Below, piece by piece: positions 1 to 64,000 of a stretch of DNA of 64,000 nucleotides. The stretch lies in the NCBI GenBank assembly GCA_963704385.1, contig OY969904.1:4908825-4972824 (forward strand), in the 5' to 3' direction. Numbering within the stretch: position 1 is the first letter of the stretch; each line of letters opens with the position of its first letter. Under the pieces are notes generated by a model, which had not been told where the DNA came from, ran no database searches, and worked only from the letters and a program-made list of their open reading frames with translations. Both the position numbers and the translations under genes were made by a program. Source of the DNA: an uncultured Solirubrobacterales bacterium (lineage in GTDB: Bacteria > Actinomycetota > Thermoleophilia > Solirubrobacterales > Solirubrobacteraceae).

Positions 1-598
1 AGAACGAGCCGGGCTGGATCCGGGCCGGCACCAGGTAGTCGCGCGCACCCTCAGGGGTCGACCGGGTCAGGTCGGGGGTCTCGATCTCCAGGAAGTCCCG
101 GCCGTTGAGGACCTCGCGCATGGTGTTGATCACGCGGTGGCGCTGGGCGATCGCCGCCTGCATCTCCGGACGGCGCAGGTCGAGCCAGCGGTACCTCAGT
201 CGCAGGTTCTCATCGACCGACTCGCCGTCTTCGAGCGGGAACGGTGGCGTGTCGGCGTCGCCAAGCAGCTCGACGTCGGTGACCGCGAGTTCGATCTCGC
301 CGGTCTTCAGGTTCGGGTTGACGTTCGCCGGGTCGCGCCGCGAGACCGTTCCGGCCGCGCTGATCACGTCCTCGGAGCGCAGGTCGTGGGCGGCCGCGTG
401 CGCCGCGGGCGCCCGGTCAGGGTGGAAGACGAGCTGCACGATCCCCGAGCGGTCGCGCAGGTCGATGAAGATCAGCCCGCCGTGGTCGCGGCGCCGGTTG
501 ACCCAACCGGCCACGCGCGCCTGACTGCCCGCGCGCTCAGCCGTCAGCTGCCCGCACCAGGCGTCCCGGTACAGGTTGGGCCGCGGCGCTAGCTTCAC
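1..598 (-). CDS. aspS: Aspartate--tRNA ligase, N-terminal part (runs off window)
   Basis: Manual translation from GTG at 598: ...YRDAWCGQL...RVAGWVNRRRDHGGLIFIDLRDRSGIVQLVF; GTGA overlap with hisS stop; canonical hisS-aspS pairing. Confidence 0.95.
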   Translation of the reverse strand, partial: MKLAPRPNLYRDAWCGQLTAERAGSQARVAGWVNRRRDHGGLIFIDLRDRSGIVQLVFHPDRAPAAHAAAHDLRSEDVISAAGTVSRRDPANVNPNLKTGEIELAVTDVELLGDADTPPFPLEDGESVDENLRLRYRWLDLRRPEMQAAIAQRHRVINTMREVLNGRDFLEIETPDLTRSTPEGARDYLVPARIQPGSF

Positions 599-1839
599 GA
601 CAGCCTGCTCCCCCGCAGGATCGTCGGGATCACGTCGGTCCGGCGGAGCTCGCGCTCCTGGCCGGACTCCATGTCCCTGAGGCTCGCCGTACCGTCATCG
701 CCGATGATCGCCACGTACCGGGCCCCGATCCGGTCGGCGTGCCTGAGCTGGCCCCTGAGCGAGCGGCCGGCGAGCTCGAGCTGGGCTTTCAGCCCGGCGC
801 GGCGCGCCTCGTTCGCGAGGTCGAAGGCCTCGGGTCCGCCGGTCGGCACGGCCACCGCGACGTATAGGTCCACGAGGGCCGGCGAGGTCGGCAGCTCCCC
901 GGCGGCCAGCAGCATTCGCTCCAGGCCTGCCGCCCAACCGCAGCCCGGCGTGGGCGGACCGTCCAGCTGCTCGATCAGTCGGTCGTAGCGTCCTCCGCCG
1001 CCCACGCCCGACTGCGCCCCGAGGGCGTCGCTCTCGAACTCGAACACGGTCCGCGTGTAGTAGTCCAGTCCGCGGACCAGCGTTGGGTCCAGCTCGTAGC
1101 GGACACCGGCGCCGTCGAGCAGGGCACGCACGTGGGCAAAGTGCTCAGCGTCCTCGGGCGCGAGGCGGCCGAGGAGGGTGGGCGCGTTCTCCATGACGGC
1201 GCGGGTCCGCGTGTCGGAGGCATCGAACGCGCGCACGGGGTTCTGATCGATCCGGTGGCGGACCTCGTCTGAGAGCTCCTGCTCGTGTTCGCGCAGGTAG
1301 GCCTTGAGCTCCTCCCGGTACTCGGCCCGCGTCTCGGGCGTGCCCAGGCTGGAGATCCGAAGCCGGGCGCCCCGTACGCCGAGGGAGTCCAGCAGGCCGT
1401 CGAGCAGCACGATCAGCTCAGCGTCCGTCTCCGGCTCGGCGGAGCCGATCGCCTCGGCGCCGATTTGCCAGAACTCCCGGTAGCGTCCTCTCTGCGGCGC
1501 CTCGGCCCGGAAGAAGCTCGACAGGTACCAGAGCTTCACGGGCTGGGGGAGCTTGTGCATCCCGTGCTCGAGGTAGGCCCGGCACACCGGCGCCGTGCCC
1601 TCGGGCCGGAGCGTGAGCGAGCGTCCGCCGGCGTCGGTGAACGTGTACATCTCCTTCTGGACGATGTCCGTCGCCTCCCCCACCCCGCGCGCGAACAGCT
1701 CCGTGTGCTCGAACGCGGGCGTCTCGATCCGCTCGTACCCGGCGGCCTCGAGAATCCGCTTGGCGTGCGCCTCGGCGACCTCGCGGCGGGCAGCCTGATC
1801 GGGAAGCACGTCGAACGTGCCGCGCGGGGCCCTGATCAC
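595..1839 (-). CDS. hisS: Histidine--tRNA ligase
   Basis: APRGTFD, QKEMYTF, LRPEGTAPV, QRGRYREFWQ, LVRGLDYYT, GGGRYD motifs. Confidence 0.97.
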   Translation of the reverse strand: MIRAPRGTFDVLPDQAARREVAEAHAKRILEAAGYERIETPAFEHTELFARGVGEATDIVQKEMYTFTDAGGRSLTLRPEGTAPVCRAYLEHGMHKLPQPVKLWYLSSFFRAEAPQRGRYREFWQIGAEAIGSAEPETDAELIVLLDGLLDSLGVRGARLRISSLGTPETRAEYREELKAYLREHEQELSDEVRHRIDQNPVRAFDASDTRTRAVMENAPTLLGRLAPEDAEHFAHVRALLDGAGVRYELDPTLVRGLDYYTRTVFEFESDALGAQSGVGGGGRYDRLIEQLDGPPTPGCGWAAGLERMLLAAGELPTSPALVDLYVAVAVPTGGPEAFDLANEARRAGLKAQLELAGRSLRGQLRHADRIGARYVAIIGDDGTASLRDMESGQERELRRTDVIPTILRGSRLS

Positions 1840-1842
1840 GGC

Positions 1843-2490
1843 CTACCTGCCCGCGAGCTCTTGGAGGAACGGGTTGGTGTCGCGCTCGCGGCCGAGCGTC
1901 GTGGTGCCCATGTGCCCCGGGTACACGGCCGTCTCGGGCGGGAACGCCCCGACCAGCGACTCGATCGAGCGCAGCAGCGTCGGCCAGTCGCCACCGGGCA
2001 GATCGACGCGGCCCACCGAGCCCTGGAAGAGCACGTCGCCGGAGAACAGCGCGTCCTCGTCCCTGACGGCGTAGGTGACGTGGCCGGGGCTGTGCCCGGG
2101 CGTGAACATGACCTCGAACCGAAGTCCGGCGAGTTCGAGCGTCTCTCCGCCGGCCACGGTTTGGTCGGCCTCGTAGCTCTCGAACGGCCCGATGCCGGGC
2201 CACGGCACGTAGTCCATGATGTTGGCGAGCACTCCCGTTTCGAGCCTGGGGCAGTACACGGTTGCGTTGGTCGCCCGAGCCACCGGCGCGACGGCGCCGA
2301 TGTGGTCGAAGTGGGTGTGGGTGATGAGGATCGCCTCGACCGTCTCGATGCCGAGCTCCTCGACGGCCTCCAGGAGTCTGTCGGGCTCGTCCCCGGGGTC
2401 GACGATCACCGCCGTGCGCGCACCCCGTTCGCGCACGATGTAGCAGTTCTCCTGGACGGGGCCGACGGTGAACATTCGGGCGTCGATCAT
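1843..2490 (-). CDS. MBL-fold metallo-hydrolase (glyoxalase II-like)
   Basis: THTHFDHIG, TPGHSPGH, FSGDVLF, YPGHMG motifs. Confidence 0.93.
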   Translation of the reverse strand: MIDARMFTVGPVQENCYIVRERGARTAVIVDPGDEPDRLLEAVEELGIETVEAILITHTHFDHIGAVAPVARATNATVYCPRLETGVLANIMDYVPWPGIGPFESYEADQTVAGGETLELAGLRFEVMFTPGHSPGHVTYAVRDEDALFSGDVLFQGSVGRVDLPGGDWPTLLRSIESLVGAFPPETAVYPGHMGTTTLGRERDTNPFLQELAGR

Positions 2491-2882
2491 CGGCCGCCAC
2501 CGCCCTTCTTCTGAGAGCCCGCGCCTGCCTCCGCCGCCTTCTTGCGTTGCCGCCGCCGGAAGAGCGTCATCTCGAACCAGTAACCCGCGGGTATGTAGAT
2601 GGCGATAGCGACCGCGGTGAAGAGCACGGCCGCCTCCAGCTTGTTCTTGCCCTTGGCGGTGAGGAGCAGGAAGGCGAAGACCAGCGCTCCCCCGATCAGC
2701 GCGCGGGTGACCGACGACCGCCAGGTCGGGGGGGTGTTCAGCCGCCGCTCGCGCGCGCTCGCGCGCGTCTGGCTCTTGCGCTCCTCGGCCGTAGGTGGAC
2801 GACCGGTGCGCCCGCGAGCCTCGATCGTCCCCGCCGGAGTGCCGCGGTGCTTGGTTCGACGCTTGCGCCTGGTCTGGGCCAT
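2487..2882 (-). CDS. Hypothetical membrane protein (basic N-terminus, 2 TM)
   Basis: 131 aa, two hydrophobic segments, ATGA-type overlap with the MBL gene. Confidence 0.75.
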   Translation of the reverse strand: MAQTRRKRRTKHRGTPAGTIEARGRTGRPPTAEERKSQTRASARERRLNTPPTWRSSVTRALIGGALVFAFLLLTAKGKNKLEAAVLFTAVAIAIYIPAGYWFEMTLFRRRQRKKAAEAGAGSQKKGGGGR

Positions 2883-2916
2883 TGGTACGGAGCTTAGCCT
2901 GGCGCCCGGAGCCCGG

Positions 2917-3780
2917 CTACGCCGCGCCCCTCAACGCGTCCTCGATCGTGGCCCGGCCGCGGATCTCGAGATCGTCAGGGAAGCCGTCGAACGCCGCGCG
3001 CGGGGCCAGGCCGACGAGCTCCGTCTCGGCCACCCGGGCATGCCGGGCCACGGCGGCGACGACGGCGGCCAGTGGCGTGGCGCGGTGATCCTCGATATTG
3101 GTCGAGACCTGTGCCCGCTCGCGGTCCGCCAGCCACACCCCGATCGCCCGCAGCGAATCGAGCCCCTCGTCTCCGCCCTCGCGGATCGCCGCCGCGATCG
3201 CCTTGGCGTCGCGCAGCGACGCCGGCGGAGCGAGTTCGACGTTGAAGGCCACCAGCGGTGGGCGGGCGGCGACAAGCACGGCACCGGCCGTGGGGTGCAG
3301 CTCATGGGGTCCGAAGTCGGGCGCCAGCGCCCCGCTTGCCATCCGAGCCGCGAGCGCCGGGGGACCGCCGCGGCGTAGCTCCGCGCGGGTCCGCCCGCCG
3401 GCCAGCACGCCATAGAGGAATACGGGCAGCCCCAGCTCGTGGCCCAGAAGGTCGCCCAGCACGAGCGCCTCGGCCCAGGCCGGTCCTCGATCGTCATCGC
3501 CCAGGTAGACGATCGGCGCGACGTCGAGTGCGCCGATGCGGGGGTGGACACCCTCGTGAAGGTGGAGGTTGATCCTGGCCACCACCTCCCGAGCGGCGCG
3601 GGCCACGACGCCCGAAAGCTCTCCCGGGCGACCCGCGACGGTGAACACGCTGCGGTTGTGGTCGGGATCGGCATGGACGTCGAGCAGCCCGTCGCCAAAG
3701 GCCCGGGCGACGTCGTCGATCAGCTCCCGGTCGCGGCCTTCGGAGATGTTGGGGACGGCCAGCAGCGTGGTCGCGGTCAC
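2917..3780 (-). CDS. ftcD: Glutamate formiminotransferase (FTCD transferase domain)
   Basis: VPNISEGRD, DPDHNRSVFT, HEGVHPRIGALDVAPIV, ETELVGLAP; GTG at 3780 overlaps upstream stop. Confidence 0.88.
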   Translation of the reverse strand: MTATTLLAVPNISEGRDRELIDDVARAFGDGLLDVHADPDHNRSVFTVAGRPGELSGVVARAAREVVARINLHLHEGVHPRIGALDVAPIVYLGDDDRGPAWAEALVLGDLLGHELGLPVFLYGVLAGGRTRAELRRGGPPALAARMASGALAPDFGPHELHPTAGAVLVAARPPLVAFNVELAPPASLRDAKAIAAAIREGGDEGLDSLRAIGVWLADRERAQVSTNIEDHRATPLAAVVAAVARHARVAETELVGLAPRAAFDGFPDDLEIRGRATIEDALRGAA

Positions 3781-4160
3781 TGCGCGTCCAGCACGTAGCG
3801 TCCCTCGTCCAGGAGGCGACGGCCGTCGACCTCGAGCGTCGGGTCGAGCACGACCGCATCGAGGTGGATCGGCACCGAGACGGTGCCGCCGATCCCGGCG
3901 CTGGCGCCGAAGGCGACCTGGACGGTGCCGAGGATCTTCTCGTCCTCGAGCACGTTTTCGGTCAGGGTCGCGTGATCGTTGGTGCCGACGCCGAGTTCGG
4001 CGAGATTCGTCCCGGGTTCGCCGTGGGCCTTCAGCCAGTGGAAGTACGCCGGCCCGAGGCCGCCCTGCGCCGGATCGACGATCACGAGCATCCCCTCCCC
4101 CGGCTTCACGGGCAGGCAGCGCTGGACTACGGTCTGCAGAGCTCGCGCGAGAGCCGGCAC
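3777..4160 (-). pseudogene. M29 (leucyl/thermophilic) aminopeptidase with large in-frame internal deletion
   Basis: N-terminal CLPVKPGEGMLVIVDP joins directly to C-terminal motifs NLAELGVGTN, LEDEKILGTV, VPIHLD; only 127 aa; usual TVHVAFG reads TVQVAFG. Confidence 0.75.
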
Positions 4161-4252
4161 GGGCGCGGATCATATGGCGCGGCTTGGGCCCGCCGACTCG
4201 GGCGGCGCCGACGCAATGGCGCGTACCGCCGCGCCGCTAGACTCGCCCCCGC

Positions 4253-4326
4253 GCCGGAGTAGCTCAGTCGGTTAGAGCAGCGGAATCATAATCCGCGTGT
4301 CGGGGGTTCGAGTCCCTCCTCCGGCA
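4253..4326 (+). tRNA. tRNA with CAT anticodon (elongator Met or Ile2), CCA not encoded
   Basis: Acceptor GCCGGAG/CTCCGGC, D arm AGCTCAGTCGGTTAGAGC, anticodon arm GCGGA-ATCATAA-TCCGC, T arm GGGGGTTCGAGTCCC; -10-like TAGACT at 4238-4243. Confidence 0.95.
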
Positions 4327-4477
4327 TCGCTGTGTTGCTACCGAATCGCCTGTAGGTCGTGCCCCTCGGCACTGGAAGGTTCTTGATGTACCGGCCGGTC
4401 GTCGCGAGGTCGCCGTGGCCGAGACATTCCTGTATCTGCTTGAGGTTGTAGCCGGCCGCCATCAGAAAGCTCGCGTA
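4327..4477 (-). pseudogene. Tyrosine integrase C-terminal remnant next to tRNA 3' end
   Basis: YASFLMAAGYNLKQIQECLGHGDLATTGRY matches box II (LGH...TT.RY); nothing recognisable upstream. Confidence 0.8.
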
Positions 4478-4896
4478 ACCAGCTCGACCAGTGGGGAGGC
4501 TCGAGCCAGGCGGACGTCGGTGCTCCAGAGCGGGAGCGAGCCGAGCTCGCTGGCGAGCTCGACATAGAGCGCGTCGACGAGCCGCAGCTCGGCCCGGCGC
4601 TCCCACGCCCCGACGAGTAGTGGCGCGAGCGGGTGCCGCCGGACGGGCGCGCTCGCGAGCTCGTTGAGCAGCGCGGCGACCGTGTTCTTGGGAAGCTCGC
4701 CAGCGCGGTGAAGGCGCCCAAGCGCCGACAGGACCTCGGCGTCCAGGTGGGCAGGGGCGTGGAGGATCCGCCCTCGCACCCGTTCGCGCACCGTGACCCC
4801 GACGGCGGTTCCCACCAGTGCCTCGACAAGGGCAGAGGGGTCTAGTACGACGGCGTGGGAAGGCGGTCTAGGCGCCGAGCTCGTCGCGGGCGTCAT
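4462..4896 (-). CDS. vapC: PIN-domain toxin (VapC family)
   Basis: VVLDPSALVE, APAHLDAEV, DALYVELA, LWSTDVRL; overlaps upstream antitoxin. Confidence 0.88.
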   Translation of the reverse strand: MTPATSSAPRPPSHAVVLDPSALVEALVGTAVGVTVRERVRGRILHAPAHLDAEVLSALGRLHRAGELPKNTVAALLNELASAPVRRHPLAPLLVGAWERRAELRLVDALYVELASELGSLPLWSTDVRLARASPLVELVTRAF

Positions 4897-5089
4897 CGAG
4901 CGCCTCGATCACCCGCTCGTGCGCGATCGCGGTGCGTGGCAGGTCCTCGAGTCGGTCAAGCCACCGGTCGGTGTCTTTGAGCGCGAGCGCCTCCTCGAGC
5001 GCTTCTTGCGTGACGCCCGAGACATTGAGGCCCGCGTCTCGCGCTCGCGCCGCCAGCTCGTCGGGCAGGTAAACGTTCACCCGTGCCAT
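4868..5089 (-). CDS. Antitoxin (CcdA/VapB-like ribbon-helix-helix)
   Basis: MARVNVYLPDELAARARDAGLNVS...QEAL; 73 aa, directly upstream of the PIN gene. Confidence 0.88.
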   Translation of the reverse strand: MARVNVYLPDELAARARDAGLNVSGVTQEALEEALALKDTDRWLDRLEDLPRTAIAHERVIEALDDARDELGA

Positions 5090-5095
5090 GCGCAT

Positions 5096-5101
5096 ATTAT
5101 A
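5096..5101 (-). promoter_or_regulatory. -10 element TATAAT; probably leaderless TA transcript
   Basis: Perfect TATAAT on minus strand 6 nt before the ATG at 5089; no SD. Confidence 0.65.
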
Positions 5102-5478
5102 CACACAAGAGCGAACGAAGGCGCACGGCCCAGCCCAAAGCGACCAGGCGCTGCGCTGGGCATAGGCCATCGACAGCGCCCACCTCCCAGCTCCGAGACG
5201 CCCTCCACTTCTAATGCGCCGCTGGTCCCCGCAGCGCTCTCTCCCCCCGCCCCTCGATGTCGTCCCGCGCTGCCATTGCCGTTGACTTTGGGTCTGTCTT
5301 TCCAGTTTGGTCCTGGTGGATTCCCTGCCGTTGCTCCCCGTCGCTTCGCGATCGCCCCCGTCCCGTGCCCGCCGCCCAGCAGAACCCCAGCCCCCGGCGG
5401 CGCCCTGCTCGTCGAGACCTGCACTCGTTGTCGCGCAGGCATCGCGGCCCACGTTTGTGCAGCAGTGCGCGCGCGGGA

Positions 5479-7284
5479 TCAGCTGGCGTGGCCGTCCGCC
5501 AGCTTCTCGGCCTCGTGTAGTCGAGCATCGATCAGGTCGAGGCCGAGATTCCAGAAGCTCGGATCTCTGAGATCCAAGCCGATCAGCTCGACGAGCCGTT
5601 GTGGGTCGCGTGAGCCGCCGGCGGCGAGCATCGCGAGGTAGCTGTTCACGAATGGCTCCCCGATCTGTTGGTAGCGCGCGTACGCCGCGAGCGCCAGCAA
5701 CTGCCCGAAGGCGTAGCTGTACACGTAGCCGGGTGTGTCGAAGAAGAAGTGCGGAACGGTCGACCAGCAGTGCTCGCTGGCGGGGGTGGGCTCCACAGCC
5801 TCGCCGTAGTAGTCGCGCATAGCCTGGGAGTAGAGGTCGCCCAGCGTCTCGGGTGAGAGTTCTCCGTCAGCTCTGCGCGCTGTGTGCGCGGCATCCTCGA
5901 AGCGGTTGAAGGCGATCTGCCAGTGCACGGGCAGCAGCGCGTTGTCGATGCTGCGGCCGATGATCCCCAGTCTCTCCCGATCGTTCCCGGCGCTTGCAAC
6001 CAGTCGCTCGATCAGCAGTGTCTCGCCGAAGGTCGACGCCGTCTCGGCGATGGTTATCGTCGGCATGAAGTCAAAGGTTCCGCGGGGCGCGGCGAGTACA
6101 GCGTGAAGGCCGTGGCCGAGTTCGTGGGCCATCGTCAACACATCACCGATGCGCCCGCGGTAGTTCAACAACACGTGGGGGTGCACGGTGCACGACCAGT
6201 TACAGAACGCCCCTGGAAACTTCGTCGGCCGCGGCGGCGCGTCGATCCAGCCCTCATCGAAGAAGCGCGCGACGATCTCGCGCGCCTCCGATGACAGCGA
6301 ACCGTAACTCTCAAGCACAAGCTCTCGCGCCTCGACATAGGAGTAGCGGCCTTCGAGGTCTCCGATAGGTGCCATCACGTCGTAATCGGCGAGCTGGTCC
6401 AGTCCGAGCAGCCTCGCCTTCAGCCGGTGCCAGCGGTGGGCGATGTCGTAGCGGCCGACCACCGCGTCGACTAGGGCATTCACCGCCTCACCGGAGATCT
6501 CGTTCTCACGATTCCGCGCATCAAGCCAATGGCGGCGTCCTCGCAGCCGATCGAGCGTCGCGTGCCCCTGCAGCAATGCGTTGTACACGAACGAGCGGGT
6601 TCCAAGACCCGGCTCCTGCGCCGCCACAAACCCCTCCATGAACTGCTTTCGCACCCCACGGTCGGGATCCTCGAGCATGCTCAGAAACGCACCGACACCG
6701 ACCTGCTCACCGCCAACCTCACATTGCACCTCCGAGATCAGCCCGTTGGCCAGCCGGACCCACGCAAACCGGCTCGTCGCCGACGTCTCGGACAGGACCC
6801 GCTCCTCGGCGACGCTGAGCTGCTCGCTCGCGGCGTCGTGCACCCGACGAAGATGATGGGCCGCGAACTCGACCTCCGGACCCGCCTCCGCGAGCAGCCG
6901 CTCCACCGCGTCCTGCGATCCAGCGCCCCACTCCAGCTCAAAGAACCGCAGCTTCTGCTCGATCTCGGAGCGCCGCTCCGCCACAAGCCCATACAACGCG
7001 CCGGCAGCCGCGTCCGAGAGATCCCGCTGATGCGAGAGCGAGGCGTACAGAAACGCTCGCATCATCGTCTCACGAATCCCCGACCACTCCTGCGCCGCCG
7101 CAGCGAACTCCGGGGCGTCAAGCTGCAGCACGCGCCCGCCGTACCGCACGGCGAAATCAGCGGCGCGCCGCGCGGCGTCGTCAACCAGCGCGCGCGCACC
7201 GTCTGCACCGCCACTGTCGACGAGCGGCTCGAGATCCCACACGGCCGCCGCCAAACCCGCGTCACCGATCTCTCCCGAAGCCAC
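5479..7284 (-). CDS. M3 family oligoendopeptidase (PepF-like)
   Basis: TMAHELGHGLH (HExxH), IAETASTFGE, WSTVPHFF, YVYSYAFG. Confidence 0.92.
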   Translation of the reverse strand: MASGEIGDAGLAAAVWDLEPLVDSGGADGARALVDDAARRAADFAVRYGGRVLQLDAPEFAAAAQEWSGIRETMMRAFLYASLSHQRDLSDAAAGALYGLVAERRSEIEQKLRFFELEWGAGSQDAVERLLAEAGPEVEFAAHHLRRVHDAASEQLSVAEERVLSETSATSRFAWVRLANGLISEVQCEVGGEQVGVGAFLSMLEDPDRGVRKQFMEGFVAAQEPGLGTRSFVYNALLQGHATLDRLRGRRHWLDARNRENEISGEAVNALVDAVVGRYDIAHRWHRLKARLLGLDQLADYDVMAPIGDLEGRYSYVEARELVLESYGSLSSEAREIVARFFDEGWIDAPPRPTKFPGAFCNWSCTVHPHVLLNYRGRIGDVLTMAHELGHGLHAVLAAPRGTFDFMPTITIAETASTFGETLLIERLVASAGNDRERLGIIGRSIDNALLPVHWQIAFNRFEDAAHTARRADGELSPETLGDLYSQAMRDYYGEAVEPTPASEHCWSTVPHFFFDTPGYVYSYAFGQLLALAAYARYQQIGEPFVNSYLAMLAAGGSRDPQRLVELIGLDLRDPSFWNLGLDLIDARLHEAEKLADGHAS

Positions 7285-7346
7285 AGTCGCCCGAAGCCTA
7301 TTCGCGCGCGACCTGCTCTGCGACCGCAGCGAGCGTCTCGGCGTAA

Positions 7347-7388
7347 CGCCGGCTCCCCTGAATTGCGCAGACTGCAGGGGAGCCGGCG
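7347..7388. repeat. Perfect 14-bp inverted repeat (hairpin)
   Basis: CGCCGGCTCCCCTG (7347-7360) / CAGGGGAGCCGGCG (7375-7388). Confidence 0.85.
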
Positions 7389-7558
7389 CCCTCTAATCTG
7401 AACGGAGCCGGGCACTGCCGGAAGTCGTTGTCCTCATGGCGAGGACCAGGACGCGACCGGCGGTTGGGGCGGGAGACCTGCTCTCCTACCGACGCGGGCA
7501 CGGTGCGCCGTCGCTTTCGCGGCATCCCGCATATGGCCCCGTCACTGCGACAGACCGC

Positions 7559-7726
7559 CACGGCGGCGCGGTCAGACCAGTCGGGCATCGGCCGCGAGAA
7601 CAGCCGGCCCATCGTCGCCGCGTCGTGGTCGGGCAGGTCGTCGTCGGACGGGCCCGGGGCCACGGGCCGCGTCCCGGCGAGGGTGAGCGCCGAGAACGCG
7701 TCCGGATACTCCAGCGCGGCGACCTG
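7559..7726 (-). pseudogene. Internal fragment of an alpha/beta hydrolase
   Basis: QVAALEYPDAFSALTLAGTRPVAPGPSDDDLPDHDAATMGRLFSRPMPDWSDRAAV resembles the post-nucleophile/cap region of actinobacterial hydrolases; no start or catalytic end. Confidence 0.55.
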
Positions 7727-7902
7727 GGGTGCCGACCGCGTTCTCGCAGGAGACCTGCTCGTGCCGCGGCTCGGGCATTTCGTTCTTCGGTGCCCCGGGT
7801 GATGGTGTCCGTAGAGCGATGCGGTGGGCGTTGTCGCAAGACGGTGCGCTTGCGGTGGCCTCGCGGGCGGACATGTCGCATCTGTTCTATACATCGCAAT
7901 TT

Positions 7903-8373
7903 GTGACGATTACCCTCCGACCTCTGCGCGAGGACGACCTTGATGATCTCTTTCGATGGGAGAGCGATCCGGGGGCGGCCAGGATGGCGGCGTTCACGCG
8001 TGCCGACCCTGCGGACCGAGCCGCGTTCGACGCTCACTACCAACGCGTGCGATCCGACCCGAATAACAACACCCAAGCGATCGAAGAGGACGGCGCGCTT
8101 GCGGGGATGATCGCGAGCTTCACTGTTGACGGCGACCGCGAGCTGACCTACTGGATCGACCCAGTGCGGTGGGGGCGCGGCATCGCGTCTGAGGCCGTGC
8201 AGACCTTCATCCGGCGCGAGACTCAACGGCCGCTGTTCGCGCGCGCTGCGGCGCACAATATTGGGTCGTGCAAGGTGCTCCTGCGAAACGGGTTCATGAA
8301 GGTCGGCGAGGAGACGTCTTGGGCTGCCGGCATCGGTGAAGATGTCCTCGAGCACATCTATCGGCTGGAGTAA
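7903..8373 (+). CDS. GNAT N-acetyltransferase (RimJ/RimL-like)
   Basis: ITLRPL, ELTYWID..RWGRGIASEA, HNIGSCKVLLRNGF; GTG start chosen (ATG 7873 alternative). Confidence 0.88.
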   Translation: MTITLRPLREDDLDDLFRWESDPGAARMAAFTRADPADRAAFDAHYQRVRSDPNNNTQAIEEDGALAGMIASFTVDGDRELTYWIDPVRWGRGIASEAVQTFIRRETQRPLFARAAAHNIGSCKVLLRNGFMKVGEETSWAAGIGEDVLEHIYRLE

Positions 8374-8579
8374 TTGCGTCCGACCGCTCCCCGTGAGTGA
8401 TGGCGAAACGGGACACCCGCTTCCGGTGCGGGGCGGGCACCAAGCCGGCGACGCACGCGGTCCCGCATCGCACGGATCGAGGGCCGAAGGGCGGGGCGAA
8501 ACTCTCAAGATTCGATCTAACAGCCACGCGACCAATTACGAAGAGGGCTACTGCTCGGTGCAGCCGGGGCGCGACGCAG

Positions 8580-9056
8580 CTAGCTGCGCGGTGTCGAGCG
8601 GACATACTCGACGTCGATCGGATATGGCGGGAACGGCACGACGCGCGTGCGGCCGGTCAGAATCCATCCGCGTTTCTTGTCGAAGGCCCGCGCGCGATGA
8701 TTTTCGGTGAGCGTCCAGAGAGACGCCTCCTGGACATTCGTTTCGCGTAGCCGATCTAGAGCGAAGTCATGAAGCGTGGTTCCGATGCCTCGGCCCCAGC
8801 ACTGAGGCATCACATATAGGGTCTGCAGGACCCCGTCGCTCACGGAGATCACTCCCACGGCCTCGTCCTCGTCGAATGCGATGTGCGTCCCCCCGTCTGC
8901 GTTGGTAAGTGCGGACATCCAGTCCGCGCGAATCGTGTCAGCAGGGAACTTGTAGAGGTCTGGCGGGAAGACGTGCTGGAAGCCTGCGAGCGCGCTAGCG
9001 CGCGCCATCCGAAAGCACAGCTCGGCGTCTTCCACCGTCGCGCGCACGACTCGCAC
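8580..9056 (-). CDS. GNAT N-acetyltransferase
   Basis: LYVMPQCWGRGIG, LWTLTENHRARAF..KRGW. Confidence 0.85.
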   Translation of the reverse strand: MRVVRATVEDAELCFRMARASALAGFQHVFPPDLYKFPADTIRADWMSALTNADGGTHIAFDEDEAVGVISVSDGVLQTLYVMPQCWGRGIGTTLHDFALDRLRETNVQEASLWTLTENHRARAFDKKRGWILTGRTRVVPFPPYPIDVEYVRSTPRS

Positions 9057-9563
9057 GCTCCAAGAAGGTAGTGCGGCCAGAGAAGCAGCACAAGTCGCGC
9101 ATGCTGAACGCGCGCGCCGTGCGCCCCTGGGTGAGCGGCAGCCATCGCTGTGGCCGACGGGCTACTTCCGACAGCGACGCACCGTGTCCGGAACCCCCCT
9201 TTCGTGTTGCCACGCGTCTACATTGTCGTGCCATCGACTGCGCTCCTAAGCGCGGACTCCAGGGCACGCGTTCCCCCCGCTCGGGGCGCTGGCGATCGCA
9301 AGCGTGACAAACCGACGGCGCCGTCGCCAGCACTCGGACGAGCGAAACGTCGCCAACTCGATCGTGAGCTCGGCGACGTCGGGCTGAGCAAAGCAGACGT
9401 CCGCGGCGGGCCTAGGATCGGCTGCTAATGAGCGAGAGCAGCTGCAACGCACGCCCCGCGATTGGCGGACTCGCGATGCCGCCTTCACACGAATGGGGCG
9501 GCGCCGCTCGTGCTGCGGGGGGCCGCTCCTTCCGCGCGATTACGCGAGCGAGCAAAAGTCGCT

Positions 9564-10523
9564 CTAAAACACCGCCACCGGATTCCACGGCGAACCCGTC
9601 CCGCCGTGAATCAGAAGCGGCAGCCCCACGACCATGAACTCGTACCGCCCCTCCTCATCACACGCTGCGGCGAGGTCTTCAAACTGGAGGCTGTCGGCAA
9701 CGAACATTCCCATGGCGACGACCTGCAAGGGATGGATCGGGTATGTGATTCCGTCGACAACGCTCGGGACCGTCTCCCCGTCCCCGTCGGGGAGAAACGC
9801 GGCGATGCGCTTCTCGTGCATCCAGGGGACAGCATCGACGTGGATGCCGGCCTTGCCGTCGCCTTCAGGTCCGTTGTCCCAAGGCCCCCGCTCGAGACGC
9901 CTTCGGTGATGCCCCGTCCTGAGCACCAGGATGTCGCCCTCGCCCAATTCGACCTCTTCTGCAGCGGCGCACTGCTCTAGCTCGGCGCGAGTGACCGCAT
10001 CGCCCGGTTCAAGCCACTTGCAGCTCCGGAGGCGCGGGATGTCCAGCAGCACTCCGCGACCCACCAGTCCGTCGCGGTACACGGTCACATCCTGGGCCGT
10101 GGCGCCCGTGCTCTTCATCACTTCGTTCGCGTCACGCCCGTTATACGTCTTCCCGTCGTACGAGATGTGACAGAGGGCGTCCATGTGTGTGTGGGCGTCG
10201 CCGTGGCACCCCATCCCCAGGAAATCCAGGGCGAACCTGACCTTGCTTCCGTCGACGGGTACGTCATGCGCCTGGATGACGAACTGAATCGCAGGCTGTG
10301 GATTGTCAAGGCCGGCGACGGTATTGATCGGGATCCCCATCGAGACTCTCCGACCCGAGGTAACGAGCCGCGCGGCCGCCGCGACCTTGTCCGGCGTCAG
10401 GTAGTTCATCGTTCCGAGCTCGTCATCGGGGCCCCACCGGTCCCAGTTCTTGACCTCCTCGAAGATTCGCTCGAACTCTTCAACGCTCACCATGTCCCGC
10501 TTGGACTCTTCAACGCTGACCAT
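9564..10523 (-). CDS. Cyclase family protein (kynurenine formamidase-like metal hydrolase)
   Basis: NWDRWGPDDELGTMN, HGDAHTHMDALCH, GRGVLLDIP, GDILVLRTG, GTGSPWNP; real start may be second ATG at 10493. Confidence 0.9.
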   Translation of the reverse strand: MVSVEESKRDMVSVEEFERIFEEVKNWDRWGPDDELGTMNYLTPDKVAAAARLVTSGRRVSMGIPINTVAGLDNPQPAIQFVIQAHDVPVDGSKVRFALDFLGMGCHGDAHTHMDALCHISYDGKTYNGRDANEVMKSTGATAQDVTVYRDGLVGRGVLLDIPRLRSCKWLEPGDAVTRAELEQCAAAEEVELGEGDILVLRTGHHRRRLERGPWDNGPEGDGKAGIHVDAVPWMHEKRIAAFLPDGDGETVPSVVDGITYPIHPLQVVAMGMFVADSLQFEDLAAACDEEGRYEFMVVGLPLLIHGGTGSPWNPVAVF

Positions 10524-10529
10524 GTCGTT

Positions 10530-11684
10530 TCACGCTCCCATGCCCGCGGTCTGGCTGCCATAGCGAGCACACACCGGCCACACGTCGACGATCCGTGGGC
10601 CGTCGGCGACGTAATACATGTCGTAGAGGTTTACGGTCGTCGGGCCGTAGCCCGGCATCAGCTCGACGGTGTCGCCCACGTCGAGGTCGGCGGCCAGCTC
10701 GATGGCCGTGTGCTCTTCGTGGATGAAGTGCTCGCCGTGCTCAAAGCGGATCCTGCCCACGTCGCCCACCAGCTCCGGAACGGTGCGGTCGATACCGATC
10801 GACTTGCGTCCACAGTCGAGTACGGCCATCTGGCCGGTTCTCGAGACTACTGAGGAGAGCACCGTCAACGCCACCTCAAACCCTGGAACGAGATTTCGGT
10901 GGAACGCGTCCGTGAAGATGTACGAGCCCGCGTGAATCTCGGTTATGCGTGCGTTCGCTCCGGTGATATCCCAAGTCCCAAACCCGCCGGCGGCGATGAT
11001 CCCGGTGGGCAGCCCACGGCGCTCGAACTCGTCTGCAAGCTCCAGGAGTGCGGCGTTTGCTGCCAGCGTCTTTGTGACACGCAGCTCACGGTCGGGCTCC
11101 AACATGCAGTGCCCTTCGTATCCGAACAGCCCGGCTACCTCCAGGCCGGGCTGTCGCCGAATCAATTGCGCGAGGCTGACCGCCTCGTCGTGGCTTCGAA
11201 CGCCGGCGCGATGAAGACCGACGTCGAATTCGACCAGTACCGCTATCTCGCTCCCCGCGCGTTGGGCTGCGGCCGACAGCTCATAGGCGTTCGTTGCACT
11301 GTCCACGCTCACGAGTACGCGTGCGAGCGCCGCAATCCGCGCTAACTCGGCCGCTTTAACCGGACCCACCACCTGGTTTGCAACCAGAATGTCCGACAGC
11401 CCGGCGTCCACCATCACGCTCGCCTCCCAGACGGTCGCCGTGGTCAGCCCGATCGCGCCGGCTTCGATCTGCATGCGCCCCAGGATCGGGCTCTTGTGGA
11501 TCTTGGCATGGGGCCGCAGTGCTGCAGGCAGTCCGGCCATACGGTCGGCCATCTCGCGCAGGTTGCTTCTCACGCGAGGTAGATCCACGATCAGCGCCGG
11601 AGTGGGGGGCGCGTTGCGAGGGCCGCCAACGAAGCTGCGTGCGGCCTCGAGCCTGTCAGTCGTCAAGCCAGCCTCTGTTGCCAT
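10530..11684 (-). CDS. Fold-type III PLP enzyme (DSD1 / D-threonine aldolase family), copy 1
   Basis: TPALIVD, LRPHAKIHKS, GYEGH, TEIHAGSY, HEEH; GAGGAGG SD before ATG 11684. Confidence 0.9.
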   Translation of the reverse strand: MATEAGLTTDRLEAARSFVGGPRNAPPTPALIVDLPRVRSNLREMADRMAGLPAALRPHAKIHKSPILGRMQIEAGAIGLTTATVWEASVMVDAGLSDILVANQVVGPVKAAELARIAALARVLVSVDSATNAYELSAAAQRAGSEIAVLVEFDVGLHRAGVRSHDEAVSLAQLIRRQPGLEVAGLFGYEGHCMLEPDRELRVTKTLAANAALLELADEFERRGLPTGIIAAGGFGTWDITGANARITEIHAGSYIFTDAFHRNLVPGFEVALTVLSSVVSRTGQMAVLDCGRKSIGIDRTVPELVGDVGRIRFEHGEHFIHEEHTAIELAADLDVGDTVELMPGYGPTTVNLYDMYYVADGPRIVDVWPVCARYGSQTAGMGA

Positions 11685-12090
11685 CGACGTCCTCCTCGAA
11701 TTTGAATTCAGTGCACTCGATTGGCACTCCGAAACGGGGCGGGCCCGGCACGAACGCCGACGCTCGGCCACGACCGGAAGCAAAGTTCATCTGCGCGTCG
11801 TGTTCCTCGGCGAGGCCGCGCGCGTCGGCCTCCACATCGTCAACTCCGAAGCAGATATGGTGGAGCCCTTCACCCTGCTGCGCCAGGTGAGCGGCGACGG
11901 CGCTGTCGTCGTCCAGCGGCTCTACCAACTGGATGTACGCGTTGCCCGCATCGAGGTATGTCAGCCGCACATGCGGGCGAGCGAGCACTTCCGCCGAGAC
12001 GACCGATAGGCCCAGCTGTCCGCAGAAGTGCGAGAGCGCGCGCTCGGTGTCGGCCACGGCGACAGCCACGTGGTCCAGCCGCCGAATCAT
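11656..12090 (-). CDS. VOC family protein (methylmalonyl-CoA epimerase-like)
   Basis: LDHVAVAV, IQLVEP, GEGLHHICFGVDD. Confidence 0.85.
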   Translation of the reverse strand: MIRRLDHVAVAVADTERALSHFCGQLGLSVVSAEVLARPHVRLTYLDAGNAYIQLVEPLDDDSAVAAHLAQQGEGLHHICFGVDDVEADARGLAEEHDAQMNFASGRGRASAFVPGPPRFGVPIECTEFKFEEDVDGNRGWLDD

Positions 12091-12932
12091 GCTCGCCTCC
12101 CGTTGTAGAGCACAAGCTTGCGGGCCACCACGCCTCTCACCGCCTCCTGCTGACGCTCGTGCAGGTCAAAAAGACGGGAGCCATCCAGGGCCTCGTGCAT
12201 GTGCCGCTCGGAGGCAGCCAGATATGCCTCGCGCAGCTCGGTGTTGACGTTTACCTTCGCCACGCCGAGCGCGATGGCCTGACGGAGATCCTCATCTGGT
12301 ATCCCCGATGCTCCATGCAGGGAAAGAGGCACCGCGGTGGCATCGCGCACGGCCTCCAGCCGGACCCAGTCGAGCTGCGGCGGCTGCGCGTACGTCCCAT
12401 GGACGTTCCCGACGGAAACGGCCAGGCACGCGGCGCCGGTGTCTGCAGCGAAGCGCGCGGCCTCGTCGGGATCGGTGAGCTGCCCGGACTCCGCCCGCTC
12501 GGCCACGTCCTCGCCTCCTGCCACGTGTCCCAGCTCGGCCTCCACGTGAGCTCCATACCCACTCGCGAGGGCGACCGCGCGCGCAACGAGCTCACGGTTC
12601 TCGTCCAACGGCAACCTCGAGCCGTCGGCCATCAGAGCACCGCAGCCCAGTCGGAGGGCGCGCTCCATGAGCTCGAGGTCGCCAACGTGATCCAGCTCTA
12701 CGCAGCAGCGGACACCTGAGGTGTCGGCCGCCGCGACCAGCGCCGCCAGCAGCTGGTCGCCACCAGGCGCCGCGAACGCGCCCCTGCTCACGAGGAGCAT
12801 GACAGGCACCCCGGCTTCCCCCGCCGCGGCCAGCACCGCGGTTGCGGTCTCGAGGTCGTAGCTGGTGAAGGCGCCCAACGCGGCGCACCGCGAGCGGCGG
12901 TCCGTCAGGAGCGCGGGCAACGAGGCGATCAT
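12087..12932 (-). CDS. Class II fructose/tagatose-bisphosphate aldolase family
   Basis: ELDH, MADGS, VEAELGHVAGGED, LAVSVGNVHG, PLSLHGASG, KVNVNTELR. Confidence 0.9.
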   Translation of the reverse strand: MIASLPALLTDRRSRCAALGAFTSYDLETATAVLAAAGEAGVPVMLLVSRGAFAAPGGDQLLAALVAAADTSGVRCCVELDHVGDLELMERALRLGCGALMADGSRLPLDENRELVARAVALASGYGAHVEAELGHVAGGEDVAERAESGQLTDPDEAARFAADTGAACLAVSVGNVHGTYAQPPQLDWVRLEAVRDATAVPLSLHGASGIPDEDLRQAIALGVAKVNVNTELREAYLAASERHMHEALDGSRLFDLHERQQEAVRGVVARKLVLYNGRRA

Positions 12933-14197
12933 CGCTCCGGGGCGAGCATGTCGACGACGTCCGCCAGCGCCTCGTCGGCGCCGACGTTGCCGGGAAAGAC
13001 CACGTACGAGATCCGACTGCACTCAGGCGTCATGACGCTCCACAGCGAGATCCCCGGCGCGACCGGGCCGATCACATCCGCCTCCTGCGCGCCGAGGCCG
13101 TGGCTGAGATTGACTGCGGAGGTGATGCCCCCCTTCGACAGCACCACGTCGACATGGGTTCGAAGCTCGGCGACGACCCGCGCCAGGCGGCGGGCAAGCC
13201 GCTCGCCGTGCGCGAGGCCGCGATCGTCACGCTCGCGCGAAGTCGCCACGATCGCGAGGCCGCCCGACGAGATCAGCTCTGCTGCCGCCCGAACGGCTAC
13301 AGCGACTGCGCCATCAGAGCTAGCGGGCTCACGACTATCCAGCTCGACCAGGGTGTTTGGCCTGCGAGCGACCAGCCGTTGCAGCTGCCGGGTGGTGGTG
13401 CGGACATAGGACCCACAGACGACGAGCAAGCCGCGCTGTGCGCGCGGTGCCGCCACTACGTCGTGGGCCGTGGTGTGGGCGAGCCGGCCCACGAATGCCG
13501 GTGCGCTGCGAACGATGACTGGAGTTCCCGCGTCGATCGCCGAATGCAAGCCGGCGGCGATGATGTCGAGATCAGCGTCTGTGCAGGCATCGGGCGCGAA
13601 CACGGCGGGCGCGCCTCTCGCAACCTGGCCCAGCGCGGCGGCCACAGCTTCGGGTCCGCCGCCACGAAGCTCTTCCAGGTGAAGCTCGCAGCCGCGAGTT
13701 GCGGCGAAGAATCCCCCTGAGCGCTCCTGCGCCCAGTCGAGGAGGCGGGCAGTCCGGTAGGAGAAGGCGCCGTCGCGCGCGTACTCAGTCTCTTCGAGGG
13801 GAGTGGTCCGACCGTTGCGCTGCAAGAGGTGGACGCCAGCGACCGTGACTCGCCCGGCCGCGGGCAGCGCGGGCACGAGCATGAGCGCAGTGTCGCGACC
13901 CTCGAACGCAGCATCCCGCAGGCCGCGGTATTCCTCCAGGAGGTGCGCTCGCAGCGTGCTGTCACCGCGAAGCGCAACCTCTGCCTCGGGAAGGTTCGCG
14001 ACGGCGGCCTCCGACGCCTCGCGGACCACCCGGTAGGCGTTCTCGGGCTCGAGCGCCCGGCTATTCGTCAGAAGGTGAACGGCGCGGGGGCGGCGCTCAG
14101 CGACGCGGCGCAAGAGAGGCCCGCTCCATGACACGACCACCGGCACGTCGGCCTCCGCTTGCGCGCCCGTGGGGTCGTCGTCGATGACGGCCAGCAC
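12929..14197 (-). CDS. Four-carbon acid sugar kinase family (DUF1537/NBD)
   Basis: IDDDPTGAQ, LTNSRAL, RGDSTLRAH, VVLSKGGITS, FPGNVG; GTG start at 14197. Confidence 0.88.
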   Translation of the reverse strand: MLAVIDDDPTGAQAEADVPVVVSWSGPLLRRVAERRPRAVHLLTNSRALEPENAYRVVREASEAAVANLPEAEVALRGDSTLRAHLLEEYRGLRDAAFEGRDTALMLVPALPAAGRVTVAGVHLLQRNGRTTPLEETEYARDGAFSYRTARLLDWAQERSGGFFAATRGCELHLEELRGGGPEAVAAALGQVARGAPAVFAPDACTDADLDIIAAGLHSAIDAGTPVIVRSAPAFVGRLAHTTAHDVVAAPRAQRGLLVVCGSYVRTTTRQLQRLVARRPNTLVELDSREPASSDGAVAVAVRAAAELISSGGLAIVATSRERDDRGLAHGERLARRLARVVAELRTHVDVVLSKGGITSAVNLSHGLGAQEADVIGPVAPGISLWSVMTPECSRISYVVFPGNVGADEALADVVDMLAPER

Positions 14198-15213
14198 TAC
14201 TGCTCGTCGGCTGCCGCCAGCGCGGCGGCAACGTCGATGATCATGTCCTCTTGTCCGACGACCGCGTGCCGACGGCCCAACTCCACGATGATCTTTCGCG
14301 GATCTACCGAGAAGCGATCGCCCGCGCGGAGCGTATGCAGCAGGAAGCTCGCTGGTACGCCGACGTAGCCGAGGGTGCCGGTGAACCGGTCGATGTCGAT
14401 TGGGCCCGGCATGAGCTCCTTGCGCACGTAGCCGTCCGCCAGATCCTGTGCCCGCCACATGTCCACACCGGTCTCGATGCCGACACGGTCCAGGATGGCG
14501 AGCAATGGCTCCATCTGGCAGTTGCCCGCGCCGGCCCCCATGCCTGCGAGAGTGACGTCGACGATCGTCGCGCCCTCCTCCACGGCCGCGAAGCTGTTGG
14601 CAACGGCGAGTGAGAGGTTGTTGTGCGCGTGCATCCCGATCGCGATGTCGGACGGGAGCACGTCTCGAAGCGCATTCACCCGTGCCCGGACGTCATCCGG
14701 AAGCAGCGCGCCCGCCGAGTCGACGATGTAGACGGCCTGGCTGCCCGCGTCCGAGACGATTCGGCCGCCCTCCGCGAAGCGCTTGGCGTCCGCGACGCTC
14801 GCCATGTTGAGATGGCTGTGCGCCTCCATCCCCAGCTCGCGCGCCAGAGCCAGGTGCTGGATGCCGATGTCCGCCTCGGTACACACCGTCGAGACCCGCA
14901 CGACGGACGCGCCGGCCTCACGAGCGAGTTCGAGCTCGCGCTTGGTCCCGATCCCCGGCAGGAGCGCGACGGCGATGCGCGCCCGTTTTACCACCGCGGA
15001 CGCAGCGCCGATCAGCACCTCGTCAGGGTAGGCGGGAAAACCGTACTGCCGGGATGCGGCGCCTAGTCCGTCCCCGTGACCAACCGCCACCGCCCAGACC
15101 CCGGCCTCGTCGAGTCCCTTCGCGACGGTGGCCACCTGCTCGGGCGTGAACTGGTGCGCGACCGAGTGGGATCCGTCGCGCACGGTCGTGTCGATGATCC
15201 GGACCGTGGTCAT
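14197..15213 (-). CDS. dmpG: 4-hydroxy-2-oxovalerate aldolase
   Basis: [46 protein letters not shown]. Confidence 0.93.
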
Positions 15214-16091
15214 GCGGCGACCGTCCTGAGCGCGTGGCGCTCCGCGACGCGGATCGCGGCCGCCGTCATGATGTCGAGGTTGCCCGCGTACTCGGGCAGA
15301 TAGTCGCCGGCGCCGACGACCTCGAGCAGCACGGTGATCCGCCCATCGTCCACCAGCGGCGGCGCCGTAAGTCTGTACCCGGGGACGTACGCCGCAACCT
15401 CTTCAACCATTCGCTCGATCGCGGCTGAAGCCTCGTCCGGCTCGATACTCGCAGCGTCGAGGTAGACCGTGTTGCGCATCGCGATCGGGGGATCTGCGGG
15501 ATTTAGCAGGATGATCGCCTTGCCGCGGTCGGCCCGGCCCACGGATTCCAGACTTCGCGCGGTCGAGATCGTGAACTCGTCGATGTTCTGACGCGTCCCC
15601 GGCCCGGCCGAATAGGACGAGATCGTCGAGACGATCTCCGCATACTCCACCGGGGCTGTCCTCGAGACCGCGGCGACGATCGGGACGGTGGCCTGGGCTC
15701 CGCACGTCACGAGATTTATGTCGGCGGCGTCAAGGTTCTCTTCGAGATCGACTGCCGGGATCACCGCCGGTCCGAGCGCGGCCGGTGTCAGATCGACCGA
15801 CGCGATCCCGCGCTGGGCGAGGAGAGCGGCATGGGCCGAGTGCGCCCTCGCAGAGGTCGCGTCGAACGCGAGATCGATCCGCTCGACCTTCTTGAGGAGA
15901 TCGGGGAGCCCCTGGTCTGTCGTCGGATGACCTCGTCGCTTGGCAAGCCCCAAGCCGTCCGAATTCGGATCGATGCCCGCCACACCGGCGACCTCGAGCA
16001 ACGCGCTGCGCTCGACCTTGTACATGAGGTCTGTGCCGATGTTCCCTGAGCCGATGATCGCGACCCGCAGCTTGGATGTCGGCTCAGACAC
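15210..16091 (-). CDS. dmpF: Acetaldehyde dehydrogenase (acylating)
   Basis: [50 protein letters not shown]. Confidence 0.93.
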
Positions 16092-17382
16092 GGGAGTTGG
16101 TGTGGTTGAGTCGCCGTTGCCAACCCCGCAGCCCGCGAAAGCGATCCGCGCGAAACGGCTCAAGAATCTCTGGACGCGTCCCTGTGCTCACAAACTGAGC
16201 TATCTGCAGGCCGGCCGGCGCGCCGATCGAGACGCCCTGCATCGAACCGCCGGTGGCCAGGTAGACGTTTGCATAGCCCGGCGCGCGGTCCAAGACCGGG
16301 AGCCCGTCGGGTGCAATCGGTCGCATCCCGGCCCACTCGTGGTCGACCTCGGGGGTTGCCCACTCCACGAACGAGCGGCGCGCGCCTCGAATCGTGGCGT
16401 CGATACGCCGACGATCGAGCCTCGTGTTCAGGCCGCTGAACTCCATCGTGCCGCCGATGCGCATGCGATCGCCAAACGGTGTGCAACCAACGTGCACGTC
16501 GGCAAGCAAGATCGCGTGGCGGGGCACGACGGTCGGAGTGACGAAGAAGCTGTAGCCCTTCCCGGCCTGCATCGGGAGCGAGACTCCGAGCATCTTCGCC
16601 AGCGGCTGGGTCGCCGCCCCCGCAGCGACCACGTAATCCCGCGCGCTGAACTCGTCGGTGGCCGTGCGGACCGTGGCGACGTGGCCGTCGGCGGTGACGA
16701 AGTCGACCACCTCCGCCGCCTCGATGATCTCCACTCCCATTCGGCGCAGCGCGTCAGCCAGCCCGCCGGTATACGAGTCTGGTCGCACGTGCCAGTGCTG
16801 GCGGATTTCAAAGCCGGCCTGCACGATCGGCGCGAGTGCCGGCTCGAGCTCGTGCAACTCAGGTCCGGTGATGATGTCGTCTGGCAGCTCGTAGCCGTAG
16901 TCGCGCATCGGCTTCAGCTTCTCGAGTTCGTGGGCAGCCACGGCGGGTGTTTGTGTCGCGAAGACCATTCCCTGCCGGTAGAGCTCGAACTCAACGCCAT
17001 CCGCGGCCAGCTCCTCCACCAGCTCAAACACCCCCTGGCTGAGGCTGGCCCACGCCGCGAGGCCGTGGCGATAGGAGCGCTCATTGCAATAGGTGATGAA
17101 CTGGAGCAGCCACGGTGCAACCTGCGCGGAGCTGGCGGGGGCGAAATACAGCGGCGAATCGGCGTGGAACATCGCGCGCAGGCCATAGAGCGTGAGGCCG
17201 GGCTCCGGCAGCGGACCTGCCTGAGCCGGGCACAGCCAGCCGCCGCTCCCCCATGTGGCGCCGCTCCCGACCCGATTCGACTCGATCACAGTCACCTCGA
17301 AGTCAAGCCGCCGCAGGTAGTAGGCACAGCAGAGACCGGCCACCCCTGCGCCCACGACGATCACCCGGCGCTCCGAGGTCAC
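16084..17382 (-). CDS. FAD-dependent D-amino acid dehydrogenase/oxidase family (DadA-like)
   Basis: [31 protein letters not shown]; GTG 17382 overlaps RidA stop. Confidence 0.9.
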
Positions 17383-17795
17383 CCCGCCACCGCCGCCGTC
17401 ACCTGTATCTCCACCAGCAGCCCGGGAACCGGAAAGCCCGCCACGGTTGTGGTTCTCGCGGGGCGCGGCGGGAGGAAGGACTCGGCGAAAACCGCGTTCC
17501 AGGCCCCGAAGTCCGCCGAACGTGCCAGGTAGCACTCAACACGCAGCACATGAGCAGGGCTCGAGCCACCGTCCTCTAGCACGCGAAAAATGTCGAGCAG
17601 CACGGATTTCGCTTGCTGAACAAACTCCGCGGATCGGACTTGCAGCGTCGCCGGATCGACATCAGCCCGGCCCGATAGATACAGCGTCCCGTTCCACTCC
17701 GTGGCGTCCGCGATGAGTGGCTCGGCCGCTCCCATCGTCGACCCGGTGCCCAGCACCAGATGCCGTGGTCCATCGTCCAAGCGACCCTTACTCAT
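17379..17795 (-). CDS. RidA/Rid family imine/enamine deaminase
   Basis: LYLSG, DFGAWNAVFAESF..PRPARTT, LVEIQVTA (catalytic Arg present). Confidence 0.88.
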   Translation of the reverse strand: MSKGRLDDGPRHLVLGTGSTMGAAEPLIADATEWNGTLYLSGRADVDPATLQVRSAEFVQQAKSVLLDIFRVLEDGGSSPAHVLRVECYLARSADFGAWNAVFAESFLPPRPARTTTVAGFPVPGLLVEIQVTAAVAG

Positions 17796-17810
17796 GACCT
17801 AGCGGCGTAA

Positions 17811-17823
17811 GGTCATCAGACCA
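17811..17823. promoter_or_regulatory. Candidate FadR-family operator
   Basis: GGTCATCAGACCA resembles PdhR/LldR-type sites; between divergent ridA and regulator. Confidence 0.45.
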
Positions 17824-17916
17824 CATGATCAGCGGACTATAGTCCCCCCTGCCGGGCGCCCGCGACGCGGCCCAAACGAACAAACGACATGACAACTCCA
17901 GCTAACTTGGCACGGC

Positions 17917-18648
17917 ATGGCGCTCACGCAGCGGACTGAAGTCCGCCCCGAGCTGTCGCTCAAGCGGGCGTCGCGTCAAAAACTCGCCGAGACCGTGGCG
18001 CAGCAGCTGCTCGAGGCGATCCACGATCTGCCGCCTGGGACGCGACTGCCGCCGGAGCGCGAGCTTACGCGGGAGCTCGGCGTGGGCCGCTCCACGGTCA
18101 GGGAGGCGCTCAACGGTCTAGCGCTGATGGGCACAGTCGACATCCGCCACGGTCAAGGCGTGTTTGTGGCAGACCGCAGCAGCCAGGAGGCGCGCACGCC
18201 GGACGCGCTCGAGCGCGCATTGATGAAGGGCGTCACTCGCGAATTTCTTGAGGCACGACTAGTGGTCGAGGTGGAGATAGCACGATTTGCAGCCGTGCGG
18301 CGCACAGACGCCGATCTCGAACAGATCGCAGAGACGATCGAGGACCTCAAACAGGCGCTGGACGCGCCCACAAGGGACGCCCTCAAACCGGCGACGGGGT
18401 TCAACCTTGCGGTAGCGGAGGCAGCGCATAACGAGGTCCTCGCCGGCGTCATGCGACCATTCATAGAGTTGATGATCGAGCGCGCGCCTGCTCTGTACGA
18501 ACAGGCCGACTTCCGGCGCTGGGATATCGAGGACCACACGCGGATATACGAGGCAATCCGCGACGCCGACCCGGAGCTCGCAGCCGAGCGTATGCGGGAG
18601 CACATCATCACGATCGGCGAGCAGTACAAGCGGGCGGGCGAGGCCTAG
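17917..18648 (+). CDS. FadR/GntR family regulator (FCD domain)
   Basis: RLPPERELTRELGVGRSTVREAL, EARLVVEVEIA, DHTRIYEAI. Confidence 0.93.
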   Translation: MALTQRTEVRPELSLKRASRQKLAETVAQQLLEAIHDLPPGTRLPPERELTRELGVGRSTVREALNGLALMGTVDIRHGQGVFVADRSSQEARTPDALERALMKGVTREFLEARLVVEVEIARFAAVRRTDADLEQIAETIEDLKQALDAPTRDALKPATGFNLAVAEAAHNEVLAGVMRPFIELMIERAPALYEQADFRRWDIEDHTRIYEAIRDADPELAAERMREHIITIGEQYKRAGEA

Positions 18649-18716
18649 GACCTTCGCTGGGCTTCGCTCTAGTGGGCCCGGGCGATGGCCGGACGCGATT
18701 TCGTCCAGCTACTTCT

Positions 18717-19472
18717 TCACCCGCCCGCGGCCTCAGGAAGGCCGAGCACCTGCCCCCCGTCGACGTGGATGATGTTCCCAGTCGTCCAGGCCGTCTCGGG
18801 TGCAACGAGCAGCCACACCCATGCGGCGATGTCGTCGGACTGTCCCATCCGCCCGAGTGGGAGGCGACGTGCGAGGTCGGCGTACGTGGCGTCGAGGTCG
18901 TCGCTGTAGGTCGCGTGGATTGGCGTGTCGACCGGTCCTGGCGCGATGCAGTTGACCCGGATGCGGTCGGCGGCGAGCTCGTACGCCCAGGCGCGAGTTA
19001 GGTATTCCAGGGCCGCCTTTGAGGAGCCATAGAGCATGCCGCCGGGCTTTACGATCGAACCGACCGAGGAGCTGATGTTCACAACCGCCGCCTCCGGGGA
19101 CTGGCGCAGCGCCGGGAGCGCCGCGGCGAGCAGGAAGAACGGACCGGCGACGTTGACCGCGTAGTGCCGCTCGAACGTCGCTCGGTCGAATGACTCAAGA
19201 GGCCCGTTCCTGATCACGGCCGCGTTGTTGATCAGCACGTCGATGCGCCCGAACGCGCCCAGCGCTTCGTCGACGATCCGACGCGGCGCGGCCGGGTCGC
19301 CGACGTCGGCGGCAAGCGCGAGAGTCCGACCACCGAGTTCCGCGCGCATGGTCTCGAGCGGCTCTTTACGGCGGCCCACGACTACGACCTCAAGACCCTT
19401 CCTGGACAGCAACCGCGCTGCGCCCGCCCCGAGGCCCGTGCCGCCACCGGTCACGATCGCGACTCGGCTCAT
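18717..19472 (-). CDS. SDR oxidoreductase
   Basis: TGGGTGLG, NNAA, YGSSKAA, NCIAPG. Confidence 0.92.
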   Translation of the reverse strand: MSRVAIVTGGGTGLGAGAARLLSRKGLEVVVVGRRKEPLETMRAELGGRTLALAADVGDPAAPRRIVDEALGAFGRIDVLINNAAVIRNGPLESFDRATFERHYAVNVAGPFFLLAAALPALRQSPEAAVVNISSSVGSIVKPGGMLYGSSKAALEYLTRAWAYELAADRIRVNCIAPGPVDTPIHATYSDDLDATYADLARRLPLGRMGQSDDIAAWVWLLVAPETAWTTGNIIHVDGGQVLGLPEAAGG

Positions 19473-19547
19473 GAAGTCATACCGATGTCGCCATTCCGAC
19501 GCCGAGGCTGGGGCTGCGCTCGGTGAGCTCTCGCCCGGTCGTTTGCA

Positions 19548-20435
19548 TCAGGCGGGAACCGCCGTGCGCGAGAGCTCCTGGAAGAGCTCATACGCATCAC
19601 CCGCCGGTGCGCCCTCATGCACTACCTCAGCGACCGCCCGGATCATCGCGGCGGGCGATTCCGACTGGAAAATGTTGCGGCCCATATCGACGCCCGCTGC
19701 GCCTTCCTGGACGGCCCGGTACGCCATCTGGAGAGCATCGAGTTCCGGCAGCTTCTTGCCCCCGGCCATGACGACTGGCACCGGGCAGCCGGCGGTGACT
19801 TGCTCAAACCCTTCCTCGACGTAGTACGTCTTGACCATCTGGGCGCCCAGCTCTGCGCAGATCCGCGTCGCCAGTCCGAGGTAGCGCGCGTCGCGTGTCA
19901 GCTCCTTGCCGACCGCCGTCACGCCGAGAACCGGGATGCCGTACCGGTAGCCCGCGTCGACGAGCCGTGTCATGTTCTCGATCGACTGCGTCTCGTGCTC
20001 GCCGCCGACAAACACCTGGACTGCGACGCTGTGGACGTTCATGCGCGCGGCGTCCTCCATGTCGACGGCGATGCGCTCGTTCGAGAGTTCTCTGAGGATG
20101 CTCGGGCCGCCGCTGCCCCGCATGACGATCCCGCCGCGAAAGGTCGCCGGTATCGTCGAGCGCAGCATTCCGCGCGTCAACATCAGCGCGTCGGCATATG
20201 GCGCGATCGGCACGATGTTCAGGTCGACGCGTTCGAGCCCCGTCGTGGGCCCCTGGAAGTAGCCGTGGTCGATCGCAAGCATCACGGTGCGGCCGGTGTC
20301 TGGCCGAAAGATGCGGGCGAGACGGTTTTTCATCCCCCAGTCGTAGGCACCGGATCCCTTTAGGAAGAAACGCTGGTCGGGAGCGGGGATGTCCGTGTGG
20401 AAGTTTTTCTCCTGCCTGTCGTCTGCCTCGGGCAT
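19548..20435 (-). CDS. lsrF: LsrF (3-hydroxy-5-phosphonooxypentane-2,4-dione thiolase)
   Basis: [57 protein letters not shown] match LsrF throughout. Confidence 0.92.
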
Positions 20436-20454
20436 CGCGGTTCCTTTCGTTGTT

Positions 20455-22017
20455 CTAGGTGCCGGCCGCACGCCAAAGCGGGCGGGCGAGACCGGCTTCG
20501 GAGATCTCGAGGCTGCGCGCGTAGAGCTCGAGCCAGCGGTCGTACAGTTCGCGGTAGGCCGCACTTGCGCTGGGATCCGGCTGGCAGGAGCGCTCGAAGC
20601 GCACGAGTCGTTCGGCCGCCTCACCCGCGTCGCGATATAGCCCAGCGCCAACGCCCGCGTAGATCGCCGCGCCGAGCGCGGTGGATTCCTTCACCTCCGG
20701 GATCCGGATCGGGATGGCGAGCGCGTCCGCGACGATCTGCGGCCATAGTGCGCCCTTTGCCGCACCGCCGATGAGTACCGCTTCGTCGACGTCTATCCCG
20801 GCCACCTCCTGCACTATCTCCAGATGGCCGCGTGTGACATACGCTGCGCTCTCTTCGATCGCCCGGAAGCACTCGACCCGACCGGCGCTTGAGGGATTGC
20901 CAACGTCGAAGCCGAGGAAGCCCGGCGAGGCGTGCACCCAGCGGCTCGCCCGCATGACGTTCGAGAAGATTCCGAAGACGCCGTTTGAGCCCGGCGCGAC
21001 GTCGCGCGCCTTGCGCTCCATGATCGCGTACACATCCTCGCCGGTCGACAGCGCCTCGAGCGCCTCAAGCTCACAGAACGCGTCACGGAACCAGCGCATA
21101 ACGATCCCGCAGTAGAACCCGATTCCCTCCATCATCCACCGCTCAGGGACCGTGTGACAGAGCGTTCGCAAACGTGCTTCGGGGTCGATCAGCGGCTCGT
21201 CAAGAACGACGGTGGCCTGCCAAAAGCTGCCGCCGACGATCGTCACCCGACCGGGCTGCGTAACGCCGATGCCGAGCAGGCCAAGCTGCGTGTCCGCGCC
21301 GCCCGTCACCACGGGCGTCCCCTCGCTGAGCCCTGTCGCGGCCGCAGCCTCGGCGGTGACCGTGCCGACGACGGTGCCGGCCTCGACGATCGGGGGAAAC
21401 ACCGACCGCCCGAGGCCACACAGCTCGAGCACACGGTCTGACCAGTCGCGAGCCGCCAGGTCGAACAGACCCGAGCTCGAACCGAGCGACGGATCAGTGA
21501 CGAAGGCGCCAGAGAGCTTGGCCAGGATCCAGTCGCCGAGCATCCCGACGTGTGCAACGGCAGCAAAGATCTCCGGTTGATGGCGGGCGATCCACAGAAA
21601 TCGCGCCGGCGCCGTGATCGCCACCCAGTCTCCAGCCAGGTCGTAAATCTCCTGCGCGGCGCCCGATCGGACGAGTTCATCGGCCTCCTCGCTCGCGCGC
21701 GAGTCGGCGTTCGGGCACGCCCATATCTCGCGTCCGCTCGCGTCGTAGAGGACCATTCCTTCGCGCATGCTGGTCGCGCTCACCGCCTTGACTGCATCGC
21801 TGGGTCGCCCAGATTCCTCGAGCGCATCACGAACGCATTCGCAAATCAGGCGCCAGTTCGTGTCGGTGTCGAACACCTGCGAGCCCGGGATTCCCGGATG
21901 CGGAGGATGGGTGTACTCGCGCTGGCAGATTGCGAGCTGCGCGCCGTCGGGAGTGAATATGACGGCTCGACAGCTTCCCGTGCCGGCGTCAATCGCGAGT
22001 AGCAACTCGTCGGTCAT
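20455..22017 (-). CDS. lsrK: LsrK-like autoinducer-2 (DPD) kinase, FGGY family
   Basis: [48 protein letters not shown], terminal LWRAAG match LsrK features. Confidence 0.88.
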
Positions 22018-23054
22018 GCGGCAGCCTGAGCCCGATCGAAGACGTTGACCAAGGGCTCGCCCGCTGCGAAGCGCTCGATTTCGGCCGCGATCATTTCAGC
22101 TCCCTGACGGAGGGTCTCGTGGGTTGCGCCGCCCACATGCGGGGTTAAGACGACGTTTTCGTGGCGCAGCAGGCGATGCCGTCCTTGTTCCGTTGTCGGC
22201 CGCAAGACATCGAGGGCCGCTCCGGCGAGACGGCCCGACGTCAGCGCGGCATCCAGCCCATCCTCGTCCACCAGCGTCTCGCGCGCCGTGTTGATGAGAC
22301 ACGCGCCTTGCTTCATCGCCGACAGCGCGGCGGCGTCGATGAGGTTCTCGTTTTGGGGCGTGGCGCGGGCGTGCAGCGAGACAAAGTCGCTGGAAGCGAG
22401 CAGCTCATCGAGCGTCCGCACTTCGCTCACGCCGTCGGTGTCGCCGACGGCAACAAAGGGATCGTAAGCGAGCACGGTCATCCCGAACGAAACGGCACGC
22501 TGCGCGACGCGCCGACCAATCTGTCCGTACCCGATGATTCCGAGCACGTGGCGGCGGAGATCGCTTCCGAGGAATCTCGCGCCCTCCCAAGTGTCCTCCA
22601 CCCGATTACCTTCCTGAAGGAAGCGCTGCGCTTTCGGGAGGCGGCGGGCGAGCATGACGAGAAACGCGAGCGTCAGGTCCGCGACCGCCTCGGCATTCTT
22701 GCCCGGAGTGTTGACCAACGGGAGGCCGCGGATGCTCACCGCGTCGACGTCCACGTTTACCGGCCCGCCACGCGCACAGCAGACCAGCCGGAGTTTCGGT
22801 GAGGCATCGAGCACCTGATCGGTTACCGGAGCGCCCTGCACGACGAGGACGTCAACGCCTGCCATCCACTCGACGAGCTCAGACGGAGAGCCCTGATACT
22901 CCCGCAGCTTCCGTTCGGATGGGGTGGCTGGAGTGAACGGACGAGCCGAATCGACTTGGACGATTTCGACGTCGTGCGCGCGTTCGAGGTCGGCGAATGC
23001 CTCTGCGAAGTATCGCGGAGGCATATAGGTATCGCCGACGGCGAGAATCCTCAA
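22014..23054 (-). CDS. D-2-hydroxyacid dehydrogenase family NAD(P) oxidoreductase
   Basis: RGGPVNVD, TPGKNAEAVAD, GYGQIG, LINTARETLVDE, TPHVGGAT. Confidence 0.9.
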   Translation of the reverse strand: MRILAVGDTYMPPRYFAEAFADLERAHDVEIVQVDSARPFTPATPSERKLREYQGSPSELVEWMAGVDVLVVQGAPVTDQVLDASPKLRLVCCARGGPVNVDVDAVSIRGLPLVNTPGKNAEAVADLTLAFLVMLARRLPKAQRFLQEGNRVEDTWEGARFLGSDLRRHVLGIIGYGQIGRRVAQRAVSFGMTVLAYDPFVAVGDTDGVSEVRTLDELLASSDFVSLHARATPQNENLIDAAALSAMKQGACLINTARETLVDEDGLDAALTSGRLAGAALDVLRPTTEQGRHRLLRHENVVLTPHVGGATHETLRQGAEMIAAEIERFAAGEPLVNVFDRAQAAA

Positions 23055-23072
23055 CGGGACACTCTCGTTCGG

Positions 23073-23576
23073 CTAGGGGTAGACGCGGATCGGGGTGAGA
23101 TCAACGGCATGCCCCGTGCCCGATTCGAAGATGACCTTGAGCAGCGGCTCCGTGTCCAGGTAGTAGAAGTGGATGGTCTCGCCGATGCGGCCCTCCATCA
23201 GGATCCCGGCGCCCATGTCTTCGAATCTCCGCCTCGTCGCCTCGGACTCGGCGGGGGTCGGCCTCATGACCGCGATGTGGTGCAGCCCCTCGCCGTGCGA
23301 ATCCAACCACTCCTTGTAGATGCTCGGCCCATCCTCCGGCTGCAGCAGCTCGACAACGATCTCGCCAACGTGCGTCTCGGCTCCGATCATCGTGAAATCA
23401 GCCGGCCGTCCATGCAGGTACGTGTCGTGGAGGGCTGGAGGCTTGTGCTCATATACATTCCAGGGCCCCCATCCGAGAGCTCGGTGGTAACGCTCGAGAG
23501 CTTGGTCGATGTCTTTCACGACGATCGCGATCTGGCTGATCGGGAGCGGTTCCGGCGGTGGCGCGACCGCGCTCAT
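23073..23576 (-). CDS. VOC family protein
   Basis: QIAIVVKD, ELLQP..GPSIYKEWL..HGEGLHHIAV. Confidence 0.85.
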   Translation of the reverse strand: MSAVAPPPEPLPISQIAIVVKDIDQALERYHRALGWGPWNVYEHKPPALHDTYLHGRPADFTMIGAETHVGEIVVELLQPEDGPSIYKEWLDSHGEGLHHIAVMRPTPAESEATRRRFEDMGAGILMEGRIGETIHFYYLDTEPLLKVIFESGTGHAVDLTPIRVYP

Positions 23577-23703
23577 ACTCTGTGTGTCCCCACCCGGTAT
23601 CTGCACTTCTCACCTCCTGTTTGTGCGAGTGAACCCACGTTCACAAGTGTCGTCTGGGTAGTCACCTTGTCTCGTCTGGTTGCTGGGGAGAAACGCTCGG
23701 CGG

Positions 23704-24498
23704 TTACGCCCCGATATTGGTTGGGGGCGGTAGCCCGACCGACAGTGCTCCGTCGACGACAAGCAATTCGCCCGTGAGATAGGACGCGTCTTCTGAGCAC
23801 ATCCAGAGGATCGCGCGCGCAATCTCGGCAGGCTCGGCGAAACGGCCTAATGGAATCCGTTCGAGGAATACCTTCGACTGCACCGGGTCATTGATCACGA
23901 ACGCCGCGAGACGGGTGTTGATGATCCCGGGCGCGATTGCGTTCACGCGGATGCCGTGCTGCGCAAGATCGAGCGCAGCGGTTTGCATGACCGCCACCTG
24001 GGCCGACTTCGAAGTGTTGTAGGCGAGCCCGCCGCCCTCCGGTTGAAAGGCATTTGTCGACGCGGTGATCGCGATCGCGCCCCGCGTTCCCTGCCGCACC
24101 ATGGCGCGGGCGGCCTCCTGAGCGAGGTACAACGTGCCGTTGAGGTTGACCTCCATGATGCGCTGCCATTGCTCATCGGGAAATTCCAAGAAGGGCACGA
24201 ACTCAGCGATCCCGGCGACCTGGACGGCAACGTCGAGATGGCCGAAGCGCTCGACCGCAAGTTCGATGGCTCGGACGACGTCCTCACGACGGCTGACATC
24301 TCCGACGACAGCTTCGACGCGTCCGCTGGTTCGTCGGATACTCTCCAGTGCGCTGTTCAGGGCGTCTGGCTCTATGTCGAGGAGCACCACCCCCGCGCCC
24401 TCGCCGACGAACCCCTCCGCAACGGCCCGGCCCAATCCCTGGGCTGCCCCTGTGACAACCACGCCCTTTTCCGCAAATCGGGCTAACGACATCGTCAT
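23704..24498 (-). CDS. SDR oxidoreductase
   Basis: TGAAQGLG, YNTSKSA, NAIAPG; ATGA overlap with upstream gene. Confidence 0.92.
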   Translation of the reverse strand: MTMSLARFAEKGVVVTGAAQGLGRAVAEGFVGEGAGVVLLDIEPDALNSALESIRRTSGRVEAVVGDVSRREDVVRAIELAVERFGHLDVAVQVAGIAEFVPFLEFPDEQWQRIMEVNLNGTLYLAQEAARAMVRQGTRGAIAITASTNAFQPEGGGLAYNTSKSAQVAVMQTAALDLAQHGIRVNAIAPGIINTRLAAFVINDPVQSKVFLERIPLGRFAEPAEIARAILWMCSEDASYLTGELLVVDGALSVGLPPPTNIGA

Positions 24499-25655
24499 TG
24501 CAAAAGCCCGATATGGCCAGGGCCTCGAGGAATCACGGGCCATATGTCAACGACGCGGTCACCCTCGACGACGTGATAAGCGTCGTACCAGTTAACAGTA
24601 CCGGGTGTGTACCCGGGCACGAGCTCGACGACGTCGCCGACCTCGAGCGTGACATCGCCAGTAGCTACGAAGACTCCGTGCTCCTCATCCGAGCGGAGCA
24701 CCGGCAAATCGTGACCACAGATAGTTGCCAGGGCGGGAGCGCCCATCGACTTGTTACCCGCGTCGACGACAACGCGGTCGGAACGCCGGCTGATAACGGT
24801 GGAGAGAACGGTGAGCGCCTGCTCGAAGTCAGAAATCATCGCGCCGTGGAAGTTGTCCATGACAACATATGACCCCGCCTGGATTTCGGTAACTCCGGGG
24901 AATGCCGCCGTCCAGTCCCACGTCGCAGTCCCGCCCGCTGACACGATGTCGCAGGGAAAGCCCGCTGCGCGGATCGACTCACCCACGCCCACGAGGAACC
25001 GCATTGCCGCCTGCTGGCGCTCATGACGCAGGTCGCGGTCCGGCGTGAGTGAGCAATGGCCTTCGTACCCAGTGACGCCAGTCAACCGGAGACCATCCAA
25101 GTGCGCGAGCCGATCGGCCAGCGTAATCGCCTCCTCGACGGAATCAACACCAGCTCGATCCATTCCAGTGTCGACCTCAATCAGCACCTCGAGCGTGCTG
25201 CCGGCGGCTCGCGCCTCCGCCGCGATCGCCGCGCCGTTTCGAGCGTCGTCCACGGCGACCATCACGTCGGCCTGGCGTGCGAGTGCCGCCAGCGCCGCAA
25301 GCTTGTAGCGGCCCGAGACCGTGTTCACGACCAATACACCGTCTAGGCCCGCCTGGACCATCACCATCGCCTCCCAGACGGTGGCCGTCGATACACCGAT
25401 CGCCCCCGCCTCGACCTGCATCCGAGCCAGCTCCGGGCTCTTGTGGACCTTGACGTGCGGCCGCAATTCGGCGCCACCCAGCGCCTTCAGTGTCTCAGCC
25501 ATCTTGGCTATGTTCCGGCGCACGACTGCGAGGTCTAGTACCAGGGCGGGAGTCACGAGGTCATGTCGCCGGCTCCCGATCTCCCAGCCGTACGCGCGGA
25601 GGACGCGATCGCGGACTTCCTGCAGGACAGGCTCGACCCCTAACACGCCAGCCAT
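24495..25655 (-). CDS. Fold-type III PLP enzyme (DSD1 / D-threonine aldolase family), copy 2
   Basis: TPALVLD, LRPHVKVHKS, DTGMDRAGV, GYEGH, EIQAGSY, DEEH. Confidence 0.9.
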   Translation of the reverse strand: MAGVLGVEPVLQEVRDRVLRAYGWEIGSRRHDLVTPALVLDLAVVRRNIAKMAETLKALGGAELRPHVKVHKSPELARMQVEAGAIGVSTATVWEAMVMVQAGLDGVLVVNTVSGRYKLAALAALARQADVMVAVDDARNGAAIAAEARAAGSTLEVLIEVDTGMDRAGVDSVEEAITLADRLAHLDGLRLTGVTGYEGHCSLTPDRDLRHERQQAAMRFLVGVGESIRAAGFPCDIVSAGGTATWDWTAAFPGVTEIQAGSYVVMDNFHGAMISDFEQALTVLSTVISRRSDRVVVDAGNKSMGAPALATICGHDLPVLRSDEEHGVFVATGDVTLEVGDVVELVPGYTPGTVNWYDAYHVVEGDRVVDIWPVIPRGPGHIGLLQ

Positions 25656-25943
25656 CGCTGCGAACCCCTAGATGGCCGAGCGGAGACGCCCACGCCTGCG
25701 ATGTCTCGTCGGACGAGCGACTTGCTTCCCTTGTCTGGCCACACAGTCTCGGGCGCCTGCCGTGCCTCAGCCCGGGACGAATGGCTCGCTCCGAGCGGGA
25801 ACCGTGGGCGCATACGTGGCGGGAAGAACGATTCCGGCCACCGGCAACCATTCACCGACAGTCGCTGGCCGTTGGTGCCTTTCATGCGGTCGTGCCTGTG
25901 TTCGCTGGAGAATCTGTAAGCGCTGCGCGAGTATACATCGTCC

Positions 25944-25953
25944 TGTACGGACA
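25944..25953. promoter_or_regulatory. Operator TGTACGGACA (site 1 of 4)
   Basis: Near-palindromic 10-mer repeated at 26033, 29622, 29687; minus-strand -10-like TATACT at 25930-25935. Confidence 0.65.
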
Positions 25954-25991
25954 GCCTGCTTAGCTCGTTAGCTGCGATGGCGGCTGTAGGC

Positions 25992-26042
25992 TTGACAGGA
26001 GGCGCGCGGCTGTGCATGATCTCTCGTCATCCTGTCCGGACT
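25992..26042 (+). promoter_or_regulatory. Sigma70-type promoter TTGACA-N17-CATGAT plus operator site 2 (26033-26042)
   Basis: Direct reading; upstream of the GntR gene. Confidence 0.7.
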
Positions 26043-26063
26043 AATTTCTAGTCGGTAGGACCC

Positions 26064-26879
26064 ATGCTTCCGAAGCCCGCGAAGCTGCCGCCGACACAAA
26101 TCGACCGTCAGTCGCCTGTTCCCTACTACTTTCAGCTTTCGGAGCTGCTTGAGCAGGAGATCATGTCCGGCCGGTGGGAGCCCGGAACTCGACTTTCTTC
26201 CGAACCGGAGATCTCGAGACAACTGGGCCTGTCGCGGACGACGATCCGCCAGGCTCTGGGCCGACTGGAACAGAGAGGTCTGGTCCAGCGACGGAAGGGA
26301 CAAGGCACGTTCGTGGCGGAGTCGGAGCCCAGGTCTTGGCTCCTGCAGTCATCGGGCGGGTTCTTCGAGGAGGAGTTTGGTCGGATGGGACGGCTCGTCA
26401 CCTCGGTTGTTCTGCGCTCCACCGCCCGGGGACCGCTGCCACCGTGGGCGACGTCAGCGCTCGGACTTGCTGGGCCCCGGGGCGGGACGCTCGAGCGAGT
26501 CCGCGCGGTCGATGGCTTGGTCGCGATGTACGTCATAAACCACCTCTCGCCCGGACTCGCCGAGTTGGTACTTCCGCTGGCCGATCCGAATGAGTCGCTC
26601 TATCAGCGATTGAAGGACCGCGCAGACACCGAGACGGCCGGCGGTCGCCGCATGCTGGAGGCCGTTCGTGCTGAGGAGCGACTCGCGAGGCTTTTAGAGC
26701 TCCCAGTCGGCGCGCCATTGGTCTTCGTCGAGTCGGTGAGTTGGGACCGCAATCTGCGGCCCTTTGACTGCTATCAGGCGTGGCTACGCAGCGACCGAAT
26801 GCGGATCGATGTCTCAGTCTCTTCGTCACCGTTCACGCCTCAGTTCTCGACCCCTGAAATCGCTGGTGGTGTCACATGA
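26064..26879 (+). CDS. GntR/HutC family regulator (UTRA domain)
   Basis: PVPYYFQL, LSRTTIRQAL, RRKGQGTFV, C-terminal UTRA (PFDCYQAWLRSDR). Confidence 0.92.
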   Translation: MLPKPAKLPPTQIDRQSPVPYYFQLSELLEQEIMSGRWEPGTRLSSEPEISRQLGLSRTTIRQALGRLEQRGLVQRRKGQGTFVAESEPRSWLLQSSGGFFEEEFGRMGRLVTSVVLRSTARGPLPPWATSALGLAGPRGGTLERVRAVDGLVAMYVINHLSPGLAELVLPLADPNESLYQRLKDRADTETAGGRRMLEAVRAEERLARLLELPVGAPLVFVESVSWDRNLRPFDCYQAWLRSDRMRIDVSVSSSPFTPQFSTPEIAGGVT

Positions 26880-26925
26880 GATCTGCCAGCGGCGATCCCC
26901 TAGTGCGATCCGCATAGGAGGAGTA

Positions 26926-28437
26926 ATGGAGCACATCGACACAGCTTCGGCGGTCCCACCCTCGAGCGACAAGGCAGCGACCGACGAGGTGCTCGTCGCC
27001 AAGACAAGGCTCGCCGGCGGCGCCCTGCGCCTTCCGGAAGCGTTGATGCAGAGCATCACCGAAACCGCTCCAGCGTTCACCTTGTTCTTCTTTATACAGG
27101 GGACGGTGCTACTCGCGGTTGGCGCCACGCCTTTCGTGTTCCTGGTCGGCATTGTGATCATGGTGTTGCTCGCGATCACGCTAGCCCAGATTGCGAGATA
27201 TCTTTCGTCCGCCGGCGGCTTCTTTACATGGGTAAGCCGAGGGCTTCATCCTCGAGTCGGCTGGTTCATCGCGTGGCTGTATGCCTTGTATACCCCGCTT
27301 CTGCCCGGTCTCGTTCTTGGACTTGTCGGCTACATATCGGACCAGTTCTTCAAGGCCCAGTACGGTTTTTCGGTTCCGTGGGCGTGGTGGGTCCTTGGCG
27401 GCGTAACCCTTTGCGCGCTTATCTCCTATCGCGGTATCAAGCTCAGCGGGCGCCTTCTGCTAATTACTGGGTCGGTTGAGATAGTGATCATGATGACTCT
27501 CGCGGTCTGGGGACTGGCGAGCCCAGGGAAGGGGGGGTTCAATCTCTCAGGGTTCAATCCAAGCACCGCCCCGACTTCGCACGGACTCTATCTCGCCGTG
27601 ATTTTCGCGATCGTTGCGTACACGGGATGGGAGTCGGTTGCCTCACTGGGCGAGGAGACCGAAAACCCCAACCGCAACATCGGAATAGCTATGTGGGCCT
27701 CGGTCCTGCTTCTGGGGATAATGTTTTCGTTCTTTGCCTGGGGAGTGCTTGTCGGATGGGGAACATCGCAAGCGGCCGCGTTTGGGTCTGCTACGAACAA
27801 TCCGCTGTTGACTGTGGCACACCGCTACTGGCACGGTGCTGACATAATTCTGCTCGTCGCGTTGTGGAATTCCGGCTTTGCCGGATCGCTCGCTCTCTTC
27901 AATCAGAGCACCCGTATGTGGTTTGGGATGGCTGACGCGGGGGCGCTGCCCAAGCAGCTGAAGTATGTCCACCCGAAGTACAAGACCCCGGTTGGCACCA
28001 TCGTGGCCGAGGTAGTCGTTGCCTTTGTCGCTGCTTTTGTGTTCTATCAGGTACTCTACGACCCGCTGACGGGTTTCGGCTTCTATGCGTTCGCGCTGGG
28101 CTTTGCGATTGTGCTGATCTACAGCGCGGCGGCTATTGCCACGGGAGCGTATTTCTGGCGCGAGCGACGGTCGCAGTTCAACCCGGTCGTGCACCTCGTA
28201 TTCCCGGTAGTGGTGACGGTTGCGTTAGTTTGGAGTGAATACAAAGCGGTGGTTCCACTTCCTCCGGCCCCTACTCGCTATGCGCTGTGGTTCTTTGTCG
28301 GTTGGGCCGTGATCGGATTCGTAATCCTGTTGGCGATGCGCCTCGCTGGGAAGGAAGATTGGCTTATCCATGCCGGCGAAGGCGCTGTACTCCGACCCGA
28401 GTCTCCGGAGGAGCTCGCGCACAGACCGGAGTTTTAA
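26926..28437 (+). CDS. APC family amino acid/polyamine permease
   Basis: About 12 TM segments, SAGGFFTW, YTGWESVASLGEETENP; AGGAGG SD. Confidence 0.9.
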   Translation: MEHIDTASAVPPSSDKAATDEVLVAKTRLAGGALRLPEALMQSITETAPAFTLFFFIQGTVLLAVGATPFVFLVGIVIMVLLAITLAQIARYLSSAGGFFTWVSRGLHPRVGWFIAWLYALYTPLLPGLVLGLVGYISDQFFKAQYGFSVPWAWWVLGGVTLCALISYRGIKLSGRLLLITGSVEIVIMMTLAVWGLASPGKGGFNLSGFNPSTAPTSHGLYLAVIFAIVAYTGWESVASLGEETENPNRNIGIAMWASVLLLGIMFSFFAWGVLVGWGTSQAAAFGSATNNPLLTVAHRYWHGADIILLVALWNSGFAGSLALFNQSTRMWFGMADAGALPKQLKYVHPKYKTPVGTIVAEVVVAFVAAFVFYQVLYDPLTGFGFYAFALGFAIVLIYSAAAIATGAYFWRERRSQFNPVVHLVFPVVVTVALVWSEYKAVVPLPPAPTRYALWFFVGWAVIGFVILLAMRLAGKEDWLIHAGEGAVLRPESPEELAHRPEF

Positions 28438-28737
28438 TGGACGAGCGCGGTGACGCCCGCGTGGCGGTAGAGATCTGAACGACCGGTCGCCAGTGCGCTC
28501 ATTGTCGCTGCGGTGGTAGGGCTATACATGATCCCTGCGCGATGTTTCGCTATCGGCCATAAGGTCTATCGCCCGGCCGGACCTTGCTGAAAGCGGGCGG
28601 GTCGTAACTAAATAAAGAGACGGCCAACAGATGATGCCGAAGACGACCGCACGACGCGAATCTCACGATGGTGTGTTCCGGGGCGGGCGACGGACCCCTC
28701 GAGACCGAGGTGGGCCGGCCAGGGGACGGCTGGGGAA

Positions 28738-29580
28738 ATGAAGCTAGGGATCAATTTGTACCTCTGGACGGATCGCATGCACGAGCAGCTGCTGCCGGTG
28801 CTCGAGTCACTGAAGCAGATCGGTTATGACGGCGTTGAAGTGCCGATATTCGACCTTGACACCGCGGAGTGGGCCCGCTGGGCCCGTCGTCTCGATGACC
28901 TTGGGCTTGAACGCACCGCTAACACGGTAATCGCGCCCGAGCATAATCCGGTGAGCCCAGACCGAGCAGTCCAAGAAGCTGCGTACCGGCACATGCAGGC
29001 CGTCGTCGACTGCTGCGCCGCGGTGGGATCATCCGTCTTGTGCGGCCCGCACCAGGTCGCGCTCGGCGTCTTCACAGGAGCTGGTCCAACCGAAAGCGAG
29101 TGGAGACGCAGCGTCGACCACCTGCACCGAGTAGCTCAGTACGCCCAGCAGGCGGGGGTTATCCTTGCAGAGGAAGTCGTCAACCGGTTCGAGCTCTATC
29201 ACCTGAATACGCTGGATCAGGCGATTCGGTTTGTAGATGAGGTCGGCCATCCGTGCTGTCGCATCCATCTCGATACGTTCCACGCCCACATCGAGGAGAA
29301 GGACCCGGGGGATGCGATCCGGCGCGCCGGGAACCGGATCGCGCACGTCCATATCTCCGAGAACGACCGCGGTGTACCCGGAACCGGATCCGTCGCTTGG
29401 GACGCGACCTTCGACGCCTTGCGCGAGATCGGCTACGACGGCTGGCTCACTGTCGAAGCATTCGGCCACTTCCTGCCCGACCTCGCCGCCGCCACCCGGA
29501 TTTGGCGGAAGCTGTTCGAAAGCGAAGATCAGCTGGCTCGGGAGGCCCTTTCTTTCCTGCGGGCGCGGCTGGGGCCCTGA
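28738..29580 (+). CDS. Sugar phosphate isomerase/epimerase (D-psicose/tagatose 3-epimerase-like)
   Basis: GYDGVEVP, EVVNRFE, LDTFHAHIEE, HVHISENDRG, VEAF. Confidence 0.9.
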   Translation: MKLGINLYLWTDRMHEQLLPVLESLKQIGYDGVEVPIFDLDTAEWARWARRLDDLGLERTANTVIAPEHNPVSPDRAVQEAAYRHMQAVVDCCAAVGSSVLCGPHQVALGVFTGAGPTESEWRRSVDHLHRVAQYAQQAGVILAEEVVNRFELYHLNTLDQAIRFVDEVGHPCCRIHLDTFHAHIEEKDPGDAIRRAGNRIAHVHISENDRGVPGTGSVAWDATFDALREIGYDGWLTVEAFGHFLPDLAAATRIWRKLFESEDQLAREALSFLRARLGP

Positions 29581-29621
29581 CCGGCTCTTAATGCGCCTGG
29601 AGCACGATCTGCCACGAGCTA

Positions 29622-29711
29622 TGTACGGACAAGATGTCAAGGTAAGGTCGCCCGGCCCGCAATGGAGAGGGGTGGCCGCGGGTTGCTGTCCGGACAAGAG
29701 TACGTTAAGCT
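29622..29711 (+). promoter_or_regulatory. Operator sites 3 and 4 (29622-29631, 29687-29696); site 4 overlaps promoter TTGCTG-N17-TAAGCT
   Basis: TGTACGGACA and TGTCCGGACA; -35 at 29683-29688, -10 at 29706-29711. Confidence 0.65.
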
Positions 29712-29753
29712 GCAATCGGCGTATCTTCAACGACCCTAGGAGGCTGCCGCAAT

Positions 29754-30461
29754 ATGTCCGCGAACCGCATCGGTAAGCCAGACGACGTTCCTTCCGTTAG
29801 GTCTTACAGCACGCGCTTCCCACTGGATGAAAATCCGATCGCGGAGGGGGGCATCTGGCTCAACGGCCGGGACGATGGGATCGACTGGGCCAACATCCTC
29901 ACCGAAGATGGGCTAGCCCATGGAGAGTCGATTCCCATGGTTGTCGCGGAGCAGCGGGTGGAACAGGGTGACGAAATTGACGTCCCGGTGGGTGACTACA
30001 ACGACCCTACCGCGATCCTGAAGGGTCCGTGGGGCAGGAACCAACACGCCAAAGCCATCGTTCGCAGCCGCAATCAAACCAGCGATCGCTATCACGAAGT
30101 CGAATTGCGTCTGCGCAGCACGCTCCTTCCCAACCGCATTCCCGGATATGAAGTCTTCTTCCGATGCCTGAAAACCGACGACGGCTATGCAGAAATCGTG
30201 CGGTGGGAAGGCCCGCTGGGAGGCTGGACGTCTCTATGTAGGAAGAACGGCGCAGAGTTTGGTGTCCAGGACGGAGACGTGATCGAGGCGACCATTATGG
30301 GCAACGAAATCAAGGGATACATCAATGGGGTGGAGGTCACATCCGCCAAAGATGATACTTACCCCTCCGGCAATCCTGGCATCGGATTCAATTACGGGGC
30401 CGAGGAGACGGCTGGGGACCACGGCTTCACATACTACGAGGTGGAGACGTGGGATGACTGA
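29754..30461 (+). CDS. Hypothetical beta-rich protein (lectin/LamG-like by inference)
   Basis: 235-aa ORF with normal composition; C-terminal IKGYINGVEV..DDTYPSGNPGIGF; no signal peptide. Confidence 0.7.
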   Translation: MSANRIGKPDDVPSVRSYSTRFPLDENPIAEGGIWLNGRDDGIDWANILTEDGLAHGESIPMVVAEQRVEQGDEIDVPVGDYNDPTAILKGPWGRNQHAKAIVRSRNQTSDRYHEVELRLRSTLLPNRIPGYEVFFRCLKTDDGYAEIVRWEGPLGGWTSLCRKNGAEFGVQDGDVIEATIMGNEIKGYINGVEVTSAKDDTYPSGNPGIGFNYGAEETAGDHGFTYYEVETWDD

Positions 30462-30816
30462 TACCCCGCGCTCGGTCTCAGAGTCGTATTGGGCTGCGGA
30501 GTGCCGCCGCGACATCGACGAGGTGGTCGAGCACTACCAGCCTGACGGAACGTACGAGGGCCCAGATGGTCTTAGGCGCGGGCACGACGAAATACGAAGG
30601 ATGTACGAGGAGCACGCACGTAACTATCCGGGTCTTGAGGTCGAGATCGTGCAGGAGTTCCCTCGCGGCGACTCGTCAGCGCTTGAGTTTGACGCGGCGT
30701 TTGTCGACACAGCCGGGAAGCGCTATCGGGTGCGCGGCGTCAATGTCGTGCGCGTGCGGGACGGGAAGTTCGTTTCCGTGCGCTCATATGAAGACTCGCC
30801 GGTCCCTGAACAATAA
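30454..30816 (+). CDS. SnoaL/NTF2-like protein
   Basis: DIDEVVEHY.PDG.Y, RGHDEIRRMY, VRDGKFVSVRSY. Confidence 0.85.
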   Translation: MTDTPRSVSESYWAAECRRDIDEVVEHYQPDGTYEGPDGLRRGHDEIRRMYEEHARNYPGLEVEIVQEFPRGDSSALEFDAAFVDTAGKRYRVRGVNVVRVRDGKFVSVRSYEDSPVPEQ

Positions 30817-30853
30817 GTGACCGATCCCGCATCGGATCATCGGAGGAAGAGAA

Positions 30854-31939
30854 ATGGCTGAGCTTCGTGTAATTCAAGCCGGGGCTGGCTTTTGGGGCAC
30901 CGGCTGGGCGAAGGTTCTTACCGAATCCCAATGGGCGAGCCTCGAGGCGCTAGTCGACCTTGACGACGAGGCGCTCCACCGCGTTGCAGACTCTGTTGCG
31001 CTCCCCGCTGATCGCCGATTTTCCTCGGTCAGCGACGCGCTCGCGAGTTGCGACGTGGATGCCGCGGTTGTCGTTGTACCTCCGGAGGCGCATGCACCCG
31101 TGGCGATAGAAGCGCTTGAGGCCGGCCTCCATTGCCTCATCGAGAAGCCGCTCGCTCCCACCTTCGCGGAGGCGACGAGGATTGTCGAGACGGGTGAACG
31201 GGTCGGACGTCAGGTCATGGTCTCGCAGACGTTTCGCTTCAAGCGAGGGGCGCGCACCGTGCAGCGCCTCGTCGAGGAAGGCGCCGTCGGCCGGATCGGG
31301 GCGGTTCACGGGCGTCTCTTCAAGGAAATGCACGTTCCGGGTTTCCGCGAATTGATGGATGAGCCCCTGATCGTCGATCAAACGATCCATCATTTCGACT
31401 TCGTCCGAGGCGTGTTTGATCTCGAGCCGGTCAGAGTGCGCGCGCACAGCTACAACCCGTCCTGGAGCTGGTTCCGCGGCAACGCGAATGCGATCGTCGA
31501 CTTCGAAACCGAGGACGGTGCCTTCGTGTCCTATTCCGGCAGCTGGGTGTCGCGTGGCGGCCCCGAGATCAACACGACGATCGACGGATCTTGGGACATT
31601 CAGGGCGACAACGGCGCTATCCAATGGGACCACAACAACGTCGTCCTCGTTCCCCAGGACTTCGCCGACGTACTGTTCAGGCCGGGAGCGCTCGAGCGGT
31701 ACGGCCAGACCCTCGAGGTGCCTTTGATTCCCCTGGAAGAGGAGGAGCGGTGGGGCGTATTGCGCGAGTTTGCGGCGGCGATTCGGGAAGGGCGCCCGGC
31801 CGAAACGAATGGAAGGCAAAACCTGGGTAGCTTGGCCCTCGTTCTCGCAGCGGCCGAAGCGACTCAACGTGGTGGCTGGCTTGAAATCTCAGAGTTCATT
31901 CGTGGATCTACCGGCGAAGAAGTGGTCGCCTCGCAGTAG
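30854..31939 (+). CDS. Gfo/Idh/MocA oxidoreductase
   Basis: GAGFWG, LIEKPLA, DQTIHHFD. Confidence 0.92.
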   Translation: MAELRVIQAGAGFWGTGWAKVLTESQWASLEALVDLDDEALHRVADSVALPADRRFSSVSDALASCDVDAAVVVVPPEAHAPVAIEALEAGLHCLIEKPLAPTFAEATRIVETGERVGRQVMVSQTFRFKRGARTVQRLVEEGAVGRIGAVHGRLFKEMHVPGFRELMDEPLIVDQTIHHFDFVRGVFDLEPVRVRAHSYNPSWSWFRGNANAIVDFETEDGAFVSYSGSWVSRGGPEINTTIDGSWDIQGDNGAIQWDHNNVVLVPQDFADVLFRPGALERYGQTLEVPLIPLEEEERWGVLREFAAAIREGRPAETNGRQNLGSLALVLAAAEATQRGGWLEISEFIRGSTGEEVVASQ

Positions 31940-31999
31940 CTCGATTGACGCCGATGGTCCTAGCGCATTGGGCGCCGGGCGTAAAGGAGCAGACGAAAG

Positions 32000-32815
32000 A
32001 TGAGCTTCACGGTTGACCTATCCTCACGCGTAGCAGTGGTTACCGGCGCGAGTTCCGGAATGGGCGCACGCATTGCGGGAGCCCTCGCGGCGTCAGGTGC
32101 CGCGGTCGCGTTGAGCGGACGCGACACGACCCGTCTTGAGCGAGTCGGGAGGCAGATACAAAGCGCGGGGGCTGAGTGTCACACTATTGTGGCCGACCTC
32201 GAAGAGGATTCGGCTGGCACCGCCATCGTCGACAAAACCGTGGAGCGGTTTGGCAGGCTCGACATTCTCGTCTGTTGCGCGGGTGTCCTCCACATCGGGC
32301 TCCTCGAGGAGACGTCGCTGGAGACCCTCGACCTTCAGTGGCGAGTGAACGTTCGGGCGCCTTTTGCTCTCTCGCAGGCGGCGATTCCGCACCTGCGGGA
32401 GGGTGGGGGCTCGATCGTGTATTTCATCTCGCCGGCGGGGGAGATCGGGCAGGCATATGCCGGCGCGTACGGCATGAGTAAGGCGGCGCTCGCGCAGCTG
32501 ACTCGGACGCTCGCGGTTGAGCTCGCCAGCGACGGCGTGCGCGTGAATGCCATCTCGCCGGGCTGGATCGAGACACCAATGAACGCTGAGCTCCGACAGG
32601 ATCCGATGGTGGTTGCGCTCGCTCTCGCGACGACCCCCGCCGGTCGCCTGGGAAGTCCGGACGACATTGCCCCGGCGGTTCTGTTCTTGGTCTCGGATGC
32701 CGCTGACTACATCACCGGAGCGATTCTTCCGGTGAGCGGCGGGTATCCATCACTTCCCAGCAGCCTTCTCGCTAAGGAGGAGCGGGCCTCCCAATCCGTG
32801 GCGCACGCCGACTGA
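32000..32815 (+). CDS. SDR oxidoreductase
   Basis: TGASSGMG, YGMSKAA, NAISPG. Confidence 0.92.
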   Translation: MSFTVDLSSRVAVVTGASSGMGARIAGALAASGAAVALSGRDTTRLERVGRQIQSAGAECHTIVADLEEDSAGTAIVDKTVERFGRLDILVCCAGVLHIGLLEETSLETLDLQWRVNVRAPFALSQAAIPHLREGGGSIVYFISPAGEIGQAYAGAYGMSKAALAQLTRTLAVELASDGVRVNAISPGWIETPMNAELRQDPMVVALALATTPAGRLGSPDDIAPAVLFLVSDAADYITGAILPVSGGYPSLPSSLLAKEERASQSVAHAD

Positions 32816-32895
32816 AGGTCGACCTCGGGGGAGCTGGTGCGTCCTCGTCGGCTGGCCTGCAGGTCCGCCTGATCGCGCCCAAGGAGAACGAAGCC

Positions 32896-33134
32896 ATGAG
32901 TGGTTTCGTCGCGGCGCGACTACCATAAGAGCGTTGCCGGACAGTCTTACTCAGCGACGAACCCTCGGTGCGCCGCTGGTGGCCGGCTGGGCGATCTACT
33001 TGACCGTGGTTTTGGCATCGAACGCCACCGATTTACCCATTTTGTTTGGATGGTTCCGGACCTCAGTCATCAGCCCCGACGATCGCTTCCATGCGATGGA
33101 CGCCTCGGAGCGCACGATCGCAAAGGCGGCATGA
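32896..33134 (+). pseudogene. Degraded small membrane-protein gene
   Basis: AAGGAG SD plus ATG 32896 stops after 10 codons; another frame gives hydrophobic LVAGWAIYLTVVLASNATDL. Confidence 0.35.
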
Positions 33135-33161
33135 GCAGTTAGGCGCGGCGGGCCCGCCCTG

Positions 33162-34642
33162 AAGGTCGCCGGCCCTCCGCGTCGAACGACATACGTCGAA
33201 GGCACGCGCGGGTAGCAGCCGCGCGGCCGGTCATTCGAGCACGAAGGGCCGACCGGGACCCAACGGTATGCGATGGGTCGGGCTGAACGCTGCCCGCGTC
33301 AGGTTCGACGCGAGGAGACGAGCAATGACGATCGTGATGGGTCTTGACCAGCACCGAGCGCAGATCACCGCGGAGTGGGTCGACACCGACACGGGTGAGA
33401 TTGGCCGTAGCCGGGTGACGCCGGCTAACCGAGCGACGGTGCGGCGGTTCCTTGAGCGCTTCCGGGGCCGGCGGCTCGAGGTGGCGTTGGAGGCGACGAC
33501 CGGCTGGCGGTTTGTGGTCGAGGAGCTTGAGCGGGTCGGCGCGGCTGTGCATCTCGCCGAGCCGGCGGAGACCGCGGAGCGGCGGGGGCGCAAGAAGCGC
33601 GCGAAGACCGATCGGGCCGACGCCAGGCTGTTGCGGGAGCTGGTGATGACCGGCCGCCTGCCAGAGTCGTGGATCGCGCCCGGGCACATCCTCGACCTCC
33701 GCGCGCGTGTGCGGCTGCGCCACACACTGGTCGATCAGCGCGGCGAGTGGCAGCAGCGGATTCACTCGGTCCTCTACCACCACGGCGTGCCGCAGCGCCG
33801 AGGGCTCGGGCTGTTGACCGCCGACGGCCGCGCCTGGCTCGCGCGCGGGCCGCTGTCGCCGGCGGCGCGCGAGCAGGTCACCGTCGCGCTCGCGATGATC
33901 GACAAGCTCGACGCCCAGCTCGCGCCGATCGACAAGCAGCTGCGTGCATACGCGCGCCGGCAGCCAGGCTGCAAGGCGCTGATGGGCCTCTACGGTATCG
34001 GTCACCTGACCGCGGTCACGATCCTGGCCGAGCTCGGCGACGCCCGCCGGTTCTCCTCCTCGCGCGACGCCGTCCGCTACTCGGGCCTGGACATCACGGT
34101 CAGCCAATCCGACCGGCGACGCGCACCCGGGCACCTGAGCCGCCAAGGCCCCCCCGCGCTTCGCTGGGCACTGTATGAGGCCGCCCAGTCAGCCCACCGC
34201 AAGACCAGCCCCGACCGCGACTACTACCTCCAAGCGGCCGAGCGCCTAGGCAATAACCGTGCCTGCTTGGCGATCGCGCGCAAACTCCTCAAGCGCAGCT
34301 ACCACACCCTGCGCGAGCTCGGCGACGAGGCGCTGCAGCCCGCGTGACATCCGACCGTGCGCGCGCAGTCCTCACTCACACCGATGCGCCGCGGCCGGCT
34401 CCCGTCAGTCGCCTGCCGCCACGTCCCCGCGTGGACGGCCTCCAAAGACCGAGCGGCCGCAACGCCTACCCCCAGCGGGATCACACCCCATCAACCATCA
34501 TGTCGCCGAGCCACCACACCAACAGGCTCGCGGACCGAGATAAGGCTGGGCGCCCGCGCGCACACGACACCCCACTACCGACCCCGACCAGCAACTTCTT
34601 CACGACCGGAGGGCTTGACAAGGGCCGACAGCACAGATAAGG
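33162..34642 (+). mobile_element. IS110-family insertion sequence (ends inferred)
   Basis: IS110 recombinase, no terminal IRs, shared AAGG at 33162-33165 and 34639-34642, TTGACA near right end. Confidence 0.75.
33325..34347 (+). CDS. IS110 family recombinase/transposase
   Basis: GLDQH (D), ALEATTG (E), KTDRADA (DxxD), GIGHLTAVTILAELGDARRFSS, SQSD (Tnp Ser); GAGGAG SD. Confidence 0.95.
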   Translation: MTIVMGLDQHRAQITAEWVDTDTGEIGRSRVTPANRATVRRFLERFRGRRLEVALEATTGWRFVVEELERVGAAVHLAEPAETAERRGRKKRAKTDRADARLLRELVMTGRLPESWIAPGHILDLRARVRLRHTLVDQRGEWQQRIHSVLYHHGVPQRRGLGLLTADGRAWLARGPLSPAAREQVTVALAMIDKLDAQLAPIDKQLRAYARRQPGCKALMGLYGIGHLTAVTILAELGDARRFSSSRDAVRYSGLDITVSQSDRRRAPGHLSRQGPPALRWALYEAAQSAHRKTSPDRDYYLQAAERLGNNRACLAIARKLLKRSYHTLRELGDEALQPA

Positions 34643-35105
34643 CGACGTAGGAGGCGTCCGCATCCGGCTCTGCGACGCCGGGCGCTGGACGAGTGCAATC
34701 GCCCAATCTCAAGAGTGGGCCGACCGGTCCTGGCGATCGCTTTCGCAGTCCGGCGTAAGTCGGGCCCACGATCCCTTCGGCGACATCTGGATCACCAAGG
34801 GTCGCGGGGCCCGAACGAGTGCTCCGCCACGATCTCGATGGTGAGGGCCAGCCCAGCCGCGCGATCGCCTTCGCCCAAATTCGAGCGAGGATCGGCGCCA
34901 AGCGAGCCTGGCGCGGGTTCAGCTTTGCCCGCAATCCGATCGAAAGCTTGGCCAGGTCGGACCGGGCAAAGCACTCGTGCGCGGCGGTGCGCGCTGCGAG
35001 CCGGGCCGACGACCGCCGCGGACCTACGTTCCTTGCCGCCGGCTTGCGACCGTCGGGTGGCAGGACGTAATGTGGGCCTCTCGGCGTCAACCTGGGAGGT
35101 CCCGG

Positions 35106-35675
35106 ATGTCAGAAGCCCCCGAACAGCTCGCTTTCGACGAGGACTTTGACGAACTCCGTCGGTTGCTCGGCCCAGTTGACGACATTCCGACTGGCTCGAC
35201 CGAGCACGCATTCGCTGCCCGTTACGGGGAGCGTCTGCCCGAAATTCAACAAAAGCTCGGCACGATCCGTGCTCGTCTGAACGACGCCCAGCAGGCCGTG
35301 AAAAGGGTGACGAGTGAACTGCCAGACGAGAAGGATCCCGCGAAACAGAGTCAACTTGCGGTCCAAGCGCTAACCGCCCTCGGAACAGTTGAGGCAAACG
35401 TAAACGATGTTGCCGCAACGGCTGACCTGAGCCTACTCGGGCTTGGGTCTGTAGCGACAACATCACAATCGGCTGCGCCAGTAGCCGCATCGCTAGGAGT
35501 GTTCGGAGGATTCATCAACAAGGTCAAAGCTACGCTAGGCAAGATCAACGCCAGCCTGATCAGCTTCCTAGCCAAGTACATGACATTCCAATCGTGGACC
35601 GTCTCTGGCCAGCTGACTGGTGGGGTTCCTTGGCTGAGTGGCTCAGTCACGCTCGCCCTGACGTTTGGTCCCTGA
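35106..35675 (+). CDS. Hypothetical protein (helical/coiled-coil with hydrophobic C-terminus)
   Basis: GGAGG SD, 189 aa, visibly more A/T-rich codons than flanks. Confidence 0.75.
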   Translation: MSEAPEQLAFDEDFDELRRLLGPVDDIPTGSTEHAFAARYGERLPEIQQKLGTIRARLNDAQQAVKRVTSELPDEKDPAKQSQLAVQALTALGTVEANVNDVAATADLSLLGLGSVATTSQSAAPVAASLGVFGGFINKVKATLGKINASLISFLAKYMTFQSWTVSGQLTGGVPWLSGSVTLALTFGP

Positions 35676-35808
35676 GTTTCGTGATTACCGCTTAGTAGCT
35701 GGAGTGTTCGCCAGTGCGGGCACGTAGACGTCATGAGCCCGAGCGGGCAACGATCTCCGACGACTTGCGTACATGAGCTCGAGGTGAATCGGAGCGATGC
35801 TGTGGAGA

Positions 35809-36482
35809 CTATTCCTGGGCGCAGCGGAGACGATCGAGATCTATCCCTCTCTGCTTGGTGTACACAGCCAGCACAATCGCGAAGAGCATAATCCAGGCGC
35901 TGGCAATTTCGCCAGCTAGCTTGTTCATGCTCTCGAACCGCCGCATCCAGTCTTGATCCAGCACGTCGCCAAACAGGAGCATCTCACTAACGCCGTGGAC
36001 CCACTGATTCACAGGCTCGGCTTCTGACATCCAAATTCGAGCAGGCAGGAACCCTGCGCCGTCGAGCGCGGCTCGGAGTTCGTCTGATCCGGGCCACATG
36101 AGATGGACGGTCTGATGACGGAAGCCGCCGTATGTCTGCTCGACGACCGATTCTTCCTCATCCTCCGGCACGCGATAAACCTCGATGAGAAATTGGCCAA
36201 AAGAGTTTTCCGAACCTGTGCCGACCACGAGCTGTTCGAGTGCGGGGTGATTTTCGAGCGCCTTAACTAGGCGCCGTGCTTCATACACGCGCGTGAATAG
36301 TTGTCGGGCAAAGAACAACGTCTCCCGGAGATGTTGTCCCTCAAGGGCCGGCCTGAGTTGCCCACAAATCACGCCGAGGTCATCGCAGAGCACTGACAGG
36401 CTGTAGACCACTCTGCGATTGCGTCGCCCGGCGGGAACAGTTCGCGGATCGCTACTGGCGGGGGGTTGCGTTCGATATGCAT
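35809..36482 (-). pseudogene. HEPN-like protein with apparent 1-nt frameshift near 36409
   Basis: SD plus ATG 36482 gives MHIERNPPPVAIRELFPPGDAIAEW, continuing in another frame as VYSLSVLCDDL...; RHQTVH = RxxxxH. Confidence 0.55.
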
Positions 36483-36646
36483 ACTCTCCCTCTGAAAGAT
36501 CTCGGTCGTAGCGCCGACCCGGTGCGTTGGGACACATTCATGTCGCGTGTCGCGGGCCAGAGGATCGCTTCGGACATCACGCCGCAGCAGGCGGCGAGCG
36601 CTTCGGTGACCACGCGCGAGTGACGGGTGGAGGTGCGTGTTGAAGA

Positions 36647-37954
36647 TCAATCTGGCGCTGTAAGTGGACCGGAGGGGCCTGTAGCCGAGGGTGCGGAGAG
36701 CGGTGGCGGGTCGAGCAACGCGCTCCCGCTTGGGTCGAGGAAGTCCATGATGGTCTGGGCGTTCGCGTCGCGCCTGGTGAGGGCCGGAAGGTTCCATTTG
36801 GCCTCGATCGTAGCGAGCACGGAGGTGTGGTCGTGGTCTATGTTGGTGGTGGCGCCGACCTTTGAATACGGAGACACGACGATGGCCGGTACCCGTGGCC
36901 CGTACTGGTTGTATCCGACATCCGGATCGCCTGGTTGGAGATCAGGCGGTATGTCGTCCGGCGGGATCGCCGGTGGGGGCGGGACGTGGTCGTAGTAGCC
37001 GCCGTGTTCGTCGTAGACGTATATCAGGCATGTCCGCGGCCAGCTGGGGGATTGCAGGACGGCGGTTACGGCCCTGTGCGCCCAGGTCTCCCCGTAGTAC
37101 ATGTCCTGCGGGTCCTCCTCCGTTTCGGCAGGGTATGCGTCGCTCAGATCTGCACCTATGCCTTTGAGCCAGTCGTCGAACGGCGGCGGGAGTTCGGAGA
37201 TTGGCTTGCCGATTTCGGAGGCCACCCCAATTCGGGGGTCGACGAAGCTGACCGCAGGCAGGTTGCCGGTCTGGCAATCATCGAAGAACTTGTCAATGGG
37301 GTGGTGGTGATCAGGATGCGCGAGGATGCTCCGCCCGATCACCATGCTCATCGGTAGGTCCGAGAAGTAGTCGGTCCAGGTGACGTTGTGGTTAGAGAGA
37401 AGCTCGAAGACCGTTCCACTTGCCGGTGAGTCGGCGATTAGGGGGTCGCCGTGCGTAACTGTGGTCCCGTAGGACGTTCCAGCCAGGAGGAAACGGCGGT
37501 TGGGGTAGGTCGGTCCGGGAAGAGAGCAGAACCAGCGGTTGGCCAGCGTAAAGGTTGAGGCGAGCGAGTAGGCGAACGGGAGAACCTCGGGTGTGTAGTA
37601 GCCCATTGGCTGCTCGGACTTAGCCGATTTGACGAAGCCGTCCATCGTGCCCCCGTTGATCTGATCGTGACTGTCCTTCCAGTTCTGGGAGACGTCTGAG
37701 CCCTGTGCCGTGTTGCTGAGCGGGAAGGACGTGACCACGCTTGGCGTGTTCGCGCTACCGGGGTTTGAGTTGGTCGCCTTGCCATTCTCGAACGTCAAGG
37801 CGCACGCGTCGGGGCGTGTCAGGGAGAGCGCTCCGAGCAGATTGTCGAACGAGTGGTTTTCCATCATCACGACCACCAGGTGGTCAAACGGCATCTCCGG
37901 GTTCGGAGTCCCCGCCGACTTATCGGGGAACGGCAGGCTCCCGGCTTGGCGCAT
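36647..37954 (-). CDS. Phosphoesterase / phospholipase C family
   Basis: HLVVVMMENHSFDN, GPTYPNR, YDEHGGYYDHVPPP, GPRVPAIVVSP, DHTSVL; no clear signal peptide. Confidence 0.92.
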   Translation of the reverse strand: MRQAGSLPFPDKSAGTPNPEMPFDHLVVVMMENHSFDNLLGALSLTRPDACALTFENGKATNSNPGSANTPSVVTSFPLSNTAQGSDVSQNWKDSHDQINGGTMDGFVKSAKSEQPMGYYTPEVLPFAYSLASTFTLANRWFCSLPGPTYPNRRFLLAGTSYGTTVTHGDPLIADSPASGTVFELLSNHNVTWTDYFSDLPMSMVIGRSILAHPDHHHPIDKFFDDCQTGNLPAVSFVDPRIGVASEIGKPISELPPPFDDWLKGIGADLSDAYPAETEEDPQDMYYGETWAHRAVTAVLQSPSWPRTCLIYVYDEHGGYYDHVPPPPAIPPDDIPPDLQPGDPDVGYNQYGPRVPAIVVSPYSKVGATTNIDHDHTSVLATIEAKWNLPALTRRDANAQTIMDFLDPSGSALLDPPPLSAPSATGPSGPLTAPD

Positions 37955-38354
37955 GGCTGTCGGGTTTGTTCCCATACACCGACCATAACTGAGGACAAGC
38001 CGCCGCCGTGCTTTTTCAGACTCCGGCCATCGCCTGCGCGAGCTCTAGACCTTGCGGGTTCGGCGGAAGGCTCGTGGCGTCGTGACGATCGCATTCGCGC
38101 CAGTGCCGACGCCTGGGGCACGATCGCGTTGGCGACATTCGAGTGGCCCAAGACCAGCGCCCTCCTGTTCGCGAGGTCCAGGGGCTGCGCGGGTCGGCGT
38201 GATCCCACCCTGCTTCGGGGTGGGCGCGGTAGTCCGTTGCGTGCTGGTGCGCCGGGGGCTCATTCGTCTGAACTGAGTTGGGTTGCGCGCTTCTGCGGAA
38301 TGGATGATGCGGGTGTCGGCAAGTTTTGACGCTGCGCGACGTTTCATCCGGCGG

Positions 38355-40427
38355 ATGCTCGAACGATCGGCTCGTGTCTGGTCGGCGATCGCGGTGGTGG
38401 GGGCCGTGGCGCTCCTGCTTACCGTCGCCCCGAATTCGCTTGCGCGTCTGGCTCGTTCCGCGCGGGTGTCATCCCCGCCGGAGTACGTGAACAACTCCGA
38501 AGACCCGACGACGGCTTACACCGAGACCGCCAACGTCCCGATCACGATGTCCGACGGCACGATCCTCGCGGCCGACGAGTACATTCCGACGACGTGTACC
38601 GTGGCCAAGTCGTGCCCGGTCATCCTGATCCAGACGCCGTACCGCAAGGGGAACTCTTACTCGACTGACGATATGGAGTCGGCGTCGGACGAGACGATTC
38701 CCTACCTCTACGAGCACGGTTACATCGAGGTCGTTGCGGACGTGCGTGGCACGGGCTCCAGCGAGGGCTACTGGGACTCGTTCGGTCCCCGTGAGCAGCA
38801 GGACGGGGCCGAGCTGGCCCAATGGGTGGCCAACCGGCACAACATCCCGGCGAGCGATGGCAAGATGGGTCTGGCGGGCGTCAGCTACTCCGGCATCAAC
38901 CAGCTGCTCACCGTCGAGGCGATCAACGAGGATATTGCCGGTCACGGACCGCTGACCGATCCAGGCTCGGGCTGCACGAACTCGGCCAGCTTCGACTGCG
39001 GCAACCCCACCCATATCATCCGCAACCCGGTCAAGGCGATCGTGCCCGTCGTGTCGTCGGCGGACGTCTACCGGGACGTCACCTGGGCGGGCGGCAACCT
39101 GGACTCGGGCTTCATCCCCTTGTGGCTTGGGCTGGTCAATGGGCTCGCGGTCGAGCCTCCGGACGAGACGCAGTCCGATCCCGCAGTGGCGCTCAACGCG
39201 GAGTCGGAGCACCTCGAGGACCTGTACCTGTTCGCGGGGTCGGTGGCAGCCGACGGGGCTCTCGGTGCCGACGAGTCGCTACTGCCCGAGGACCTCCAGA
39301 CCTACCCAGAGCAGGCCTACGACGGCCCCTTCTACACGGTGCGCTCGCCGATCACTCACATCGGCGAGGTCGACGTTCCGACCTTCCTGATCGGCGGGAC
39401 CTACGACCTCTTCCAGCGCGGCGAGCCGATCAACTACAACGCCCTGTACCTGCGAGCGACCGAGAAGAAGCTCGTGATCGGGCCCTGGTACCACGTCACC
39501 GAGGGCAGCGGCCTGCCGGCGACCGACACCGCCGGCGACACGATCCCCGACGAGAACGACATCCTGCTCGGCTGGTTCGACCACTGGCTCAAGGGCACAG
39601 ACAACGGGATCCAGCAGTTCCCCAACGTCGAGTCATACCAGCTCGGGGCCGACCATTGGGTGGCGCACACCGGTTACCCCGCCAGCGGAACCACCGGCCA
39701 GCGCTGGTATCTGAACAGCGGTCACACCCTTTCCGCAACGAGGGCTTCAGCCTCCGGTGACGAGGACCTCCCGGCGGTGACCGCCACCGGCGCATGCTCG
39801 CGCTCCACGGTGCAGTGGACGGCTGGAGTGTCGGCCGAGGGCATCGAGCCGGCTCCCGTCTGCGAGAACGACAGCACCGTCACCGAGGCGCAGGGGCTCA
39901 CCTTCACGACCGCCCCGTTCACCAAGCCCTACACGATCAGCGGACCGCTGGAGGCCGACATCTACATGAGCTCGACGGCGACCGACTCCAACGTCATCGC
40001 CACCGTGTCGGACGTCTCCTCGTCGGGTAGTGAGGGCACCACGACCGCCGACGACGTCACCGCGGGGAGCCTGGTCGCCTCGCTGAGGGCGATCACCCCG
40101 ACGCGCTGTGGGAGGGTGGTCCTCGACTGCACCGTCTACCTGGACGGCCAGTCGATCGATCCCTGGCATCCCTACACCCAGGCGTCGCAGGTCCCGCTGC
40201 AGCCGGAAAACATCTACGAGCTGCGGGTCGAGATCTTCCCGACGAGCGAAACGTTCGAGCCCGGCCACCAGATGCGGGTGACGATCACTACCAGCGACAT
40301 CCCCCACGAGATGCAGACCGCATCCACCACGTCTGACTCGGCCGGCATGGACACCTTCTACTTCGGGGGCAGCACCCCGAGCAGCGTCTACCTCGGCACC
40401 ACCACACCGCTCGCTACGACGCCGTGA
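38355..40427 (+). CDS. Secreted CocE/NonD (S15) hydrolase
   Basis: Signal-like N-terminus; QTPYRK, DVRGTGSSEG, GVSYSG nucleophile, GPWYH. Confidence 0.9.
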   Translation: MLERSARVWSAIAVVGAVALLLTVAPNSLARLARSARVSSPPEYVNNSEDPTTAYTETANVPITMSDGTILAADEYIPTTCTVAKSCPVILIQTPYRKGNSYSTDDMESASDETIPYLYEHGYIEVVADVRGTGSSEGYWDSFGPREQQDGAELAQWVANRHNIPASDGKMGLAGVSYSGINQLLTVEAINEDIAGHGPLTDPGSGCTNSASFDCGNPTHIIRNPVKAIVPVVSSADVYRDVTWAGGNLDSGFIPLWLGLVNGLAVEPPDETQSDPAVALNAESEHLEDLYLFAGSVAADGALGADESLLPEDLQTYPEQAYDGPFYTVRSPITHIGEVDVPTFLIGGTYDLFQRGEPINYNALYLRATEKKLVIGPWYHVTEGSGLPATDTAGDTIPDENDILLGWFDHWLKGTDNGIQQFPNVESYQLGADHWVAHTGYPASGTTGQRWYLNSGHTLSATRASASGDEDLPAVTATGACSRSTVQWTAGVSAEGIEPAPVCENDSTVTEAQGLTFTTAPFTKPYTISGPLEADIYMSSTATDSNVIATVSDVSSSGSEGTTTADDVTAGSLVASLRAITPTRCGRVVLDCTVYLDGQSIDPWHPYTQASQVPLQPENIYELRVEIFPTSETFEPGHQMRVTITTSDIPHEMQTASTTSDSAGMDTFYFGGSTPSSVYLGTTTPLATTP

Positions 40428-40796
40428 TCCTGGCGGCCTCGCGCAGCCGCGTGGCCAAGATCTCGCCGGCAGCTCCATGAGGATGCGCTGCAGCACGTAC
40501 CAGAATCGTTTCTTGAGGTACATCGCGGAGCACCTCGCATGGCGCGCGTCCGCTCGTCGACCGGAGTGCCGCTCGGCGGCGAGGAACGTCAACCGCCATC
40601 GCTCCGCTGCAGACACCAGCCTAGCGCCGAATGCCGCCCTCGATTGCGCGGTCCGTAGGGGAGCCGAAGCCTTCCCACCGCACCGAACGCGAGCGCTACC
40701 AAACGCGTTGTGCTCCTGGCGAAATGGAGGACTATTGCCCTGGGCGGGTCGGAACCTGCTTTCAGTAGGTACGCAGTTCGGCCGGAATGGAGGTGG

Positions 40797-41564
40797 CTAA
40801 CGCTGGCGATCGGTTTCGCGTCGCAGGATCTGGGCGTGTAGCTCGCGGGCCTTGGGTCCTGGGGTGATGCCGAGCTCGTCGCTTAGCCGCTGGCGCAGTT
40901 GTTCGTAGAGGTGCACGGCTTCGGCTGGGTCGCCGCGAGCGTCCAGCACGCGCATGAGCAGTACGTACCCACGCTCTCGCAGCGGCGCTTCAAGGATCAG
41001 CTTGTGCGCTGCCGCCTCCGCGTCTGACAGCTCGGCACCGCCAATGCCCAGTCCTACCGTCGTCCAGCAATCCAGTGCGCGCAACCGTATGTCGTCAAGG
41101 TGGCGCCTGGCCTCATCGATCCAGCTTGCCTCCATCCCGGTTAGAAAGCGTCGTCGGGAGACATTAAGCGCGATGTGGGACGGCGCCCAGCCCTCTTTCC
41201 AATCCTCTCGTTGGACGGCAGATTCGGCCCTGTGAATCGCGGCCTCCGCCGCCTCGAGGTCGATCCACGCCCCGGCCGGCAGGGCTAGCTGTAAGGCGCC
41301 CCTTCCCTGTAGGACCTCATTCCCGAGCGCCTTCCGCAGACGGGACACGACTACGCGAAGATCGTGGTCGGCGCCTGGTGGCGCGCGGTCGGGCCACAGC
41401 GCCTCGATGCATTCATCGCGGTCGACGCTGCGACGACGATTGAGAGCCAGATACCCGAACAGCAGGCGGCCCTGCCGTCCGGGCAGCGCATCCTCGCAGC
41501 GCTCTCCAACCAGCTCGACGACCAGTTTTCCGCACAGCTGGATCCTCGTAGGTTCGGACTGCAA
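40797..41564 (-). CDS. SARP/AfsR-type activator (wHTH + BTAD only)
   Basis: GRQGRLLFGYLAL, LRVVVSRLRKALG, PLRERGYVLLMR, LSDELGITPG; TTG start inferred. Confidence 0.88.
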   Translation of the reverse strand: MQSEPTRIQLCGKLVVELVGERCEDALPGRQGRLLFGYLALNRRRSVDRDECIEALWPDRAPPGADHDLRVVVSRLRKALGNEVLQGRGALQLALPAGAWIDLEAAEAAIHRAESAVQREDWKEGWAPSHIALNVSRRRFLTGMEASWIDEARRHLDDIRLRALDCWTTVGLGIGGAELSDAEAAAHKLILEAPLRERGYVLLMRVLDARGDPAEAVHLYEQLRQRLSDELGITPGPKARELHAQILRRETDRQR

Positions 41565-41602
41565 CGTTTCTGCAACCTCGCGACAACAGCCCAGTTCACA
41601 AT
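41559..41602 (+). promoter_or_regulatory. Three heptamer direct repeats at 11-bp period plus -10 CACAAT
   Basis: CTGCAAC 41559, CTGCAAC 41570, CGACAAC 41581; CACAAT 41597-41602. Confidence 0.65.
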
Positions 41603-41630
41603 GTGCGCCACCAATAGGAGAGGAGCAATT

Positions 41631-41789
41631 ATGGCGAAGCTGATCAACTGCGAATGCGGTTACGTGGTGCGGGGGGAAACAGACGAGGAGCTCGTCCAAA
41701 ACGCCGAGCGCCACATCGGAGAGACCCACCCTGACATGGTCGGAAAGGTCACTCGCGAGGATTTGCTCTCGATGGCCGAAGACGAGTAG
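41631..41789 (+). CDS. DUF1059-like small metal-binding protein
   Basis: 52 aa, CECG..VRGETDEELV...H...H; GAGGAG SD. Confidence 0.85.
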   Translation: MAKLINCECGYVVRGETDEELVQNAERHIGETHPDMVGKVTREDLLSMAEDE

Positions 41790-41857
41790 CACCGAGCGGA
41801 TCTCGTAATCATCTGGGGAAGGGTCCACCGCGGCGTGCGTCCGACGCACCACTGCGG

Positions 41858-41898
41858 GCGAGCTCTGTCGCCCACGGGAGCGAGCTCTGTCGCCCACG
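41858..41898. repeat. 19-bp perfect direct repeat, 22-bp period
   Basis: GCGAGCTCTGTCGCCCACG at 41858 and 41880. Confidence 0.9.
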
Positions 41899-42027
41899 CC
41901 CTGGCCCGCTTTTGCCGCGCAGCGCTAATTCGAGCCCCCCGCACCCGAGTGCCCCAAAGCGCGGATAGGGCGCCTCAGCGGCCGCCGGGAGCTCGTTCGG
42001 CACAGCGACGCCGGCGGCGGTCGCGCT

Positions 42028-42201
42028 TGCCGCGCAACTCAGGTGCGCAGTTCGGAGGGTCGCCACTACCGCGGCCAAACGAAACGAGGTCTCTTGCGTA
42101 GCCAAGCTTCCGCATCGTCCCGAGGCGTCAGAAGCCTGCCTTCGGGGTCGGCGCGCTCTCGCGTCTCGTCGAACTGAGGAGCCTCTCTCAGGAGCCCGAG
42201 C
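42028..42201 (+). repeat. 174-bp inverted repeat, left copy
   Basis: Reverse complement of 45951-46124 with 4 mismatches by manual alignment. Confidence 0.92.
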
Positions 42202-42466
42202 ACTGCCGCTCTGGCCGGGAGCGGCGGTGGTGGGACGGAACTCGGCGGCTCCCCAGCCGCCTCAATGCAGGTCTGTGGACGAGACTCCCGGATTGCAGAC
42301 CGAGCAGGCGCGAGGCCGGATCTGCGGGCGGCCGACAGGGGCCTTCGTCGGGAGCCGTCTGTGGCTCGGGTCACGTCGAACGTCTACGAACGTGACCGGA
42401 TACGGGGCTCAGTTGTCTTCAGGCTTCTTTGGCAGATCGCGGCTGAAGCTGTGCGGGTGTCGGTGC

Positions 42467-43189
42467 TCAGCGCCAGCAGTCGTCGTCGCAGCCGGGCTGT
42501 TGTTGGTTGGTGATGGGTGGCGCGGTGCAGCAGCCTTTGTCTTGCCAGGTTTGGCGGCCTTCGTTGATGGCGAGGGTGGCGATGGCCAGCGCGACGGCGG
42601 GATCGGCCCACCACAGGCCGAAGGCGGCGTTGAGCGCGAGGCTGACGAGCACTTCCGCGGCGAGGTAGGCGCAGAGTAGGTTCTGCGTGCCTTCGCCGGC
42701 GGTCGCGCCGGATCCCAGCCGCTGGCCGATGCGGTGCTTCGCGTTGCCGAGCTGGGGCATGACGATGATGCTCGAGACCGACAGTCCGATCCCGAGCCAG
42801 CTCGTGTGGGGGTGCTCGCCGGCGATCAGGGCGCGGATCGCGTGTTGCGCTATGTAGGGGGCTAGTAGGAAGAAGCTGATCGCGACGAGGCGTTCGGCGC
42901 GTCGTTCGGCGTCAGGGGATAGCCGACGCGAGCCGGTGAAGCGCCAGATGACGATCACCGATGCGAGCGCTTCGATCGCGGAGTCCAGGCCGAAGCCGAG
43001 CAGCGCGACCGAGCCGGCGAGGAGCGCGGCGGTGACCGCGAGCGCGCCCTCGGCGGTCATGTAGGCCAGCGATAGCCAGGACAGCGTTTTGGCGCGGCGG
43101 ATCAGCCGGTCGCGCTCGCGGGGATCCAGGCGCTGCTGGGCGACCTGAGCGGTGCGGGCGATCGGCAGCTCGAGCGGGGTGGTGCTCAT
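42467..43189 (-). CDS. Cation transporter (CDF-like TM domain, Cys-rich tail)
   Basis: GSVALLGFGLDSAIE, AERLVAISFF, WWADPAVAL; tail CC...CDDDC. Confidence 0.85.
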   Translation of the reverse strand: MSTTPLELPIARTAQVAQQRLDPRERDRLIRRAKTLSWLSLAYMTAEGALAVTAALLAGSVALLGFGLDSAIEALASVIVIWRFTGSRRLSPDAERRAERLVAISFFLLAPYIAQHAIRALIAGEHPHTSWLGIGLSVSSIIVMPQLGNAKHRIGQRLGSGATAGEGTQNLLCAYLAAEVLVSLALNAAFGLWWADPAVALAIATLAINEGRQTWQDKGCCTAPPITNQQQPGCDDDCWR

Positions 43190-43539
43190 CGGGTGGCTGG
43201 CATCGGTGTGAGATAGCTGTCGAGCAGCCGTGTGCCGAGCTCGGTGAGCGCGTAGAAGACGATCTTGTGCTCGCGCCGCGAGCTAGCCAGGCCAGCGGCG
43301 CGCAGGGTCCGCAGGTGGTGACCGACGAGGTTCTCGGGCCGGCCGGTGATCCAGGCCAGGTCACAGACGCACAGCTCCCCGCCTTCGCGTAGCGCCACGG
43401 CGATCGTCACTCGCGTGGGGTCACCCAGCGCCTTGCCTCGGGCGGCCGCGTCGGCGATCGCCGCCTCGTTGAGATGCTGGCGGATGTCCTCGGCGCGCGT
43501 CAGGTCGAGGCAGAGCAGATCGCAGCGGTCGTCGGGCAC
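43186..43539 (-). CDS. ArsR/SmtB metal-sensing repressor (CadC/CmtR-like)
   Basis: CDLLC, KALGDPTR, ELCVCDLAW, HHLRTLRAAGLA. Confidence 0.92.
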   Translation of the reverse strand: MPDDRCDLLCLDLTRAEDIRQHLNEAAIADAAARGKALGDPTRVTIAVALREGGELCVCDLAWITGRPENLVGHHLRTLRAAGLASSRREHKIVFYALTELGTRLLDSYLTPMPATR

Positions 43540-43640
43540 GATCTCATCCTAACGCGTGTTGTGTTGACAGGCGGGAGCCGCGGCGCTGATCGAGCCGCGG
43601 CCGACGCCACGGCTGGTCGGAAACCAGCGGTTTCGCCGCC

Positions 43641-43669
43641 TTGACAAGAATTATTAGGCATGCCATATT
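43641..43669 (+). promoter_or_regulatory. Promoter TTGACA-N17-CATATT with imperfect palindrome ATTAGGCA/TGCCATAT (candidate DtxR/MntR operator)
   Basis: Direct reading; -10 ends 9 nt before ATG 43679. Confidence 0.65.
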
Positions 43670-43678
43670 GTTGTGCGT

Positions 43679-44362
43679 ATGCCTGCGCAACAATTTCTTT
43701 CGCCATCGGTGCAAGACTATGCGAAGGCGGTGTACGCGCTTGAGACTCGCGGCGGCGCGGCGGTTTCGACGAACGATCTCGCTGCGCGGCTCGGGGTGAC
43801 GCCCGCTTCGGTGTCGGGCATGGTGCATAAGCTGACCGAGGTCGGGATCGTCGAGCACGAGCCATATCACGGTGTGCGCTTGACCCACGAGGGTCGGCGA
43901 GTGGCTTTGGAGGTGCTGCGCCATCACCGCCTGCTGGAACTGTTCCTCGCTCAGGAGCTCGGGATGTCCTGGGATCGCGTGCATGCCGAGGCCGAGGTGC
44001 TCGAGCACGTGCTCTCCGAGGAGCTCGAGGAGCTGATCGCCGCGCGGCTGGGCGACCCGGCGGTCGACCCGCACGGAGATCCGATCCCCACGCCCCTGTT
44101 CGAGATCGACGAGCGCCCGACATTCAGCCTGAACGAACTACCGGTCGGTGCCGCCGGACGCTTCGTACGCGTGTCTGACTCGGACCCGGAGATGCTGCGC
44201 TACCTCGCTGAGCATGGCATCACGCTCGACGCTCGGCTCGAGGTTGTGGATCGCCAGCCGTTCGGTGGGCCGGTGTTCGTACGGTTCGGCGAGCGCGAGC
44301 GTCCGATCGGCGGCGAGCTGGCACGCGCGATGAGGATCGAGACCGACAAAGACGCGCGGTGA
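43679..44362 (+). CDS. mntR: DtxR/MntR metal-dependent regulator with FeoA domain
   Basis: QDYAKAVY, RHHRLLELFL, EAEVLEH, DPHGDPIP. Confidence 0.9.
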   Translation: MPAQQFLSPSVQDYAKAVYALETRGGAAVSTNDLAARLGVTPASVSGMVHKLTEVGIVEHEPYHGVRLTHEGRRVALEVLRHHRLLELFLAQELGMSWDRVHAEAEVLEHVLSEELEELIAARLGDPAVDPHGDPIPTPLFEIDERPTFSLNELPVGAAGRFVRVSDSDPEMLRYLAEHGITLDARLEVVDRQPFGGPVFVRFGERERPIGGELARAMRIETDKDAR

Positions 44363-45684
44363 CCCCGCCGCCCGGCCCACCGGTTCCAGCGCTCGAGGGC
44401 GCCGGCGCCAACAGAAGCCTGCCGTTGAGCGAGCCGCTCGAGGCCAGCGCGCTGGAGCGCCTCCTATCGCGCGGGAAGGTACGCGCGACGCTGTTCATGC
44501 TCGGCCCCGCGTTCGTCGCGTCGATCGCCTACGTCGACCCGGGGAACTTCGCAACCAACGTGGCGGGCGGCGCGCAGTTCGGCTACATACTGCTGTGGGT
44601 GGTACTGGCGGCCAACCTGGTCGCGATGGTGATCCAGTACCTGTCAGCCAAGCTCGGGATCGTCACTGACCGCAACTATCCCGAGGTCGTGCGCGACAAA
44701 TACCGCCGCGCGTTCAGCTTTGGCATGTGGGTGCAGGCCGAGATCATGGCGATGTCGACCGACATCGCCGAGTTCCTCGGCGCCGCGATCGGGCTAAACC
44801 TGCTGTTCGGCGTGCCGCTGTTCATCGCCGGGCTGATGACCGGCGTGATCGCGTTCGCGATCCTCGCGCTACAGGCGCTGGGCTTCCGAAAGTTCGAGCT
44901 GGCGATCAGCGGGCTGCTGGGCATCATCTTCGCCGGCTTTCTGTATGAGACGCTAAGGATCGGACCGTCCGTGCACGAGTCGCTGCACGGGCTGATCCCC
45001 GGCCTACAGGGCGGCACCACGGAGCTCTACCTCGCGGTCGGGATCGTCGGCGCGACCGTGATGCCGCACGTGATCTACCTGCACTCGGCGCTGACCAAGG
45101 GCCGGATGCCGACCCGCAACGACGGCGAGAAAAAGCGCGTGCTGCGCTTTGAGCGACTCGACGTGTACATCGCGCTCGGGCTTGCCGGGCTGGTCAACAT
45201 GTCGATGCTCGCCGTCGCCGCCAAGCTCTTTCACACCCCTGCGCTCTCAGGCCTGAGCACGATCGGGCAGGCCCACTTTCAGCTCGGGCGCCTGGTCGGC
45301 GGCACCGCCGCGATCGCTTTCGCGGTCGCGCTGCTGGCGTCCGGGGCCTCGTCTTCCAGCGTGGGCACCTACGCCGGCCAGGTCGTGATGGGCGGCTTCA
45401 TCAACCGCAAGATTCCCCTGTTCCTACGCCGGGGGCTGACGATGATCCCCGCGCTTGTGGTCATCGCCGTCGGCACGAACCCGACCAGCGCGCTCGTGCT
45501 CAGTCAGGTCGTGCTGTCGTTCGGCATCCCGCTCGCGCTCATACCGCTGGTGATGCTCACCAGCCGCCGCGACATCATGGGCGTCCACGTCAACGGGCGC
45601 ATCCTCAAGATCTCCGGCTGGACGATCGCTGCGGCCATCAGCGCAATGAACATCTTCCTGATCTACCAGCAGTTCTTCTCATGA
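44359..45684 (+). CDS. mntH: Nramp divalent metal transporter
   Basis: AYVDPGNFATN, GATVMPHVIYLHS, SQVVLSFGIP. Confidence 0.95.
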   Translation: MTPPPGPPVPALEGAGANRSLPLSEPLEASALERLLSRGKVRATLFMLGPAFVASIAYVDPGNFATNVAGGAQFGYILLWVVLAANLVAMVIQYLSAKLGIVTDRNYPEVVRDKYRRAFSFGMWVQAEIMAMSTDIAEFLGAAIGLNLLFGVPLFIAGLMTGVIAFAILALQALGFRKFELAISGLLGIIFAGFLYETLRIGPSVHESLHGLIPGLQGGTTELYLAVGIVGATVMPHVIYLHSALTKGRMPTRNDGEKKRVLRFERLDVYIALGLAGLVNMSMLAVAAKLFHTPALSGLSTIGQAHFQLGRLVGGTAAIAFAVALLASGASSSSVGTYAGQVVMGGFINRKIPLFLRRGLTMIPALVVIAVGTNPTSALVLSQVVLSFGIPLALIPLVMLTSRRDIMGVHVNGRILKISGWTIAAAISAMNIFLIYQQFFS

Positions 45685-45950
45685 GCTGAGCACCACGACC
45701 AGACGCACGCAATCCACGGCGGATCGCGGCCAGACCGCAAAACGCCCGCGATGCCAAACGGCCGGAGGCCAGAGCGCGGGTCGTGCGTAAGCGTGACTGG
45801 ATCGTCGGCAAGCCGTCCAGGCACAGCCGGGCGTCCGGATGCTTGAAGTCGACCAGGAGGGCCAGTCTCCGGTCGAACATCCGCCGCTAGGACCCCGACA
45901 CGACGCTCGACGAGCCCGATATTGCTGCTTCGACTCGACGGAGCGGCTTT

Positions 45951-46124
45951 GCTCGGGATCCTGAGCGAGGCTCCTCAGTTGGACGAGACGCGAGAGCGCG
46001 CCGACCCCGAAGCCAGGCTTCTGACGCCTCGGGACGATGCGGAAGCTTGGCTACGCAAGAGACCTCGTTTCGTTTGGCCGCGGTAGTGGCGACCCTCCGA
46101 ACTGCGCACCTGAGTTGCGCGGCA
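45951..46124 (-). repeat. 174-bp inverted repeat, right copy
   Basis: Reverse complement of 42028-42201. Confidence 0.92.
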
Positions 46125-46253
46125 GGCAAGGCGCGCGGCGCCGGCCGGTGGCAGCCTCAGCGTGGTCCGTCGCGCTCGTGGCGACATGCGAGACGGACGT
46201 CGTCTGCGGTGTCGAGACGTGCATTCGTGTCGGCGCGTGTACGGGGGATCCTC

Positions 46254-46282
46254 GTGACTTCCTCTGGTCCAGGAGGAGTCAC
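46254..46282. repeat. Imperfect inverted repeat (hairpin or operator)
   Basis: GTGACTTCCTCTGG / CCAGGAGGAGTCAC. Confidence 0.6.
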
Positions 46283-46575
46283 ATCGGCGTGCCGGTCGAC
46301 GTGACTGGGTTCATAAGGGCTTCGACCGAGCGGCCGGCGCGACGCTGTTGAGATTCGTACGTAGCCCTCACGAGATCAGCGAGGCTGCTGGCGGTCGTCA
46401 CCGAGGGGAAGCAGCGAACGCGCTCCTGACATTTGCGATTTGCGAACACTCGCGCGGCCCCAGAGGCCGACCTGCGTTCGGGTTAGCGCGGGCATGCCTT
46501 GCGATCGTGTTCGCGTGATTCAGTGTCGCCTTTCCGGACGGGTTCGGTGACTGCACGCTGGGGCGTCGGGTGCGT

Positions 46576-47634
46576 TCAGGTGTCCTGCCGCGGCGGCAGC
46601 GATGGTAGGCGCGCCGCGAGCCGCCATCCGCCGGTTGGGGTCGGCCGGGCGTCCAGCGTCCCCCGGAGCTCCACGATCCGCTCTCGCAGCCCGGCGAGGC
46701 CGAAGCGTCCGCCGGCGTTCGCCAATCGAGCGGCCGTAGCGGTGGGCGCGGTGTTCTCGACGCTAACGGATAGCGCCGCGCTGGTGACCTCCACCTCGAC
46801 CCGGATTGACGAGCCGGGAGCGTGCTTGAGCGCGTTGGCGATCCCCTCCTGCGTCACCCGGTGGGCGACCTCCGCGAGCTCCGTCGCAACCTGGTCCCGG
46901 CTACCGGCGAACGAGTAGGTGATCGAGAGCCCGCTCCTGGCGGCTCCGCGAAGCAGCGCATCGAGGCGGCGAAGCCCCTCGTCGGCGCCCCCGTCGCGTG
47001 CGTCCTGACCGAGCAGGCCGACGAGCTGATTGATCTCCTCCCTGGCTGATTGGGCGCCGGCCTCGATGTGCCGCAGCGACTCCGACAGGACCTCAGGGCG
47101 CTCGGGCGAGCCGCGGCGACCGGCCCCCGCCTGGACGACGATCAGGCTGAGATTGTGCGCCACGATGTCGTGCAGATCGCGCGCGATCCGTGCTCGTTCG
47201 TAGCGAACGGCCTCGCGTGCGAACCCCTCGCGCTCGCGCTCGAGCTGGCCCGCCCGCTCCGCGAGCTGAGCGGACAGGTGGCTGCGCGAACGCATCACTT
47301 GCCCCATGGCCCACGCCGGTACGGTGAACACCCACATCGAGACGACCGAGCCCGAAAGGTCACCGGCAGTCGACCCGAACGCGAGCGCGACGAGTGCCAC
47401 GACCGTCGCCGGAAAGCCGACTCGCCAGCCGACGAGGAAGCTCAGGACCACCGGGATCACTGTTAGCGGGTCAAGGAGGGTCTCGGTCCACCAGCGAGCA
47501 CCGAGGACGACCCCCGGAACGAACAGTGCAGCGGAGACGGCGATGGCGACCGCCGCCAGGTGACGGTCGAGCCATCGTCGGCCACGCGTGATCAGGCTGG
47601 CGTCCGACGTGCGCGCGATAAGCGGCTCACGCAT
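46576..47634 (-). CDS. Membrane sensor histidine kinase (HisKA_3)
   Basis: RIARDLHDIVAH (His intact), QEGIANALKHA, GLAGLRER. Confidence 0.92.
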   Translation of the reverse strand: MREPLIARTSDASLITRGRRWLDRHLAAVAIAVSAALFVPGVVLGARWWTETLLDPLTVIPVVLSFLVGWRVGFPATVVALVALAFGSTAGDLSGSVVSMWVFTVPAWAMGQVMRSRSHLSAQLAERAGQLEREREGFAREAVRYERARIARDLHDIVAHNLSLIVVQAGAGRRGSPERPEVLSESLRHIEAGAQSAREEINQLVGLLGQDARDGGADEGLRRLDALLRGAARSGLSITYSFAGSRDQVATELAEVAHRVTQEGIANALKHAPGSSIRVEVEVTSAALSVSVENTAPTATAARLANAGGRFGLAGLRERIVELRGTLDARPTPTGGWRLAARLPSLPPRQDT

Positions 47635-48802
47635 GCACGGTTACCAGCGGCAACCGCACGTCTGTTGTGGCGACGCCGGACCGGACGTCCGACTCGAGCC
47701 GCCCGGCGTGCAACGACACCCACTCTCTGGCTGCTGCGATCGGTGTCTGGACGTCTGCCTCGGACCGCACCCTTCCGCGGACGAGTACGCCGAACTCCTC
47801 GGGCGCGTAGTGGAGCGCCACCGAGATGCGTGCGTCAGGCATTCCCTCGAGCGGCTCCAGCAACCGCTCGATAATCCGAAACGCCGACAGCTCCACCCCC
47901 GCCGGCAACCGTGATCGTTCGCCCTGGACGGTGAGCACTGCGCGCCCGCGGCCCAAGCGCACCATCAGCGCGTCGAGGTCAACGAGCGACGGCAGGGGGC
48001 CGAGCGGTTGCTCGTCACGCAGCGTTCCGACGATCTCGCGCATCTCGCTCAGTGTCCGACGCCCCTCGGTCTCGATCGCCGCCAGCGACGCGCGCGCCGC
48101 GCCAGGCTCCGCACCGACCATTTCCTGTGCAGCGGCTGCGTCGGACGCAAGCCGGCCGATCCGCTTGCCGATCGCAGCGTCGAGGTTCCGGGCGACCCGT
48201 GCCCGGTCGGCAGCGACAGCCAACCGCGCCGTGCGGTCACGCTGCTCGCGCAACTCGTCGTTGCGAGCCTGCAGGACGTTGGCCATCGCCTGTCGCCCGC
48301 GGACCACCCGGCCCGCACCCCAGAAGAGCGCCGTCAGCACGCAGGCGCCGAGCGTAAACCCTTTCAGCTGCGGATCGCTCTGAGCCTGCGCGATCGCAGA
48401 CACCAGCCCTAATCCCGCCCCGAGTAATGCGGGCCGCAGCTCACACCCGTCGGCGACCGAGAACAGGCACAGGAACAGTGCCGGCAGCGCAGCGCCGCAG
48501 CGCACGTATGAGCCGACCACCAGCCAGTTGAATACCGCCCCTGCCGCGAGCGCCGTGATCGCCGCAAGCGGCGCGGATCGCCGCCACGCGACTGGTAGCG
48601 TCATCGATAGCGCAGCCGCGCACACCCACACCCCGCCTTGCGGGTTCGTGCTGACGAGCGCGCCGCTCGCAGCGAGTACGACGCCGACGCTCAGCATGAG
48701 GGCTAGCAAGCCGTTCAGCCGGGTTACCCCCGAGACGCTCGACGGCCCTGACCACCAATGCGCAACCCGGCTCAGCATTTGCAAGCCCCTTTCGCGTGAC
48801 AT
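47627..48802 (-). CDS. Degenerate HisKA_3-like sensor (pseudokinase)
   Basis: Same architecture, but H-box reads RVARNLDAAIG and N/G boxes are lost; start at ATG 48802 inferred. Confidence 0.75.
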   Translation of the reverse strand: MSRERGLQMLSRVAHWWSGPSSVSGVTRLNGLLALMLSVGVVLAASGALVSTNPQGGVWVCAAALSMTLPVAWRRSAPLAAITALAAGAVFNWLVVGSYVRCGAALPALFLCLFSVADGCELRPALLGAGLGLVSAIAQAQSDPQLKGFTLGACVLTALFWGAGRVVRGRQAMANVLQARNDELREQRDRTARLAVAADRARVARNLDAAIGKRIGRLASDAAAAQEMVGAEPGAARASLAAIETEGRRTLSEMREIVGTLRDEQPLGPLPSLVDLDALMVRLGRGRAVLTVQGERSRLPAGVELSAFRIIERLLEPLEGMPDARISVALHYAPEEFGVLVRGRVRSEADVQTPIAAAREWVSLHAGRLESDVRSGVATTDVRLPLVTVHA

Positions 48803-48837
48803 TCTCCAGCGTGCCGGGTGAATCGACAAGCTGCACG

Positions 48838-49527
48838 ATGGATTCTGGAACGCAGACAGCAAAGGAGATCAGGGTGCTGGTCGCCGACGACCAGCACCTC
48901 GTCCGCGCCGGCTTCAGGATGATCATCGAAGGCGAGCCCGACATGCTCGTTGTCGGCGAGGCAGGGGATGGGCTGGAAGCGCTCGATCTTGCCCGCAAGC
49001 GCGCCCCCGACGTCGTGCTGCTTGACATCAGGATGCCTGCCATGGACGGCCTCACAGCAGCGCGGCGGATCATCGCCGAGACCGATAGCCGGGTGCTGCT
49101 GCTGACGACATTTGACGCCGACGAGTACGTCTTCGAAGGGCTGCGGGCCGGCGCCAGCGGCTTTTTGCTGAAGGACACCCCGCCCGAGCAACTGTGCTGG
49201 GCGGTGCGCACAATCGCCCGGGGCAATGCCCTTATCGATCCGGCCGTCACCCACCGCCTGATCCTTCGATTCGCAGCCGCCGCTCGTAACACGGGTGATA
49301 CGCCGCGCGAGCTCGCGGAACTGACGCCGCGGGAGCTCGACGTCCTGCGGTTGATCGCCCGCGGCCGTTCCAACGCAGAGATCGCGAGCGACCTGGTGGT
49401 CGAGGAGTCGACCGTCAAGAGCCACGTCGGCCGGATCTTGACGAAGCTCGGTCTGCGCGACCGCGTGCAGGCGGTCGTGCTCGCCTACGAGTGCGGGCTT
49501 GTGACGCCGGATCTGCTCGCTCACTAG
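48838..49527 (+). CDS. NarL/LuxR family response regulator
   Basis: VADDQ, LLDIRMPAMDG, LTTFD, LTPRELDVL, TVKSHV. Confidence 0.95.
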   Translation: MDSGTQTAKEIRVLVADDQHLVRAGFRMIIEGEPDMLVVGEAGDGLEALDLARKRAPDVVLLDIRMPAMDGLTAARRIIAETDSRVLLLTTFDADEYVFEGLRAGASGFLLKDTPPEQLCWAVRTIARGNALIDPAVTHRLILRFAAAARNTGDTPRELAELTPRELDVLRLIARGRSNAEIASDLVVEESTVKSHVGRILTKLGLRDRVQAVVLAYECGLVTPDLLAH

Positions 49528-49594
49528 CCGGCCCTTTCCCACGCACCTCACTTCAGGCCACCCACACGCCGTCGGGATACTCACGCGAGGCACC

Positions 49595-50083
49595 TCAGGA
49601 CAGCTTCACGACGAAGCTGGAATCGCCGTTCGCGAGGTCGACGATGGACAGCGAGCCGTGCGCTCCCTTGAACCGCCCCGTACCCTCGCTCAGGCGCACG
49701 ACGGCGGCGTTGTCCTGGAAGTGCAGCACGAACTGGTTGAACAGCAGCATCGAGCCGCCGATCGCGATCTGGAGGTCGCAGGTGCCCGTGCTCGAGTTCG
49801 AGAACGTGCACGTCATGTGGTCGGTGGCGCTCCACTGCTTGGCGTGGCTCTTCGCGGTCCCGACGTACAGCGTGTCGATCTCGTCAAAGCCGTCGCCGGC
49901 CGTCGGCAGCGTCGCCGGCGGGTTGATATTGATCGGCTCGCCGGCCGCATTGTGGAAGTGCGCGGGGCCGCTGACCTGATAGAAGCTGAGCGTTTGCCCG
50001 GTCTTGGCGCCGGTCGCCGGGGCGGCGATCGCAGCGCCCGCTGCGGCTAGCACAGCGATGCCGGCTGTGAGTTGTCTCTTCAT
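49595..50083 (-). CDS. Secreted protein (dirigent/allene-oxide-cyclase-like beta-barrel by inference)
   Basis: GGAGGAGG SD, signal peptide, GTGRFKGAHG motif, Cys pair. Confidence 0.75.
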   Translation of the reverse strand: MKRQLTAGIAVLAAAGAAIAAPATGAKTGQTLSFYQVSGPAHFHNAAGEPININPPATLPTAGDGFDEIDTLYVGTAKSHAKQWSATDHMTCTFSNSSTGTCDLQIAIGGSMLLFNQFVLHFQDNAAVVRLSEGTGRFKGAHGSLSIVDLANGDSSFVVKLS

Positions 50084-50149
50084 GGTGTCCTCCTCCTGGT
50101 GTGTGCGTTTGTTGTGTTCGCGTGCTGTCGCGACCGACGCGGCAGCTCC

Positions 50150-50573
50150 GGGAAAACTCGACGGTCGGCCGAGTGCGCCAGCGAACCGGCTGGTGCCCGC
50201 CATGAGGCTCCCGATGTCGCCGCGATGGCCCAGGAGCAGTGAGATGTAGAGCGTGCCCGCCGCCAGCTCGACCGTTGCGTAGCACCCATGCGTCACGTGC
50301 GCACGGCAGTTGACCGCGTCGGTGCCGACCGGCCCGCCGCCGGGGTTGCTGTCGGAGTCGGTCGTCACAAACCGCCGGGTGTTGACCGCATCCGCGCCGA
50401 TCACGCCGCCGCTCGTGGCCTTCGACCTGCACCACGATTCTGCCGGCGGGAACATCCACGCTGCGCTCGGTCACCGCCACCAAGCTGAGCGTCCCCGTTC
50501 CGGCGCGCGCCGCCCCCGCACCGGCCGGCAATACGACCGCGACGGCCGCCGCGACGCCCAGCAGCCAGCTCAT
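50150..50573 (-). pseudogene. Frameshifted paralog of the secreted beta-barrel protein
   Basis: Signal peptide from ATG 50573; a second frame carries VGTDAVNC..GCYATVELAAGTL...AGTSRFAGA. Confidence 0.5.
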
Positions 50574-50641
50574 CGAACACCGGCCCGGTCCACGCTCTCG
50601 CATGGCCCCCAAGCTACGGCCGCGTACGAGCGGCGACATCA

Positions 50642-50683
50642 GTCCTCAGGAGGAACTCCGATGCGGCCGTGTCGTCCTCAGGA
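50642..50683. promoter_or_regulatory. Paired GTCCTCAGGA boxes, candidate response-regulator sites
   Basis: 10-mers at 50642 and 50674 upstream of minus-strand -10-like TAGCTT (50611-50616). Confidence 0.45.
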
Positions 50684-51063
50684 AGGAGTCACGGCAAAGT
50701 CCTTGACCCGCTACGCACCGGACGCCCCGCAGCCAGGCCACCTAGCTCTGTCTGCGGCAGCCGCCGAAGCGCTCCTCTCGTTCGACGACGACTCCGACGC
50801 AGCGAACCCGGAGCGAGTGAACCGGCAGCGCCGTCGGCCTCCGCCGAGACCTGCTCTGCGACTGCCACGGGGCATGTCGGACAGCGCCGGCCACTGCCCT
50901 CCGTTGCGCGGAAAGCAGGCAGCACGCGGACGAGCGCTTTCGCCGTACTCGTCTCTCTGAGGCCGACCACTCCTTCGGCGACGTCCCGATCGTTCCGATT
51001 TGCTCCGGCCCGTGCGACTACGCGCTCTCGAGTTCACGCGATACCGCTCACGACAAAGCAGCG

Positions 51064-51288
51064 GTGGCGCGTGCCCGGCCACTGCTTGACGACGGAACGC
51101 CGTACCCGGAGCTGCTCTACGACGATTCCGCCTGCAGCGAGAGTTTGCTCGGGCGCACCGCTGACGCGCTGTGGCACCTGCGTCGTGCGGTGGAGCTGAT
51201 GCCCGAGCCGGCTCACTTCGCCCGTGAGGACGAGTATCTGGCGGCGCTGCGCGACGAGCCGGCGTTCGCCGAGCTCACCGCCGAGTGA
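51064..51288 (+). pseudogene. C-terminal TPR-like fragment
   Basis: LLYDDSACSESLLGRTADALWHLRRAVEL...LRDEPAF resembles YNLAC..SL.G...A...L..A TPR tails; no upstream domain. Confidence 0.55.
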
Positions 51289-51455
51289 GCGGCCGCTGCG
51301 GGACGGCGGGACACCGACGCACGGCAGTGGGCAACATGCCCGCGTGGAGTAGCGCGGGTTTTGCCTGATGGATTACTGAGCTAGCCTGGTGCGGTGGTAC
51401 ACGCGGCTAACACCGAAGCGGCGTGGGCGACGGTCTAAGCAAGGGTGCGGCAGAG

Positions 51456-52832
51456 ATGAGCGAGAGATTTGACGTGATTGTCGTCGGAGCGCGCTGCGCC
51501 GGAGCGCCGCTTGCAACATTGCTGGCGCGCCAGGGAGTCCGGGTGGCAGTAGTCGAACGCGCAGAGTTCCCGCGTGACACGCTGTCTTCACACGTGTTCC
51601 AGGCTCCGGGGATCAACCTCCTCGGGCGGTTGGGAGTGCTGGAGAGCGCTCGCGAGACTGGCGCGCCCTGTATCCGGCATTTGGACTTCCGTCAGGACGA
51701 GTTCGCGACCATGGCGCCGTTCCCGTTGCGACCCGGGGATGTCGGAGGGTTCATGTCGGTCCGGCGGTTTGTGCTCGATCCCTTGCTGGCTGACGCCGCA
51801 GCGGAGGCGGGTGCCGAGGTGATGATGGCGACCGACGCGACCGGCTTGCTCGAGCGCGATGGCCGTGTATCTGGCGTGCGCGTGTCCGCCGGCGGAACCG
51901 AGCGCGATCTCTCAGCACGCCTCGTTGTGGGCGCCGATGGTCGGAATTCGACGGTCGCGAAGCTGACGGGTGCTCGCAAGTACCACGTTGTCCCGAGCGA
52001 GCGCTTCCTCTACTGGGCGTTCTTTGAGGGCGCCAATCCTGGCCCGCACCCGGAGCTCGTGTTCCACCACTGGGCCGGGCGCGTCGTGATCGCGTGCCCC
52101 TCCGATAGCGGCCTCTACCAGGTGATCGTGGTGCCCGACAACCGCTTCCTGCCTGACTTCCGCGCCGATCTGGAAGGAGCGTTCATAGAGCACGCACGGG
52201 CGTGCGCGCCGGTCGCCCAGACGATCGACGGCGCCACCAGGGTCGGCAAGCTGCTCGGCATGGTGCGATTTGAGAGCTTCTTCCGCGAGTCGGCGGGTCC
52301 CGGATGGGCGCTGGTCGGGGACGCCGGCCAGTTCAAGGACCCCACCCCGGGTCAGGGGATGACCGACGCGTTTCGCCAGGCGGCCGCAATGGCGCCGGTG
52401 ATCACCGGGGCACTCGGCGGCTCGGACGCAGAGCTCGACGCCGCGCTGGCCGCTTGGGCGCAGTGGCGCGACCGCGACGCGTTCGAGCACCACTGGCTGT
52501 CGTGTGATCTCGGCGCCTCGGGCCGGATGCCGATCGTGGTACCCGAGATGATGCGACGGATCGACGGCCGCGGCGGGTTCGACGGCTTCATCGACATCCT
52601 CCAGCACCGCGTCATGCCCTCTCGCGTCATGACCCCGCCGCGGTTGCTCTCGAGCGCCGCTGCCATGCTGATGCGGGGCGGGTCCGATCGTCGCGCGGTC
52701 CTGCGAGGCGTCGGCGAGCTTGTGATCGCGGACGCCCGCCGCAAGCGATTGCGCCGCAGCCCGACCTTCGTGGATCCGGTGGCCCACGCCGATGCGGGGG
52801 AGACCGAGGTTCCGGAGGTGGTCGCGGCATGA
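51456..52832 (+). CDS. FAD-dependent oxidoreductase/monooxygenase
   Basis: VVGARCAG, VVGADGRNS, LVGDAGQFKDPTPGQG. Confidence 0.9.
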   Translation: MSERFDVIVVGARCAGAPLATLLARQGVRVAVVERAEFPRDTLSSHVFQAPGINLLGRLGVLESARETGAPCIRHLDFRQDEFATMAPFPLRPGDVGGFMSVRRFVLDPLLADAAAEAGAEVMMATDATGLLERDGRVSGVRVSAGGTERDLSARLVVGADGRNSTVAKLTGARKYHVVPSERFLYWAFFEGANPGPHPELVFHHWAGRVVIACPSDSGLYQVIVVPDNRFLPDFRADLEGAFIEHARACAPVAQTIDGATRVGKLLGMVRFESFFRESAGPGWALVGDAGQFKDPTPGQGMTDAFRQAAAMAPVITGALGGSDAELDAALAAWAQWRDRDAFEHHWLSCDLGASGRMPIVVPEMMRRIDGRGGFDGFIDILQHRVMPSRVMTPPRLLSSAAAMLMRGGSDRRAVLRGVGELVIADARRKRLRRSPTFVDPVAHADAGETEVPEVVAA

Positions 52833-53674
52833 ACGCGGTGGCGACGGAGACGGTTGTCGTTCGCGGCGTCTGCTCCCCGGTCCTGCAGACTGGCCCATCA
52901 GGCCAAGCTGAAGCGATCGTGTTCGTCCACGGCAATCCCGGACCGGCCGAGGACTGGCGAGAGCTGATGACGCTGACAGGCGAGTTCGCGCGGTCGCTCG
53001 CGCCCGACATGCCCGGCTACGGCAGCGCGGACAAACCCCGCGATTTCCAGTACACGATCGACGGCTATGCCGAGCATCTCGCGGGCGTGTTGGAGGAGCT
53101 CGGCGTCACCCGCGCTCACCTCGTCCTGCACGATTTCGGCGGACCGTGGGGACTTGCCTGGGCGGCCCGTCACCCGGATTCGTTCGCCAGCGCCACGCTG
53201 ATCAATACGGGCCTCCTACCGGATTACACGTGGCACCACTACGCCAAGATCTGGCGCACCCCCGTCGTCGGCGAGCTGTTCCAACTAACCGCGACCAAGC
53301 CAGCATTCAGGATGCTGCTCGGGCGCGAGAACCCCAGATTGCAAACCGCAACGCTCGACCGAATCTACGAAGCCGCCCGGGAGTGGCCGACCAAGCGGGC
53401 CATCCTCAAGCTCTATCGAGCGTCGCCCGCGAGTGCGATGCGCGGGCCTATTGACGAGCTGCGGGCGCTGGACCGGCCGGCACTCGTCCTGTGGGGAACC
53501 ACAGATGCCTACCTCCCGTGGCAGATGGCCGAGCGACAGCGGCTGGCCTTCCCCTCCGCACGGGTCGAGCTGCTCGAGGGACTTGGGCATTGGCCTTTCC
53601 ATGAAGACCCCGGCCAGGTCGCGGAGCTGGTGGTCCCGTTCCTACGCGAGCGGGTCGCCGCACCCATCGCCTAG
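52829..53674 (+). CDS. Alpha/beta hydrolase (epoxide hydrolase/dehalogenase-like)
   Basis: VHGNP, DMPGYG, HDFGG (Asp nucleophile), GHWPFHE. Confidence 0.9.
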   Translation: MNAVATETVVVRGVCSPVLQTGPSGQAEAIVFVHGNPGPAEDWRELMTLTGEFARSLAPDMPGYGSADKPRDFQYTIDGYAEHLAGVLEELGVTRAHLVLHDFGGPWGLAWAARHPDSFASATLINTGLLPDYTWHHYAKIWRTPVVGELFQLTATKPAFRMLLGRENPRLQTATLDRIYEAAREWPTKRAILKLYRASPASAMRGPIDELRALDRPALVLWGTTDAYLPWQMAERQRLAFPSARVELLEGLGHWPFHEDPGQVAELVVPFLRERVAAPIA

Positions 53675-53837
53675 CGGCCCCGCGGCGGGCTTCGGCGACG
53701 GACCAGCCACGCCAGACCATCGTGGTCTCGTGACCGCTACTGTCCGCAAGCGATAGCGTCGACGTGTTCTAGCGCGCTGCCCGTGGCTTCTGCTCCTTCG
53801 CGATTGCGGCACTCGGCTGGCGGCGCTGCGGCTGGTG

Positions 53838-54395
53838 TCACTCGCCGAGTCGCAATTGGATCGACTCGGTGAGGAGCTCGAGCAGCAGTTCGAAGTCGGC
53901 GTCGCGTTGCCGGGCGGTCTGGGCGTCGAAGCGGCCTGCGACCTCGCTGAGCGCGAAGCCGAGGACGGCGGTGCTCAGCAGTCGCTGCATCTGGTCGGCG
54001 CGTTCCTGGGGGATGCCGGCGTCCGCGAGCGCGAGACCGATCGCGTCGCGCGCTTGGCGGGCCGCGGCGGTGGCTGCCGGTCGCTGAAGCAGAAGAGGAA
54101 ACACGCTCGGATGGCGGCGGGCGGTCGCACGGAGATCGTTCGCGAACGCAGCGAGACGTTCAGGCCAGGCAAGATCAGGGGCGGGCTGCACGGCTTCGGC
54201 GAGCAGCAGCTCCACGAGCCCGTCGAGCAGGTCGGCCTTACCCGCAACGTGCCGGTAAAGCGCCATCGTCGTCACGCCGAGGCGCTGGGCAAGCGAGGCC
54301 ATCGTCACCGCGTCAAGTCCGCGTTCGTCGGTAAGCGCGAGAGCTTCTGAGAGGACACGCGCGCGATCGATTCGAGCAGGCCGACCCACCCGCAT
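53838..54395 (-). CDS. TetR family regulator
   Basis: GLDAVTMASLAQRLGVTTMALYRHVAGK. Confidence 0.92.
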   Translation of the reverse strand: MRVGRPARIDRARVLSEALALTDERGLDAVTMASLAQRLGVTTMALYRHVAGKADLLDGLVELLLAEAVQPAPDLAWPERLAAFANDLRATARRHPSVFPLLLQRPAATAAARQARDAIGLALADAGIPQERADQMQRLLSTAVLGFALSEVAGRFDAQTARQRDADFELLLELLTESIQLRLGE

Positions 54396-54415
54396 AAGTA
54401 TATGACGTACACTTA
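54395..54415. promoter_or_regulatory. Palindromic TetR operator
   Basis: TAAGTATATGACGTACACTTA fills the 25-bp divergent gap. Confidence 0.7.
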
Positions 54416-54420
54416 CTTCA

Positions 54421-55326
54421 GTGACGACAGACGCACACAGTCAACTCGCCCGGCGCCCCAGCCGCACGGCGCAGCTGATGGCCGTCCAGCGCGGACTGGA
54501 GTCCACCAGGTCCGCTCAGACGAGGCTGTTCCAAGACCCCCTCGCCGGGCGGTTCGTCTCGCCCGCGTGGCGGTTCGCACTGCGGGGCGCCCGGTTCGTC
54601 GTCGTGCGACGCGCGATCGAGGCGATCTACGACCTCATCGGCGGTCCCGGGCCCCGAGCCTCCGCGATCGCGCGCACCAAGCTGATCGACGATCTCATCT
54701 GCGAAGCGTCACCGTCGATCGATCAGCTCGTGATCCTCGGGGCTGGCTACGACACGCGCGCGCACCGTCTGGACTGCCTCTCAGACCGTGCGGTCTACGA
54801 GATCGACCACCCCAATACGCAGGCTTACAAGCGGACTGTCCTCGCTCGCGCCAAGCTATCCGCGGCGACGGCGCCAAGGTACGTCGCGGTCGACTTCGAG
54901 CGCGACGACCTCACCGCCGCTCTGATCGCATCCGGCTATCAGCGTGCTCGGCGGGGCATGTTTCTCTGGGAGGGCGTGACCCAATATCTGTCCTCGGAGG
55001 CCGTCGACAAGACGCTCTCCGCGATCCATCAAGCGGCACGCCAAGGCGACACGCTGGTATTCACCTACGTCGACGACGCCGTGGTGAGCGGCGAGGACGA
55101 TCGATTCCCCGAAGCCGCCAGATGGCTGCACGGCACCGCCAACCGGGGCGAGCCCTGGATCTTCGGCGTGTCCCCAGCAGGTCTGCACGACTACCTGCGC
55201 ACGCGCGGGTTCTGCCTCGTAAGCGATCTCTCGACGCGCCAGGCCGGCGAGCGCTACTTCACGCCGCTGCGACGACACGACCGGGGCTCGGACCTATACC
55301 ACGTCGCCACGGCAACAATCAGCTAA
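54421..55326 (+). CDS. SAM-dependent methyltransferase (leucine carboxyl MTase-like)
   Basis: QLVILGAGYDTRA, YEIDHP, VAVDF, WEGVTQYL. Confidence 0.9.
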   Translation: MTTDAHSQLARRPSRTAQLMAVQRGLESTRSAQTRLFQDPLAGRFVSPAWRFALRGARFVVVRRAIEAIYDLIGGPGPRASAIARTKLIDDLICEASPSIDQLVILGAGYDTRAHRLDCLSDRAVYEIDHPNTQAYKRTVLARAKLSAATAPRYVAVDFERDDLTAALIASGYQRARRGMFLWEGVTQYLSSEAVDKTLSAIHQAARQGDTLVFTYVDDAVVSGEDDRFPEAARWLHGTANRGEPWIFGVSPAGLHDYLRTRGFCLVSDLSTRQAGERYFTPLRRHDRGSDLYHVATATIS

Positions 55327-55517
55327 CGGCGACACTCGCGCGCATCGTGCTGCCACCTCGTCGGCACCGCGGCAGCCTCACCCACACTGCCGCTCCTCGC
55401 AGGGAGCAGTCGCCGCGCCGCCGTGACCGCTCCAGGCGTCGAGCGGCAGCACTTGACCAATCGCCGCGCTCGCCGGCCAGTCCCGCATCGGCGGCGGCAC
55501 GCGCATGTGGTCCGGAG

Positions 55518-55580
55518 TTACGAGCTCCCGTGGACGTCGGCGAGCAGCAGCCGGATGGACGGCGACGCGCTGCTCGTCAT
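55518..55580 (-). pseudogene. N-terminal remnant of Cof-type HAD hydrolase
   Basis: ATG overlaps pgi stop; IRLLLADVHG resembles the HAD motif I (LLADVDG); stops after 20 codons. Confidence 0.5.
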
Positions 55581-57217
55581 CGCATTTCGCGGTACCGCCG
55601 GATCAGCGCGTTGGTTGAGCTGTCGTGCTGCAGGCTGGGCTCGTCGTCGGACTCGAGCTCGGGGATGATTCGCACCGCCAGCACCTTGCCCAGCTCGACG
55701 CCCCACTGGTCAAAGGAGTCGATGCCCCAGATCGTCCCCTGCGTGAACACGGTGTGCTCGTAGAGGGCGACGAGGGCGCCGAGCGTGTGCGGCGTGAGCT
55801 TCTGAGCCAGGATCACGTTGGTCGGCCGGTTGCCTTCGAACACGCGGTGCGGGACGACGGACTCCGGTGTTCCCTCGGCCCTGACCTCCTCTTCGGACTT
55901 GCCGAATGCCAGCGCCTCCGCCTGGGCGAACACGTTTGACATGAGGATGTCGTGGTGGTCGCGGATCGGGTTGAGCGTCCGGCCGAAACCGATCAAGTCC
56001 ACAGGGATCAGCTTCGTGCCTTGGTGGATCAGTTGGTAGAAGCTGTGCTGACCGTTCGTGCCCGGCTCACCCCAGAACACGGCCCCGGTCTGATAGTCCA
56101 CACGGTGACCGTCCAGCGTGACGTGCTTGCCGTTGGACTCCATCGTGAGCTGCTGGAGGTAGGCGGGAAAACGCTTCAGGTACTGCTCATAGGGCATGAC
56201 GCCGACCGTCTGGGCGCCGAAGAAGTCCCCGTACCAGACGGCCAGCACCCCGAGCAGGACCGGTAGGTTGCGCTCAAACGGCGTCGTGCGGAAGTGCACG
56301 TCCATCTCGTGAAAGCCGGCGAGCATCTCGCGGAACGCCTCGGGTCCGACAGCGATCATCGTCGACAGCCCGATCGCGGAATCCATCGAGTACCGGCCGC
56401 CGACCCAATCCCAGAAGATGAACATGTTGTCGGTGTCGATCCCGAATTTCGCCACGCCCTCCGCATTGGTGGAGACGGCGACGAAGTGCTTGGCGATCGC
56501 CGACTCGTCGCCCAGCGCGGCGAGCACCCAGTCGCGGGCGGTGCGCGCGTTGGTCATCGTCTCCAGCGTCGTGAACGTCTTCGACGAGATGATGAACAGC
56601 GTCTCCTCAGCGGCGAGGTCCCGAGTCGCCTCGGCCAAGTCCGTCGAGTCTACGTTCGACACGAACCGGAACGTGAGGTCTCGTCGCGAGTAGTGGCGCA
56701 ACGCCTCGTACGCCATCACCGGCCCGAGGTCCGAGCCGCCGATGCCAACGTTGATGACGTTGCGAATCGGCTTGCCCGTGTGACCCTTCCACTCCCCCGA
56801 GCGGATTCGGTCGGCGAACGCGGACATCTGGTCGAGCACGGCGTGCACCCCCGCGACGACGTCGACGCCGTCCACCACCAGCGACTGGCCCTTGGGCATC
56901 CGCAGCGCGACGTGAAGGACCGACCGATTCTCCGACACGTTGATCCGCTCTCCGCGGAACATCGCCTCGGTCCGCTCGTGCAGCCCGGACTCCTCGGCCA
57001 GCCGTAGCAGCAGCGAGATCGTCTCATCCGTGACGCGGTTCTTCGAATAGTCGAGATACAGACCGGCACCTTCGGCGACCAGTCGCTCGCCGCGGCGGGG
57101 GTCGCGGGCGAACAGGTCGCGAAGGTGGACCCTCTCGATCTCCCCGTGGTGGCGCCCCAGCGCCTGCCAGGCGGGACGCGTTTGGAGCGGCATCGTGGCC
57201 GTGGTCGCCGTGCTCAT
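55577..57217 (-). CDS. pgi: Glucose-6-phosphate isomerase
   Basis: [55 protein letters not shown]. Confidence 0.97.
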
Positions 57218-57441
57218 CGAGACTCCTTCGTTGCGGTGACGGCCCCCAACGACGCGCGTTGCGCATCGATGTGGGCCAGCAGATCGTTCCAGGAATCGAC
57301 GAAAGCCTTGGCGCCGTCCGTCTGGAGCTTGGCGGCGAGCGCGTCGAGATCGACCCCCGCTTCGGTGAACTCCGCCAGCGTCGCCTCCGAGTCGCCGCCG
57401 TCGGCCGGCATCGGCTTCACCGTGTGCCCATGATCGCCATA
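57214..57441 (-). pseudogene. tal: Transaldolase C-terminal fragment
   Basis: DHG...[38 protein letters not shown]; overlaps pgi start; upstream part replaced. Confidence 0.7.
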
Positions 57442-57455
57442 TCGGATCACGGGTG

Positions 57456-57845
57456 TCAGGGGACGCGATCGATCGGACGTGTCAGGTCTTCCCGTCCCAG
57501 AAGCGGGTCGTAACTCACGGGCCAGTACTCGATCTGACGAGCTATGTGGCCGCCTTCGAGCTCCGAGAAGGCTACGACGCGGGCCGACTGCTGGCCGTCG
57601 GTGACCGTGACCTCGCTCACTACGACATCTCCGTCCGCTACGAGGCGATGCACATCGAAGCTCCAGCGACCGGTGTTGGTTGGATAGCGATCCTGAATGT
57701 TGGCGAAGTCGCTCCGTCCCACGATCCGCTCGCCGGAGCACGGCCAGTCGATCACGCAGTCCAGTGCGAGATACGTCGCTGCTTTGTGCCAGTCGTTGTC
57801 CTGCATGGCGGCCCAAAACGCGCTCACGAGTTCTCGGCTCGACAC
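57456..57845 (-). CDS. SnoaL/NTF2-like protein
   Basis: [31 protein letters not shown]. Confidence 0.85.
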
Positions 57846-58043
57846 TGACTCGGAGCCTACCGGTCGCTCCCGCCCGCGGCGCGTCTCTTAGTAGGTGATT
57901 CAGGCGTGCGCATCAACGTCCGTCGCCGCCTGCTGCTCCACTCCTGTCGAGCCAAGCGGAACTCGGCCGATCCTTCCGCGGGGCGAGACGCATCCGTCAG
58001 CATCAACGGCGGGGTTGTGGTTGCGGGCTGGCATGCTGTCGGT

Positions 58044-58952
58044 ATGGCGGAAGGCCGGCCGATCGATGTCGACGATGTTCCGTCGCACCGCTGGGAGTAC
58101 GGTGAGGTCGGCGCGGCGCGTCGTCGTCTTGGCATCGCGTGCGCCGCGAAGCGGCTCGGCATCGCGCTGATCGAAATCGATCCGGGGAAGCGTTCCACGC
58201 CGCCGCACTCCCATGCCGATGAGGACGAGGTGTTTCTCGTTTTGGCGGGCGGGGGCCTGAGCTTTCAGACCTCCGGCCCGGACGACGTGCGCACGTACGC
58301 GATCGGCGTCGACGATCTACTTCTGCACCCGGCGAATGGGGACGCTCACACGCTCATCGCCGGCGATCACGGGCTCACAGTGCTCGTGGCTGCCGAGGGA
58401 TCCCGGACGAACATCACTTACCTGCCACGGACGAAGCAGTTCTGGCTTGGCCCGGTGTGGTCGCCGGCAGGCAGCGCGCACCCATTCGAAGCCGATGCTG
58501 CGCTGGGCCCGCTGGAGCTGCCCGAGCCGACTCGTCGGCGACCGCCGACGATTCGCAACCTCGCCGAGCTCCCGCTCCAGGAGGGACGTGACGGCCGTCT
58601 CGCTTACGCCACTCGGGATGCGCGCGATATCGGCTCGGACAAGCTCGTTCTCGCACAGGACGAGATGCCACCCGACACGCACAACACTGAACTGCACTTC
58701 CACTCAGCGCGCGAAGAGGCGTGGTTCGTCCGAAGCGGCCACGGAACCGCGCGGCTCGGCGAGCAGGCACACCCGCTGCGAGAGGGATCGTTCTGGCTGC
58801 GCACGGAGAACACTGGGGTGGGCCACCGCATTGAGGTCGGCTCAGACGGTATGCAACTGGTGACCATCGGCGATCTGATTCCCGGCGACGTCTGCGTGTA
58901 TCCCGAGAAGCGAACGATCAAGCCGGCCCACGGCGTCGAGCTGTCCTACTGA
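58044..58952 (+). CDS. Bicupin domain protein
   Basis: HSHADEDEVFLVLAG and HFHSAREEAWFV cupin motifs. Confidence 0.85.
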   Translation: MAEGRPIDVDDVPSHRWEYGEVGAARRRLGIACAAKRLGIALIEIDPGKRSTPPHSHADEDEVFLVLAGGGLSFQTSGPDDVRTYAIGVDDLLLHPANGDAHTLIAGDHGLTVLVAAEGSRTNITYLPRTKQFWLGPVWSPAGSAHPFEADAALGPLELPEPTRRRPPTIRNLAELPLQEGRDGRLAYATRDARDIGSDKLVLAQDEMPPDTHNTELHFHSAREEAWFVRSGHGTARLGEQAHPLREGSFWLRTENTGVGHRIEVGSDGMQLVTIGDLIPGDVCVYPEKRTIKPAHGVELSY

Positions 58953-59093
58953 CGCTTCGTCACGCGCCGCGACGCCCAGCTCACCCGGGTCTACCGATCG
59001 CTGCCGCTCTTGCAGGAAACCTCGCTCCTGACCGGCTACCGCAATGGACGAGATCGGCGTTGCGTTAGGGCCTTATTAGCCGGGACCCGTTCC

Positions 59094-59474
59094 TCAACGA
59101 CGCCGCGGGGAGCGAACGCGGCGTTCGGATGCCGCGCAGTCCAGGCACAACACTCCGTCTGGCATGGCCTGCAGCCGGGCGCGGGCAATCGGATCGCCGC
59201 AAGCATCACACATCCCGTACGTCCCCTCGTCGAGCTTGACCAGCGCTCGCTGTATCCGCTCAAGTCCACGCTCCAGCGAGTCGCCAACGCCGATGTCGGT
59301 CAGCCGGCTCACGGCCTCAGAGGTGCCATCGCCGATTCGCTTACCGAACCCGACAGCGCTACCACGCTCGGGTCGCTTGGCGAGTACCGCCAAGCGCTCC
59401 CGCGCGCTTGCTCGGAGCGCTTCGAGTTTCCGACGGATCGCGTCAAGGTCTAGATCGCCAGCGGGCATGGCCAT
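59094..59474 (-). CDS. TraR/DksA C4-type zinc finger protein
   Basis: GTYGMCDACG...RLQAMP..LCLDC. Confidence 0.88.
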   Translation of the reverse strand: MAMPAGDLDLDAIRRKLEALRASARERLAVLAKRPERGSAVGFGKRIGDGTSEAVSRLTDIGVGDSLERGLERIQRALVKLDEGTYGMCDACGDPIARARLQAMPDGVLCLDCAASERRVRSPRRR

Positions 59475-59584
59475 GCGTCGTCCCAGCCAGTTAATCATCG
59501 GCCATGTCCCGTCTCTACGGCTACTCTTCGGCCGGCGTCAGACGAGGACCGTCATACCTCGTCGTCAGGCGCTCGCCGACTGCT

Positions 59585-62026
59585 TTACGCACTCGCGAAC
59601 TCGGGCCAGACCGTCAGGGCGAGCAGCTCCGGCGTCACCTCTTCCGGTGGCAGCGGGGGGCTGAACAGGGACCCCTGCCCATGGGGGCAGCTGAGCTCGC
59701 GCAGAAGGGCGAGCTGCTCGCTCTGCTCGATCCCCTCGGCAACCATGTCAAGCCCGAGGTTGCGGCCAAGATTGGTGATCGCGCGGGCCATCGCAGCTTC
59801 GCTATCGCCGGTGGCGAGGCCGTCGATGAAAGGCTTGGCGATCTTGAGGATGCCAATCGGGAACTGCTGGAGGTAGTGCAACGACGAGTAAGCGGTGCCG
59901 AAGTCGTCGACCGCGATCTGCACCCCCAGCTGGCTGAGCGTGTGCAGACGAAGCGCGCTCGCATCGATGTCGACCATCAGCGCGGTCTCGGTCAGCTCGA
60001 GGACGAGGCTCTCAGGCCGCAGGGCGGACGTGGCCAATGCATCACGGACGTCGTTGATGACGCGCTCGTCGGCGATCTGGTGAGCGGACAGGTTGACGCT
60101 CATATAAAACGTCCGTCCCTGCGGGGCCTCGGCGTGCCAGGCCACCATCTGCCGGCAGGCTTCGCGTAGCACCCAGGCCCCCAGCGGCTTGATCAGCCCG
60201 GTCTCCTCGGCCAACGGGATGAACGCCACCGGGGGCAGGAGCCCCCGCTCCGGGTGCTGCCACCGGACAAGTGCCTCGAACCCGACGATCTGCGCTTCTT
60301 CGAGCTCGACGATCGGCTGATAGTGAAGAACGAGCTCACGCTGCTCGAGCGCCCGCTGAAGATCGGCCTCGAGCTCGAGCCTCCACATCGCGTCAACACG
60401 CATCTCGGGCTCGAAGACCGCATAGCCGCCTTTGCCACTCGCCTTGGCGCGGTACATAGCCACGTCCGCGTCCCGCAGCAGCTCCTCGGGCGTCCCGTCG
60501 TGGGCGGCGATCCCGATGCTGGCGGTGACGAAGGCTTCCCGCTCGGCGATCACGAACGGCGAGGCAAGCGCGTCGATGATCCGCTCCGCAACGCTCATCC
60601 CGGTGCTCAAGCGCGTGGGCGTCTTGCAGAGGATCGCGAACTCGTCGCCGCCAATCCGGGCGGCGGTGTCGGCGGGGCGCAGAACCCCGCTGATTCGCTG
60701 CGCGGCCTTGACCAGCAGCGCGTCGCCCGCGTCATGCCCGAGGCTGTCGTTGACCACCTTGAAGCCGTCGAGGTCGACGAACAGCATCGCAACCTGCGGA
60801 TCCCCGCGCTCGGCGAGCGCCATCCGCAACCGGTCCAGCAGCAGCGTCCGGTTGGGAAGCCCTGTGAGCGGATCGTGTAGAGCCTGGTGGCTGAGCTTGG
60901 CCTCGCTGTCGCGCAGCGCCGCTACGGTCGCCTCGAGCTCATCGAGCAGCGACTGCTTGGCTGCGATGTCGACGGCGTGGCCGTAGGCGGCGGAGATCGC
61001 ACCCGCGACCAGCTCTACGGTCCGTACGTCGTTGGCGTTGAAAGCCCGCGGCTCCGGTGAGTTGACGTTCAGCACCCCGACAACCTCGCCGCGATGCCGC
61101 AGCGGGGCGATGATCATCGAGCGCAGCCCCTGCTGACGGCAGGCGTTCTTGTCAACCCGCGCGTCGATCTCGGAGTCGGCGCAGTAGACCGCCTCGCCCG
61201 AGTCAGCGCAAATCCCGGAGAGGCTGGCACGCCGGGGCGTGTGGATCGCGACGCCGCTCTCGCGGCCGGGGCCGGTCCGGTACTTGTAGACGATCTCGTC
61301 CCCTTCGATGATTCCGACGCTGGCGGCGGTGGCTCCGAGCAAGGTGCGCGCGCGGTCGAGGATCCCGAGCACGACCTCCTCGACGTCGAACTCGGCCTGC
61401 TCGACCTCGCGGTGCAGCGCGACGATCGTTTTCAGACGCTCGGCGTGGACCGCCACCGTCCGCCTGAGCTTGCTGCGCTCGGCGATGATCGCCACCCCGC
61501 TGGCCATGAAGGTGGCGGTCAGCATGATCGTCCAGCCAAGAGCCGCTCCCACGAACGCGCCAGCGTCGTAGAACAGTGGCAGCAGATTGACGGCCACAGC
61601 GATGGCAAGCATCCGCACCGCCAGGAGTGGCGGCAAAAAGCAGGCGCAGTAGACGATCGGTAGCAGCAGGCATGCGCGCAAAGGCGACGCTCCACCGCCG
61701 CTGGCCCAGACCATCACTGAGACTGTCGTCATCGACAGCGCCGCGCCGAGCGGGTGGAGGATCATCAGCTTGGGGTTGCTTGGCAATAACGCGCTCACCG
61801 CCGCCCAAGCGACGGCGAGCCCGCTGCAAGCGAGCACAACGGTCGGGTGGGGTGCGCTCACGCCGGGCAGCTCGACGTAGAGCACGCCGATGCCGGCCAT
61901 CGCGACCCACATGCCGATGGCCACGCGAACAGCCGGGAACTCCCGTGCCCAACGGGCCGGCTCGCTCCCGCGCGCAGCCGCAGACGCCATGGGGAACATA
62001 TCGGCAGGATGCGCCCACAACTTCAC
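59585..62026 (-). CDS. Membrane GAF-GGDEF-EAL cyclic-di-GMP protein
   Basis: N-terminal TMs, GAF, HDPLTGLPNR, GGDEF, EAL and DDFGT intact; start may be ATG 61990. Confidence 0.93.
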   Translation of the reverse strand: MKLWAHPADMFPMASAAARGSEPARWAREFPAVRVAIGMWVAMAGIGVLYVELPGVSAPHPTVVLACSGLAVAWAAVSALLPSNPKLMILHPLGAALSMTTVSVMVWASGGGASPLRACLLLPIVYCACFLPPLLAVRMLAIAVAVNLLPLFYDAGAFVGAALGWTIMLTATFMASGVAIIAERSKLRRTVAVHAERLKTIVALHREVEQAEFDVEEVVLGILDRARTLLGATAASVGIIEGDEIVYKYRTGPGRESGVAIHTPRRASLSGICADSGEAVYCADSEIDARVDKNACRQQGLRSMIIAPLRHRGEVVGVLNVNSPEPRAFNANDVRTVELVAGAISAAYGHAVDIAAKQSLLDELEATVAALRDSEAKLSHQALHDPLTGLPNRTLLLDRLRMALAERGDPQVAMLFVDLDGFKVVNDSLGHDAGDALLVKAAQRISGVLRPADTAARIGGDEFAILCKTPTRLSTGMSVAERIIDALASPFVIAEREAFVTASIGIAAHDGTPEELLRDADVAMYRAKASGKGGYAVFEPEMRVDAMWRLELEADLQRALEQRELVLHYQPIVELEEAQIVGFEALVRWQHPERGLLPPVAFIPLAEETGLIKPLGAWVLREACRQMVAWHAEAPQGRTFYMSVNLSAHQIADERVINDVRDALATSALRPESLVLELTETALMVDIDASALRLHTLSQLGVQIAVDDFGTAYSSLHYLQQFPIGILKIAKPFIDGLATGDSEAAMARAITNLGRNLGLDMVAEGIEQSEQLALLRELSCPHGQGSLFSPPLPPEEVTPELLALTVWPEFASA

Positions 62027-62143
62027 GCGCTAAAAGGTGCATGCGGCGGCTGTTTTCGCCTGCAAATCGTCGCCTTCCTGCCTTCCTGCGGACGCATCGC
62101 TTGCGGCGCACGAGTTGGGGCGATGAGCCGGCACGGCTCGGTT

Positions 62144-62554
62144 CTACGCCTTGATAGTCACGTAGTGGTGGGTGTGCGGGTTGAAGAGCAGCTCCCCGTG
62201 GATGGCGCAGGCAACGTCCACGTAGCCGCGGGCCTCGAGGTCACGGATCTGATGCTGGGACGAGCCGAAAGCGTCTGCGACAGAGAGGACTTGTGCCGAG
62301 GTCCCTGTGCTCACCTCGCGGGCGGTGGACTGCGCGGTGTGGGCGGAGGCTGTGACGATCCCTGCACATCCTGACGCCACGCCGACCGCGACTGCGGCGG
62401 CGACCGCCAACCGCCGGCCGCTGAACGCGGGGCCGCGCCGGGGCCGCTCGGGTGCGTCGCTCAGCTCGCGTGAGGGCTGTTCGTGGAGGAGCCCGGTAGC
62501 GATCTCATCCTGCGGGACCTGGGTCGGCTCGGTGTGCGGCTGCGGTGCGGACAT
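62144..62554 (-). CDS. Hypothetical membrane-anchored/secreted protein
   Basis: GGAG SD, hydrophobic RRLAVAAAVAVGV segment. Confidence 0.6.
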   Translation of the reverse strand: MSAPQPHTEPTQVPQDEIATGLLHEQPSRELSDAPERPRRGPAFSGRRLAVAAAVAVGVASGCAGIVTASAHTAQSTAREVSTGTSAQVLSVADAFGSSQHQIRDLEARGYVDVACAIHGELLFNPHTHHYVTIKA

Positions 62555-62706
62555 GCTGTTCTCCTTCGACTGGCCTTCGGGGCGGGGTTCCCGTTGACCG
62601 TGTCTGGTCGATTGGCTTGTTGGCCAACTCTCCCGCTGCTTGGGCTGGGCGCCCACGTCTGATCACCCAGTGCTTCTGCGTCCTTTGACGCACTTGCGAC
62701 GCAGTG

Positions 62707-63378
62707 ATGGACAATCTGGCGGTGTCGACGGCCGCATCAGGCGATGTGCTCTCGGCGGCGCTTCGGCGTGAAGGGCACCCCCGCACGTTCCGGCCCGGTC
62801 AGGCGTTGTTCATCGAGGGTGACCGGGCCGAGCGGGTGTTCCTGATCGAGCAGGGCTGGGTGACCGTCACCTGCACCGGCCCCGGCGGCCGGGAGATCAT
62901 GCTCGCACTGCGCGGGCCGGGAGAAATGCTCGGCGAACTGTCGGCGCTCGACGGGGAGCCCCGCTCGGCGACGGCGATGGCGGTCAACAAGGTCGAAGCG
63001 ACCGTGGTCAGCGGATCGACCCTTGCCCGGGCGCTCGACGATGTCGAGGCCGCGCGCGAGCTGCTCCGAGTGCTTGCCGCGCGGCTACGGGACTCCGACC
63101 GCAAGCGGCTCGAGTTCGCCGCACTCGACACCCTCGGGCGCGTCGCTTGGCGGCTGCTCGAGCTCAGCGATCGATTCGGTCAGGAAACCGAGGACGGCAT
63201 CTCGGTGGACCTGCCGCTGTCCCAGGAACAGCTTGCCGGCTGGTGCGGTGCCTCCCGCGAGTCGACCGTCAAGGCACTCACGTCGCTGCGCGCACTCGGC
63301 TGCGTCATCACCGGCCGGCGCCACGTCGTCATCGCCGACCCCGAGGCGCTTCGCCGGCACGCGCGCGGAATCGTCTAG
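62707..63378 (+). CDS. Crp/Fnr family regulator
   Basis: GPGEMLGELSALDGEPRSA, LSQEQLAGWCGASRES. Confidence 0.92.
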   Translation: MDNLAVSTAASGDVLSAALRREGHPRTFRPGQALFIEGDRAERVFLIEQGWVTVTCTGPGGREIMLALRGPGEMLGELSALDGEPRSATAMAVNKVEATVVSGSTLARALDDVEAARELLRVLAARLRDSDRKRLEFAALDTLGRVAWRLLELSDRFGQETEDGISVDLPLSQEQLAGWCGASRESTVKALTSLRALGCVITGRRHVVIADPEALRRHARGIV

Positions 63379-63544
63379 CCGGCGCAGCCGGGACAGGCCG
63401 CCAGGAGGTGCGCGCCCGGCGCCGTCGGTGATCACCTTGACCAAGCAACTCTTCGAGGCTGAACTGACCCGGCTAGCGAGCTGACAACCGGCAAGCGTGA
63501 CCGCGCAGATGCCGGCGGGGATGCTGCCCCAGGCAATCGACGGC

Positions 63545-64000
63545 TCATTGTCCGGCGACGAAGCGGGCGACGGCGGCCCTGGTGATTACCCCGTGGGTGA
63601 CGCTGACGCACGTGTCGGCGGCTCGCAGCACCGCCGGCTGTTGCAGGTTTAGGCCCGCGTTGGCGAGCATCTCGTGGGTCAGCTGGCCGCTGCTGGTCGG
63701 GTCGGGGAAGCTCGGGAACCCGTGACTGCGCAGGCAGGTAGCGAACGCCAGCAGCGCGGTGATCTGCGCTTGGCTGCGCGCCGGGCTCTGGTTGGGTGGG
63801 CCGCCGCCGGGCTGCAGGTGCTGGCAGGCCGCGTACGCCGATTGGAACGCGGGCGACTTCGTCTCGAACGCATTCTTGAACGCACGAGTGCCTGGGTCGG
63901 GGAAGTTGGGCACCCCGTGCGAACGCATGCAATCGGCGAACCTGACCATGTCCTGCTGCCCTTCCTGCACCTGGGTCTGCGTGGAGTGCCCGCCGGAGTT
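63545..64000 (-). CDS. Secreted/lipoprotein with tandem C(M/L)RSHG.P.FPDP repeats (5' partial)
   Basis: FADCMRSHGVPNFPDP and FATCLRSHGFPSFPDP; frame open to window end. Confidence 0.8.
   Translation of the reverse strand, partial: NSGGHSTQTQVQEGQQDMVRFADCMRSHGVPNFPDPGTRAFKNAFETKSPAFQSAYAACQHLQPGGGPPNQSPARSQAQITALLAFATCLRSHGFPSFPDPTSSGQLTHEMLANAGLNLQQPAVLRAADTCVSVTHGVITRAAVARFVAGQ

Follow-up and report, generated by a model that had tools for sequence, protein, structure and literature searches.

The nine-gene, minus-strand operon spanning positions 17795–9564 of the window (the whole stretch of DNA analysed, 64,000 nucleotides) most likely joins a D-amino-acid dehydrogenase to two modules that split a carbon chain, one of which matches a pathway credited to a 2024 study by the later papers that describe it. 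Its most likely role is the catabolism of a hydroxylated, sugar-acid-like D-α-amino acid in soil Thermoleophilia; the full model, with two outlets, is put forward tentatively, its chances falling a little short of even.

The operon is genuine and conserved, and its hosts are uncultured soil actinobacteria. Pfam and NCBIfam searches find the expected domains (Table 1), and the translational coupling described in the earlier note is confirmed by overlaps at seven of the eight junctions: GTGA between the Rid and flavoenzyme genes, where the Rid stop overlaps the flavoenzyme GTG; 8 nt between flavoenzyme and DmpF; ATGA at the DmpF/DmpG, kinase/F_bP_aldolase and F_bP_aldolase/VOC junctions; TAGTG between DmpG and the DUF1537 kinase; and 29 nt between the VOC and DTA-like genes. 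The DTA-like and cyclase genes are separated by 6 nt, or by 36 nt with the cyclase start at 10493. Gene lengths from the refined starts equal those called in the closest MAG. At least 15 independent loci, from genomes or metagenomes, share the gene order at 45–76% amino-acid identity, so the operon is not a chance arrangement; in the nearest MAG the VOC gene is reduced to a 44-aa remnant. A terminator-like hairpin (9593–9572) lies within the end of the cyclase gene. The divergent regulator, whose position is filled in Pfam-annotated relatives by one or two FCD regulators, would control the operon. The palindrome TGACCT-N9-AGGTCA, present once in the window against 0.03 copies expected by chance and found in none of the 169 loci examined, is a weak candidate operator.

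Table 1. Features of the operon and its surroundings, in window positions
Feature	Position	Strand	Family or remark
Rid-family imine/enamine deaminase, gene 1	17379..17795	-	PF01042
DadA-like FAD-dependent amine/D-amino-acid dehydrogenase	16084..17382	-	PF01266 DAO
DmpF-type CoA-acylating aldehyde dehydrogenase	15210..16091	-	TIGR03215
DmpG-type class II pyruvate aldolase, divergent polar-pocket clade	14197..15213	-	TIGR03217, DmpG_comm domain
DUF1537 acid-sugar kinase, proposed 2-OtnK type	12929..14197	-	SBD_N + NBD_C
F_bP_aldolase-family protein, proposed 2-OtnC type	12087..12932	-	PF01116
Single-domain VOC/glyoxalase-fold protein	11656..12090	-	Glyoxalase_4
DTA/DSD-family fold-type III PLP enzyme	10530..11684	-	Ala_racemase_N + D-ser_dehydrat
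PF04199 'cyclase'-family metal hydrolase, final gene	9564..10523 (alternative start 10493)	-	PF04199
GntR/FCD (FadR-subfamily) regulator, divergent	17917..18648	+	GntR + FCD domains
Palindrome TGACCT-N9-AGGTCA	17795..17815		spans Rid start codon
Adjacent operon, in transcription order: second DTA-like paralog, SDR, VOC, 2-hydroxyacid dehydrogenase, LsrK, LsrF, SDR	18717..25667	-	Pfam/NCBIfam
Adjacent operon: GntR/UTRA regulator, APC amino-acid permease, psicose-3-epimerase/FrlC-like TIM barrel, f25, GFO/IDH/MocA oxidoreductase, SDR	26052..32815	+	
Unnamed conserved protein f25	29769..30461	+	

The Rid protein scores 62 bits to PF01042 and 56 bits to TIGR00004 (under the cutoff of 106), and the motif PARTTTV in its translation retains the Arg that we take to be the residue needed by RidA. 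The flavoenzyme matches PF01266 (DAO) with 212 bits; soil metagenomes supply most of its 843 homologues at E ≤ 1e-30. Its earlier label, 'DadA-like', holds in that the D-amino acid dehydrogenase PRK00711 is its top NCBIfam match, but the score of 188 bits lies under the cutoff of 383. Because its top PDB matches are in addition glycine oxidases (68 bits), the enzyme could instead act on glycine or a secondary amine. The dehydrogenase and Rid protein very probably convert a D-amino acid to a 2-oxo acid, as first suggested, and the accompanying view that this acid is handled by lower-pathway modules of the same operon is also supported.

These modules lie outside any aromatic meta-cleavage pathway. 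A Pfam scan of gene-like ORFs, chosen by codon composition, found neither a PF01557 hydratase nor a two-domain extradiol (ring-cleavage) dioxygenase in the 64-kb window, in agreement with the earlier note, and no hydratase was found in seven Pfam-annotated relatives, which bears out its non-aromatic route. The only loosely 'aromatic-looking' genes of the window encode an FAD monooxygenase (51411), an alpha/beta hydrolase (52508) and a cupin (57849), 34–40 kb away.

DmpF scores 411 bits to TIGR03215 (cutoff 282) and 343 bits to PDB 7Z3S and retains the catalytic Cys motif TCGAQAT. DmpG scores 421 bits to TIGR03217 (cutoff 286) and 298 bits to 4JN6 and 1NVM. It shares with known DmpG/BphI enzymes the catalytic residues R17, D18, H21, H200 and H202, whereas the C4 pocket is remodelled by clade-wide replacements: L88A, Y291P, F60R (or F64R), N61Q, H115V, F139H, M141N and H203N. 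Arg, His, Asn and Gln occupy motif positions near the acetaldehyde pocket. Leu88 and Tyr291 correspond to BphI Leu87 and Tyr290, which flank the C4-methyl of 4-hydroxy-2-oxovalerate and define that pocket (PMC3962088). Their replacement by Ala and Pro throughout the clade, together with the polar or cationic neighbours, argues against 4-hydroxy-2-oxovalerate as substrate, and the proposed oxidation of a 4-hydroxynorvaline to this compound is left unsupported.

The DUF1537 kinase gene is paired with an F_bP_aldolase gene in about 34 loci. Against DtnK the kinase scores no more than 88 bits, and against 3-OtnK 29 bits. Its partner matches PF01116 with 239 bits and falls under all NCBIfam FBA/TBA equivalog cutoffs, and the label 'FBA-II' needs correction. 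Judged by family, we propose that the two match the published 2-OtnK/2-OtnC pair, in which the second enzyme is a decarboxylase. Alignment to AgaY and YdjI shows that the partner retains a full aldolase catalytic set (Asp-His, Glu, His, His); for this reason it could be a genuine aldolase whose substrate is a longer keto-acid phosphate. For the 2-OtnK/2-OtnC assignment, the neighbourhoods of orthologous pairs are informative. A pair 50% (kinase) and 54% (aldolase) identical to that of the window adjoins a D-erythronate dehydrogenase (DenD) equivalog (385 bits, cutoff 325; L026), and a pair 35% and 48% identical adjoins an L-threonate-dehydrogenase (LtnD)-like gene (296 bits; L078).

Gene neighbourhoods, the check suggested earlier, tie the flavoenzyme to each module independently. 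In L091 (SDR-SDR-RidA-DAO-DmpF-DmpG-VOC-DTA-cyclase) it accompanies DmpFG, and the kinase and aldolase are absent. In the divergent metagenome contigs L122, L123 and L137 the kinase gene directly follows the flavoenzyme gene, and in L026 a RidA-DAO pair lies near the kinase, aldolase and DenD genes in the absence of DmpFG. The kinase pair, once taken for a side branch handling a polyhydroxy fragment, is better seen as a main outlet. What the flavoenzyme makes probably goes to the kinase, and the substrate implied by this is of the 4-hydroxythreonine (2-amino-3,4-dihydroxybutanoate) type. 4-Hydroxythreonine is not known to be abundant as a substrate in soil, and our literature search found no description of its catabolism. 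In L122, where the DTA-like gene adjoins DmpG-DmpF and DAO adjoins the kinase, the order also fits a scheme in which the PLP enzyme rather than the flavoenzyme feeds DmpG.

The closest PDB match of this PLP enzyme, formerly labelled 'DSD1', is the D-threonine aldolase 4V15 (181 bits). It retains the equivalents of Lys59, Arg157 and Tyr187, yet through His347→Tyr, Asp349→Pro and His193→Leu it has lost the catalytic His and the two Mn ligands (residue roles from PMC4401734). It therefore forms a separate subfamily, neither canonical dehydratase nor canonical aldolase, and is proposed to be a racemase/epimerase or atypical deaminase that would supply or interconvert the D-isomer or deaminate by elimination. 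The VOC protein resembles methylmalonyl-CoA epimerase (80 bits, under the cutoff of 115) and accompanies the kinase/aldolase pair in class B loci and DAO-DmpFG in L091; it is possibly an epimerase/isomerase of a 2-oxo-3-hydroxy acid. The cyclase-family protein (66 bits to PF04199), replaced at its position in relatives by an SGL/gluconolactonase-family gene, is proposed to be a lactone or amide hydrolase. The SDR and lactonase/cyclase pair and the VOC protein may trim, open or epimerise the substrate.

The wider island (9.5–33 kb) also encodes LsrK (NF008187, 619.5 bits, cutoff 528) and LsrF (NF006081, 484 bits, cutoff 297) equivalogs and the unnamed ConA-fold family of f25. The VOC2, 2-hydroxyacid dehydrogenase, LsrK, LsrF and SDR genes adjoin the RidA-to-cyclase operon in L001 and L007, as do the first four in L035. 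APC permeases of the island type adjoin the DTA-like gene in six loci (L031, L035, L037, L038, L091 and L122). No Pfam match was found for f25, and nearly all of its 1467 homologues are labelled hypothetical; its AF2 model (pLDDT 86) has a ConA/GH16/galectin-like jelly-roll fold. Genes 54–58% identical stand beside the VOC, transporter or DTA-like gene in L005, L009, L027, L035, L037, L038 and L092, and this position inside the operon of relatives links f25 functionally to it. Transporters of the window and relatives are of amino-acid or peptide/opine types, which together with the glucose-1-dehydrogenase-subfamily SDRs, SGL lactonases and ConA-fold protein supports a sugar-like substrate.

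From the observed gene content, coupling, conservation, family membership and residue patterns we infer all substrates and how the steps follow one another. An amino-acid-type transporter (the APC permease here, a peptide/opine-type ABC system in relatives) would import the D-amino acid, which the flavoenzyme would oxidize to a 2-imino acid and the Rid protein hydrolyse to a 2-oxo acid and ammonium. A 3,4-dihydroxy C4 skeleton, 2-amino-3,4-dihydroxybutanoate (a 4-hydroxythreonine stereoisomer), would yield 2-oxo-tetronate, to be phosphorylated at C4 by the kinase and converted by the F_bP_aldolase-family enzyme to DHAP and CO2. At the second outlet, the divergent DmpG would split 2-oxo acids bearing a methylene at C3 and a hydroxyl at C4 into pyruvate and a polar aldehyde, hydroxylated or carboxylated rather than acetaldehyde, which DmpF would convert to acyl-CoA.

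The grouping of Rid, a DadA-type dehydrogenase and a racemase has an established precedent in DadA/DadY/DadX (PMC9714295). The earlier note could map the operon to no named pathway; its kinase/aldolase module corresponds to 2-OtnK/2-OtnC, characterised in Arthrobacter, a likeness drawn from described families and gene neighbourhoods. As PMC12540250 and PMC12994016 describe the work of Guo et al. 2024, this 2-oxo-tetronate kinase and 2-oxo-tetronate-4-phosphate decarboxylase yield DHAP and CO2 within a three-step L-threonate/D-erythronate pathway. There LtnD or DenD feeds the pair, whereas in the present operon an amino-acid dehydrogenase takes that place.

Pfam and NCBIfam assign nine genes to the operon, one after another on the minus strand from 17795 to 9564 (see the table). 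Inspection of all eight junctions placed start and stop codons in overlap at seven of them (GTGA, 8 nt, ATGA, TAGTG, ATGA, ATGA and 29 nt, in gene order), with the first, GTGA, coupling the Rid protein to the flavoenzyme. At the final junction the genes are separated by 6 nt, a gap that widens to 36 nt should the cyclase begin at 10493. The refined starts give proteins equal in length to those called in the nearest genome, a Solirubrobacteraceae metagenome-assembled genome (MAG) whose proteins are 78–95% identical to those of the window. Public sequencing runs in which the stretch occurs come from soil metagenomes. Because the DNA is ~67% GC and codon-composition ORF calling picked several wrong-strand ORFs, gene content was taken from tblastn and from Pfam-annotated loci. 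Wrong-strand ORFs of up to 530 aa overlie real genes, and a simple codon-position GC score ranked two wrong-strand ORFs above the true kinase gene.

Features of the window and of related loci. Positions are those of the window, except for the f25 homologues, which lie in related loci.
Feature	Position	Strand	Basis or remark
Rid protein	within 17795-9564	-	Pfam/NCBIfam
DAO-family flavoenzyme	17382-16084	-	Pfam/NCBIfam
DmpF	16091-15210	-	Pfam/NCBIfam
DmpG	15213-14197	-	Pfam/NCBIfam
DUF1537 kinase	14197-12929	-	Pfam/NCBIfam
F_bP_aldolase-family protein	12932-12087	-	Pfam/NCBIfam
Single-domain VOC protein	12090-11656	-	Pfam/NCBIfam
DTA-like PLP protein (Ala_racemase_N + D-ser_dehydrat)	11684-10530	-	Pfam/NCBIfam
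PF04199 'cyclase'-family hydrolase	10523 (or 10493)-9564	-	Pfam/NCBIfam
Palindrome TGACCT-N9-AGGTCA	17795-17815		overlaps Rid start codon
GntR/FCD regulator	17917-18648		divergent from operon
LsrK equivalog (autoinducer-2 kinase)	within 19548-22017	-	NCBIfam, 619.5 bits (cutoff 528)
LsrF equivalog (3-hydroxy-5-phosphonooxypentane-2,4-dione thiolase)	within 19548-22017	-	484 bits (cutoff 297)
Intervening operon: LsrK, LsrF, 2-hydroxyacid dehydrogenase, VOC, glucose-1-dehydrogenase-subfamily SDRs	25667-18717	-
Second DTA-like paralog	25667-24495	-	followed by SDR
GntR/UTRA regulator, APC permease, psicose-epimerase/FrlC-like TIM barrel, f25, GFO/IDH/MocA oxidoreductase, SDR	26052-32815	+
Regulator, permease, psicose-3-epimerase-like genes	26052-29580	+	frl-like order
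f25 ORF	29769-30461	+
f25 homologue, L005	12615-13316
f25 homologue, L009	12624-13319
f25 homologue, L092	15801-16490
IS110-family transposase	33163-34347	+	DEDD_Tnp_IS110 + Transposase_20
FAD_binding_3 monooxygenase and alpha/beta hydrolase	51411-53674	+
Cupin protein	57849-58952	+
Wrong-strand ORF	15940-17532	+	overlies real genes
Wrong-strand ORF	12869-13720	+	overlies real genes

Pfam scans of gene-like ORFs with a tblastn check found neither an FAA_hydrolase/MhpD-type (PF01557) hydratase nor a two-domain extradiol dioxygenase in the window, and seven Pfam-annotated relatives also lack both a PF01557 hydratase and ring-cleavage genes. The gene content listed in the earlier note, including the lack of hydratase and ring-cleavage genes, was thus confirmed by domain searches, junction inspection and ORF scans. 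DmpG (TIGR03217, 421 bits, cutoff 286) and DmpF (TIGR03215, 411 bits, cutoff 282) both score above their equivalog cutoffs, as expected of an ordinary lower meta-cleavage or steroid pathway with its hydratase and upstream genes at some other place in the genome and unrelated neighbours in the cluster. However, the two genes are translationally coupled to Rid and flavoenzyme genes upstream and to the kinase gene downstream, the synteny recurs among relatives, the hydratase is missing from window and annotated relatives alike, and the DmpG substrate pocket is remodelled; an ordinary pathway of this kind is very improbable. The only window genes that hint at aromatic metabolism, a monooxygenase with an alpha/beta hydrolase and a cupin protein, are 34–40 kb from the operon and show no linkage to it.

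A perfect palindrome (TGACCT-N9-AGGTCA) that overlaps the Rid start codon is a candidate operator. It occurs once in the window and in none of 169 related loci, and for want of conservation it stays a weak candidate despite its uniqueness.

The kinase was aligned with its homologues, one genome per GTDB species was scanned, and every window protein was scored against the 80 loci returned. The operon synteny is shared by at least 15 loci. Related loci form three classes by gene content. Class A carries RidA–DAO–DmpF–DmpG–kinase–aldolase–VOC together with the DTA-like gene, and includes loci from the GTDB-species scan (L007, L009, L027, L031, L035, L037, L038 and L043), loci from gene look-ups (L003, L005, L087 and L092) and ~10 further contigs found by scanning metagenomes with the flavoenzyme as query. 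Its hosts are all Thermoleophilia or unclassified actinobacterial MAGs, and identities to the window are 45–58% for the kinase, 59–65% for the flavoenzyme and 64–76% for DmpG. Class B (~20 loci, mostly Gaiellales) retains the regulator, VOC, kinase and aldolase genes without the flavoenzyme or DmpFG, and adds sugar ABC transporters, FAA-family hydrolases, epimerase-family dehydrogenases and enolase-superfamily dehydratases. Class C is a single locus, L091, with an APC permease, a regulator, two SDRs, RidA, DAO, DmpF, DmpG, VOC, DTA-like and cyclase genes, and neither kinase nor aldolase. These contents indicate that the kinase and aldolase genes make up a cassette that is separable from the rest of the operon and that, in the window, is inserted after DmpG and ahead of the VOC gene.

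In the Gaiellales class B loci L023, L019, L013 and L026, kinase–aldolase–VOC cassettes lie beside other acid-sugar genes. Neighbours of class B cassettes include a 650-aa protein resembling D-apionate lactonase (222 bits, cutoff 750), an L-rhamnonate dehydratase equivalog (638 bits, cutoff 393), FAA-family hydrolases and ApbA-type reductases. These surroundings look like a second uncharacterised acid-sugar pathway converging on the same cassette. In the closest MAG (L001/L007, ~88% identical), the VOC gene between the aldolase-family and DTA-like genes is reduced to a 44-aa remnant (12108-12242), so the VOC step may be dispensable.

The flavoenzyme contains a DAO domain (212 bits) and reaches 188 bits against the DadA subfamily model, below its cutoff of 383; its best solved relatives are glycine oxidases, and 843 homologues were found at E<=1e-30. 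The Rid protein (PF01042) has a PARTTTV motif in which the catalytic Arg was read from the translation, and its coupling to the flavoenzyme is constant across loci. On the simplest reading, the two proteins would make 2-oxo acids that enter either the kinase module or the DmpG module.

We aligned the window DmpG with DmpG (1NVM) and HsaF (4JN6). It is an HMGL-like TIM barrel with a DmpG communication domain and retains the catalytic residues Arg17, Asp18, His21, His200 and His202. Its partner, DmpF, has the AcetDehyd-dimer domain and is canonical, with the nucleophilic Cys in place. The substrate pocket of DmpG is different. Leu88 is replaced by Ala and Tyr291 by Pro, both in the window protein and in each of the 12 orthologues aligned at these motifs; Asn61 is Gln, His115 is Val, His203 is Asn and Gly138-Phe-Leu-Met141 is Ser-His-Leu-Asn in every orthologue so aligned; and an Arg stands at the position of Phe60 or Phe64 in all but one of the aligned proteins (window plus class A and C orthologues). 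In BphI, the residues equivalent to Leu88 and Tyr291 (Leu87 and Tyr290) flank substrate C4, contact the C4-methyl and fix 4S specificity; the L87A substitution lowers acetaldehyde specificity 32-fold, and Tyr290 keeps out the 4R enantiomer (PMC3962088). From the fold, the remaining changes probably sit in strand-end motifs on the catalytic face of the barrel. The pocket is predicted to be larger and polar or cationic, which argues for a hydroxylated or carboxylated aldehyde moiety.

The same remodelling argues against the example substrate of the earlier note, a 4-hydroxynorvaline-type compound (a hydrophobic D-amino acid with a gamma-hydroxyl) that would be oxidised directly to 4-hydroxy-2-oxovalerate and then give pyruvate and acetyl-CoA, with the kinase and aldolase in a minor role. 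The RidA–DAO–DmpF–DmpG order is conserved even in the kinase-less L091, and the two enzymes pass the cutoffs for 4-hydroxy-2-oxovalerate aldolase and acetaldehyde dehydrogenase, as this proposal would have it. But the residues that recognize the C4-methyl are Ala and Pro in every aligned member, neighbouring motif positions have changed (Phe to Arg, Phe to His, Met to Asn and Asn to Gln), the accessory genes are sugar-type genes, and a tight linkage joins the kinase pair to the flavoenzyme. The broader idea of a non-aromatic route from a D-amino acid is supported, while the named substrate, and with it the scheme as a whole, is improbable. PGAP-style rules would still call the window DmpG a 4-hydroxy-2-oxovalerate aldolase.

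Two other substrates were considered and judged unlikely. A hydroxyproline route to DmpG through a cis-4-hydroxy-D-proline dehydrogenase would deliver cationic aminoacetaldehyde, a misfit for the new pocket Arg, and the absence of a proline-racemase-type epimerase counts against it as well. Homoserine or its lactone would call for a narrowed rather than an enlarged pocket; that L-homoserine is a central metabolite was also counted against it.

The kinase (SBD_N + NBD_C) is directly followed by the coupled F_bP_aldolase gene, and the pair is kept in ~34 loci. The kinase matches the DtnK (88 bits) and 3-OtnK (29 bits) models poorly, and the aldolase-family protein falls under every FBA/TBA equivalog cutoff. 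The operon contains neither an OtnI isomerase gene nor an NAD-dependent tetronate 2-dehydrogenase (LtnD/DenD). This arrangement resembles the three-step L-threonate/D-erythronate route of Arthrobacter sp. ZBG10 (Guo et al. 2024), as described in PMC12540250 and PMC12994016, in which LtnD or DenD is followed by 2-OtnK, a DUF1537 kinase that phosphorylates 2-oxo-tetronate, and by 2-OtnC, an F_bP_aldolase-domain enzyme that converts the product to DHAP and CO2 without OtnI; Arabidopsis LTD has the same domains fused (PMC12540250, PMC12994016). Among relatives, the pair in L026 (kinase 50% and aldolase 54% identical to the window) precedes a D-erythronate dehydrogenase equivalog (NF043036, 385 bits, cutoff 325), and the pair in L078 (aldolase 48% identical) precedes an L-threonate-dehydrogenase-like gene (296 bits, cutoff 350). 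By domain architecture, model scores and the neighbourhoods of relatives, the cassette fits the 2-OtnK/2-OtnC pathway. The aldolase-family protein retains the full class II catalytic set; with all of these residues conserved, sequence alone cannot separate a decarboxylase from a true aldolase.

The kinase and aldolase had earlier been taken for a minor side branch of an operon that could not be mapped to a named pathway. Half of the operon can now be mapped to the tetronate route, and the linkage of the pair to the flavoenzyme is too tight for a side branch. In three divergent contigs (L122, L123 and L137; flavoenzyme ~51% identical), a DUF1537 kinase gene directly follows the flavoenzyme gene, and in L026 RidA–DAO lies a few genes from kinase–aldolase–DenD with DmpFG absent. 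The kinase in the three divergent contigs is just 36% identical to that of the window, and no F_bP_aldolase gene follows it within the available DNA. In L123 a convergent sugar cluster comes next, with a levoglucosan-dehydrogenase-like GFO protein and three xylose-isomerase-fold proteins. We do not count these levoglucosan-dehydrogenase-like and hydroxypyruvate/2-oxo-tetronate-isomerase-like neighbours as pathway members, since they are convergent and may be unrelated.

The best model, which we place slightly short of an even chance, is that DadA-like/Rid deamination feeds both a 2-oxo-tetronate outlet and a polar-substrate DmpG/DmpF outlet. The 2-oxo acid entering the kinase module would be 2-oxo-tetronate, and its parent amino acid a D-configured 2-amino-3,4-dihydroxybutanoate. 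The flavoenzyme would take the part of LtnD or DenD, which act on hydroxy acids, working here on the 2-amino analogue.

The DTA-like protein, named for its best solved relatives (D-threonine aldolases and BhcC; 181 bits to AxDTA), retains equivalents of the PLP lysine, Arg157 and Tyr187. All known D-threonine aldolases conserve the two Mn ligands, His347 and Asp349, as well as His193, which acts as the base (PMC4401734). In the window protein these are Tyr, Pro and Leu, respectively; the Tyr and Pro replacements were checked in all class A and C orthologues, each of which has a PGY(G/S/A)PTT motif, and the replacement of His193 was read in the window protein only. That protein likewise lacks the His/Cys metal site of the dehydratases; dehydratase-type paralogs in L037, L038 and L040 retain His-x-Cys. 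The 'DSD1' label of the earlier note is therefore a poor fit, and the protein is a separate subfamily as judged by its sequence. In a second DTA-like paralog in the window (47% identical) the motif reads PGYTPGT, with Tyr and Pro retained. Since the metal binds the beta-hydroxyl, loss of its site makes a classical retro-aldol or a metal-assisted elimination unlikely. With low confidence, and from the loss of the beta-hydroxyl chemistry residues, the enzyme may instead be a racemase or epimerase (cf. DadX), or perhaps carry out an atypical deamination.

This loss counts against the main rival model, a rather unlikely one, in which the PLP enzyme initiates breakdown of a 2-amino-2-deoxy-aldonate such as D-glucosaminate, either imported or formed from an amino sugar by a glucose-1-dehydrogenase-like SDR and a lactonase. 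Elimination by the DTA-like enzyme would give a 2-keto-3-deoxy-aldonate for DmpG/DmpF; alternatively, retro-aldol cleavage would give glycine and a tetrose, the tetrose passing through tetronate to 2-oxo-tetronate for the kinase and decarboxylase and the glycine being converted to glyoxylate by the flavoenzyme and Rid. In relatives the DTA-like gene is followed by an SDR and then by an SGL lactonase or cyclase-family hydrolase, a conserved triad that suggests hemiacetal oxidation and lactone opening. The SDRs score above the glucose-1-dehydrogenase subfamily cutoff, the nearby 2-hydroxyacid dehydrogenase could produce 2-oxo-tetronate, glyceraldehyde-type products would suit the polar DmpG pocket, and the kinship of the flavoenzyme to glycine oxidases would be explained. 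In L122, moreover, DmpF–DmpG adjoin the DTA-like gene in an opposite operon while DAO is paired with the kinase. Yet the DTA-like protein lacks the Mn ligands, the His193 base and the dehydratase His/Cys site; under retro-aldol cleavage DmpG would have no substrate, under elimination the flavoenzyme would have nothing to do, and a glycine-only flavoenzyme fails to explain its adjacency to the kinase. Deamination by the flavoenzyme and Rid remains our preferred entry.

The operon lies within a wider island of sugar-type genes. The plus-strand operon at its far side includes an ORF of the f25 family, proteins of ~230 aa without a Pfam match that also occur inside class A operons beside VOC, transporter or DTA-like genes (54–58% identical to the window ORF), which ties this second operon to the D-amino-acid operon. 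The family has 1467 homologues, nearly all labelled hypothetical. Its predicted structure (pLDDT 86) is a ConA/GH16/galectin-like jelly roll, and the fold search returned only generic jelly-roll matches (TM 0.4–0.64, 8–15% identity) and no specific enzyme. The regulator, permease and psicose-3-epimerase-like genes that precede f25 are in what we take to be the order of E. coli frlR/frlA/frlC, which serve fructoselysine uptake and epimerisation; no FrlB deglycase or FrlD kinase accompanies them.

In the intervening operon, the VOC2, dehydrogenase, LsrK, LsrF and SDR genes adjoin the D-amino-acid operon in L001/L007 as well, and the first four also in L035. Neither the Lsr ABC transporter nor LsrG was seen with LsrK and LsrF, which suggests catabolic use rather than signal quenching. 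LsrK and LsrF convert the 4,5-dihydroxy-2,3-pentanedione skeleton, a 1-deoxy-diketopentose, to DHAP and acetyl-CoA. By our own reasoning, this conversion could be regarded as the methyl-ketone counterpart of the step from 2-oxo-tetronate to DHAP and CO2. An IS110-family transposase bounds the island and may mark a mobile or rearranged boundary.

These genes could also be read as serving catabolism of a sugar–amino acid conjugate (Amadori, Heyns or opine-like), in which an amadoriase- or opine-oxidase-like flavoenzyme cleaves the C–N bond, Rid hydrolyses the imine, and the released sugar-derived dicarbonyls or keto acids pass to the kinase/aldolase, DmpG/DmpF and LsrK/LsrF. The frl-like trio, the ConA-fold protein, the adjacency of the LsrK/LsrF equivalogs in the window, L001/L007 and L035, and the peptide/opine-type ABC transporters of relatives are in keeping with such a substrate; the binding proteins of these transporters gave nothing but below-cutoff scores to generic models (nickel, glutathione, dipeptide and opine). 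However, the flavoenzyme matches D-amino-acid dehydrogenase models best, with no amadoriase or opine oxidase among its matches, other class A loci showed no FrlC-like or GFO genes at up to 10 kb from the operon, and an FrlB- or FrlD-type deglycase or kinase is lacking. We see little likelihood of conjugate catabolism.

Together the island features point to a sugar-derived, nitrogen-containing substrate. Extending the deamination model to the whole island, we tentatively suggest, as a possibility more doubtful than probable, that the operon is the core of a 23-kb island (9.5–33 kb, up to the IS110 transposase) for an undescribed soil pathway of amino-sugar-acid or sugar-amino acid degradation, with one DadA-like/Rid deamination that feeds three parallel phosphorylate/isomerise/cleave modules, and with two uncharacterised families. 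A new polar-substrate clade of DmpG/DmpF would give pyruvate and an acyl-CoA, 2-OtnK/2-OtnC acting on amino-acid-derived 2-oxo-tetronate would give DHAP and CO2, and LsrK/LsrF used catabolically would give DHAP and acetyl-CoA. The uncharacterised families would be the metal-less DTA-like PLP enzyme and the ConA-fold protein, which has ~1500 homologues and belongs to no Pfam family.

Few soil actinobacteria are as abundant, or as seldom cultured, as the Thermoleophilia (Solirubrobacterales, Gaiellales), and to our knowledge little has been learned of their diet. The operon and its variants recur across many soil metagenomes. If the deamination model is true, they provide a catabolic fate in soil for hydroxylated D-amino acids or amino-sugar acids, an amino-acid rather than sugar-acid entry to the recently found 2-oxo-tetronate route, and a DmpG/DmpF clade that acts on polar aldehydes outside aromatic and steroid degradation, of biocatalytic interest for polyhydroxylated 2-oxo acids. 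Annotation pipelines would then mislabel at least two genes ('4-hydroxy-2-oxovalerate aldolase' and 'D-threonine aldolase/DSD1'). No categorically new chemistry is involved; what is undescribed is the gene combination, the remodelled DmpG clade, the metal-less DTA-like clade and the unnamed ConA-fold family. Literature searches on D-threonine aldolase with glycine oxidase, on DadA with DmpG and RidA, and on 4-hydroxythreonine catabolism turned up no account of such a cluster.

Rid, DadA and a racemase form an established catabolic unit in Pseudomonas, where the dad locus combines an FAD D-amino-acid dehydrogenase with a Rid deaminase (DadY) and an alanine-racemase-fold PLP enzyme (DadX) (PMC9714295). 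The window operon differs in that Rid comes first, the PLP enzyme is of the DTA/DSD branch rather than Alr/DadX, and the products would enter dedicated C–C cleavage modules instead of yielding pyruvate directly. With D-threonine aldolase, DSD1 and BhcC, that PLP enzyme shares the two-domain fold, the PLP lysine, the carboxylate-binding Arg and the stacking Tyr, and it differs from the aldolases and DSD1 in its missing metal sites and His193.

DmpG/DmpF resemble BphI/BphJ and HsaF/HsaG in domains, DmpG_comm, metal ligands, Arg17/His21, the DmpF Cys, F-then-G order and above-cutoff scores. Unlike the meta-cleavage and steroid enzymes, they are coupled to an amino-acid dehydrogenase with no hydratase or ring-cleavage context, and have Ala88/Pro291 together with Arg, His, Asn and Gln in the strand-end motifs.

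The myo-inositol lower pathway uses the IolC kinase, the class II aldolase IolJ and the CoA-acylating dehydrogenase IolA. The logic is shared: a keto-acid sugar is phosphorylated, an F_bP_aldolase-family enzyme cleaves it to DHAP, and the aldehyde becomes a CoA ester. The kinase and dehydrogenase families of the window differ, however, its GFO and TIM-barrel neighbours match Iol models weakly, and IolB, IolD and IolE equivalogs are not present. The three-step tetronate pathway has in common with the window the DUF1537 kinase and coupled F_bP_aldolase gene without OtnI, and orthologous pairs beside a DenD equivalog or an LtnD-like gene. In the window, an FAD amine dehydrogenase and Rid occupy the position of the tetronate dehydrogenase, so the feedstock would be the 2-amino analogue and not the 2-hydroxy acid.

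Follow-up and report, generated by a model that had tools for sequence, protein, structure and literature searches.

Seven minus-strand genes form one tightly packed operon at 18717-25655 of the window (the whole 64,000-nucleotide stretch analyzed), a sequence that occurs in soil-metagenome DNA runs only. Divergent from the operon are genes for a HutC-type GntR regulator, an APC permease, and a ketose-3-epimerase-like protein (table 1). The seven genes and both neighbors named in the original prediction all lie where it placed them. ATGA stop/start overlaps join the PLP-enzyme gene to that of SDR_B, which probably starts at the ATG of position 24498, and the 2HADH gene to that of LsrK. LsrK and LsrF are separated by a gap of 16 nt with the ribosome-binding site GAAAGGAA, and SDR_A follows 75 nt downstream of LsrF. 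The VOC gene has a GTG start preceded by an AGGAGG ribosome-binding site. All reading frames of the cluster are intact.

Table 1. Features of the lsrK-lsrF operon and its surroundings (window positions).
Feature	Position	Strand	Basis or remark
SDR_A, last gene of operon	18717-19472	-	Pfam adh_short_C2, 189.9 bits
LsrF, 3-hydroxy-5-phosphonooxypentane-2,4-dione thiolase	19548-20438	-	NCBIfam NF006081, 484.4 bits
LsrK, FGGY kinase	20455-22017	-	NCBIfam NF008187 autoinducer-2 kinase, 619.5 bits
2HADH, PGDH-like, D-isomer-specific	22014-23054	-	Pfam 2-Hacid_dh_C, 178.9 bits
VOC protein, single-domain	23073-23606	-	Pfam Glyoxalase_4, 55.6 bits
SDR_B	ORF 23704-24543, likely 23704..24498	-	Pfam adh_short_C2, 199.7 bits
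PLP enzyme (DTA/DSD1-like), first gene of operon	24495-25655	-	Pfam Ala_racemase_N + D-ser_dehydrat
Divergent control region, operon/hutC	25656..26063		alignment of four genomes
HutC-subfamily GntR regulator	26064-26879	+	Pfam GntR 70.8 bits, UTRA 67.1 bits
APC-superfamily permease	about 26926-28437, start codon uncertain	+	Pfam AA_permease_2, 102.6 bits
Xylose-isomerase-like TIM barrel, nearest ketose 3-epimerases	28738..29580	+	Pfam AP_endonuc_2, 154.9 bits
Conserved 235-aa protein, no family match	29754..30461	+	orthologs in Solirubrobacterales loci
IS110 transposase	33268-34347		about 8 kb from cluster

The control region, aligned with related loci L001, L002, and L071, has three blocks conserved in the four genomes (25930-25955, 25991-25999, and 26013-26037). 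On the minus strand, the first block reads GCTGTCCGTACAGGACGATGTATACT and contains a GTATAC palindrome, which we take to be a putative GntR-type GT..AC operator core. A promoter-like site on the plus strand (TTGACA-17-CATGAT, 25992-26020) coincides in part with the second and third blocks; chance alone would give 0.7 sites of this kind, and one was observed.

NCBIfam matches of the APC permease are too weak to place it in a specific transporter family; it is presumed to import an amino or zwitterionic substrate. The epimerase-like gene reaches 176 of the 300 bits required for D-psicose 3-epimerase NF051856. Its orthologs (at least 81% identity) lie near the cluster in L001-L003, L061, and L071, and archaeal clusters have more distant XylIso-like genes. 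The 235-aa protein has no Pfam or NCBIfam match, and a single-sequence AlphaFold2 model of it is unusable (mean pLDDT of 36). Orthologs 84-95% identical to it occur in L001, L002, L003, L011, and L071, and its gene accompanies those of the permease and epimerase in Solirubrobacterales. The run of genes from 18717 to 25655 had been taken as the extent of the system; the run itself stands, but as a functional unit the locus reaches at least 18717-29580.

Conservation of the cluster and its relation to canonical lsr loci

The cluster recurs in several phyla. Of 80 related loci, chosen as those most similar to the LsrK of the window and phylogenetically non-independent, 45 have at least 6 kb of flank on both sides and were used to score co-occurrence. 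They belong to Actinomycetota, Chloroflexota, Dormibacterota, Eisenbacteria, and Nitrososphaerota. Such an arrangement greatly exceeds chance expectation. The 2HADH gene, present in 42 of the 45 loci, is directly adjacent to LsrK in 40. The VOC protein is found in 36 loci, 33 have the PLP enzyme, and 32 have LsrF. HutC homologs flank the cluster in 25 loci and APC permease homologs are in 19. SDR_B orthologs (at least 45% identity) are in 18, mostly directly after the PLP gene, and SDR_A is in 16. Across phyla, gene order is rearranged and gene content is conserved.

Parts of the cluster are interchangeable. Dpp-type, CUT1, or CUT2 ABC systems replace the APC permease in other loci, and genomes with these transporters have the 2HADH-LsrK-LsrF core without the PLP enzyme. 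Four such loci (L006-8 and L060) combine a Dpp-type ABC system with an SDR and tandem VOC genes. The locus of Gryllotalpicola kribbensis (L068) has only HutC, 2HADH, LsrK, LsrF, a cupin, and a CUT1 ABC system; the cupin ORF comes after LsrF and there is no VOC match at this locus. The PLP/SDR/APC part is thus an interchangeable feeder module. Relatives also have an added cyclase-family hydrolase, a mutarotase-like DUF4432 protein, and HxlB-like SIS genes. L002 and L003 have an Rpe/LsrE-like gene interposed between those of LsrF and SDR_A.

The same data bear on whether a canonical lsr operon decayed or was partly duplicated, leaving lsrK and lsrF by chance beside an unrelated PLP-enzyme operon. 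An IS110 transposase gene is located at a distance of about 8 kb, and the cluster in the window lacks the cyclase and Rpe-like genes of its close relatives, which indicates recent gene loss or rearrangement. However, the same association occurs in dozens of genomes of several phyla, frames are intact, genes are translationally coupled, active sites are fully conserved, and canonical lsr genes were not found in any related locus. This origin is highly improbable, and conserved synteny effectively refutes it.

The prediction that lsrK and lsrF occur here without the Lsr transporter, lsrR, and lsrG is borne out, as E. coli LsrA, C, D, B, G, and R have no match in the 64-kb window (tblastn, E of 1e-8 and 1e-2). 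LsrG and LsrB homologs (E<1e-3) are absent from the window and the 80 related loci, as is LsrACDB. Conversely, homologs of 2HADH, VOC, PLP enzyme, APC, and HutC are in none of 80 canonical LsrG-bearing loci, all from Proteobacteria. Among loci sampled, the cluster and LsrG/LsrACDB are therefore mutually exclusive. In 11 canonical loci examined, the lsrK-R-A-C-D-B-F-G set is present and is complete in eight; that of Stappia (L161) is without LsrF.

The two types of loci also have genes in common. An Rpe-like lsrE, an epimerase homolog (PMC2728841), is located right after lsrG in 17 of the 80 canonical loci, and an LsrE-like gene is located right after lsrF in 13 soil loci; canonical and soil proteins are 39-44% identical. 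In seven soil loci, mostly MAGs of Dormibacterota/Chloroflexota, HutC is replaced by a SorC/LsrR-like regulator with 26-30% identity to E. coli LsrR.

LsrK, LsrF, and the enzymes between them and the feeder

Both Lsr assignments of the original prediction exceed NCBIfam equivalog cut-offs (528 for NF008187 and 297 for NF006081). Canonical and soil-type LsrK and LsrF are sister groups within the same families, and the LsrK of the window falls in the clade sister to the canonical LsrK clade (neighbor-joining trees, no support values). LsrK of the window is 44% identical to that of E. coli over 517 aa, and LsrF is 59% identical. Residues D57, H58, K203, G226, G227, D251, M252, G253, and R254 of LsrF are invariant in the window and 31 orthologs; these nine are the ligand-binding or catalytic set of E. 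coli LsrF, including the LsrF-specific Asp251 (PMC2728841). Canonical LsrF has 112 invariant positions, of which 72 have the identical residue in the soil group, and group-specific differences are limited to three of 291 positions, none of them contacting ligand. The thiolase chemistry and the acetyl and DHAP products (LsrF function is summarized in PMC8016206) are probably unchanged, because the active-site residues are invariant and group-specific differences are so few. Soil-type and canonical LsrK differ by 21 group-specific substitutions, and the substrate of the soil-type kinase may therefore differ from DPD.

The last point admits a broader shift in specificity, in which neither enzyme handles a C5 methyl diketone of the DPD/P-HPD type. 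The substrate would be a ketopentose, tetrose, or 6-deoxy-ketohexose, and LsrF would either release glycolyl-, formyl-, or lactoyl-CoA together with DHAP or be a simple aldolase. Such a shift would accommodate the changes in LsrK and the Rpe-like, HxlB-like SIS, and ketose-3-epimerase-like genes, which are typical of ordinary ketose-phosphate metabolism. The sequence of kinase, PGDH-like oxidation next to CH2OP, and Schiff-base cleavage would also suit any R-CO-CHOH-CHOH-CH2OH ketol. We nevertheless regard it as unlikely, since LsrF has essentially no group-specific substitution and its similarity to the E. coli enzyme is 59-62% in the soil type, on a par with the 65% of canonical alphaproteobacterial LsrF. 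Moreover, the pentose-phosphate pathway already serves ketopentose phosphates, and a dedicated CoA-dependent route beside it would be redundant.

The 2HADH scores 231 bits against PGDH TIGR01327, below the cut-off, and keeps the catalytic Arg and His motifs. Relative to human PHGDH, LIVRSA is changed to LVVQGA and GRAGTG to CCARGG, so that two N-terminal arginines differ, which in the human enzyme presumably bind an anion. We propose that 2HADH supplies the oxidation giving the 2,4-dione substrate of LsrF. Among PDB entries, the VOC protein is nearest to the uncharacterized 3gm5 (E of 4e-13), and it weakly resembles methylmalonyl-CoA epimerase. It may be a metal-dependent enediol isomerase/epimerase, and this protein and 2HADH are the two candidates to stand in for LsrG. 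A point absent from the original prediction is that 2HADH, not VOC, is the gene most tightly tied to LsrK (adjacent in 40 of 45 loci, with an ATGA overlap).

A proposed pathway and its feeder module

With slightly better than even confidence, we favor a catabolic operon of this soil Solirubrobacterales bacterium that encodes a form of the Lsr lower pathway needing neither LsrG nor LsrACDB and fed by interchangeable modules, one that on our best reading is previously undescribed. The original prediction placed LsrK and LsrF in the lower part of a catabolic route not described before; this gains support from conserved synteny across phyla, translational coupling, orthology-level conservation of LsrF, and absence of LsrG and LsrB from the 80 related loci. 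We infer the reactions, their order, and the substrate as follows. The conserved core would be 2HADH-LsrK-LsrF and the VOC protein. LsrK would receive a small, uncharged C5 molecule that ends in a methyl ketone, perhaps a 1-deoxy-pentulose or even DPD, and phosphorylate its primary hydroxyl. Instead of LsrG, as in enterobacteria, the PGDH-like dehydrogenase and/or a metal-dependent VOC isomerase would produce 3-hydroxy-2,4-pentanedione-5-phosphate, which LsrF would cleave with CoA to DHAP and acetyl-CoA. The HutC-type repressor would control both divergent transcription units. Two types of C3-epimerases (ketose-3-epimerase-like and Rpe-like) suggest that a 2-ketose occurs as an intermediate in free as well as phosphorylated form.

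AI-2 (DPD) is a trace compound and a quorum signal that E. coli destroys via LsrK and LsrF. The cluster could scavenge or quench it, with other transporters in place of the Lsr importer, the VOC protein, a cupin, or a dehydrogenase acting as a redox isomerase in place of LsrG, and PLP enzyme and SDR as unrelated add-ons. LsrK, LsrF, LsrE-like, and some LsrR-like proteins indeed have near-orthologous similarity to those of AI-2 processing, the LsrF active site is identical, and the minimal Gryllotalpicola cluster is reduced to a transporter, 2HADH, LsrK, LsrF, and cupin. Metal-enediolate chemistry, established for the VOC and cupin superfamilies, would suit isomerization of P-DPD to P-HPD. But conversion of DPD to P-HPD is redox-neutral and needs no dehydrogenase, yet a dehydrogenase is the most conserved gene beside LsrK; were DPD itself the substrate of LsrK, this universally linked enzyme would be redundant. 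PLP enzyme and SDR are translationally coupled in the operon, and the former recurs in 33 of 45 loci. The variety of transporters (APC, Dpp, CUT1, and CUT2) suggests several imported compounds, and the substitutions in LsrK also speak against DPD. A trace compound is an unlikely target of a multi-enzyme, repressor-controlled growth-substrate operon, and we consider AI-2 processing quite improbable here. Under the catabolic pathway that we favor, "signal-processing" Lsr enzymes are probably also ordinary catabolic enzymes in many soil microbes.

The feeder in the window (APC permease, PLP enzyme, and SDR) would bring a zwitterionic hydroxy-amino compound into the cell and remove its amino group; the best guess is an amino sugar or amino-sugar acid. 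SDR_B is predicted to be a classical short-chain dehydrogenase and SDR_A an accessory dehydrogenase. The PLP enzyme, probably the deaminating step, has the D-threonine aldolases 7dib and 4v15 as best PDB matches (E of about 1e-53) and also matches 6qkb, BhcC. Mapped onto the residue set of AxDTA (PMC4401734), the PLP lysine K69, R167, Y197, T243, Q259, and S262 are kept, whereas His193 is changed to L203, His347 to Y349, Asp349 to P351, and Tyr260 to H270. About 30 bacterial orthologs from such clusters share this signature without exception. Y349/P351 stand where DSD1/DTA enzymes have a His/Asp or His/Cys metal site. Judged by its residues, it is a fold-type III enzyme of a divergent DTA/DSD1 subfamily without the metal site ("PGY" motif). 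The DSD1-type label given to it originally thus holds for the fold but not for the metal ligands and aldolase base of the family. Because these Lewis-acid metal ligands and the base are lost, the enzyme could be a beta-lyase acting on a better leaving group, a racemase, or a decarboxylase.

Both the permease and the PLP enzyme are consistent with a feeder for an amino compound, and OngC, a glucosaminate deaminase of PLP fold-type III that acts on an amino-sugar acid, sets a precedent (PMC9537276). Against this reading, we could write no chemically clean route from a 2-amino-2-deoxy-aldonate to a 1-deoxy-C5 ketol: beta-elimination should give a 2-keto-3-deoxy-aldonate, which has no oxygen at C3, and LsrF chemistry needs one. 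A neighboring operon has a paralogous pair (the same PLP subfamily and a cyclase) together with a 4-hydroxy-2-oxoacid aldolase, an arrangement that fits a deaminating beta-elimination role for the PLP subfamily.

The operon and its control region

As the original prediction described it, a run of seven minus-strand genes lies beneath a HutC-type GntR regulator and beside an APC permease (table below). Gene calls together with Pfam and NCBIfam searches agree, and the gene content, the operon packing, and the lack of any match in the window to Escherichia coli LsrA, LsrB, LsrC, LsrD, LsrG, or LsrR make that observation correct as written. Transcription runs from a fold-type III PLP enzyme through a first SDR (SDR_B), a glyoxalase-fold protein (VOC), a PGDH-like D-2-hydroxyacid dehydrogenase (2HADH), LsrK, and LsrF to a second SDR (SDR_A). 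Their spacing is that of an operon: stop and start codons overlap as ATGA between the PLP enzyme and SDR_B and between 2HADH and LsrK, 16 nt with a good ribosome-binding site separate LsrK from LsrF, and the remaining gaps are 18–97 nt. The NF008187 match covers residues 3–519 of the 520 in LsrK, which has both FGGY_N and FGGY_C domains. GC content across the window is ∼61–72%, and its LsrK shares 96% protein identity with that on a Solirubrobacterales MAG contig (locus L001); the record of the window LsrF places it on a contig of 5.14 Mb.

Features of the window
Feature	Position	Strand	Assignment or remark
FTCD formiminotransferase	2917-4173	-	flanking gene
M3 peptidase	5479-7284	-	flanking gene
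Second operon	9564-17535	-	directly downstream of the LsrK operon
Pfam Cyclase protein	9564-10523	-	
Metal-less PLP enzyme paralog	10530-11783	-	47% identical; PGYGP
FCD-type GntR	17917-18648	+	regulator of second operon
LsrK operon, seven genes	18717-25655	-	
SDR_A	18717-19472	-	adh_short_C2
LsrF	19548-20438	-	NF006081, 484.4 bits (cut-off 297)
LsrK	20455-22017	-	NF008187, 619.5 bits (cut-off 528)
2HADH	22014-23054	-	2-Hacid_dh
VOC protein	23073-23606	-	Glyoxalase_4
SDR_B	23704-24498	-	adh_short_C2
Fold-type III PLP enzyme	24495-25655	-	Ala_racemase_N + D-ser_dehydrat
HutC-type GntR	26064-26879		divergent from operon
APC permease	~26926-28437		divergent from operon
Ketose-3-epimerase-like TIM barrel	28738-29580		divergent from operon
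p235 (235-aa protein)	29754-30461	+	divergent from operon; without Pfam or NCBIfam match
Gfo/Idh/MocA oxidoreductase and further SDR	30854-32815	+	downstream of permease operon
IS110-family transposase	33268-34347	+	DEDD_Tnp_IS110 + Transposase_20; edge of catabolic island
Phosphoesterase-family protein	36647-37975	-	flanking gene
S15 X-Pro dipeptidyl peptidase	38283-40427	+	flanking gene

That LsrK and LsrF occur here without the Lsr transporter, LsrR, and LsrG is likewise borne out within the 64-kb window. The tblastn searches returned no match to LsrA, LsrC, LsrD, or LsrB at E 1e-8 or at E 1e-2, no LsrG homolog at E<1e-3, and no match to LsrR; the regulator slot holds the HutC-type GntR rather than LsrR, a SorC-family repressor that responds to phospho-AI-2. 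The finding is real.

Between the operon and hutC lie 408 bp in which three blocks are kept across four genomes; one holds a GTATAC palindrome and the other two overlap a promoter-like site, TTGACA-17-CATGAT. Sequencing runs with the sequence were of soil-metagenome DNA only, and no RNA runs with it were found.

A second arm of the LsrK and LsrF families

The combination of genes recurs in many lineages. We took the 80 best of 403 matches to the window LsrK, mapped homologs of all window genes onto each locus, and counted co-occurrence in the 45 phylogenetically nonindependent loci that extend 6 kb or more to each side of LsrK. Coupling to LsrK is tightest for 2HADH (42 of 45 loci, directly adjoining LsrK in 40), followed by VOC (36), the PLP enzyme (33), LsrF (32, directly adjoining LsrK in 23), the HutC-type regulator (25), and the APC permease (19). 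According to record titles, carrier MAGs belong to Solirubrobacterales, Gaiellaceae, Acidimicrobiales, Chloroflexota/Limnocylindrales, Dormibacterota, Eisenbacteria, Acidobacteriota, and Nitrososphaerota archaea, and the cluster is found in cultured Microbacteriaceae as well. Content is kept between lineages while gene order changes, which argues for selection on the gene combination. That lsrK and lsrF are stray duplicates is effectively excluded.

Further genes join the cluster in its relatives. A hydrolase of the Pfam Cyclase family (kynurenine-formamidase-like; its only PDB relative is 5ibz, which is uncharacterized) is present in 32 loci, typically between SDR and VOC, and an Rpe-like epimerase lies immediately 3' of LsrF in 13; an HxlB-like SIS protein and DUF4432 are found in five loci each. 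The cyclase gene is present in L003 and L071 and the epimerase gene in L002 and L003, whereas the clusters of the window and L001 have neither; their presence in such close relatives indicates that the version in the window is trimmed.

Nine contigs of Nitrososphaerota MAGs carry the full set (L037, L038, L041, L043, L048, L050, L055, L059, and L069), including one 1.6-Mb contig and one Gagatemarchaeum MAG. Most have 2HADH, LsrK, VOC, and LsrF, and the PLP enzyme, cyclase, SDR, an APC-like permease, and a DAO-family oxidase also occur. Archaeal LsrK is 57–60% identical to bacterial LsrK, a level that suggests transfer between domains. One contig labeled "Nitrosopolaris sp." (L044, DASPYG010000182) shows a Dormibacterota-type gene order and may be mis-binned.

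For comparison, 80 canonical loci were collected with E. coli LsrG as the query, all from Proteobacteria except one contaminant; genome contigs were scanned for LsrG with peptide patterns derived from E. coli, making its absence from other phyla only suggestive. The exception, a contig of a "Caldithrix sp." MAG (L083, SMXE01000224), encodes an LsrG 100% identical to that of E. coli and is almost certainly an E. coli contaminant. Of 11 canonical loci examined, eight have the complete K-R-A-C-D-B-F-G set, and in two only LsrK lacked a full-length match within the fetched flank. In Stappia (L161), the set is reduced to LsrK, LsrR, and LsrG plus one weak LsrC-like match.

The same enzyme families thus come in two arms, one wired to LsrACDB and LsrG and the other, taxonomically broad, wired to 2HADH, VOC, and varied, interchangeable uptake modules. 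The arms share several features: like the Lsr AI-2 uptake and processing system of Enterobacterales, the window cluster has an LsrK-family kinase and an LsrF-family CoA-dependent thiolase, both scoring above NCBIfam equivalog cut-offs, the LsrF active site is identical, and DHAP and acetyl-CoA are the predicted end products. Relatives of the window cluster also have an LsrE-like epimerase, and some have a SorC/LsrR-like regulator (26–30% identical to LsrR in seven loci, mostly of Dormibacterota and Chloroflexota MAGs). Seventeen canonical loci have an Rpe-like gene, lsrE, directly 3' of lsrG, 39–44% identical to the epimerase that follows LsrF in soil-type clusters; in Salmonella it accompanies lsrRK and lsrACDBFG. 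The lsrE product is an epimerase homolog (PMC2728841).

The differences lie in what surrounds these enzymes. LsrB, the periplasmic AI-2-binding protein, was not found in the 80 related loci by tblastn, and queries with LsrA, LsrC, and LsrD recovered only generic ABC ATPases or permeases (25–35% identity); an APC permease or other ABC families take the place of LsrB and LsrACD. These loci also have no LsrG homolog at E<1e-3, and no conserved family of small ORFs was found in them that could be a divergent ABM-fold LsrG. Conversely, homologs of 2HADH, VOC, the PLP enzyme, the APC permease, and HutC are absent from all 80 canonical loci, whereas the PLP enzyme, SDR, and cyclase-family hydrolase are frequent in the soil arm. 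Hosts differ as well, with soil Actinomycetota, Chloroflexota, Dormibacterota, and Nitrososphaerota on one side and Proteobacteria on the other. Canonical and soil-type LsrK are sister clades in a neighbor-joining tree, and in the corresponding LsrF tree the canonical and bacterial soil clades pair as sisters while the archaeal soil clade branches at the base (both trees without support values).

A 2012 genome survey concluded that genomes with lsrF or lsrG can be expected to have the remaining lsr genes too (PMC3420918), a rule that the soil arm breaks. Our literature search found no relevant report of an LsrK/LsrF pathway outside lsr. To our knowledge, both enzymes are known only for processing and terminating the AI-2 quorum signal. 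An undescribed catabolic route with LsrK and LsrF as its lower half is the best-supported reading, one we place slightly on the probable side. Scavenging of AI-2 we regard as possible but quite improbable, and less likely than a catabolic route. If the catabolic route is confirmed, it would be a new path to DHAP and acetyl-CoA for an apparently common soil compound and would add to the old debate on whether AI-2 processing had its origin in metabolism and not in signaling. It would also caution against taking the names "autoinducer-2 kinase" and "AI-2 aldolase/thiolase," given to thousands of close homologs, as a sign of AI-2 quorum sensing in soil metagenomes.

Predicted chemistry of the core enzymes

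Residue conservation points to an unchanged reaction for LsrF. In E. coli K-12, LsrK and LsrF are 44% and 59% identical to the window proteins, respectively. The structural study of LsrF names Asp57, His58, Lys203 (the Schiff base), Gly226, Gly227, Asp251 (LsrF-specific), Met252, Gly253, and Arg254 (PMC2728841). All nine are invariant in the window protein and 31 soil-type orthologs, including the phosphate cradle of His58, Gly226, Gly227, Gly253, and Arg254. Canonical LsrF has 112 invariant positions; at 72 of them the soil group has the identical residue, and only three are group-specific, none of the three among the listed ligand-contacting residues. The window LsrF is 59–62% identical to canonical LsrFs, and canonical alphaproteobacterial LsrF is 65% identical to that of E. 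coli. From this invariance, the few group-specific changes, and the level of identity, we infer that soil-type LsrF still cleaves 3-hydroxy-2,4-pentanedione-5-phosphate (P-HPD) with CoA to DHAP and acetyl-CoA, the reaction described for LsrF (PMC8016206).

LsrK may differ. The soil group has 21 group-specific substitutions relative to canonical LsrK, clustered at approximately E. coli positions 141–145, 190–193, and 297–306, and its substrate may be a relative of DPD, not DPD itself, which the autoinducer-2 kinase phosphorylates at C5. A version of the pathway with shifted specificity has these substitutions in its favor and the conservation of LsrF against it; we consider it unlikely.

The candidates for replacing LsrG, the P-DPD isomerase, are 2HADH and VOC, two genes that the soil arm has and the canonical arm lacks. 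2HADH retains the catalytic Arg and His motifs of its family and differs from PGDH where human PHGDH has two N-terminal arginines, which we take to form an anion-binding site. In the mechanism we propose, LsrK would phosphorylate a 1-deoxy-pentulose (CH3-CO-CHOH-CHOH-CH2OH) and 2HADH would oxidize the carbinol adjoining CH2OP, as PGDH does on 3-phosphoglycerate, or, alternatively, the C3 carbinol adjoining the ketone. LsrF would then cleave the dione formed by 2HADH, and the conserved trio could work without LsrG. VOC proteins stabilize metal-bound enediolates, chemistry that would suit either the shift of P-DPD (phospho-DPD) to P-HPD or a C3 epimerization; the best PDB relative of VOC, 3gm5, is uncharacterized. 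Confirmation of such roles would reveal nonorthologous replacements of LsrG.

Minimal clusters of cultured Microbacteriaceae have no VOC, PLP enzyme, or SDR (L065, L067, and L068). That of Gryllotalpicola kribbensis JCM 17593 (L068:8103-16025) consists of HutC, 2HADH, LsrK, LsrF, a small cupin ORF, and a CUT1 ABC system. The cupin in place of VOC suggests that this slot is that of a metal-dependent isomerase. The minimal core occurs in cultured strains of Gryllotalpicola and Microbacterium, which makes the pathway directly testable; besides G. kribbensis, culturable carriers include Gryllotalpicola koreensis JCM 17591 and Microbacterium bandirmense Mu-80.

Epimerases provide a further clue. 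Two kinds of C3-epimerase accompany the clusters, a ketose-3-epimerase-like kind (free ketoses) and an Rpe-like kind (ketose phosphates), a pairing that points to 2-keto-3-hydroxy intermediates on either side of the phosphorylation step. The roles assigned to 2HADH, VOC, and the epimerases are all predictions from sequence and gene context.

The 5-deoxyribose/methylthioribose (DHAP) shunt uses a kinase, an isomerase, and an aldolase (MtnK, MtnA, and a class II aldolase) to yield DHAP and an aldehyde, with acetaldehyde as the C2 product. Like the proposed route, it salvages a methyl-terminated C5 sugar via phosphorylation and cleavage to DHAP and a C2 unit, but its enzyme families are unrelated, and the extra dehydrogenation proposed here would permit thiolytic cleavage straight to acetyl-CoA.

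The PLP enzyme, putative feeder modules, and neighboring genes

The upstream gene sets attached to the 2HADH-LsrK-LsrF core vary, which makes the PLP part look like an exchangeable adaptor through which an amino compound enters. The set found in the window, an APC permease, PLP enzyme, and SDR to which cyclase and DUF4432 may be added, is the commonest. Others are a Dpp-type ABC system with SDR and tandem VOC and without the PLP enzyme (L006-8 and L060), a Dpp-type ABC system adjoining a sugar-acid cluster (L010-14), a CUT2 ABC system (L024 and L070), and the CUT1 ABC system of Microbacteriaceae. In an Acidimicrobiales locus whose cluster is only HutC-2HADH-LsrK-LsrF, a 385-aa ORF adjoins HutC (L036:588-1745, minus strand). 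By eye, its N-terminus resembles PLP enzymes of Cys/Met metabolism (methionine gamma-lyase/cystathionine lyase), and this single case may represent another kind of feeder, one that uses a gamma-substituted amino acid, for instance S-ribosylhomocysteine.

A divalent-metal site activates the beta-hydroxyl in D-threonine aldolase (DTA) and BhcC (His plus Asp) and in DSD and D-THA dehydratase (His plus Cys). The original designation of the PLP enzyme as DSD1-type stands for the fold (E ∼1e-53 to 7dib/4v15), the PLP lysine, and the cofactor ligands but fails at the metal site and the aldolase base when residues are mapped onto AxDTA, a D-threonine aldolase (catalytic and metal residues from PMC4401734). 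Like DTA, DSD1, and BhcC, the protein has an alanine racemase-like N-domain and a beta-domain, a PLP lysine (K69, aligned with AxDTA Lys59), ligands to the PLP phosphate and pyridine nitrogen, and the Arg that binds O3' and carboxylate (Arg157 in AxDTA numbering). Unlike them, it has both metal ligands replaced (AxDTA His347/Asp349 by Tyr349/Pro351) as well as the base (His193 by Leu203), and Tyr260 is a His. The metal-site motif reads VPGYTPGT, compared with VPSHVDPT in AxDTA, VPGHCDPT in BhcC, and IPYHACAT in chicken DSD; BhcC keeps His/Asp and chicken DSD His/Cys.

All bacterial orthologs in the clusters have Tyr/Pro (occasionally Y/A) at the metal positions, with the variant signature invariant in ∼30 of these proteins, and three archaeal cluster enzymes keep His/Asp. 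At the His193 position, most orthologs have Leu, two bacterial members have Gly, three archaeal members have Ile, and none has His. Most Nitrososphaerota PLP enzymes keep the His/Asp metal site, and that of L048 is of the bacterial metal-less type. By alignment, the signature defines a separate subfamily, for which the cluster, if its role is confirmed, would be the first context. Because metal ligands and base are replaced, the names D-serine dehydratase and D-threonine aldolase should not be used; the protein could be a racemase, a deaminase that works without metal, or a beta-lyase whose substrate has a better leaving group than hydroxide.

OngC offers the best precedent: this fold-type III PLP enzyme removes the amino group of D-glucosaminate in an oxidative chitin pathway (PMC9537276); it is likened here by its description. 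In the ong cluster of Pseudoalteromonas (oxidative chitin/GlcNAc1A), as is predicted for the window, a deaminase related to D-serine dehydratase and D-threonine aldolase belongs to a repressor-controlled catabolic cluster, and it has a hydrolase partner, OngB, whose counterpart in soil clusters is possibly the cyclase-family protein, although OngB is of the D-aminoacylase family (PMC9537276). Downstream, however, ong has KDG kinase and KDPG aldolase, in contrast to 2HADH, LsrK, and LsrF. In the fullest clusters, DUF4432 (mutarotase-like), SDR, and the hydrolase would fit conversion of a sugar to a lactone and then an aldonate.

Several specific inputs were set aside. A path from glucosaminate to KDG to LsrK/F was not adopted because a 2-keto-3-deoxy ammonia-lyase product (KDG/KDP type) cannot give the 3-hydroxy-2,4-dione required by LsrF. 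A route on which C3 is dehydrogenated, decarboxylation gives a 1-amino-1-deoxy-pentulose, and NH3 is then lost to leave DPD balances chemically but gives the dehydrogenase no role. In L010, an IlvD/Edd dehydratase adjoining LsrF could signal 2-keto-3-deoxy-aldonate input but may be no more than a member of the Weimberg-like sugar-acid cluster next to it. An Amadori (fructoselysine) operon like frl shares the APC permease, HutC regulator, and ketose-3-epimerase-like gene, but genes for an FrlB deglycase (double SIS) and FrlD PfkB kinase are missing, and the window epimerase scores 31.6 bits with the FrlC model versus 176 bits with that of D-psicose 3-epimerase.

A further possibility, which we think very doubtful, is that a widespread soil route for amino sugars or amino-sugar acids (oxidized chitin products, for instance) must pass inside the cell through DPD or P-DPD, the skeleton of AI-2. 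If true, the cluster would be a LuxS-independent source and sink of AI-2 in Actinomycetota, Chloroflexota, Dormibacterota, and Nitrososphaerota archaea, and enterobacterial Lsr would have recruited LsrK, LsrF, and LsrE from an older catabolic route and added LsrB-ACD and LsrG.

The second operon encodes a DadA-like FAD dehydrogenase, 4-hydroxy-2-oxovalerate aldolase, a DUF1537 four-carbon acid-sugar kinase, a class II FBP/tagatose-bisphosphate-type aldolase, and, from sequence and position beside the aldolase, a putative acylating acetaldehyde dehydrogenase. Parts of it recur with the LsrK cluster in L001 and L002 as well as in L042, which is more distant, suggesting a linked "amino/hydroxy-acid" catabolic island. 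The two operons may be functionally linked, with the second acting, for example, on a related amino-hydroxy acid via a 4-hydroxy-2-oxoacid.

Four unrelated flanking genes (FTCD formiminotransferase, M3 peptidase, phosphoesterase, and S15 peptidase) have no link to lsr, luxS, or ABC sugar import. The Gfo/Idh/MocA oxidoreductase, further SDR, and TIM-barrel epimerase-like gene recall sets for sugar 3-oxidation and epimerization. The single-sequence AlphaFold2 model of p235 is too poor to use, with a mean pLDDT of 36, and the protein is 84–95% identical across five Solirubrobacterales loci, always adjoining the permease and epimerase genes.

Follow-up and report, generated by a model that had tools for sequence, protein, structure and literature searches.

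The closest described systems are the IS1111 elements, in which the bridge RNA is located in the right end of the element (Durrant et al. 2024, PMC11208160). In their seekRNAs the match to the top strand lies 5' of the match to the bottom strand, which is the reverse of the order in IS110/IS621, and their transposases have a length of 330-350 aa and carry the motif GL-P----S(T)G (Siddiquee et al. 2024, PMC11187229). Formation of a promoter at the circle junction was described for ISEc11 (PMC11187229). For IS621, handshake guides situated 3' of the right guides pair with the non-cognate top strand left of the core (Hiraizumi et al. 2024, PMC11208158). The kind of element analysed here and its mechanism are already known from these 2024 papers; a leader without guides and a cross-loop base are modest additions to them.

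The window, a stretch of 64,000 nucleotides from an uncultured Solirubrobacterales bacterium, carries an insertion sequence of 1516 bp at positions 33126-34641 of the plus strand, the strand on which all features described below are also located. With high confidence it can be assigned as a largely intact IS1111-type element of the IS110 family with a DEDD transposase, a two-loop bridge/seek RNA at its 3' side, a guide-free 5' leader and, degenerate in this copy, the circle-junction promoter motif of the family. The ends, the covariation of the guides, the RNA structures and the conservation of the promoter motif were observed. Features of the IS1111 group seen in the element are the guide RNA 3' of the transposase gene, the top-strand-complementary guide 5' of the bottom-strand-complementary one, and subterminal repeats, while the IS621-type arrangement, in which the left end encodes the bridge RNA and the left guide precedes the right one, was not found.

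The transposase gene (33325-34347, ATG at 33325) encodes 340 aa. The protein matched the Pfam families PF01548 (DEDD_Tnp_IS110, E 1.2e-13) and PF02371 (Transposase_20, E 2.4e-19) as well as NCBIfam NF033542, with 208.6 bits against a cutoff of 140. These matches, together with the covarying guides described below, bear out an earlier sequence-only reading, which had proposed an RNA-guided element of the IS110 family. When the protein was aligned to the transposase of ISCro4, for which a structure is available (9t56), its DEDD residues D8, E56, D96 and D99 and the serine S262 fell at catalytic or conserved positions. S262, situated in VSQSD, aligns with the serine of the SG motif of ISCro4, and is followed by D instead of G. 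Compared with the IS1111 motif, the corresponding GLDITVSQSD keeps GL and the serine but not P and G. The closest plasmid relative is found on the Rhodococcus plasmid pDK3, which encodes a transposase with 55% identity and whose element has a short left end and the same 3' RNA as the element in the window; the family therefore extends beyond the Thermoleophilia. Naming the element through plasmid matches was attempted and gave no name, the annotations, that of pDK3 included, reading only 'IS110 family'.

In the host genome of 5.14 Mb the element is present in one copy, while many related copies exist within the genus. A scan of reference genomes revealed 80 further loci, nearly all in Solirubrobacteraceae/Solirubrobacterales metagenome-assembled genomes, with transposases of 75-88% identity. 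Three identical copies in one relative genome define the ends, since the sequence they have in common is limited to CAAAG|ATGGCATGAG through CAGATAAG|CGGG (the right end also being written CACAGATAAG|CGGG). Homology of the window to these three copies begins at 33121. The left end is therefore at 33126, about 40 bp further left than the 33162 or 33166 proposed from the sequence by itself, and AAGG at 33162 is not an element end. The left terminus, which forms the right donor half, reads GCGGCATGAGCAGT (33126-33139), starts with GC and includes the subterminal repeat arm TGAGCAG (33132-38). The right terminus, or left donor half (34629-34641), includes the arm CAGCACA (CTGCACA in relatives), the right core AAG (34639-41) and TAAG as the first four bases of a split -10 box. 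The left core triplet AAG (33123-33125) is the end of the left target half; its variants AAG, TAG and ACG change together with both guides and the right end.

Junctions could be placed in 85 elements. Their consensus is (A/T)(A/C)G|ATG(G/T)CATG on the left and CA(GA/AG)TA(A/C)G|flank on the right. Based on these junctions and on the comparison of joined flanks with uninterrupted paralogs, terminal inverted repeats and any target-site duplication beyond the shared core triplet are absent. Subterminal inverted repeat arms of 7 bp are present (7-17 bp being the criterion for the IS1111 group) and covary between lineages, TGAGCAG/CTGCACA in some and TGTCCCG/CGGGACA in others. In the window copy the repeat is imperfect, with matches at 5 of 7 positions.

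The element is inserted in a low-copy, dispersed non-coding repeat of about 100 nt, the right target half of which (34642-34706) faces the left half ending at 33125. Three uninterrupted copies of the repeat are collinear across the joined flanks, which read CGATCGC-AAAG-GCGAC in the window and CGATCGC-TCG-GCGAC or similar in the paralogs. This collinearity is consistent with simple insertion into a target that carried a single copy of the core. Apart from the locus itself, the flank stretch matched the host genome only at a paralog of the target repeat, and within the window no further copy of the repeat was found. A candidate role of the repeat as the leader of a conserved gene was rejected, the coding sequences that flank its copies not being conserved. 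None of 120 genus genomes contained an empty site for the locus when searched with 300 bp of the left flank (0/120 matches), so the exact crossover position in or next to the core rests on the paralogs and on the junctions of the relatives.

The stop codon of the transposase gene is followed by 294 nt of non-coding sequence, about 170 nt of which form a conserved block. From 57 unique sequences folded with RNAalifold, and from the covariation between RNA columns and junctions, a bridge/seek RNA core of about 167 nt with two loops was defined (34391-34557). The target-binding loop (34391-34460) is built from helix A (34391-34401 with 34451-34460) and the distal hairpin B (34415-34439). The donor-binding loop (34475-34557) is closed by stem C (34475-79 with 34553-57) and contains helix D (34502-09 with 34528-35) and a variable distal hairpin. 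No Rfam family matched the region 32500-35300 in cmscan at E ≤ 1.

All four guides could be located between 34408 and 34545. The right target guide (RTG) GTCGCCT (34408-34414) is the reverse complement of AGGCGAC at 34640-34646, that is, of the core AG and the right flank, and in the left target guide (LTG) CAAAG+A (34443-34448) CAAAG equals the left flank at 33121-25 and the A is the base with which the element canonically begins. In the donor loop, the right donor guide (RDG) CCATC (34495-34499) is the reverse complement of the canonical left end G|ATGG, for which the window copy has G|GCGG. The left donor guide (LDG) AGATAAG+G (34538-34545) comprises AGATAAG, identical to the right end at 34635-41, and an additional G, which is also the base with which the right flank begins. 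RTG thus lies 5' of LTG and RDG 5' of LDG. The sequence-only reading had noted that the 3' region repeats the right-end sequence, AGATAAGGC being present at both 34538-46 and 34635-43; this repeat is the true donor guide LDG.

For 77 non-redundant elements, the relatives being from Solirubrobacterales genomes, each column of the RNA was compared with each position of the junctions by mutual information. The top pairs fell on exactly the diagonals expected for guides. RTG, on the 5' strand of loop 1, was complementary to right-flank positions +1 to +5 in fractions of 0.97, 0.94, 0.84, 0.90 and 0.81 of the 77 elements, and LTG, on the 3' strand of the same loop, was identical to left-flank positions -5, -3 and -2 in 0.95-0.99. 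In loop 2, RDG (5' strand) was complementary to left-end position +4 in 0.97, reading CCATC where the end is ATGG and ACATC where it is ATGT, while LDG (3' strand) was identical to right-end positions -6 and -5 in 1.00 and reads AGATAAG or AAGTAAG. When the pairing of elements and junctions was permuted, the RTG match dropped from 4.75 of 7 positions to 3.0 ± 0.12, the highest value among 1000 permutations being 3.42. In the window copy, RTG matches the present flank over 7 contiguous positions, and the LTG match covers just 5 nt plus the core region. The core triplets AAG, TAG and ACG shift in concert across the left flank, LTG, LDG and the right end: the closest relatives of the window element carry ACG at all four places, and in another lineage the left flank and LTG read TAG. 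The 3' RNA is presumably expressed and bound by the transposase. It would then pair the joined ends of the circle (...CAGATAAG|ATGG...) with the target (...CAAAG|GCGAC...), and insertion would take place at the shared core, leaving the target unduplicated.

A different distribution of the guides had been suggested, in which they are shared out over the two non-coding ends. TACGTCG (33192-98), located 5' of the gene, would read the right flank, and the element would start at 33162 or 33166. TACGTCG is indeed the reverse complement of 34643-49 over all 7 nt, and AAGG is found close to both of the ends proposed. However, four relatives with unrelated right flanks carry TACGTTG in the same bulge, so that the match is a chance one, and no column of the 5' region showed consistent identity or complementarity to any junction position, or diagonal agreement with one. 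Lack of covariation with targets was the observation that the sequence-only reading had itself named as speaking against its guide. Moreover, homology reaches 33121, with the three identical copies diverging only upstream of CAAAG on that side, and the complete set of four covarying guides is found in the 3' RNA. A split arrangement is accordingly extremely improbable, and the assignment of all four guides to the 3' RNA is followed below.

The strings cited in that reading are nevertheless all present where it had placed them, and three of them, the hairpins, the TTGACA box and the AGATAAGG repeat, proved to be more than chance similarities, being conserved or covarying in relatives. The strings cited for the 5' region include the hairpins CGCGCGG (33205-11)/CCGCGCG (33219-25) and GACCCA (33257-62)/TGGGTC (33274-79), AAGG at 33162-33165, and a long-range stem of 13 pairs between 33174-33187 and 33303-33315 with one bulged C (33177).

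The 5' region contains a structured leader of 126 nt (33158-33283) with the helices P1-P4 and no guides, which scored 122 bits with a covariance model. This model gave about 165 matches in 45 of 101 genus genomes, and one match in the host genome; one match in the genus tally is from the unpublished genome G066, none of whose sequence was used. For 20 of the lower-scoring matches the downstream gene was checked, and in 18 of them it encodes an IS110-family transposase 28-75% identical to that of the window; at least one such distant element (L023) has a seekRNA-like 3' region too. In an alignment fitted to a related model, 88% of the cells of P1-P4 were paired and 79 cells showed double changes, compared with 29.6 ± 4.7 in shuffles; the pairing signal collapsed when the partners were slid. 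The frequent G-U pairs in these helices fit the sense strand. P1 consists of GGYCGG-CCUCC paired with GGAGG-CCGACC. A pairing proposed by RNAalifold between GGTGGCCGG and CCGGYCA failed in distant clades, and GGTCGG-CCTCC with GGAGG-CCGACC, which has good pair counts, was preferred.

Among elements with near-identical transposases, two forms of the left end were found, a short one of about 85-140 nt and a long one of about 194-234 nt that includes the module. The leader is common to several transposase clades and swappable between close relatives. The 5' arm of the long-range stem (33174-33187) competes with P2, and its 3' arm together with the Shine-Dalgarno sequence occupies 33303-33317, the ribosome-binding site GAGGAG (33312-17) being partly covered by the stem. 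The stem is real in one subclade, to which it is limited and in which one compensatory change, from C-G to U-A, was observed (L084); the guide role suggested for the 5' region together with it was not borne out. In the short form of the left end the ribosome-binding site is also hidden in a long stem.

As the leader can pair with the ribosome-binding site in the subclade of the window, it most likely controls the translation of the transposase. The competition of the long-range stem with P2 and its overlap with the ribosome-binding site suggest that this control could work as a translational switch. Instead of a plain translational leader, the module might be a second, non-programmable RNA cofactor or a decoy that binds the transposase, with a function in autoregulation, synapsis of the ends or excision. 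It resembles a single loop of a bridge RNA, with a closing stem, an internal loop and a distal hairpin, and its association with transposases just 28-37% identical, combined with its presence or absence among near-identical ones, points to a portable functional module. In addition, 26 IS elements with two long non-coding regions are listed by Siddiquee et al., where these regions are left unexplained. No sequence similarity was seen, however, between the module and the loops of the 3' RNA, and relatives without the module (type B left ends) appear complete and occur in multiple copies, so that it is not essential. A role as cofactor or decoy is thus rather improbable, and control of translation is the preferred reading. 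A broader proposal, that the 126-nt module represents a new class of portable, non-programmable transposon RNA, found with transposases down to about 30% identical and acting as a transposase-responsive switch or second cofactor by toggling between the module fold and the stem that hides the ribosome-binding site, is speculative and would at present have to be called unlikely.

The -35 box TTGACA of the candidate junction promoter is situated at 34615-34620 and is followed, after a 17-nt spacer, by TAAGG (34638-34642). TTGAC[AGC] was found in 58 of 67 unique ends, 46 of them with a 17-nt spacer. Joining of the ends gives the -10 hexamer TAAGAT in 54 of 67 unique end pairs, so that the family motif is TTGACR, 17 nt, TAAG|AT; in integrated copies the hexamer position never ends in T. 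Circle formation would join the -35 box of the right end to TAAG|AT and in this way create a promoter. The circle-junction promoter predicted from the sequence thus holds for the family as a conserved motif, but the hexamer TAAGGT given for the window copy does not hold, as its true junction reads TAAGGC. For this copy the predicted circle junction is ...CAGATAAG|GCGGCATG..., with TTGACA-N17-TAAGGC, which is unique among the 67.

This difference is due to the left end of the window copy, which starts with GC where 54 of 67 unique relative ends give AT. The dinucleotide also mismatches RDG and the base after LTG, and it equals the first two bases of the right flank. An origin of the GC terminus by a staggered cut or heteroduplex was rejected as a general rule, as 54 of 67 ends are AT and no right flank begins with AT. 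An anomalous left terminus may be present in a second element (L018).

With GC instead of AT the junction -10 box loses its T and the pairing of RDG is weakened, and the window copy may for these reasons be poorly mobile, which would amount to a reduced activity. A stronger version holds that the copy is an inactive relic, the structured ends of which no longer function in the host genome. The single copy in the genome, the left-terminal GC found in no other of the 67 unique ends, with its consequences for the -10 box and RDG, and the imperfect subterminal repeat are all in line with such a relic. Against it, the transposase reading frame is uninterrupted and retains the catalytic residues, no part of the conserved 3' RNA is missing, and RTG fits the present flank at 7 contiguous positions. 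Complete inactivity is therefore possible, though doubtful, and a largely intact element with possibly reduced activity is retained as the description of this copy.

One position of the donor loop follows the target. The base directly 3' of the LDG core equals right-flank position +1 in 99% of elements, compared with 52% after permutation, and the base 3' of the LTG core is A, as is the base that canonically opens the element. The handshake bases of IS621 are located 3' of the right guides and concern positions 6-7 left of the core, whereas here the base is located 3' of LDG and concerns right-flank position +1. The cross-loop arrangement hence looks like a mirror image of the IS621 handshake, and the base next to LDG may mark a mirrored, bottom-strand 'handshake' in IS1111-type recombination. 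In the literature searched, coverage of which was incomplete, no description of such a cross-loop base for IS1111 was found.

Confirmation of the mechanism published in 2024 in an uncultured soil actinobacterial lineage is ordinary on its own. The analysis also provides a set of about 80 naturally occurring variants of a single guide-RNA family, with three cores and with guides that can be read against their targets. This set could help to work out the rules by which IS1111-type recombinases, less well studied than IS621, are programmed. The conserved, guide-free leader may explain the two long non-coding regions of some IS110/IS1111 elements. The donor-loop base that tracks the first right-flank base of the target is a second side result and, like the leader, is directly testable.

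Compared with IS621 and the IS110 group (Durrant et al. 2024, PMC11208160; Hiraizumi et al. 2024, PMC11208158), the element shares an RNA of two loops with a left and a right guide each that include the core, a donor formed by the joined right and left ends, and the split sigma-70-like form of the promoter motif; the cross-loop base of the donor loop that matches the target is alike in idea to the handshake guides. It differs from IS621 in that the RNA is located in the right and not the left end, the guide order within each loop is reversed, and the shared core is the triplet AAG/TAG/ACG and not CT. ISHvo10, ISAcp5 and 24 others (Siddiquee et al. 2024) also have long non-coding regions on both sides of the transposase gene; those regions were counted, whereas the one upstream of the gene in the present element proved to be a structured, conserved module that shows no covariation of guides. 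The window transposase is only about 26% identical to those of matching enterobacterial plasmid copies. From the IS1111 elements ISEc11, ISKpn4, ISPa11 and ISPst6 (Siddiquee et al. 2024, PMC11187229) the element differs by SD in place of the SG motif, by the additional long conserved 5' module and by its actinobacterial host (Thermoleophilia), while it shares with them the downstream guide RNA and its guide order, the subterminal inverted repeats, the absence of target duplication and the transposase of 340 aa, as well as, going by the motif conserved in its relatives, a promoter formed at the circle junction.

The element in the window is inserted into a dispersed, non-coding, low-copy repeat of ~100 nt, the halves of which lie on either side of it (33083-33125 and 34642-34706). 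This target repeat reads GATCGC...CGATCGC-NNNG-GCGACNTAGGAGGCGTC...GGCTCTGCGACGC..GGACGAGTGCAATCGCC. One further copy was found in the host genome and copies are also present in two other genomes of the genus; besides the window, the repeat is seen at L002 (~1500-1640, minus strand), L020 and L022. A search of Rfam gave no match for the repeat, and no conservation was found among the genes neighbouring its copies.

At the left end of the window's copy, the first two bases (GC, 33126-33127) are identical to the first two bases of the right flank. In the related locus L018, GGGGCA occurs both at the left end and in the right flank. An aberrantly resolved junction, or conversion there, may account for these shared bases. 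Loci L049, L055, L058 and L102 are relatives in decay. The right core triplet of L049 is mutated (AGG versus ACG in its left donor guide), the right-terminal TAAG is absent from L058, the left terminus of L055 is truncated or altered, and L102 carries AAC as left core.

In many relatives an additional structured insert of ~110-150 nt (TAGCGCCAGCACGGCGCC...GGCGCTGG...) separates the guide RNA from the right terminus; this insert is a second optional module of these elements. It was noted in the 3' regions of L007, L036, L037, L047-L051 and L053, and is missing from the window's copy.

One large lineage has GAAAG|GAGCA as its target, as seen at the right junctions of L010, L040, L039 and L086. 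This target resembles a ribosome-binding site. For several copies of the lineage, an ATG, GTG or TTG follows ~8-15 nt downstream, which places the right end of the element next to a gene start.

A relative in a cultured organism (L177) is located on plasmid pDK3 of Rhodococcus sp. DK180 (328232-331048), between a GAF/ANTAR gene on one side and a WhiB gene on the other. Its left flank reads CCCGAAAG|ATGACATG and its left target guide is CCCGGAAAGAA. This copy could serve as an experimental model; its transposase is 55% identical to that of the window, and its 3' RNA scaffold is the same as that of the window's element.
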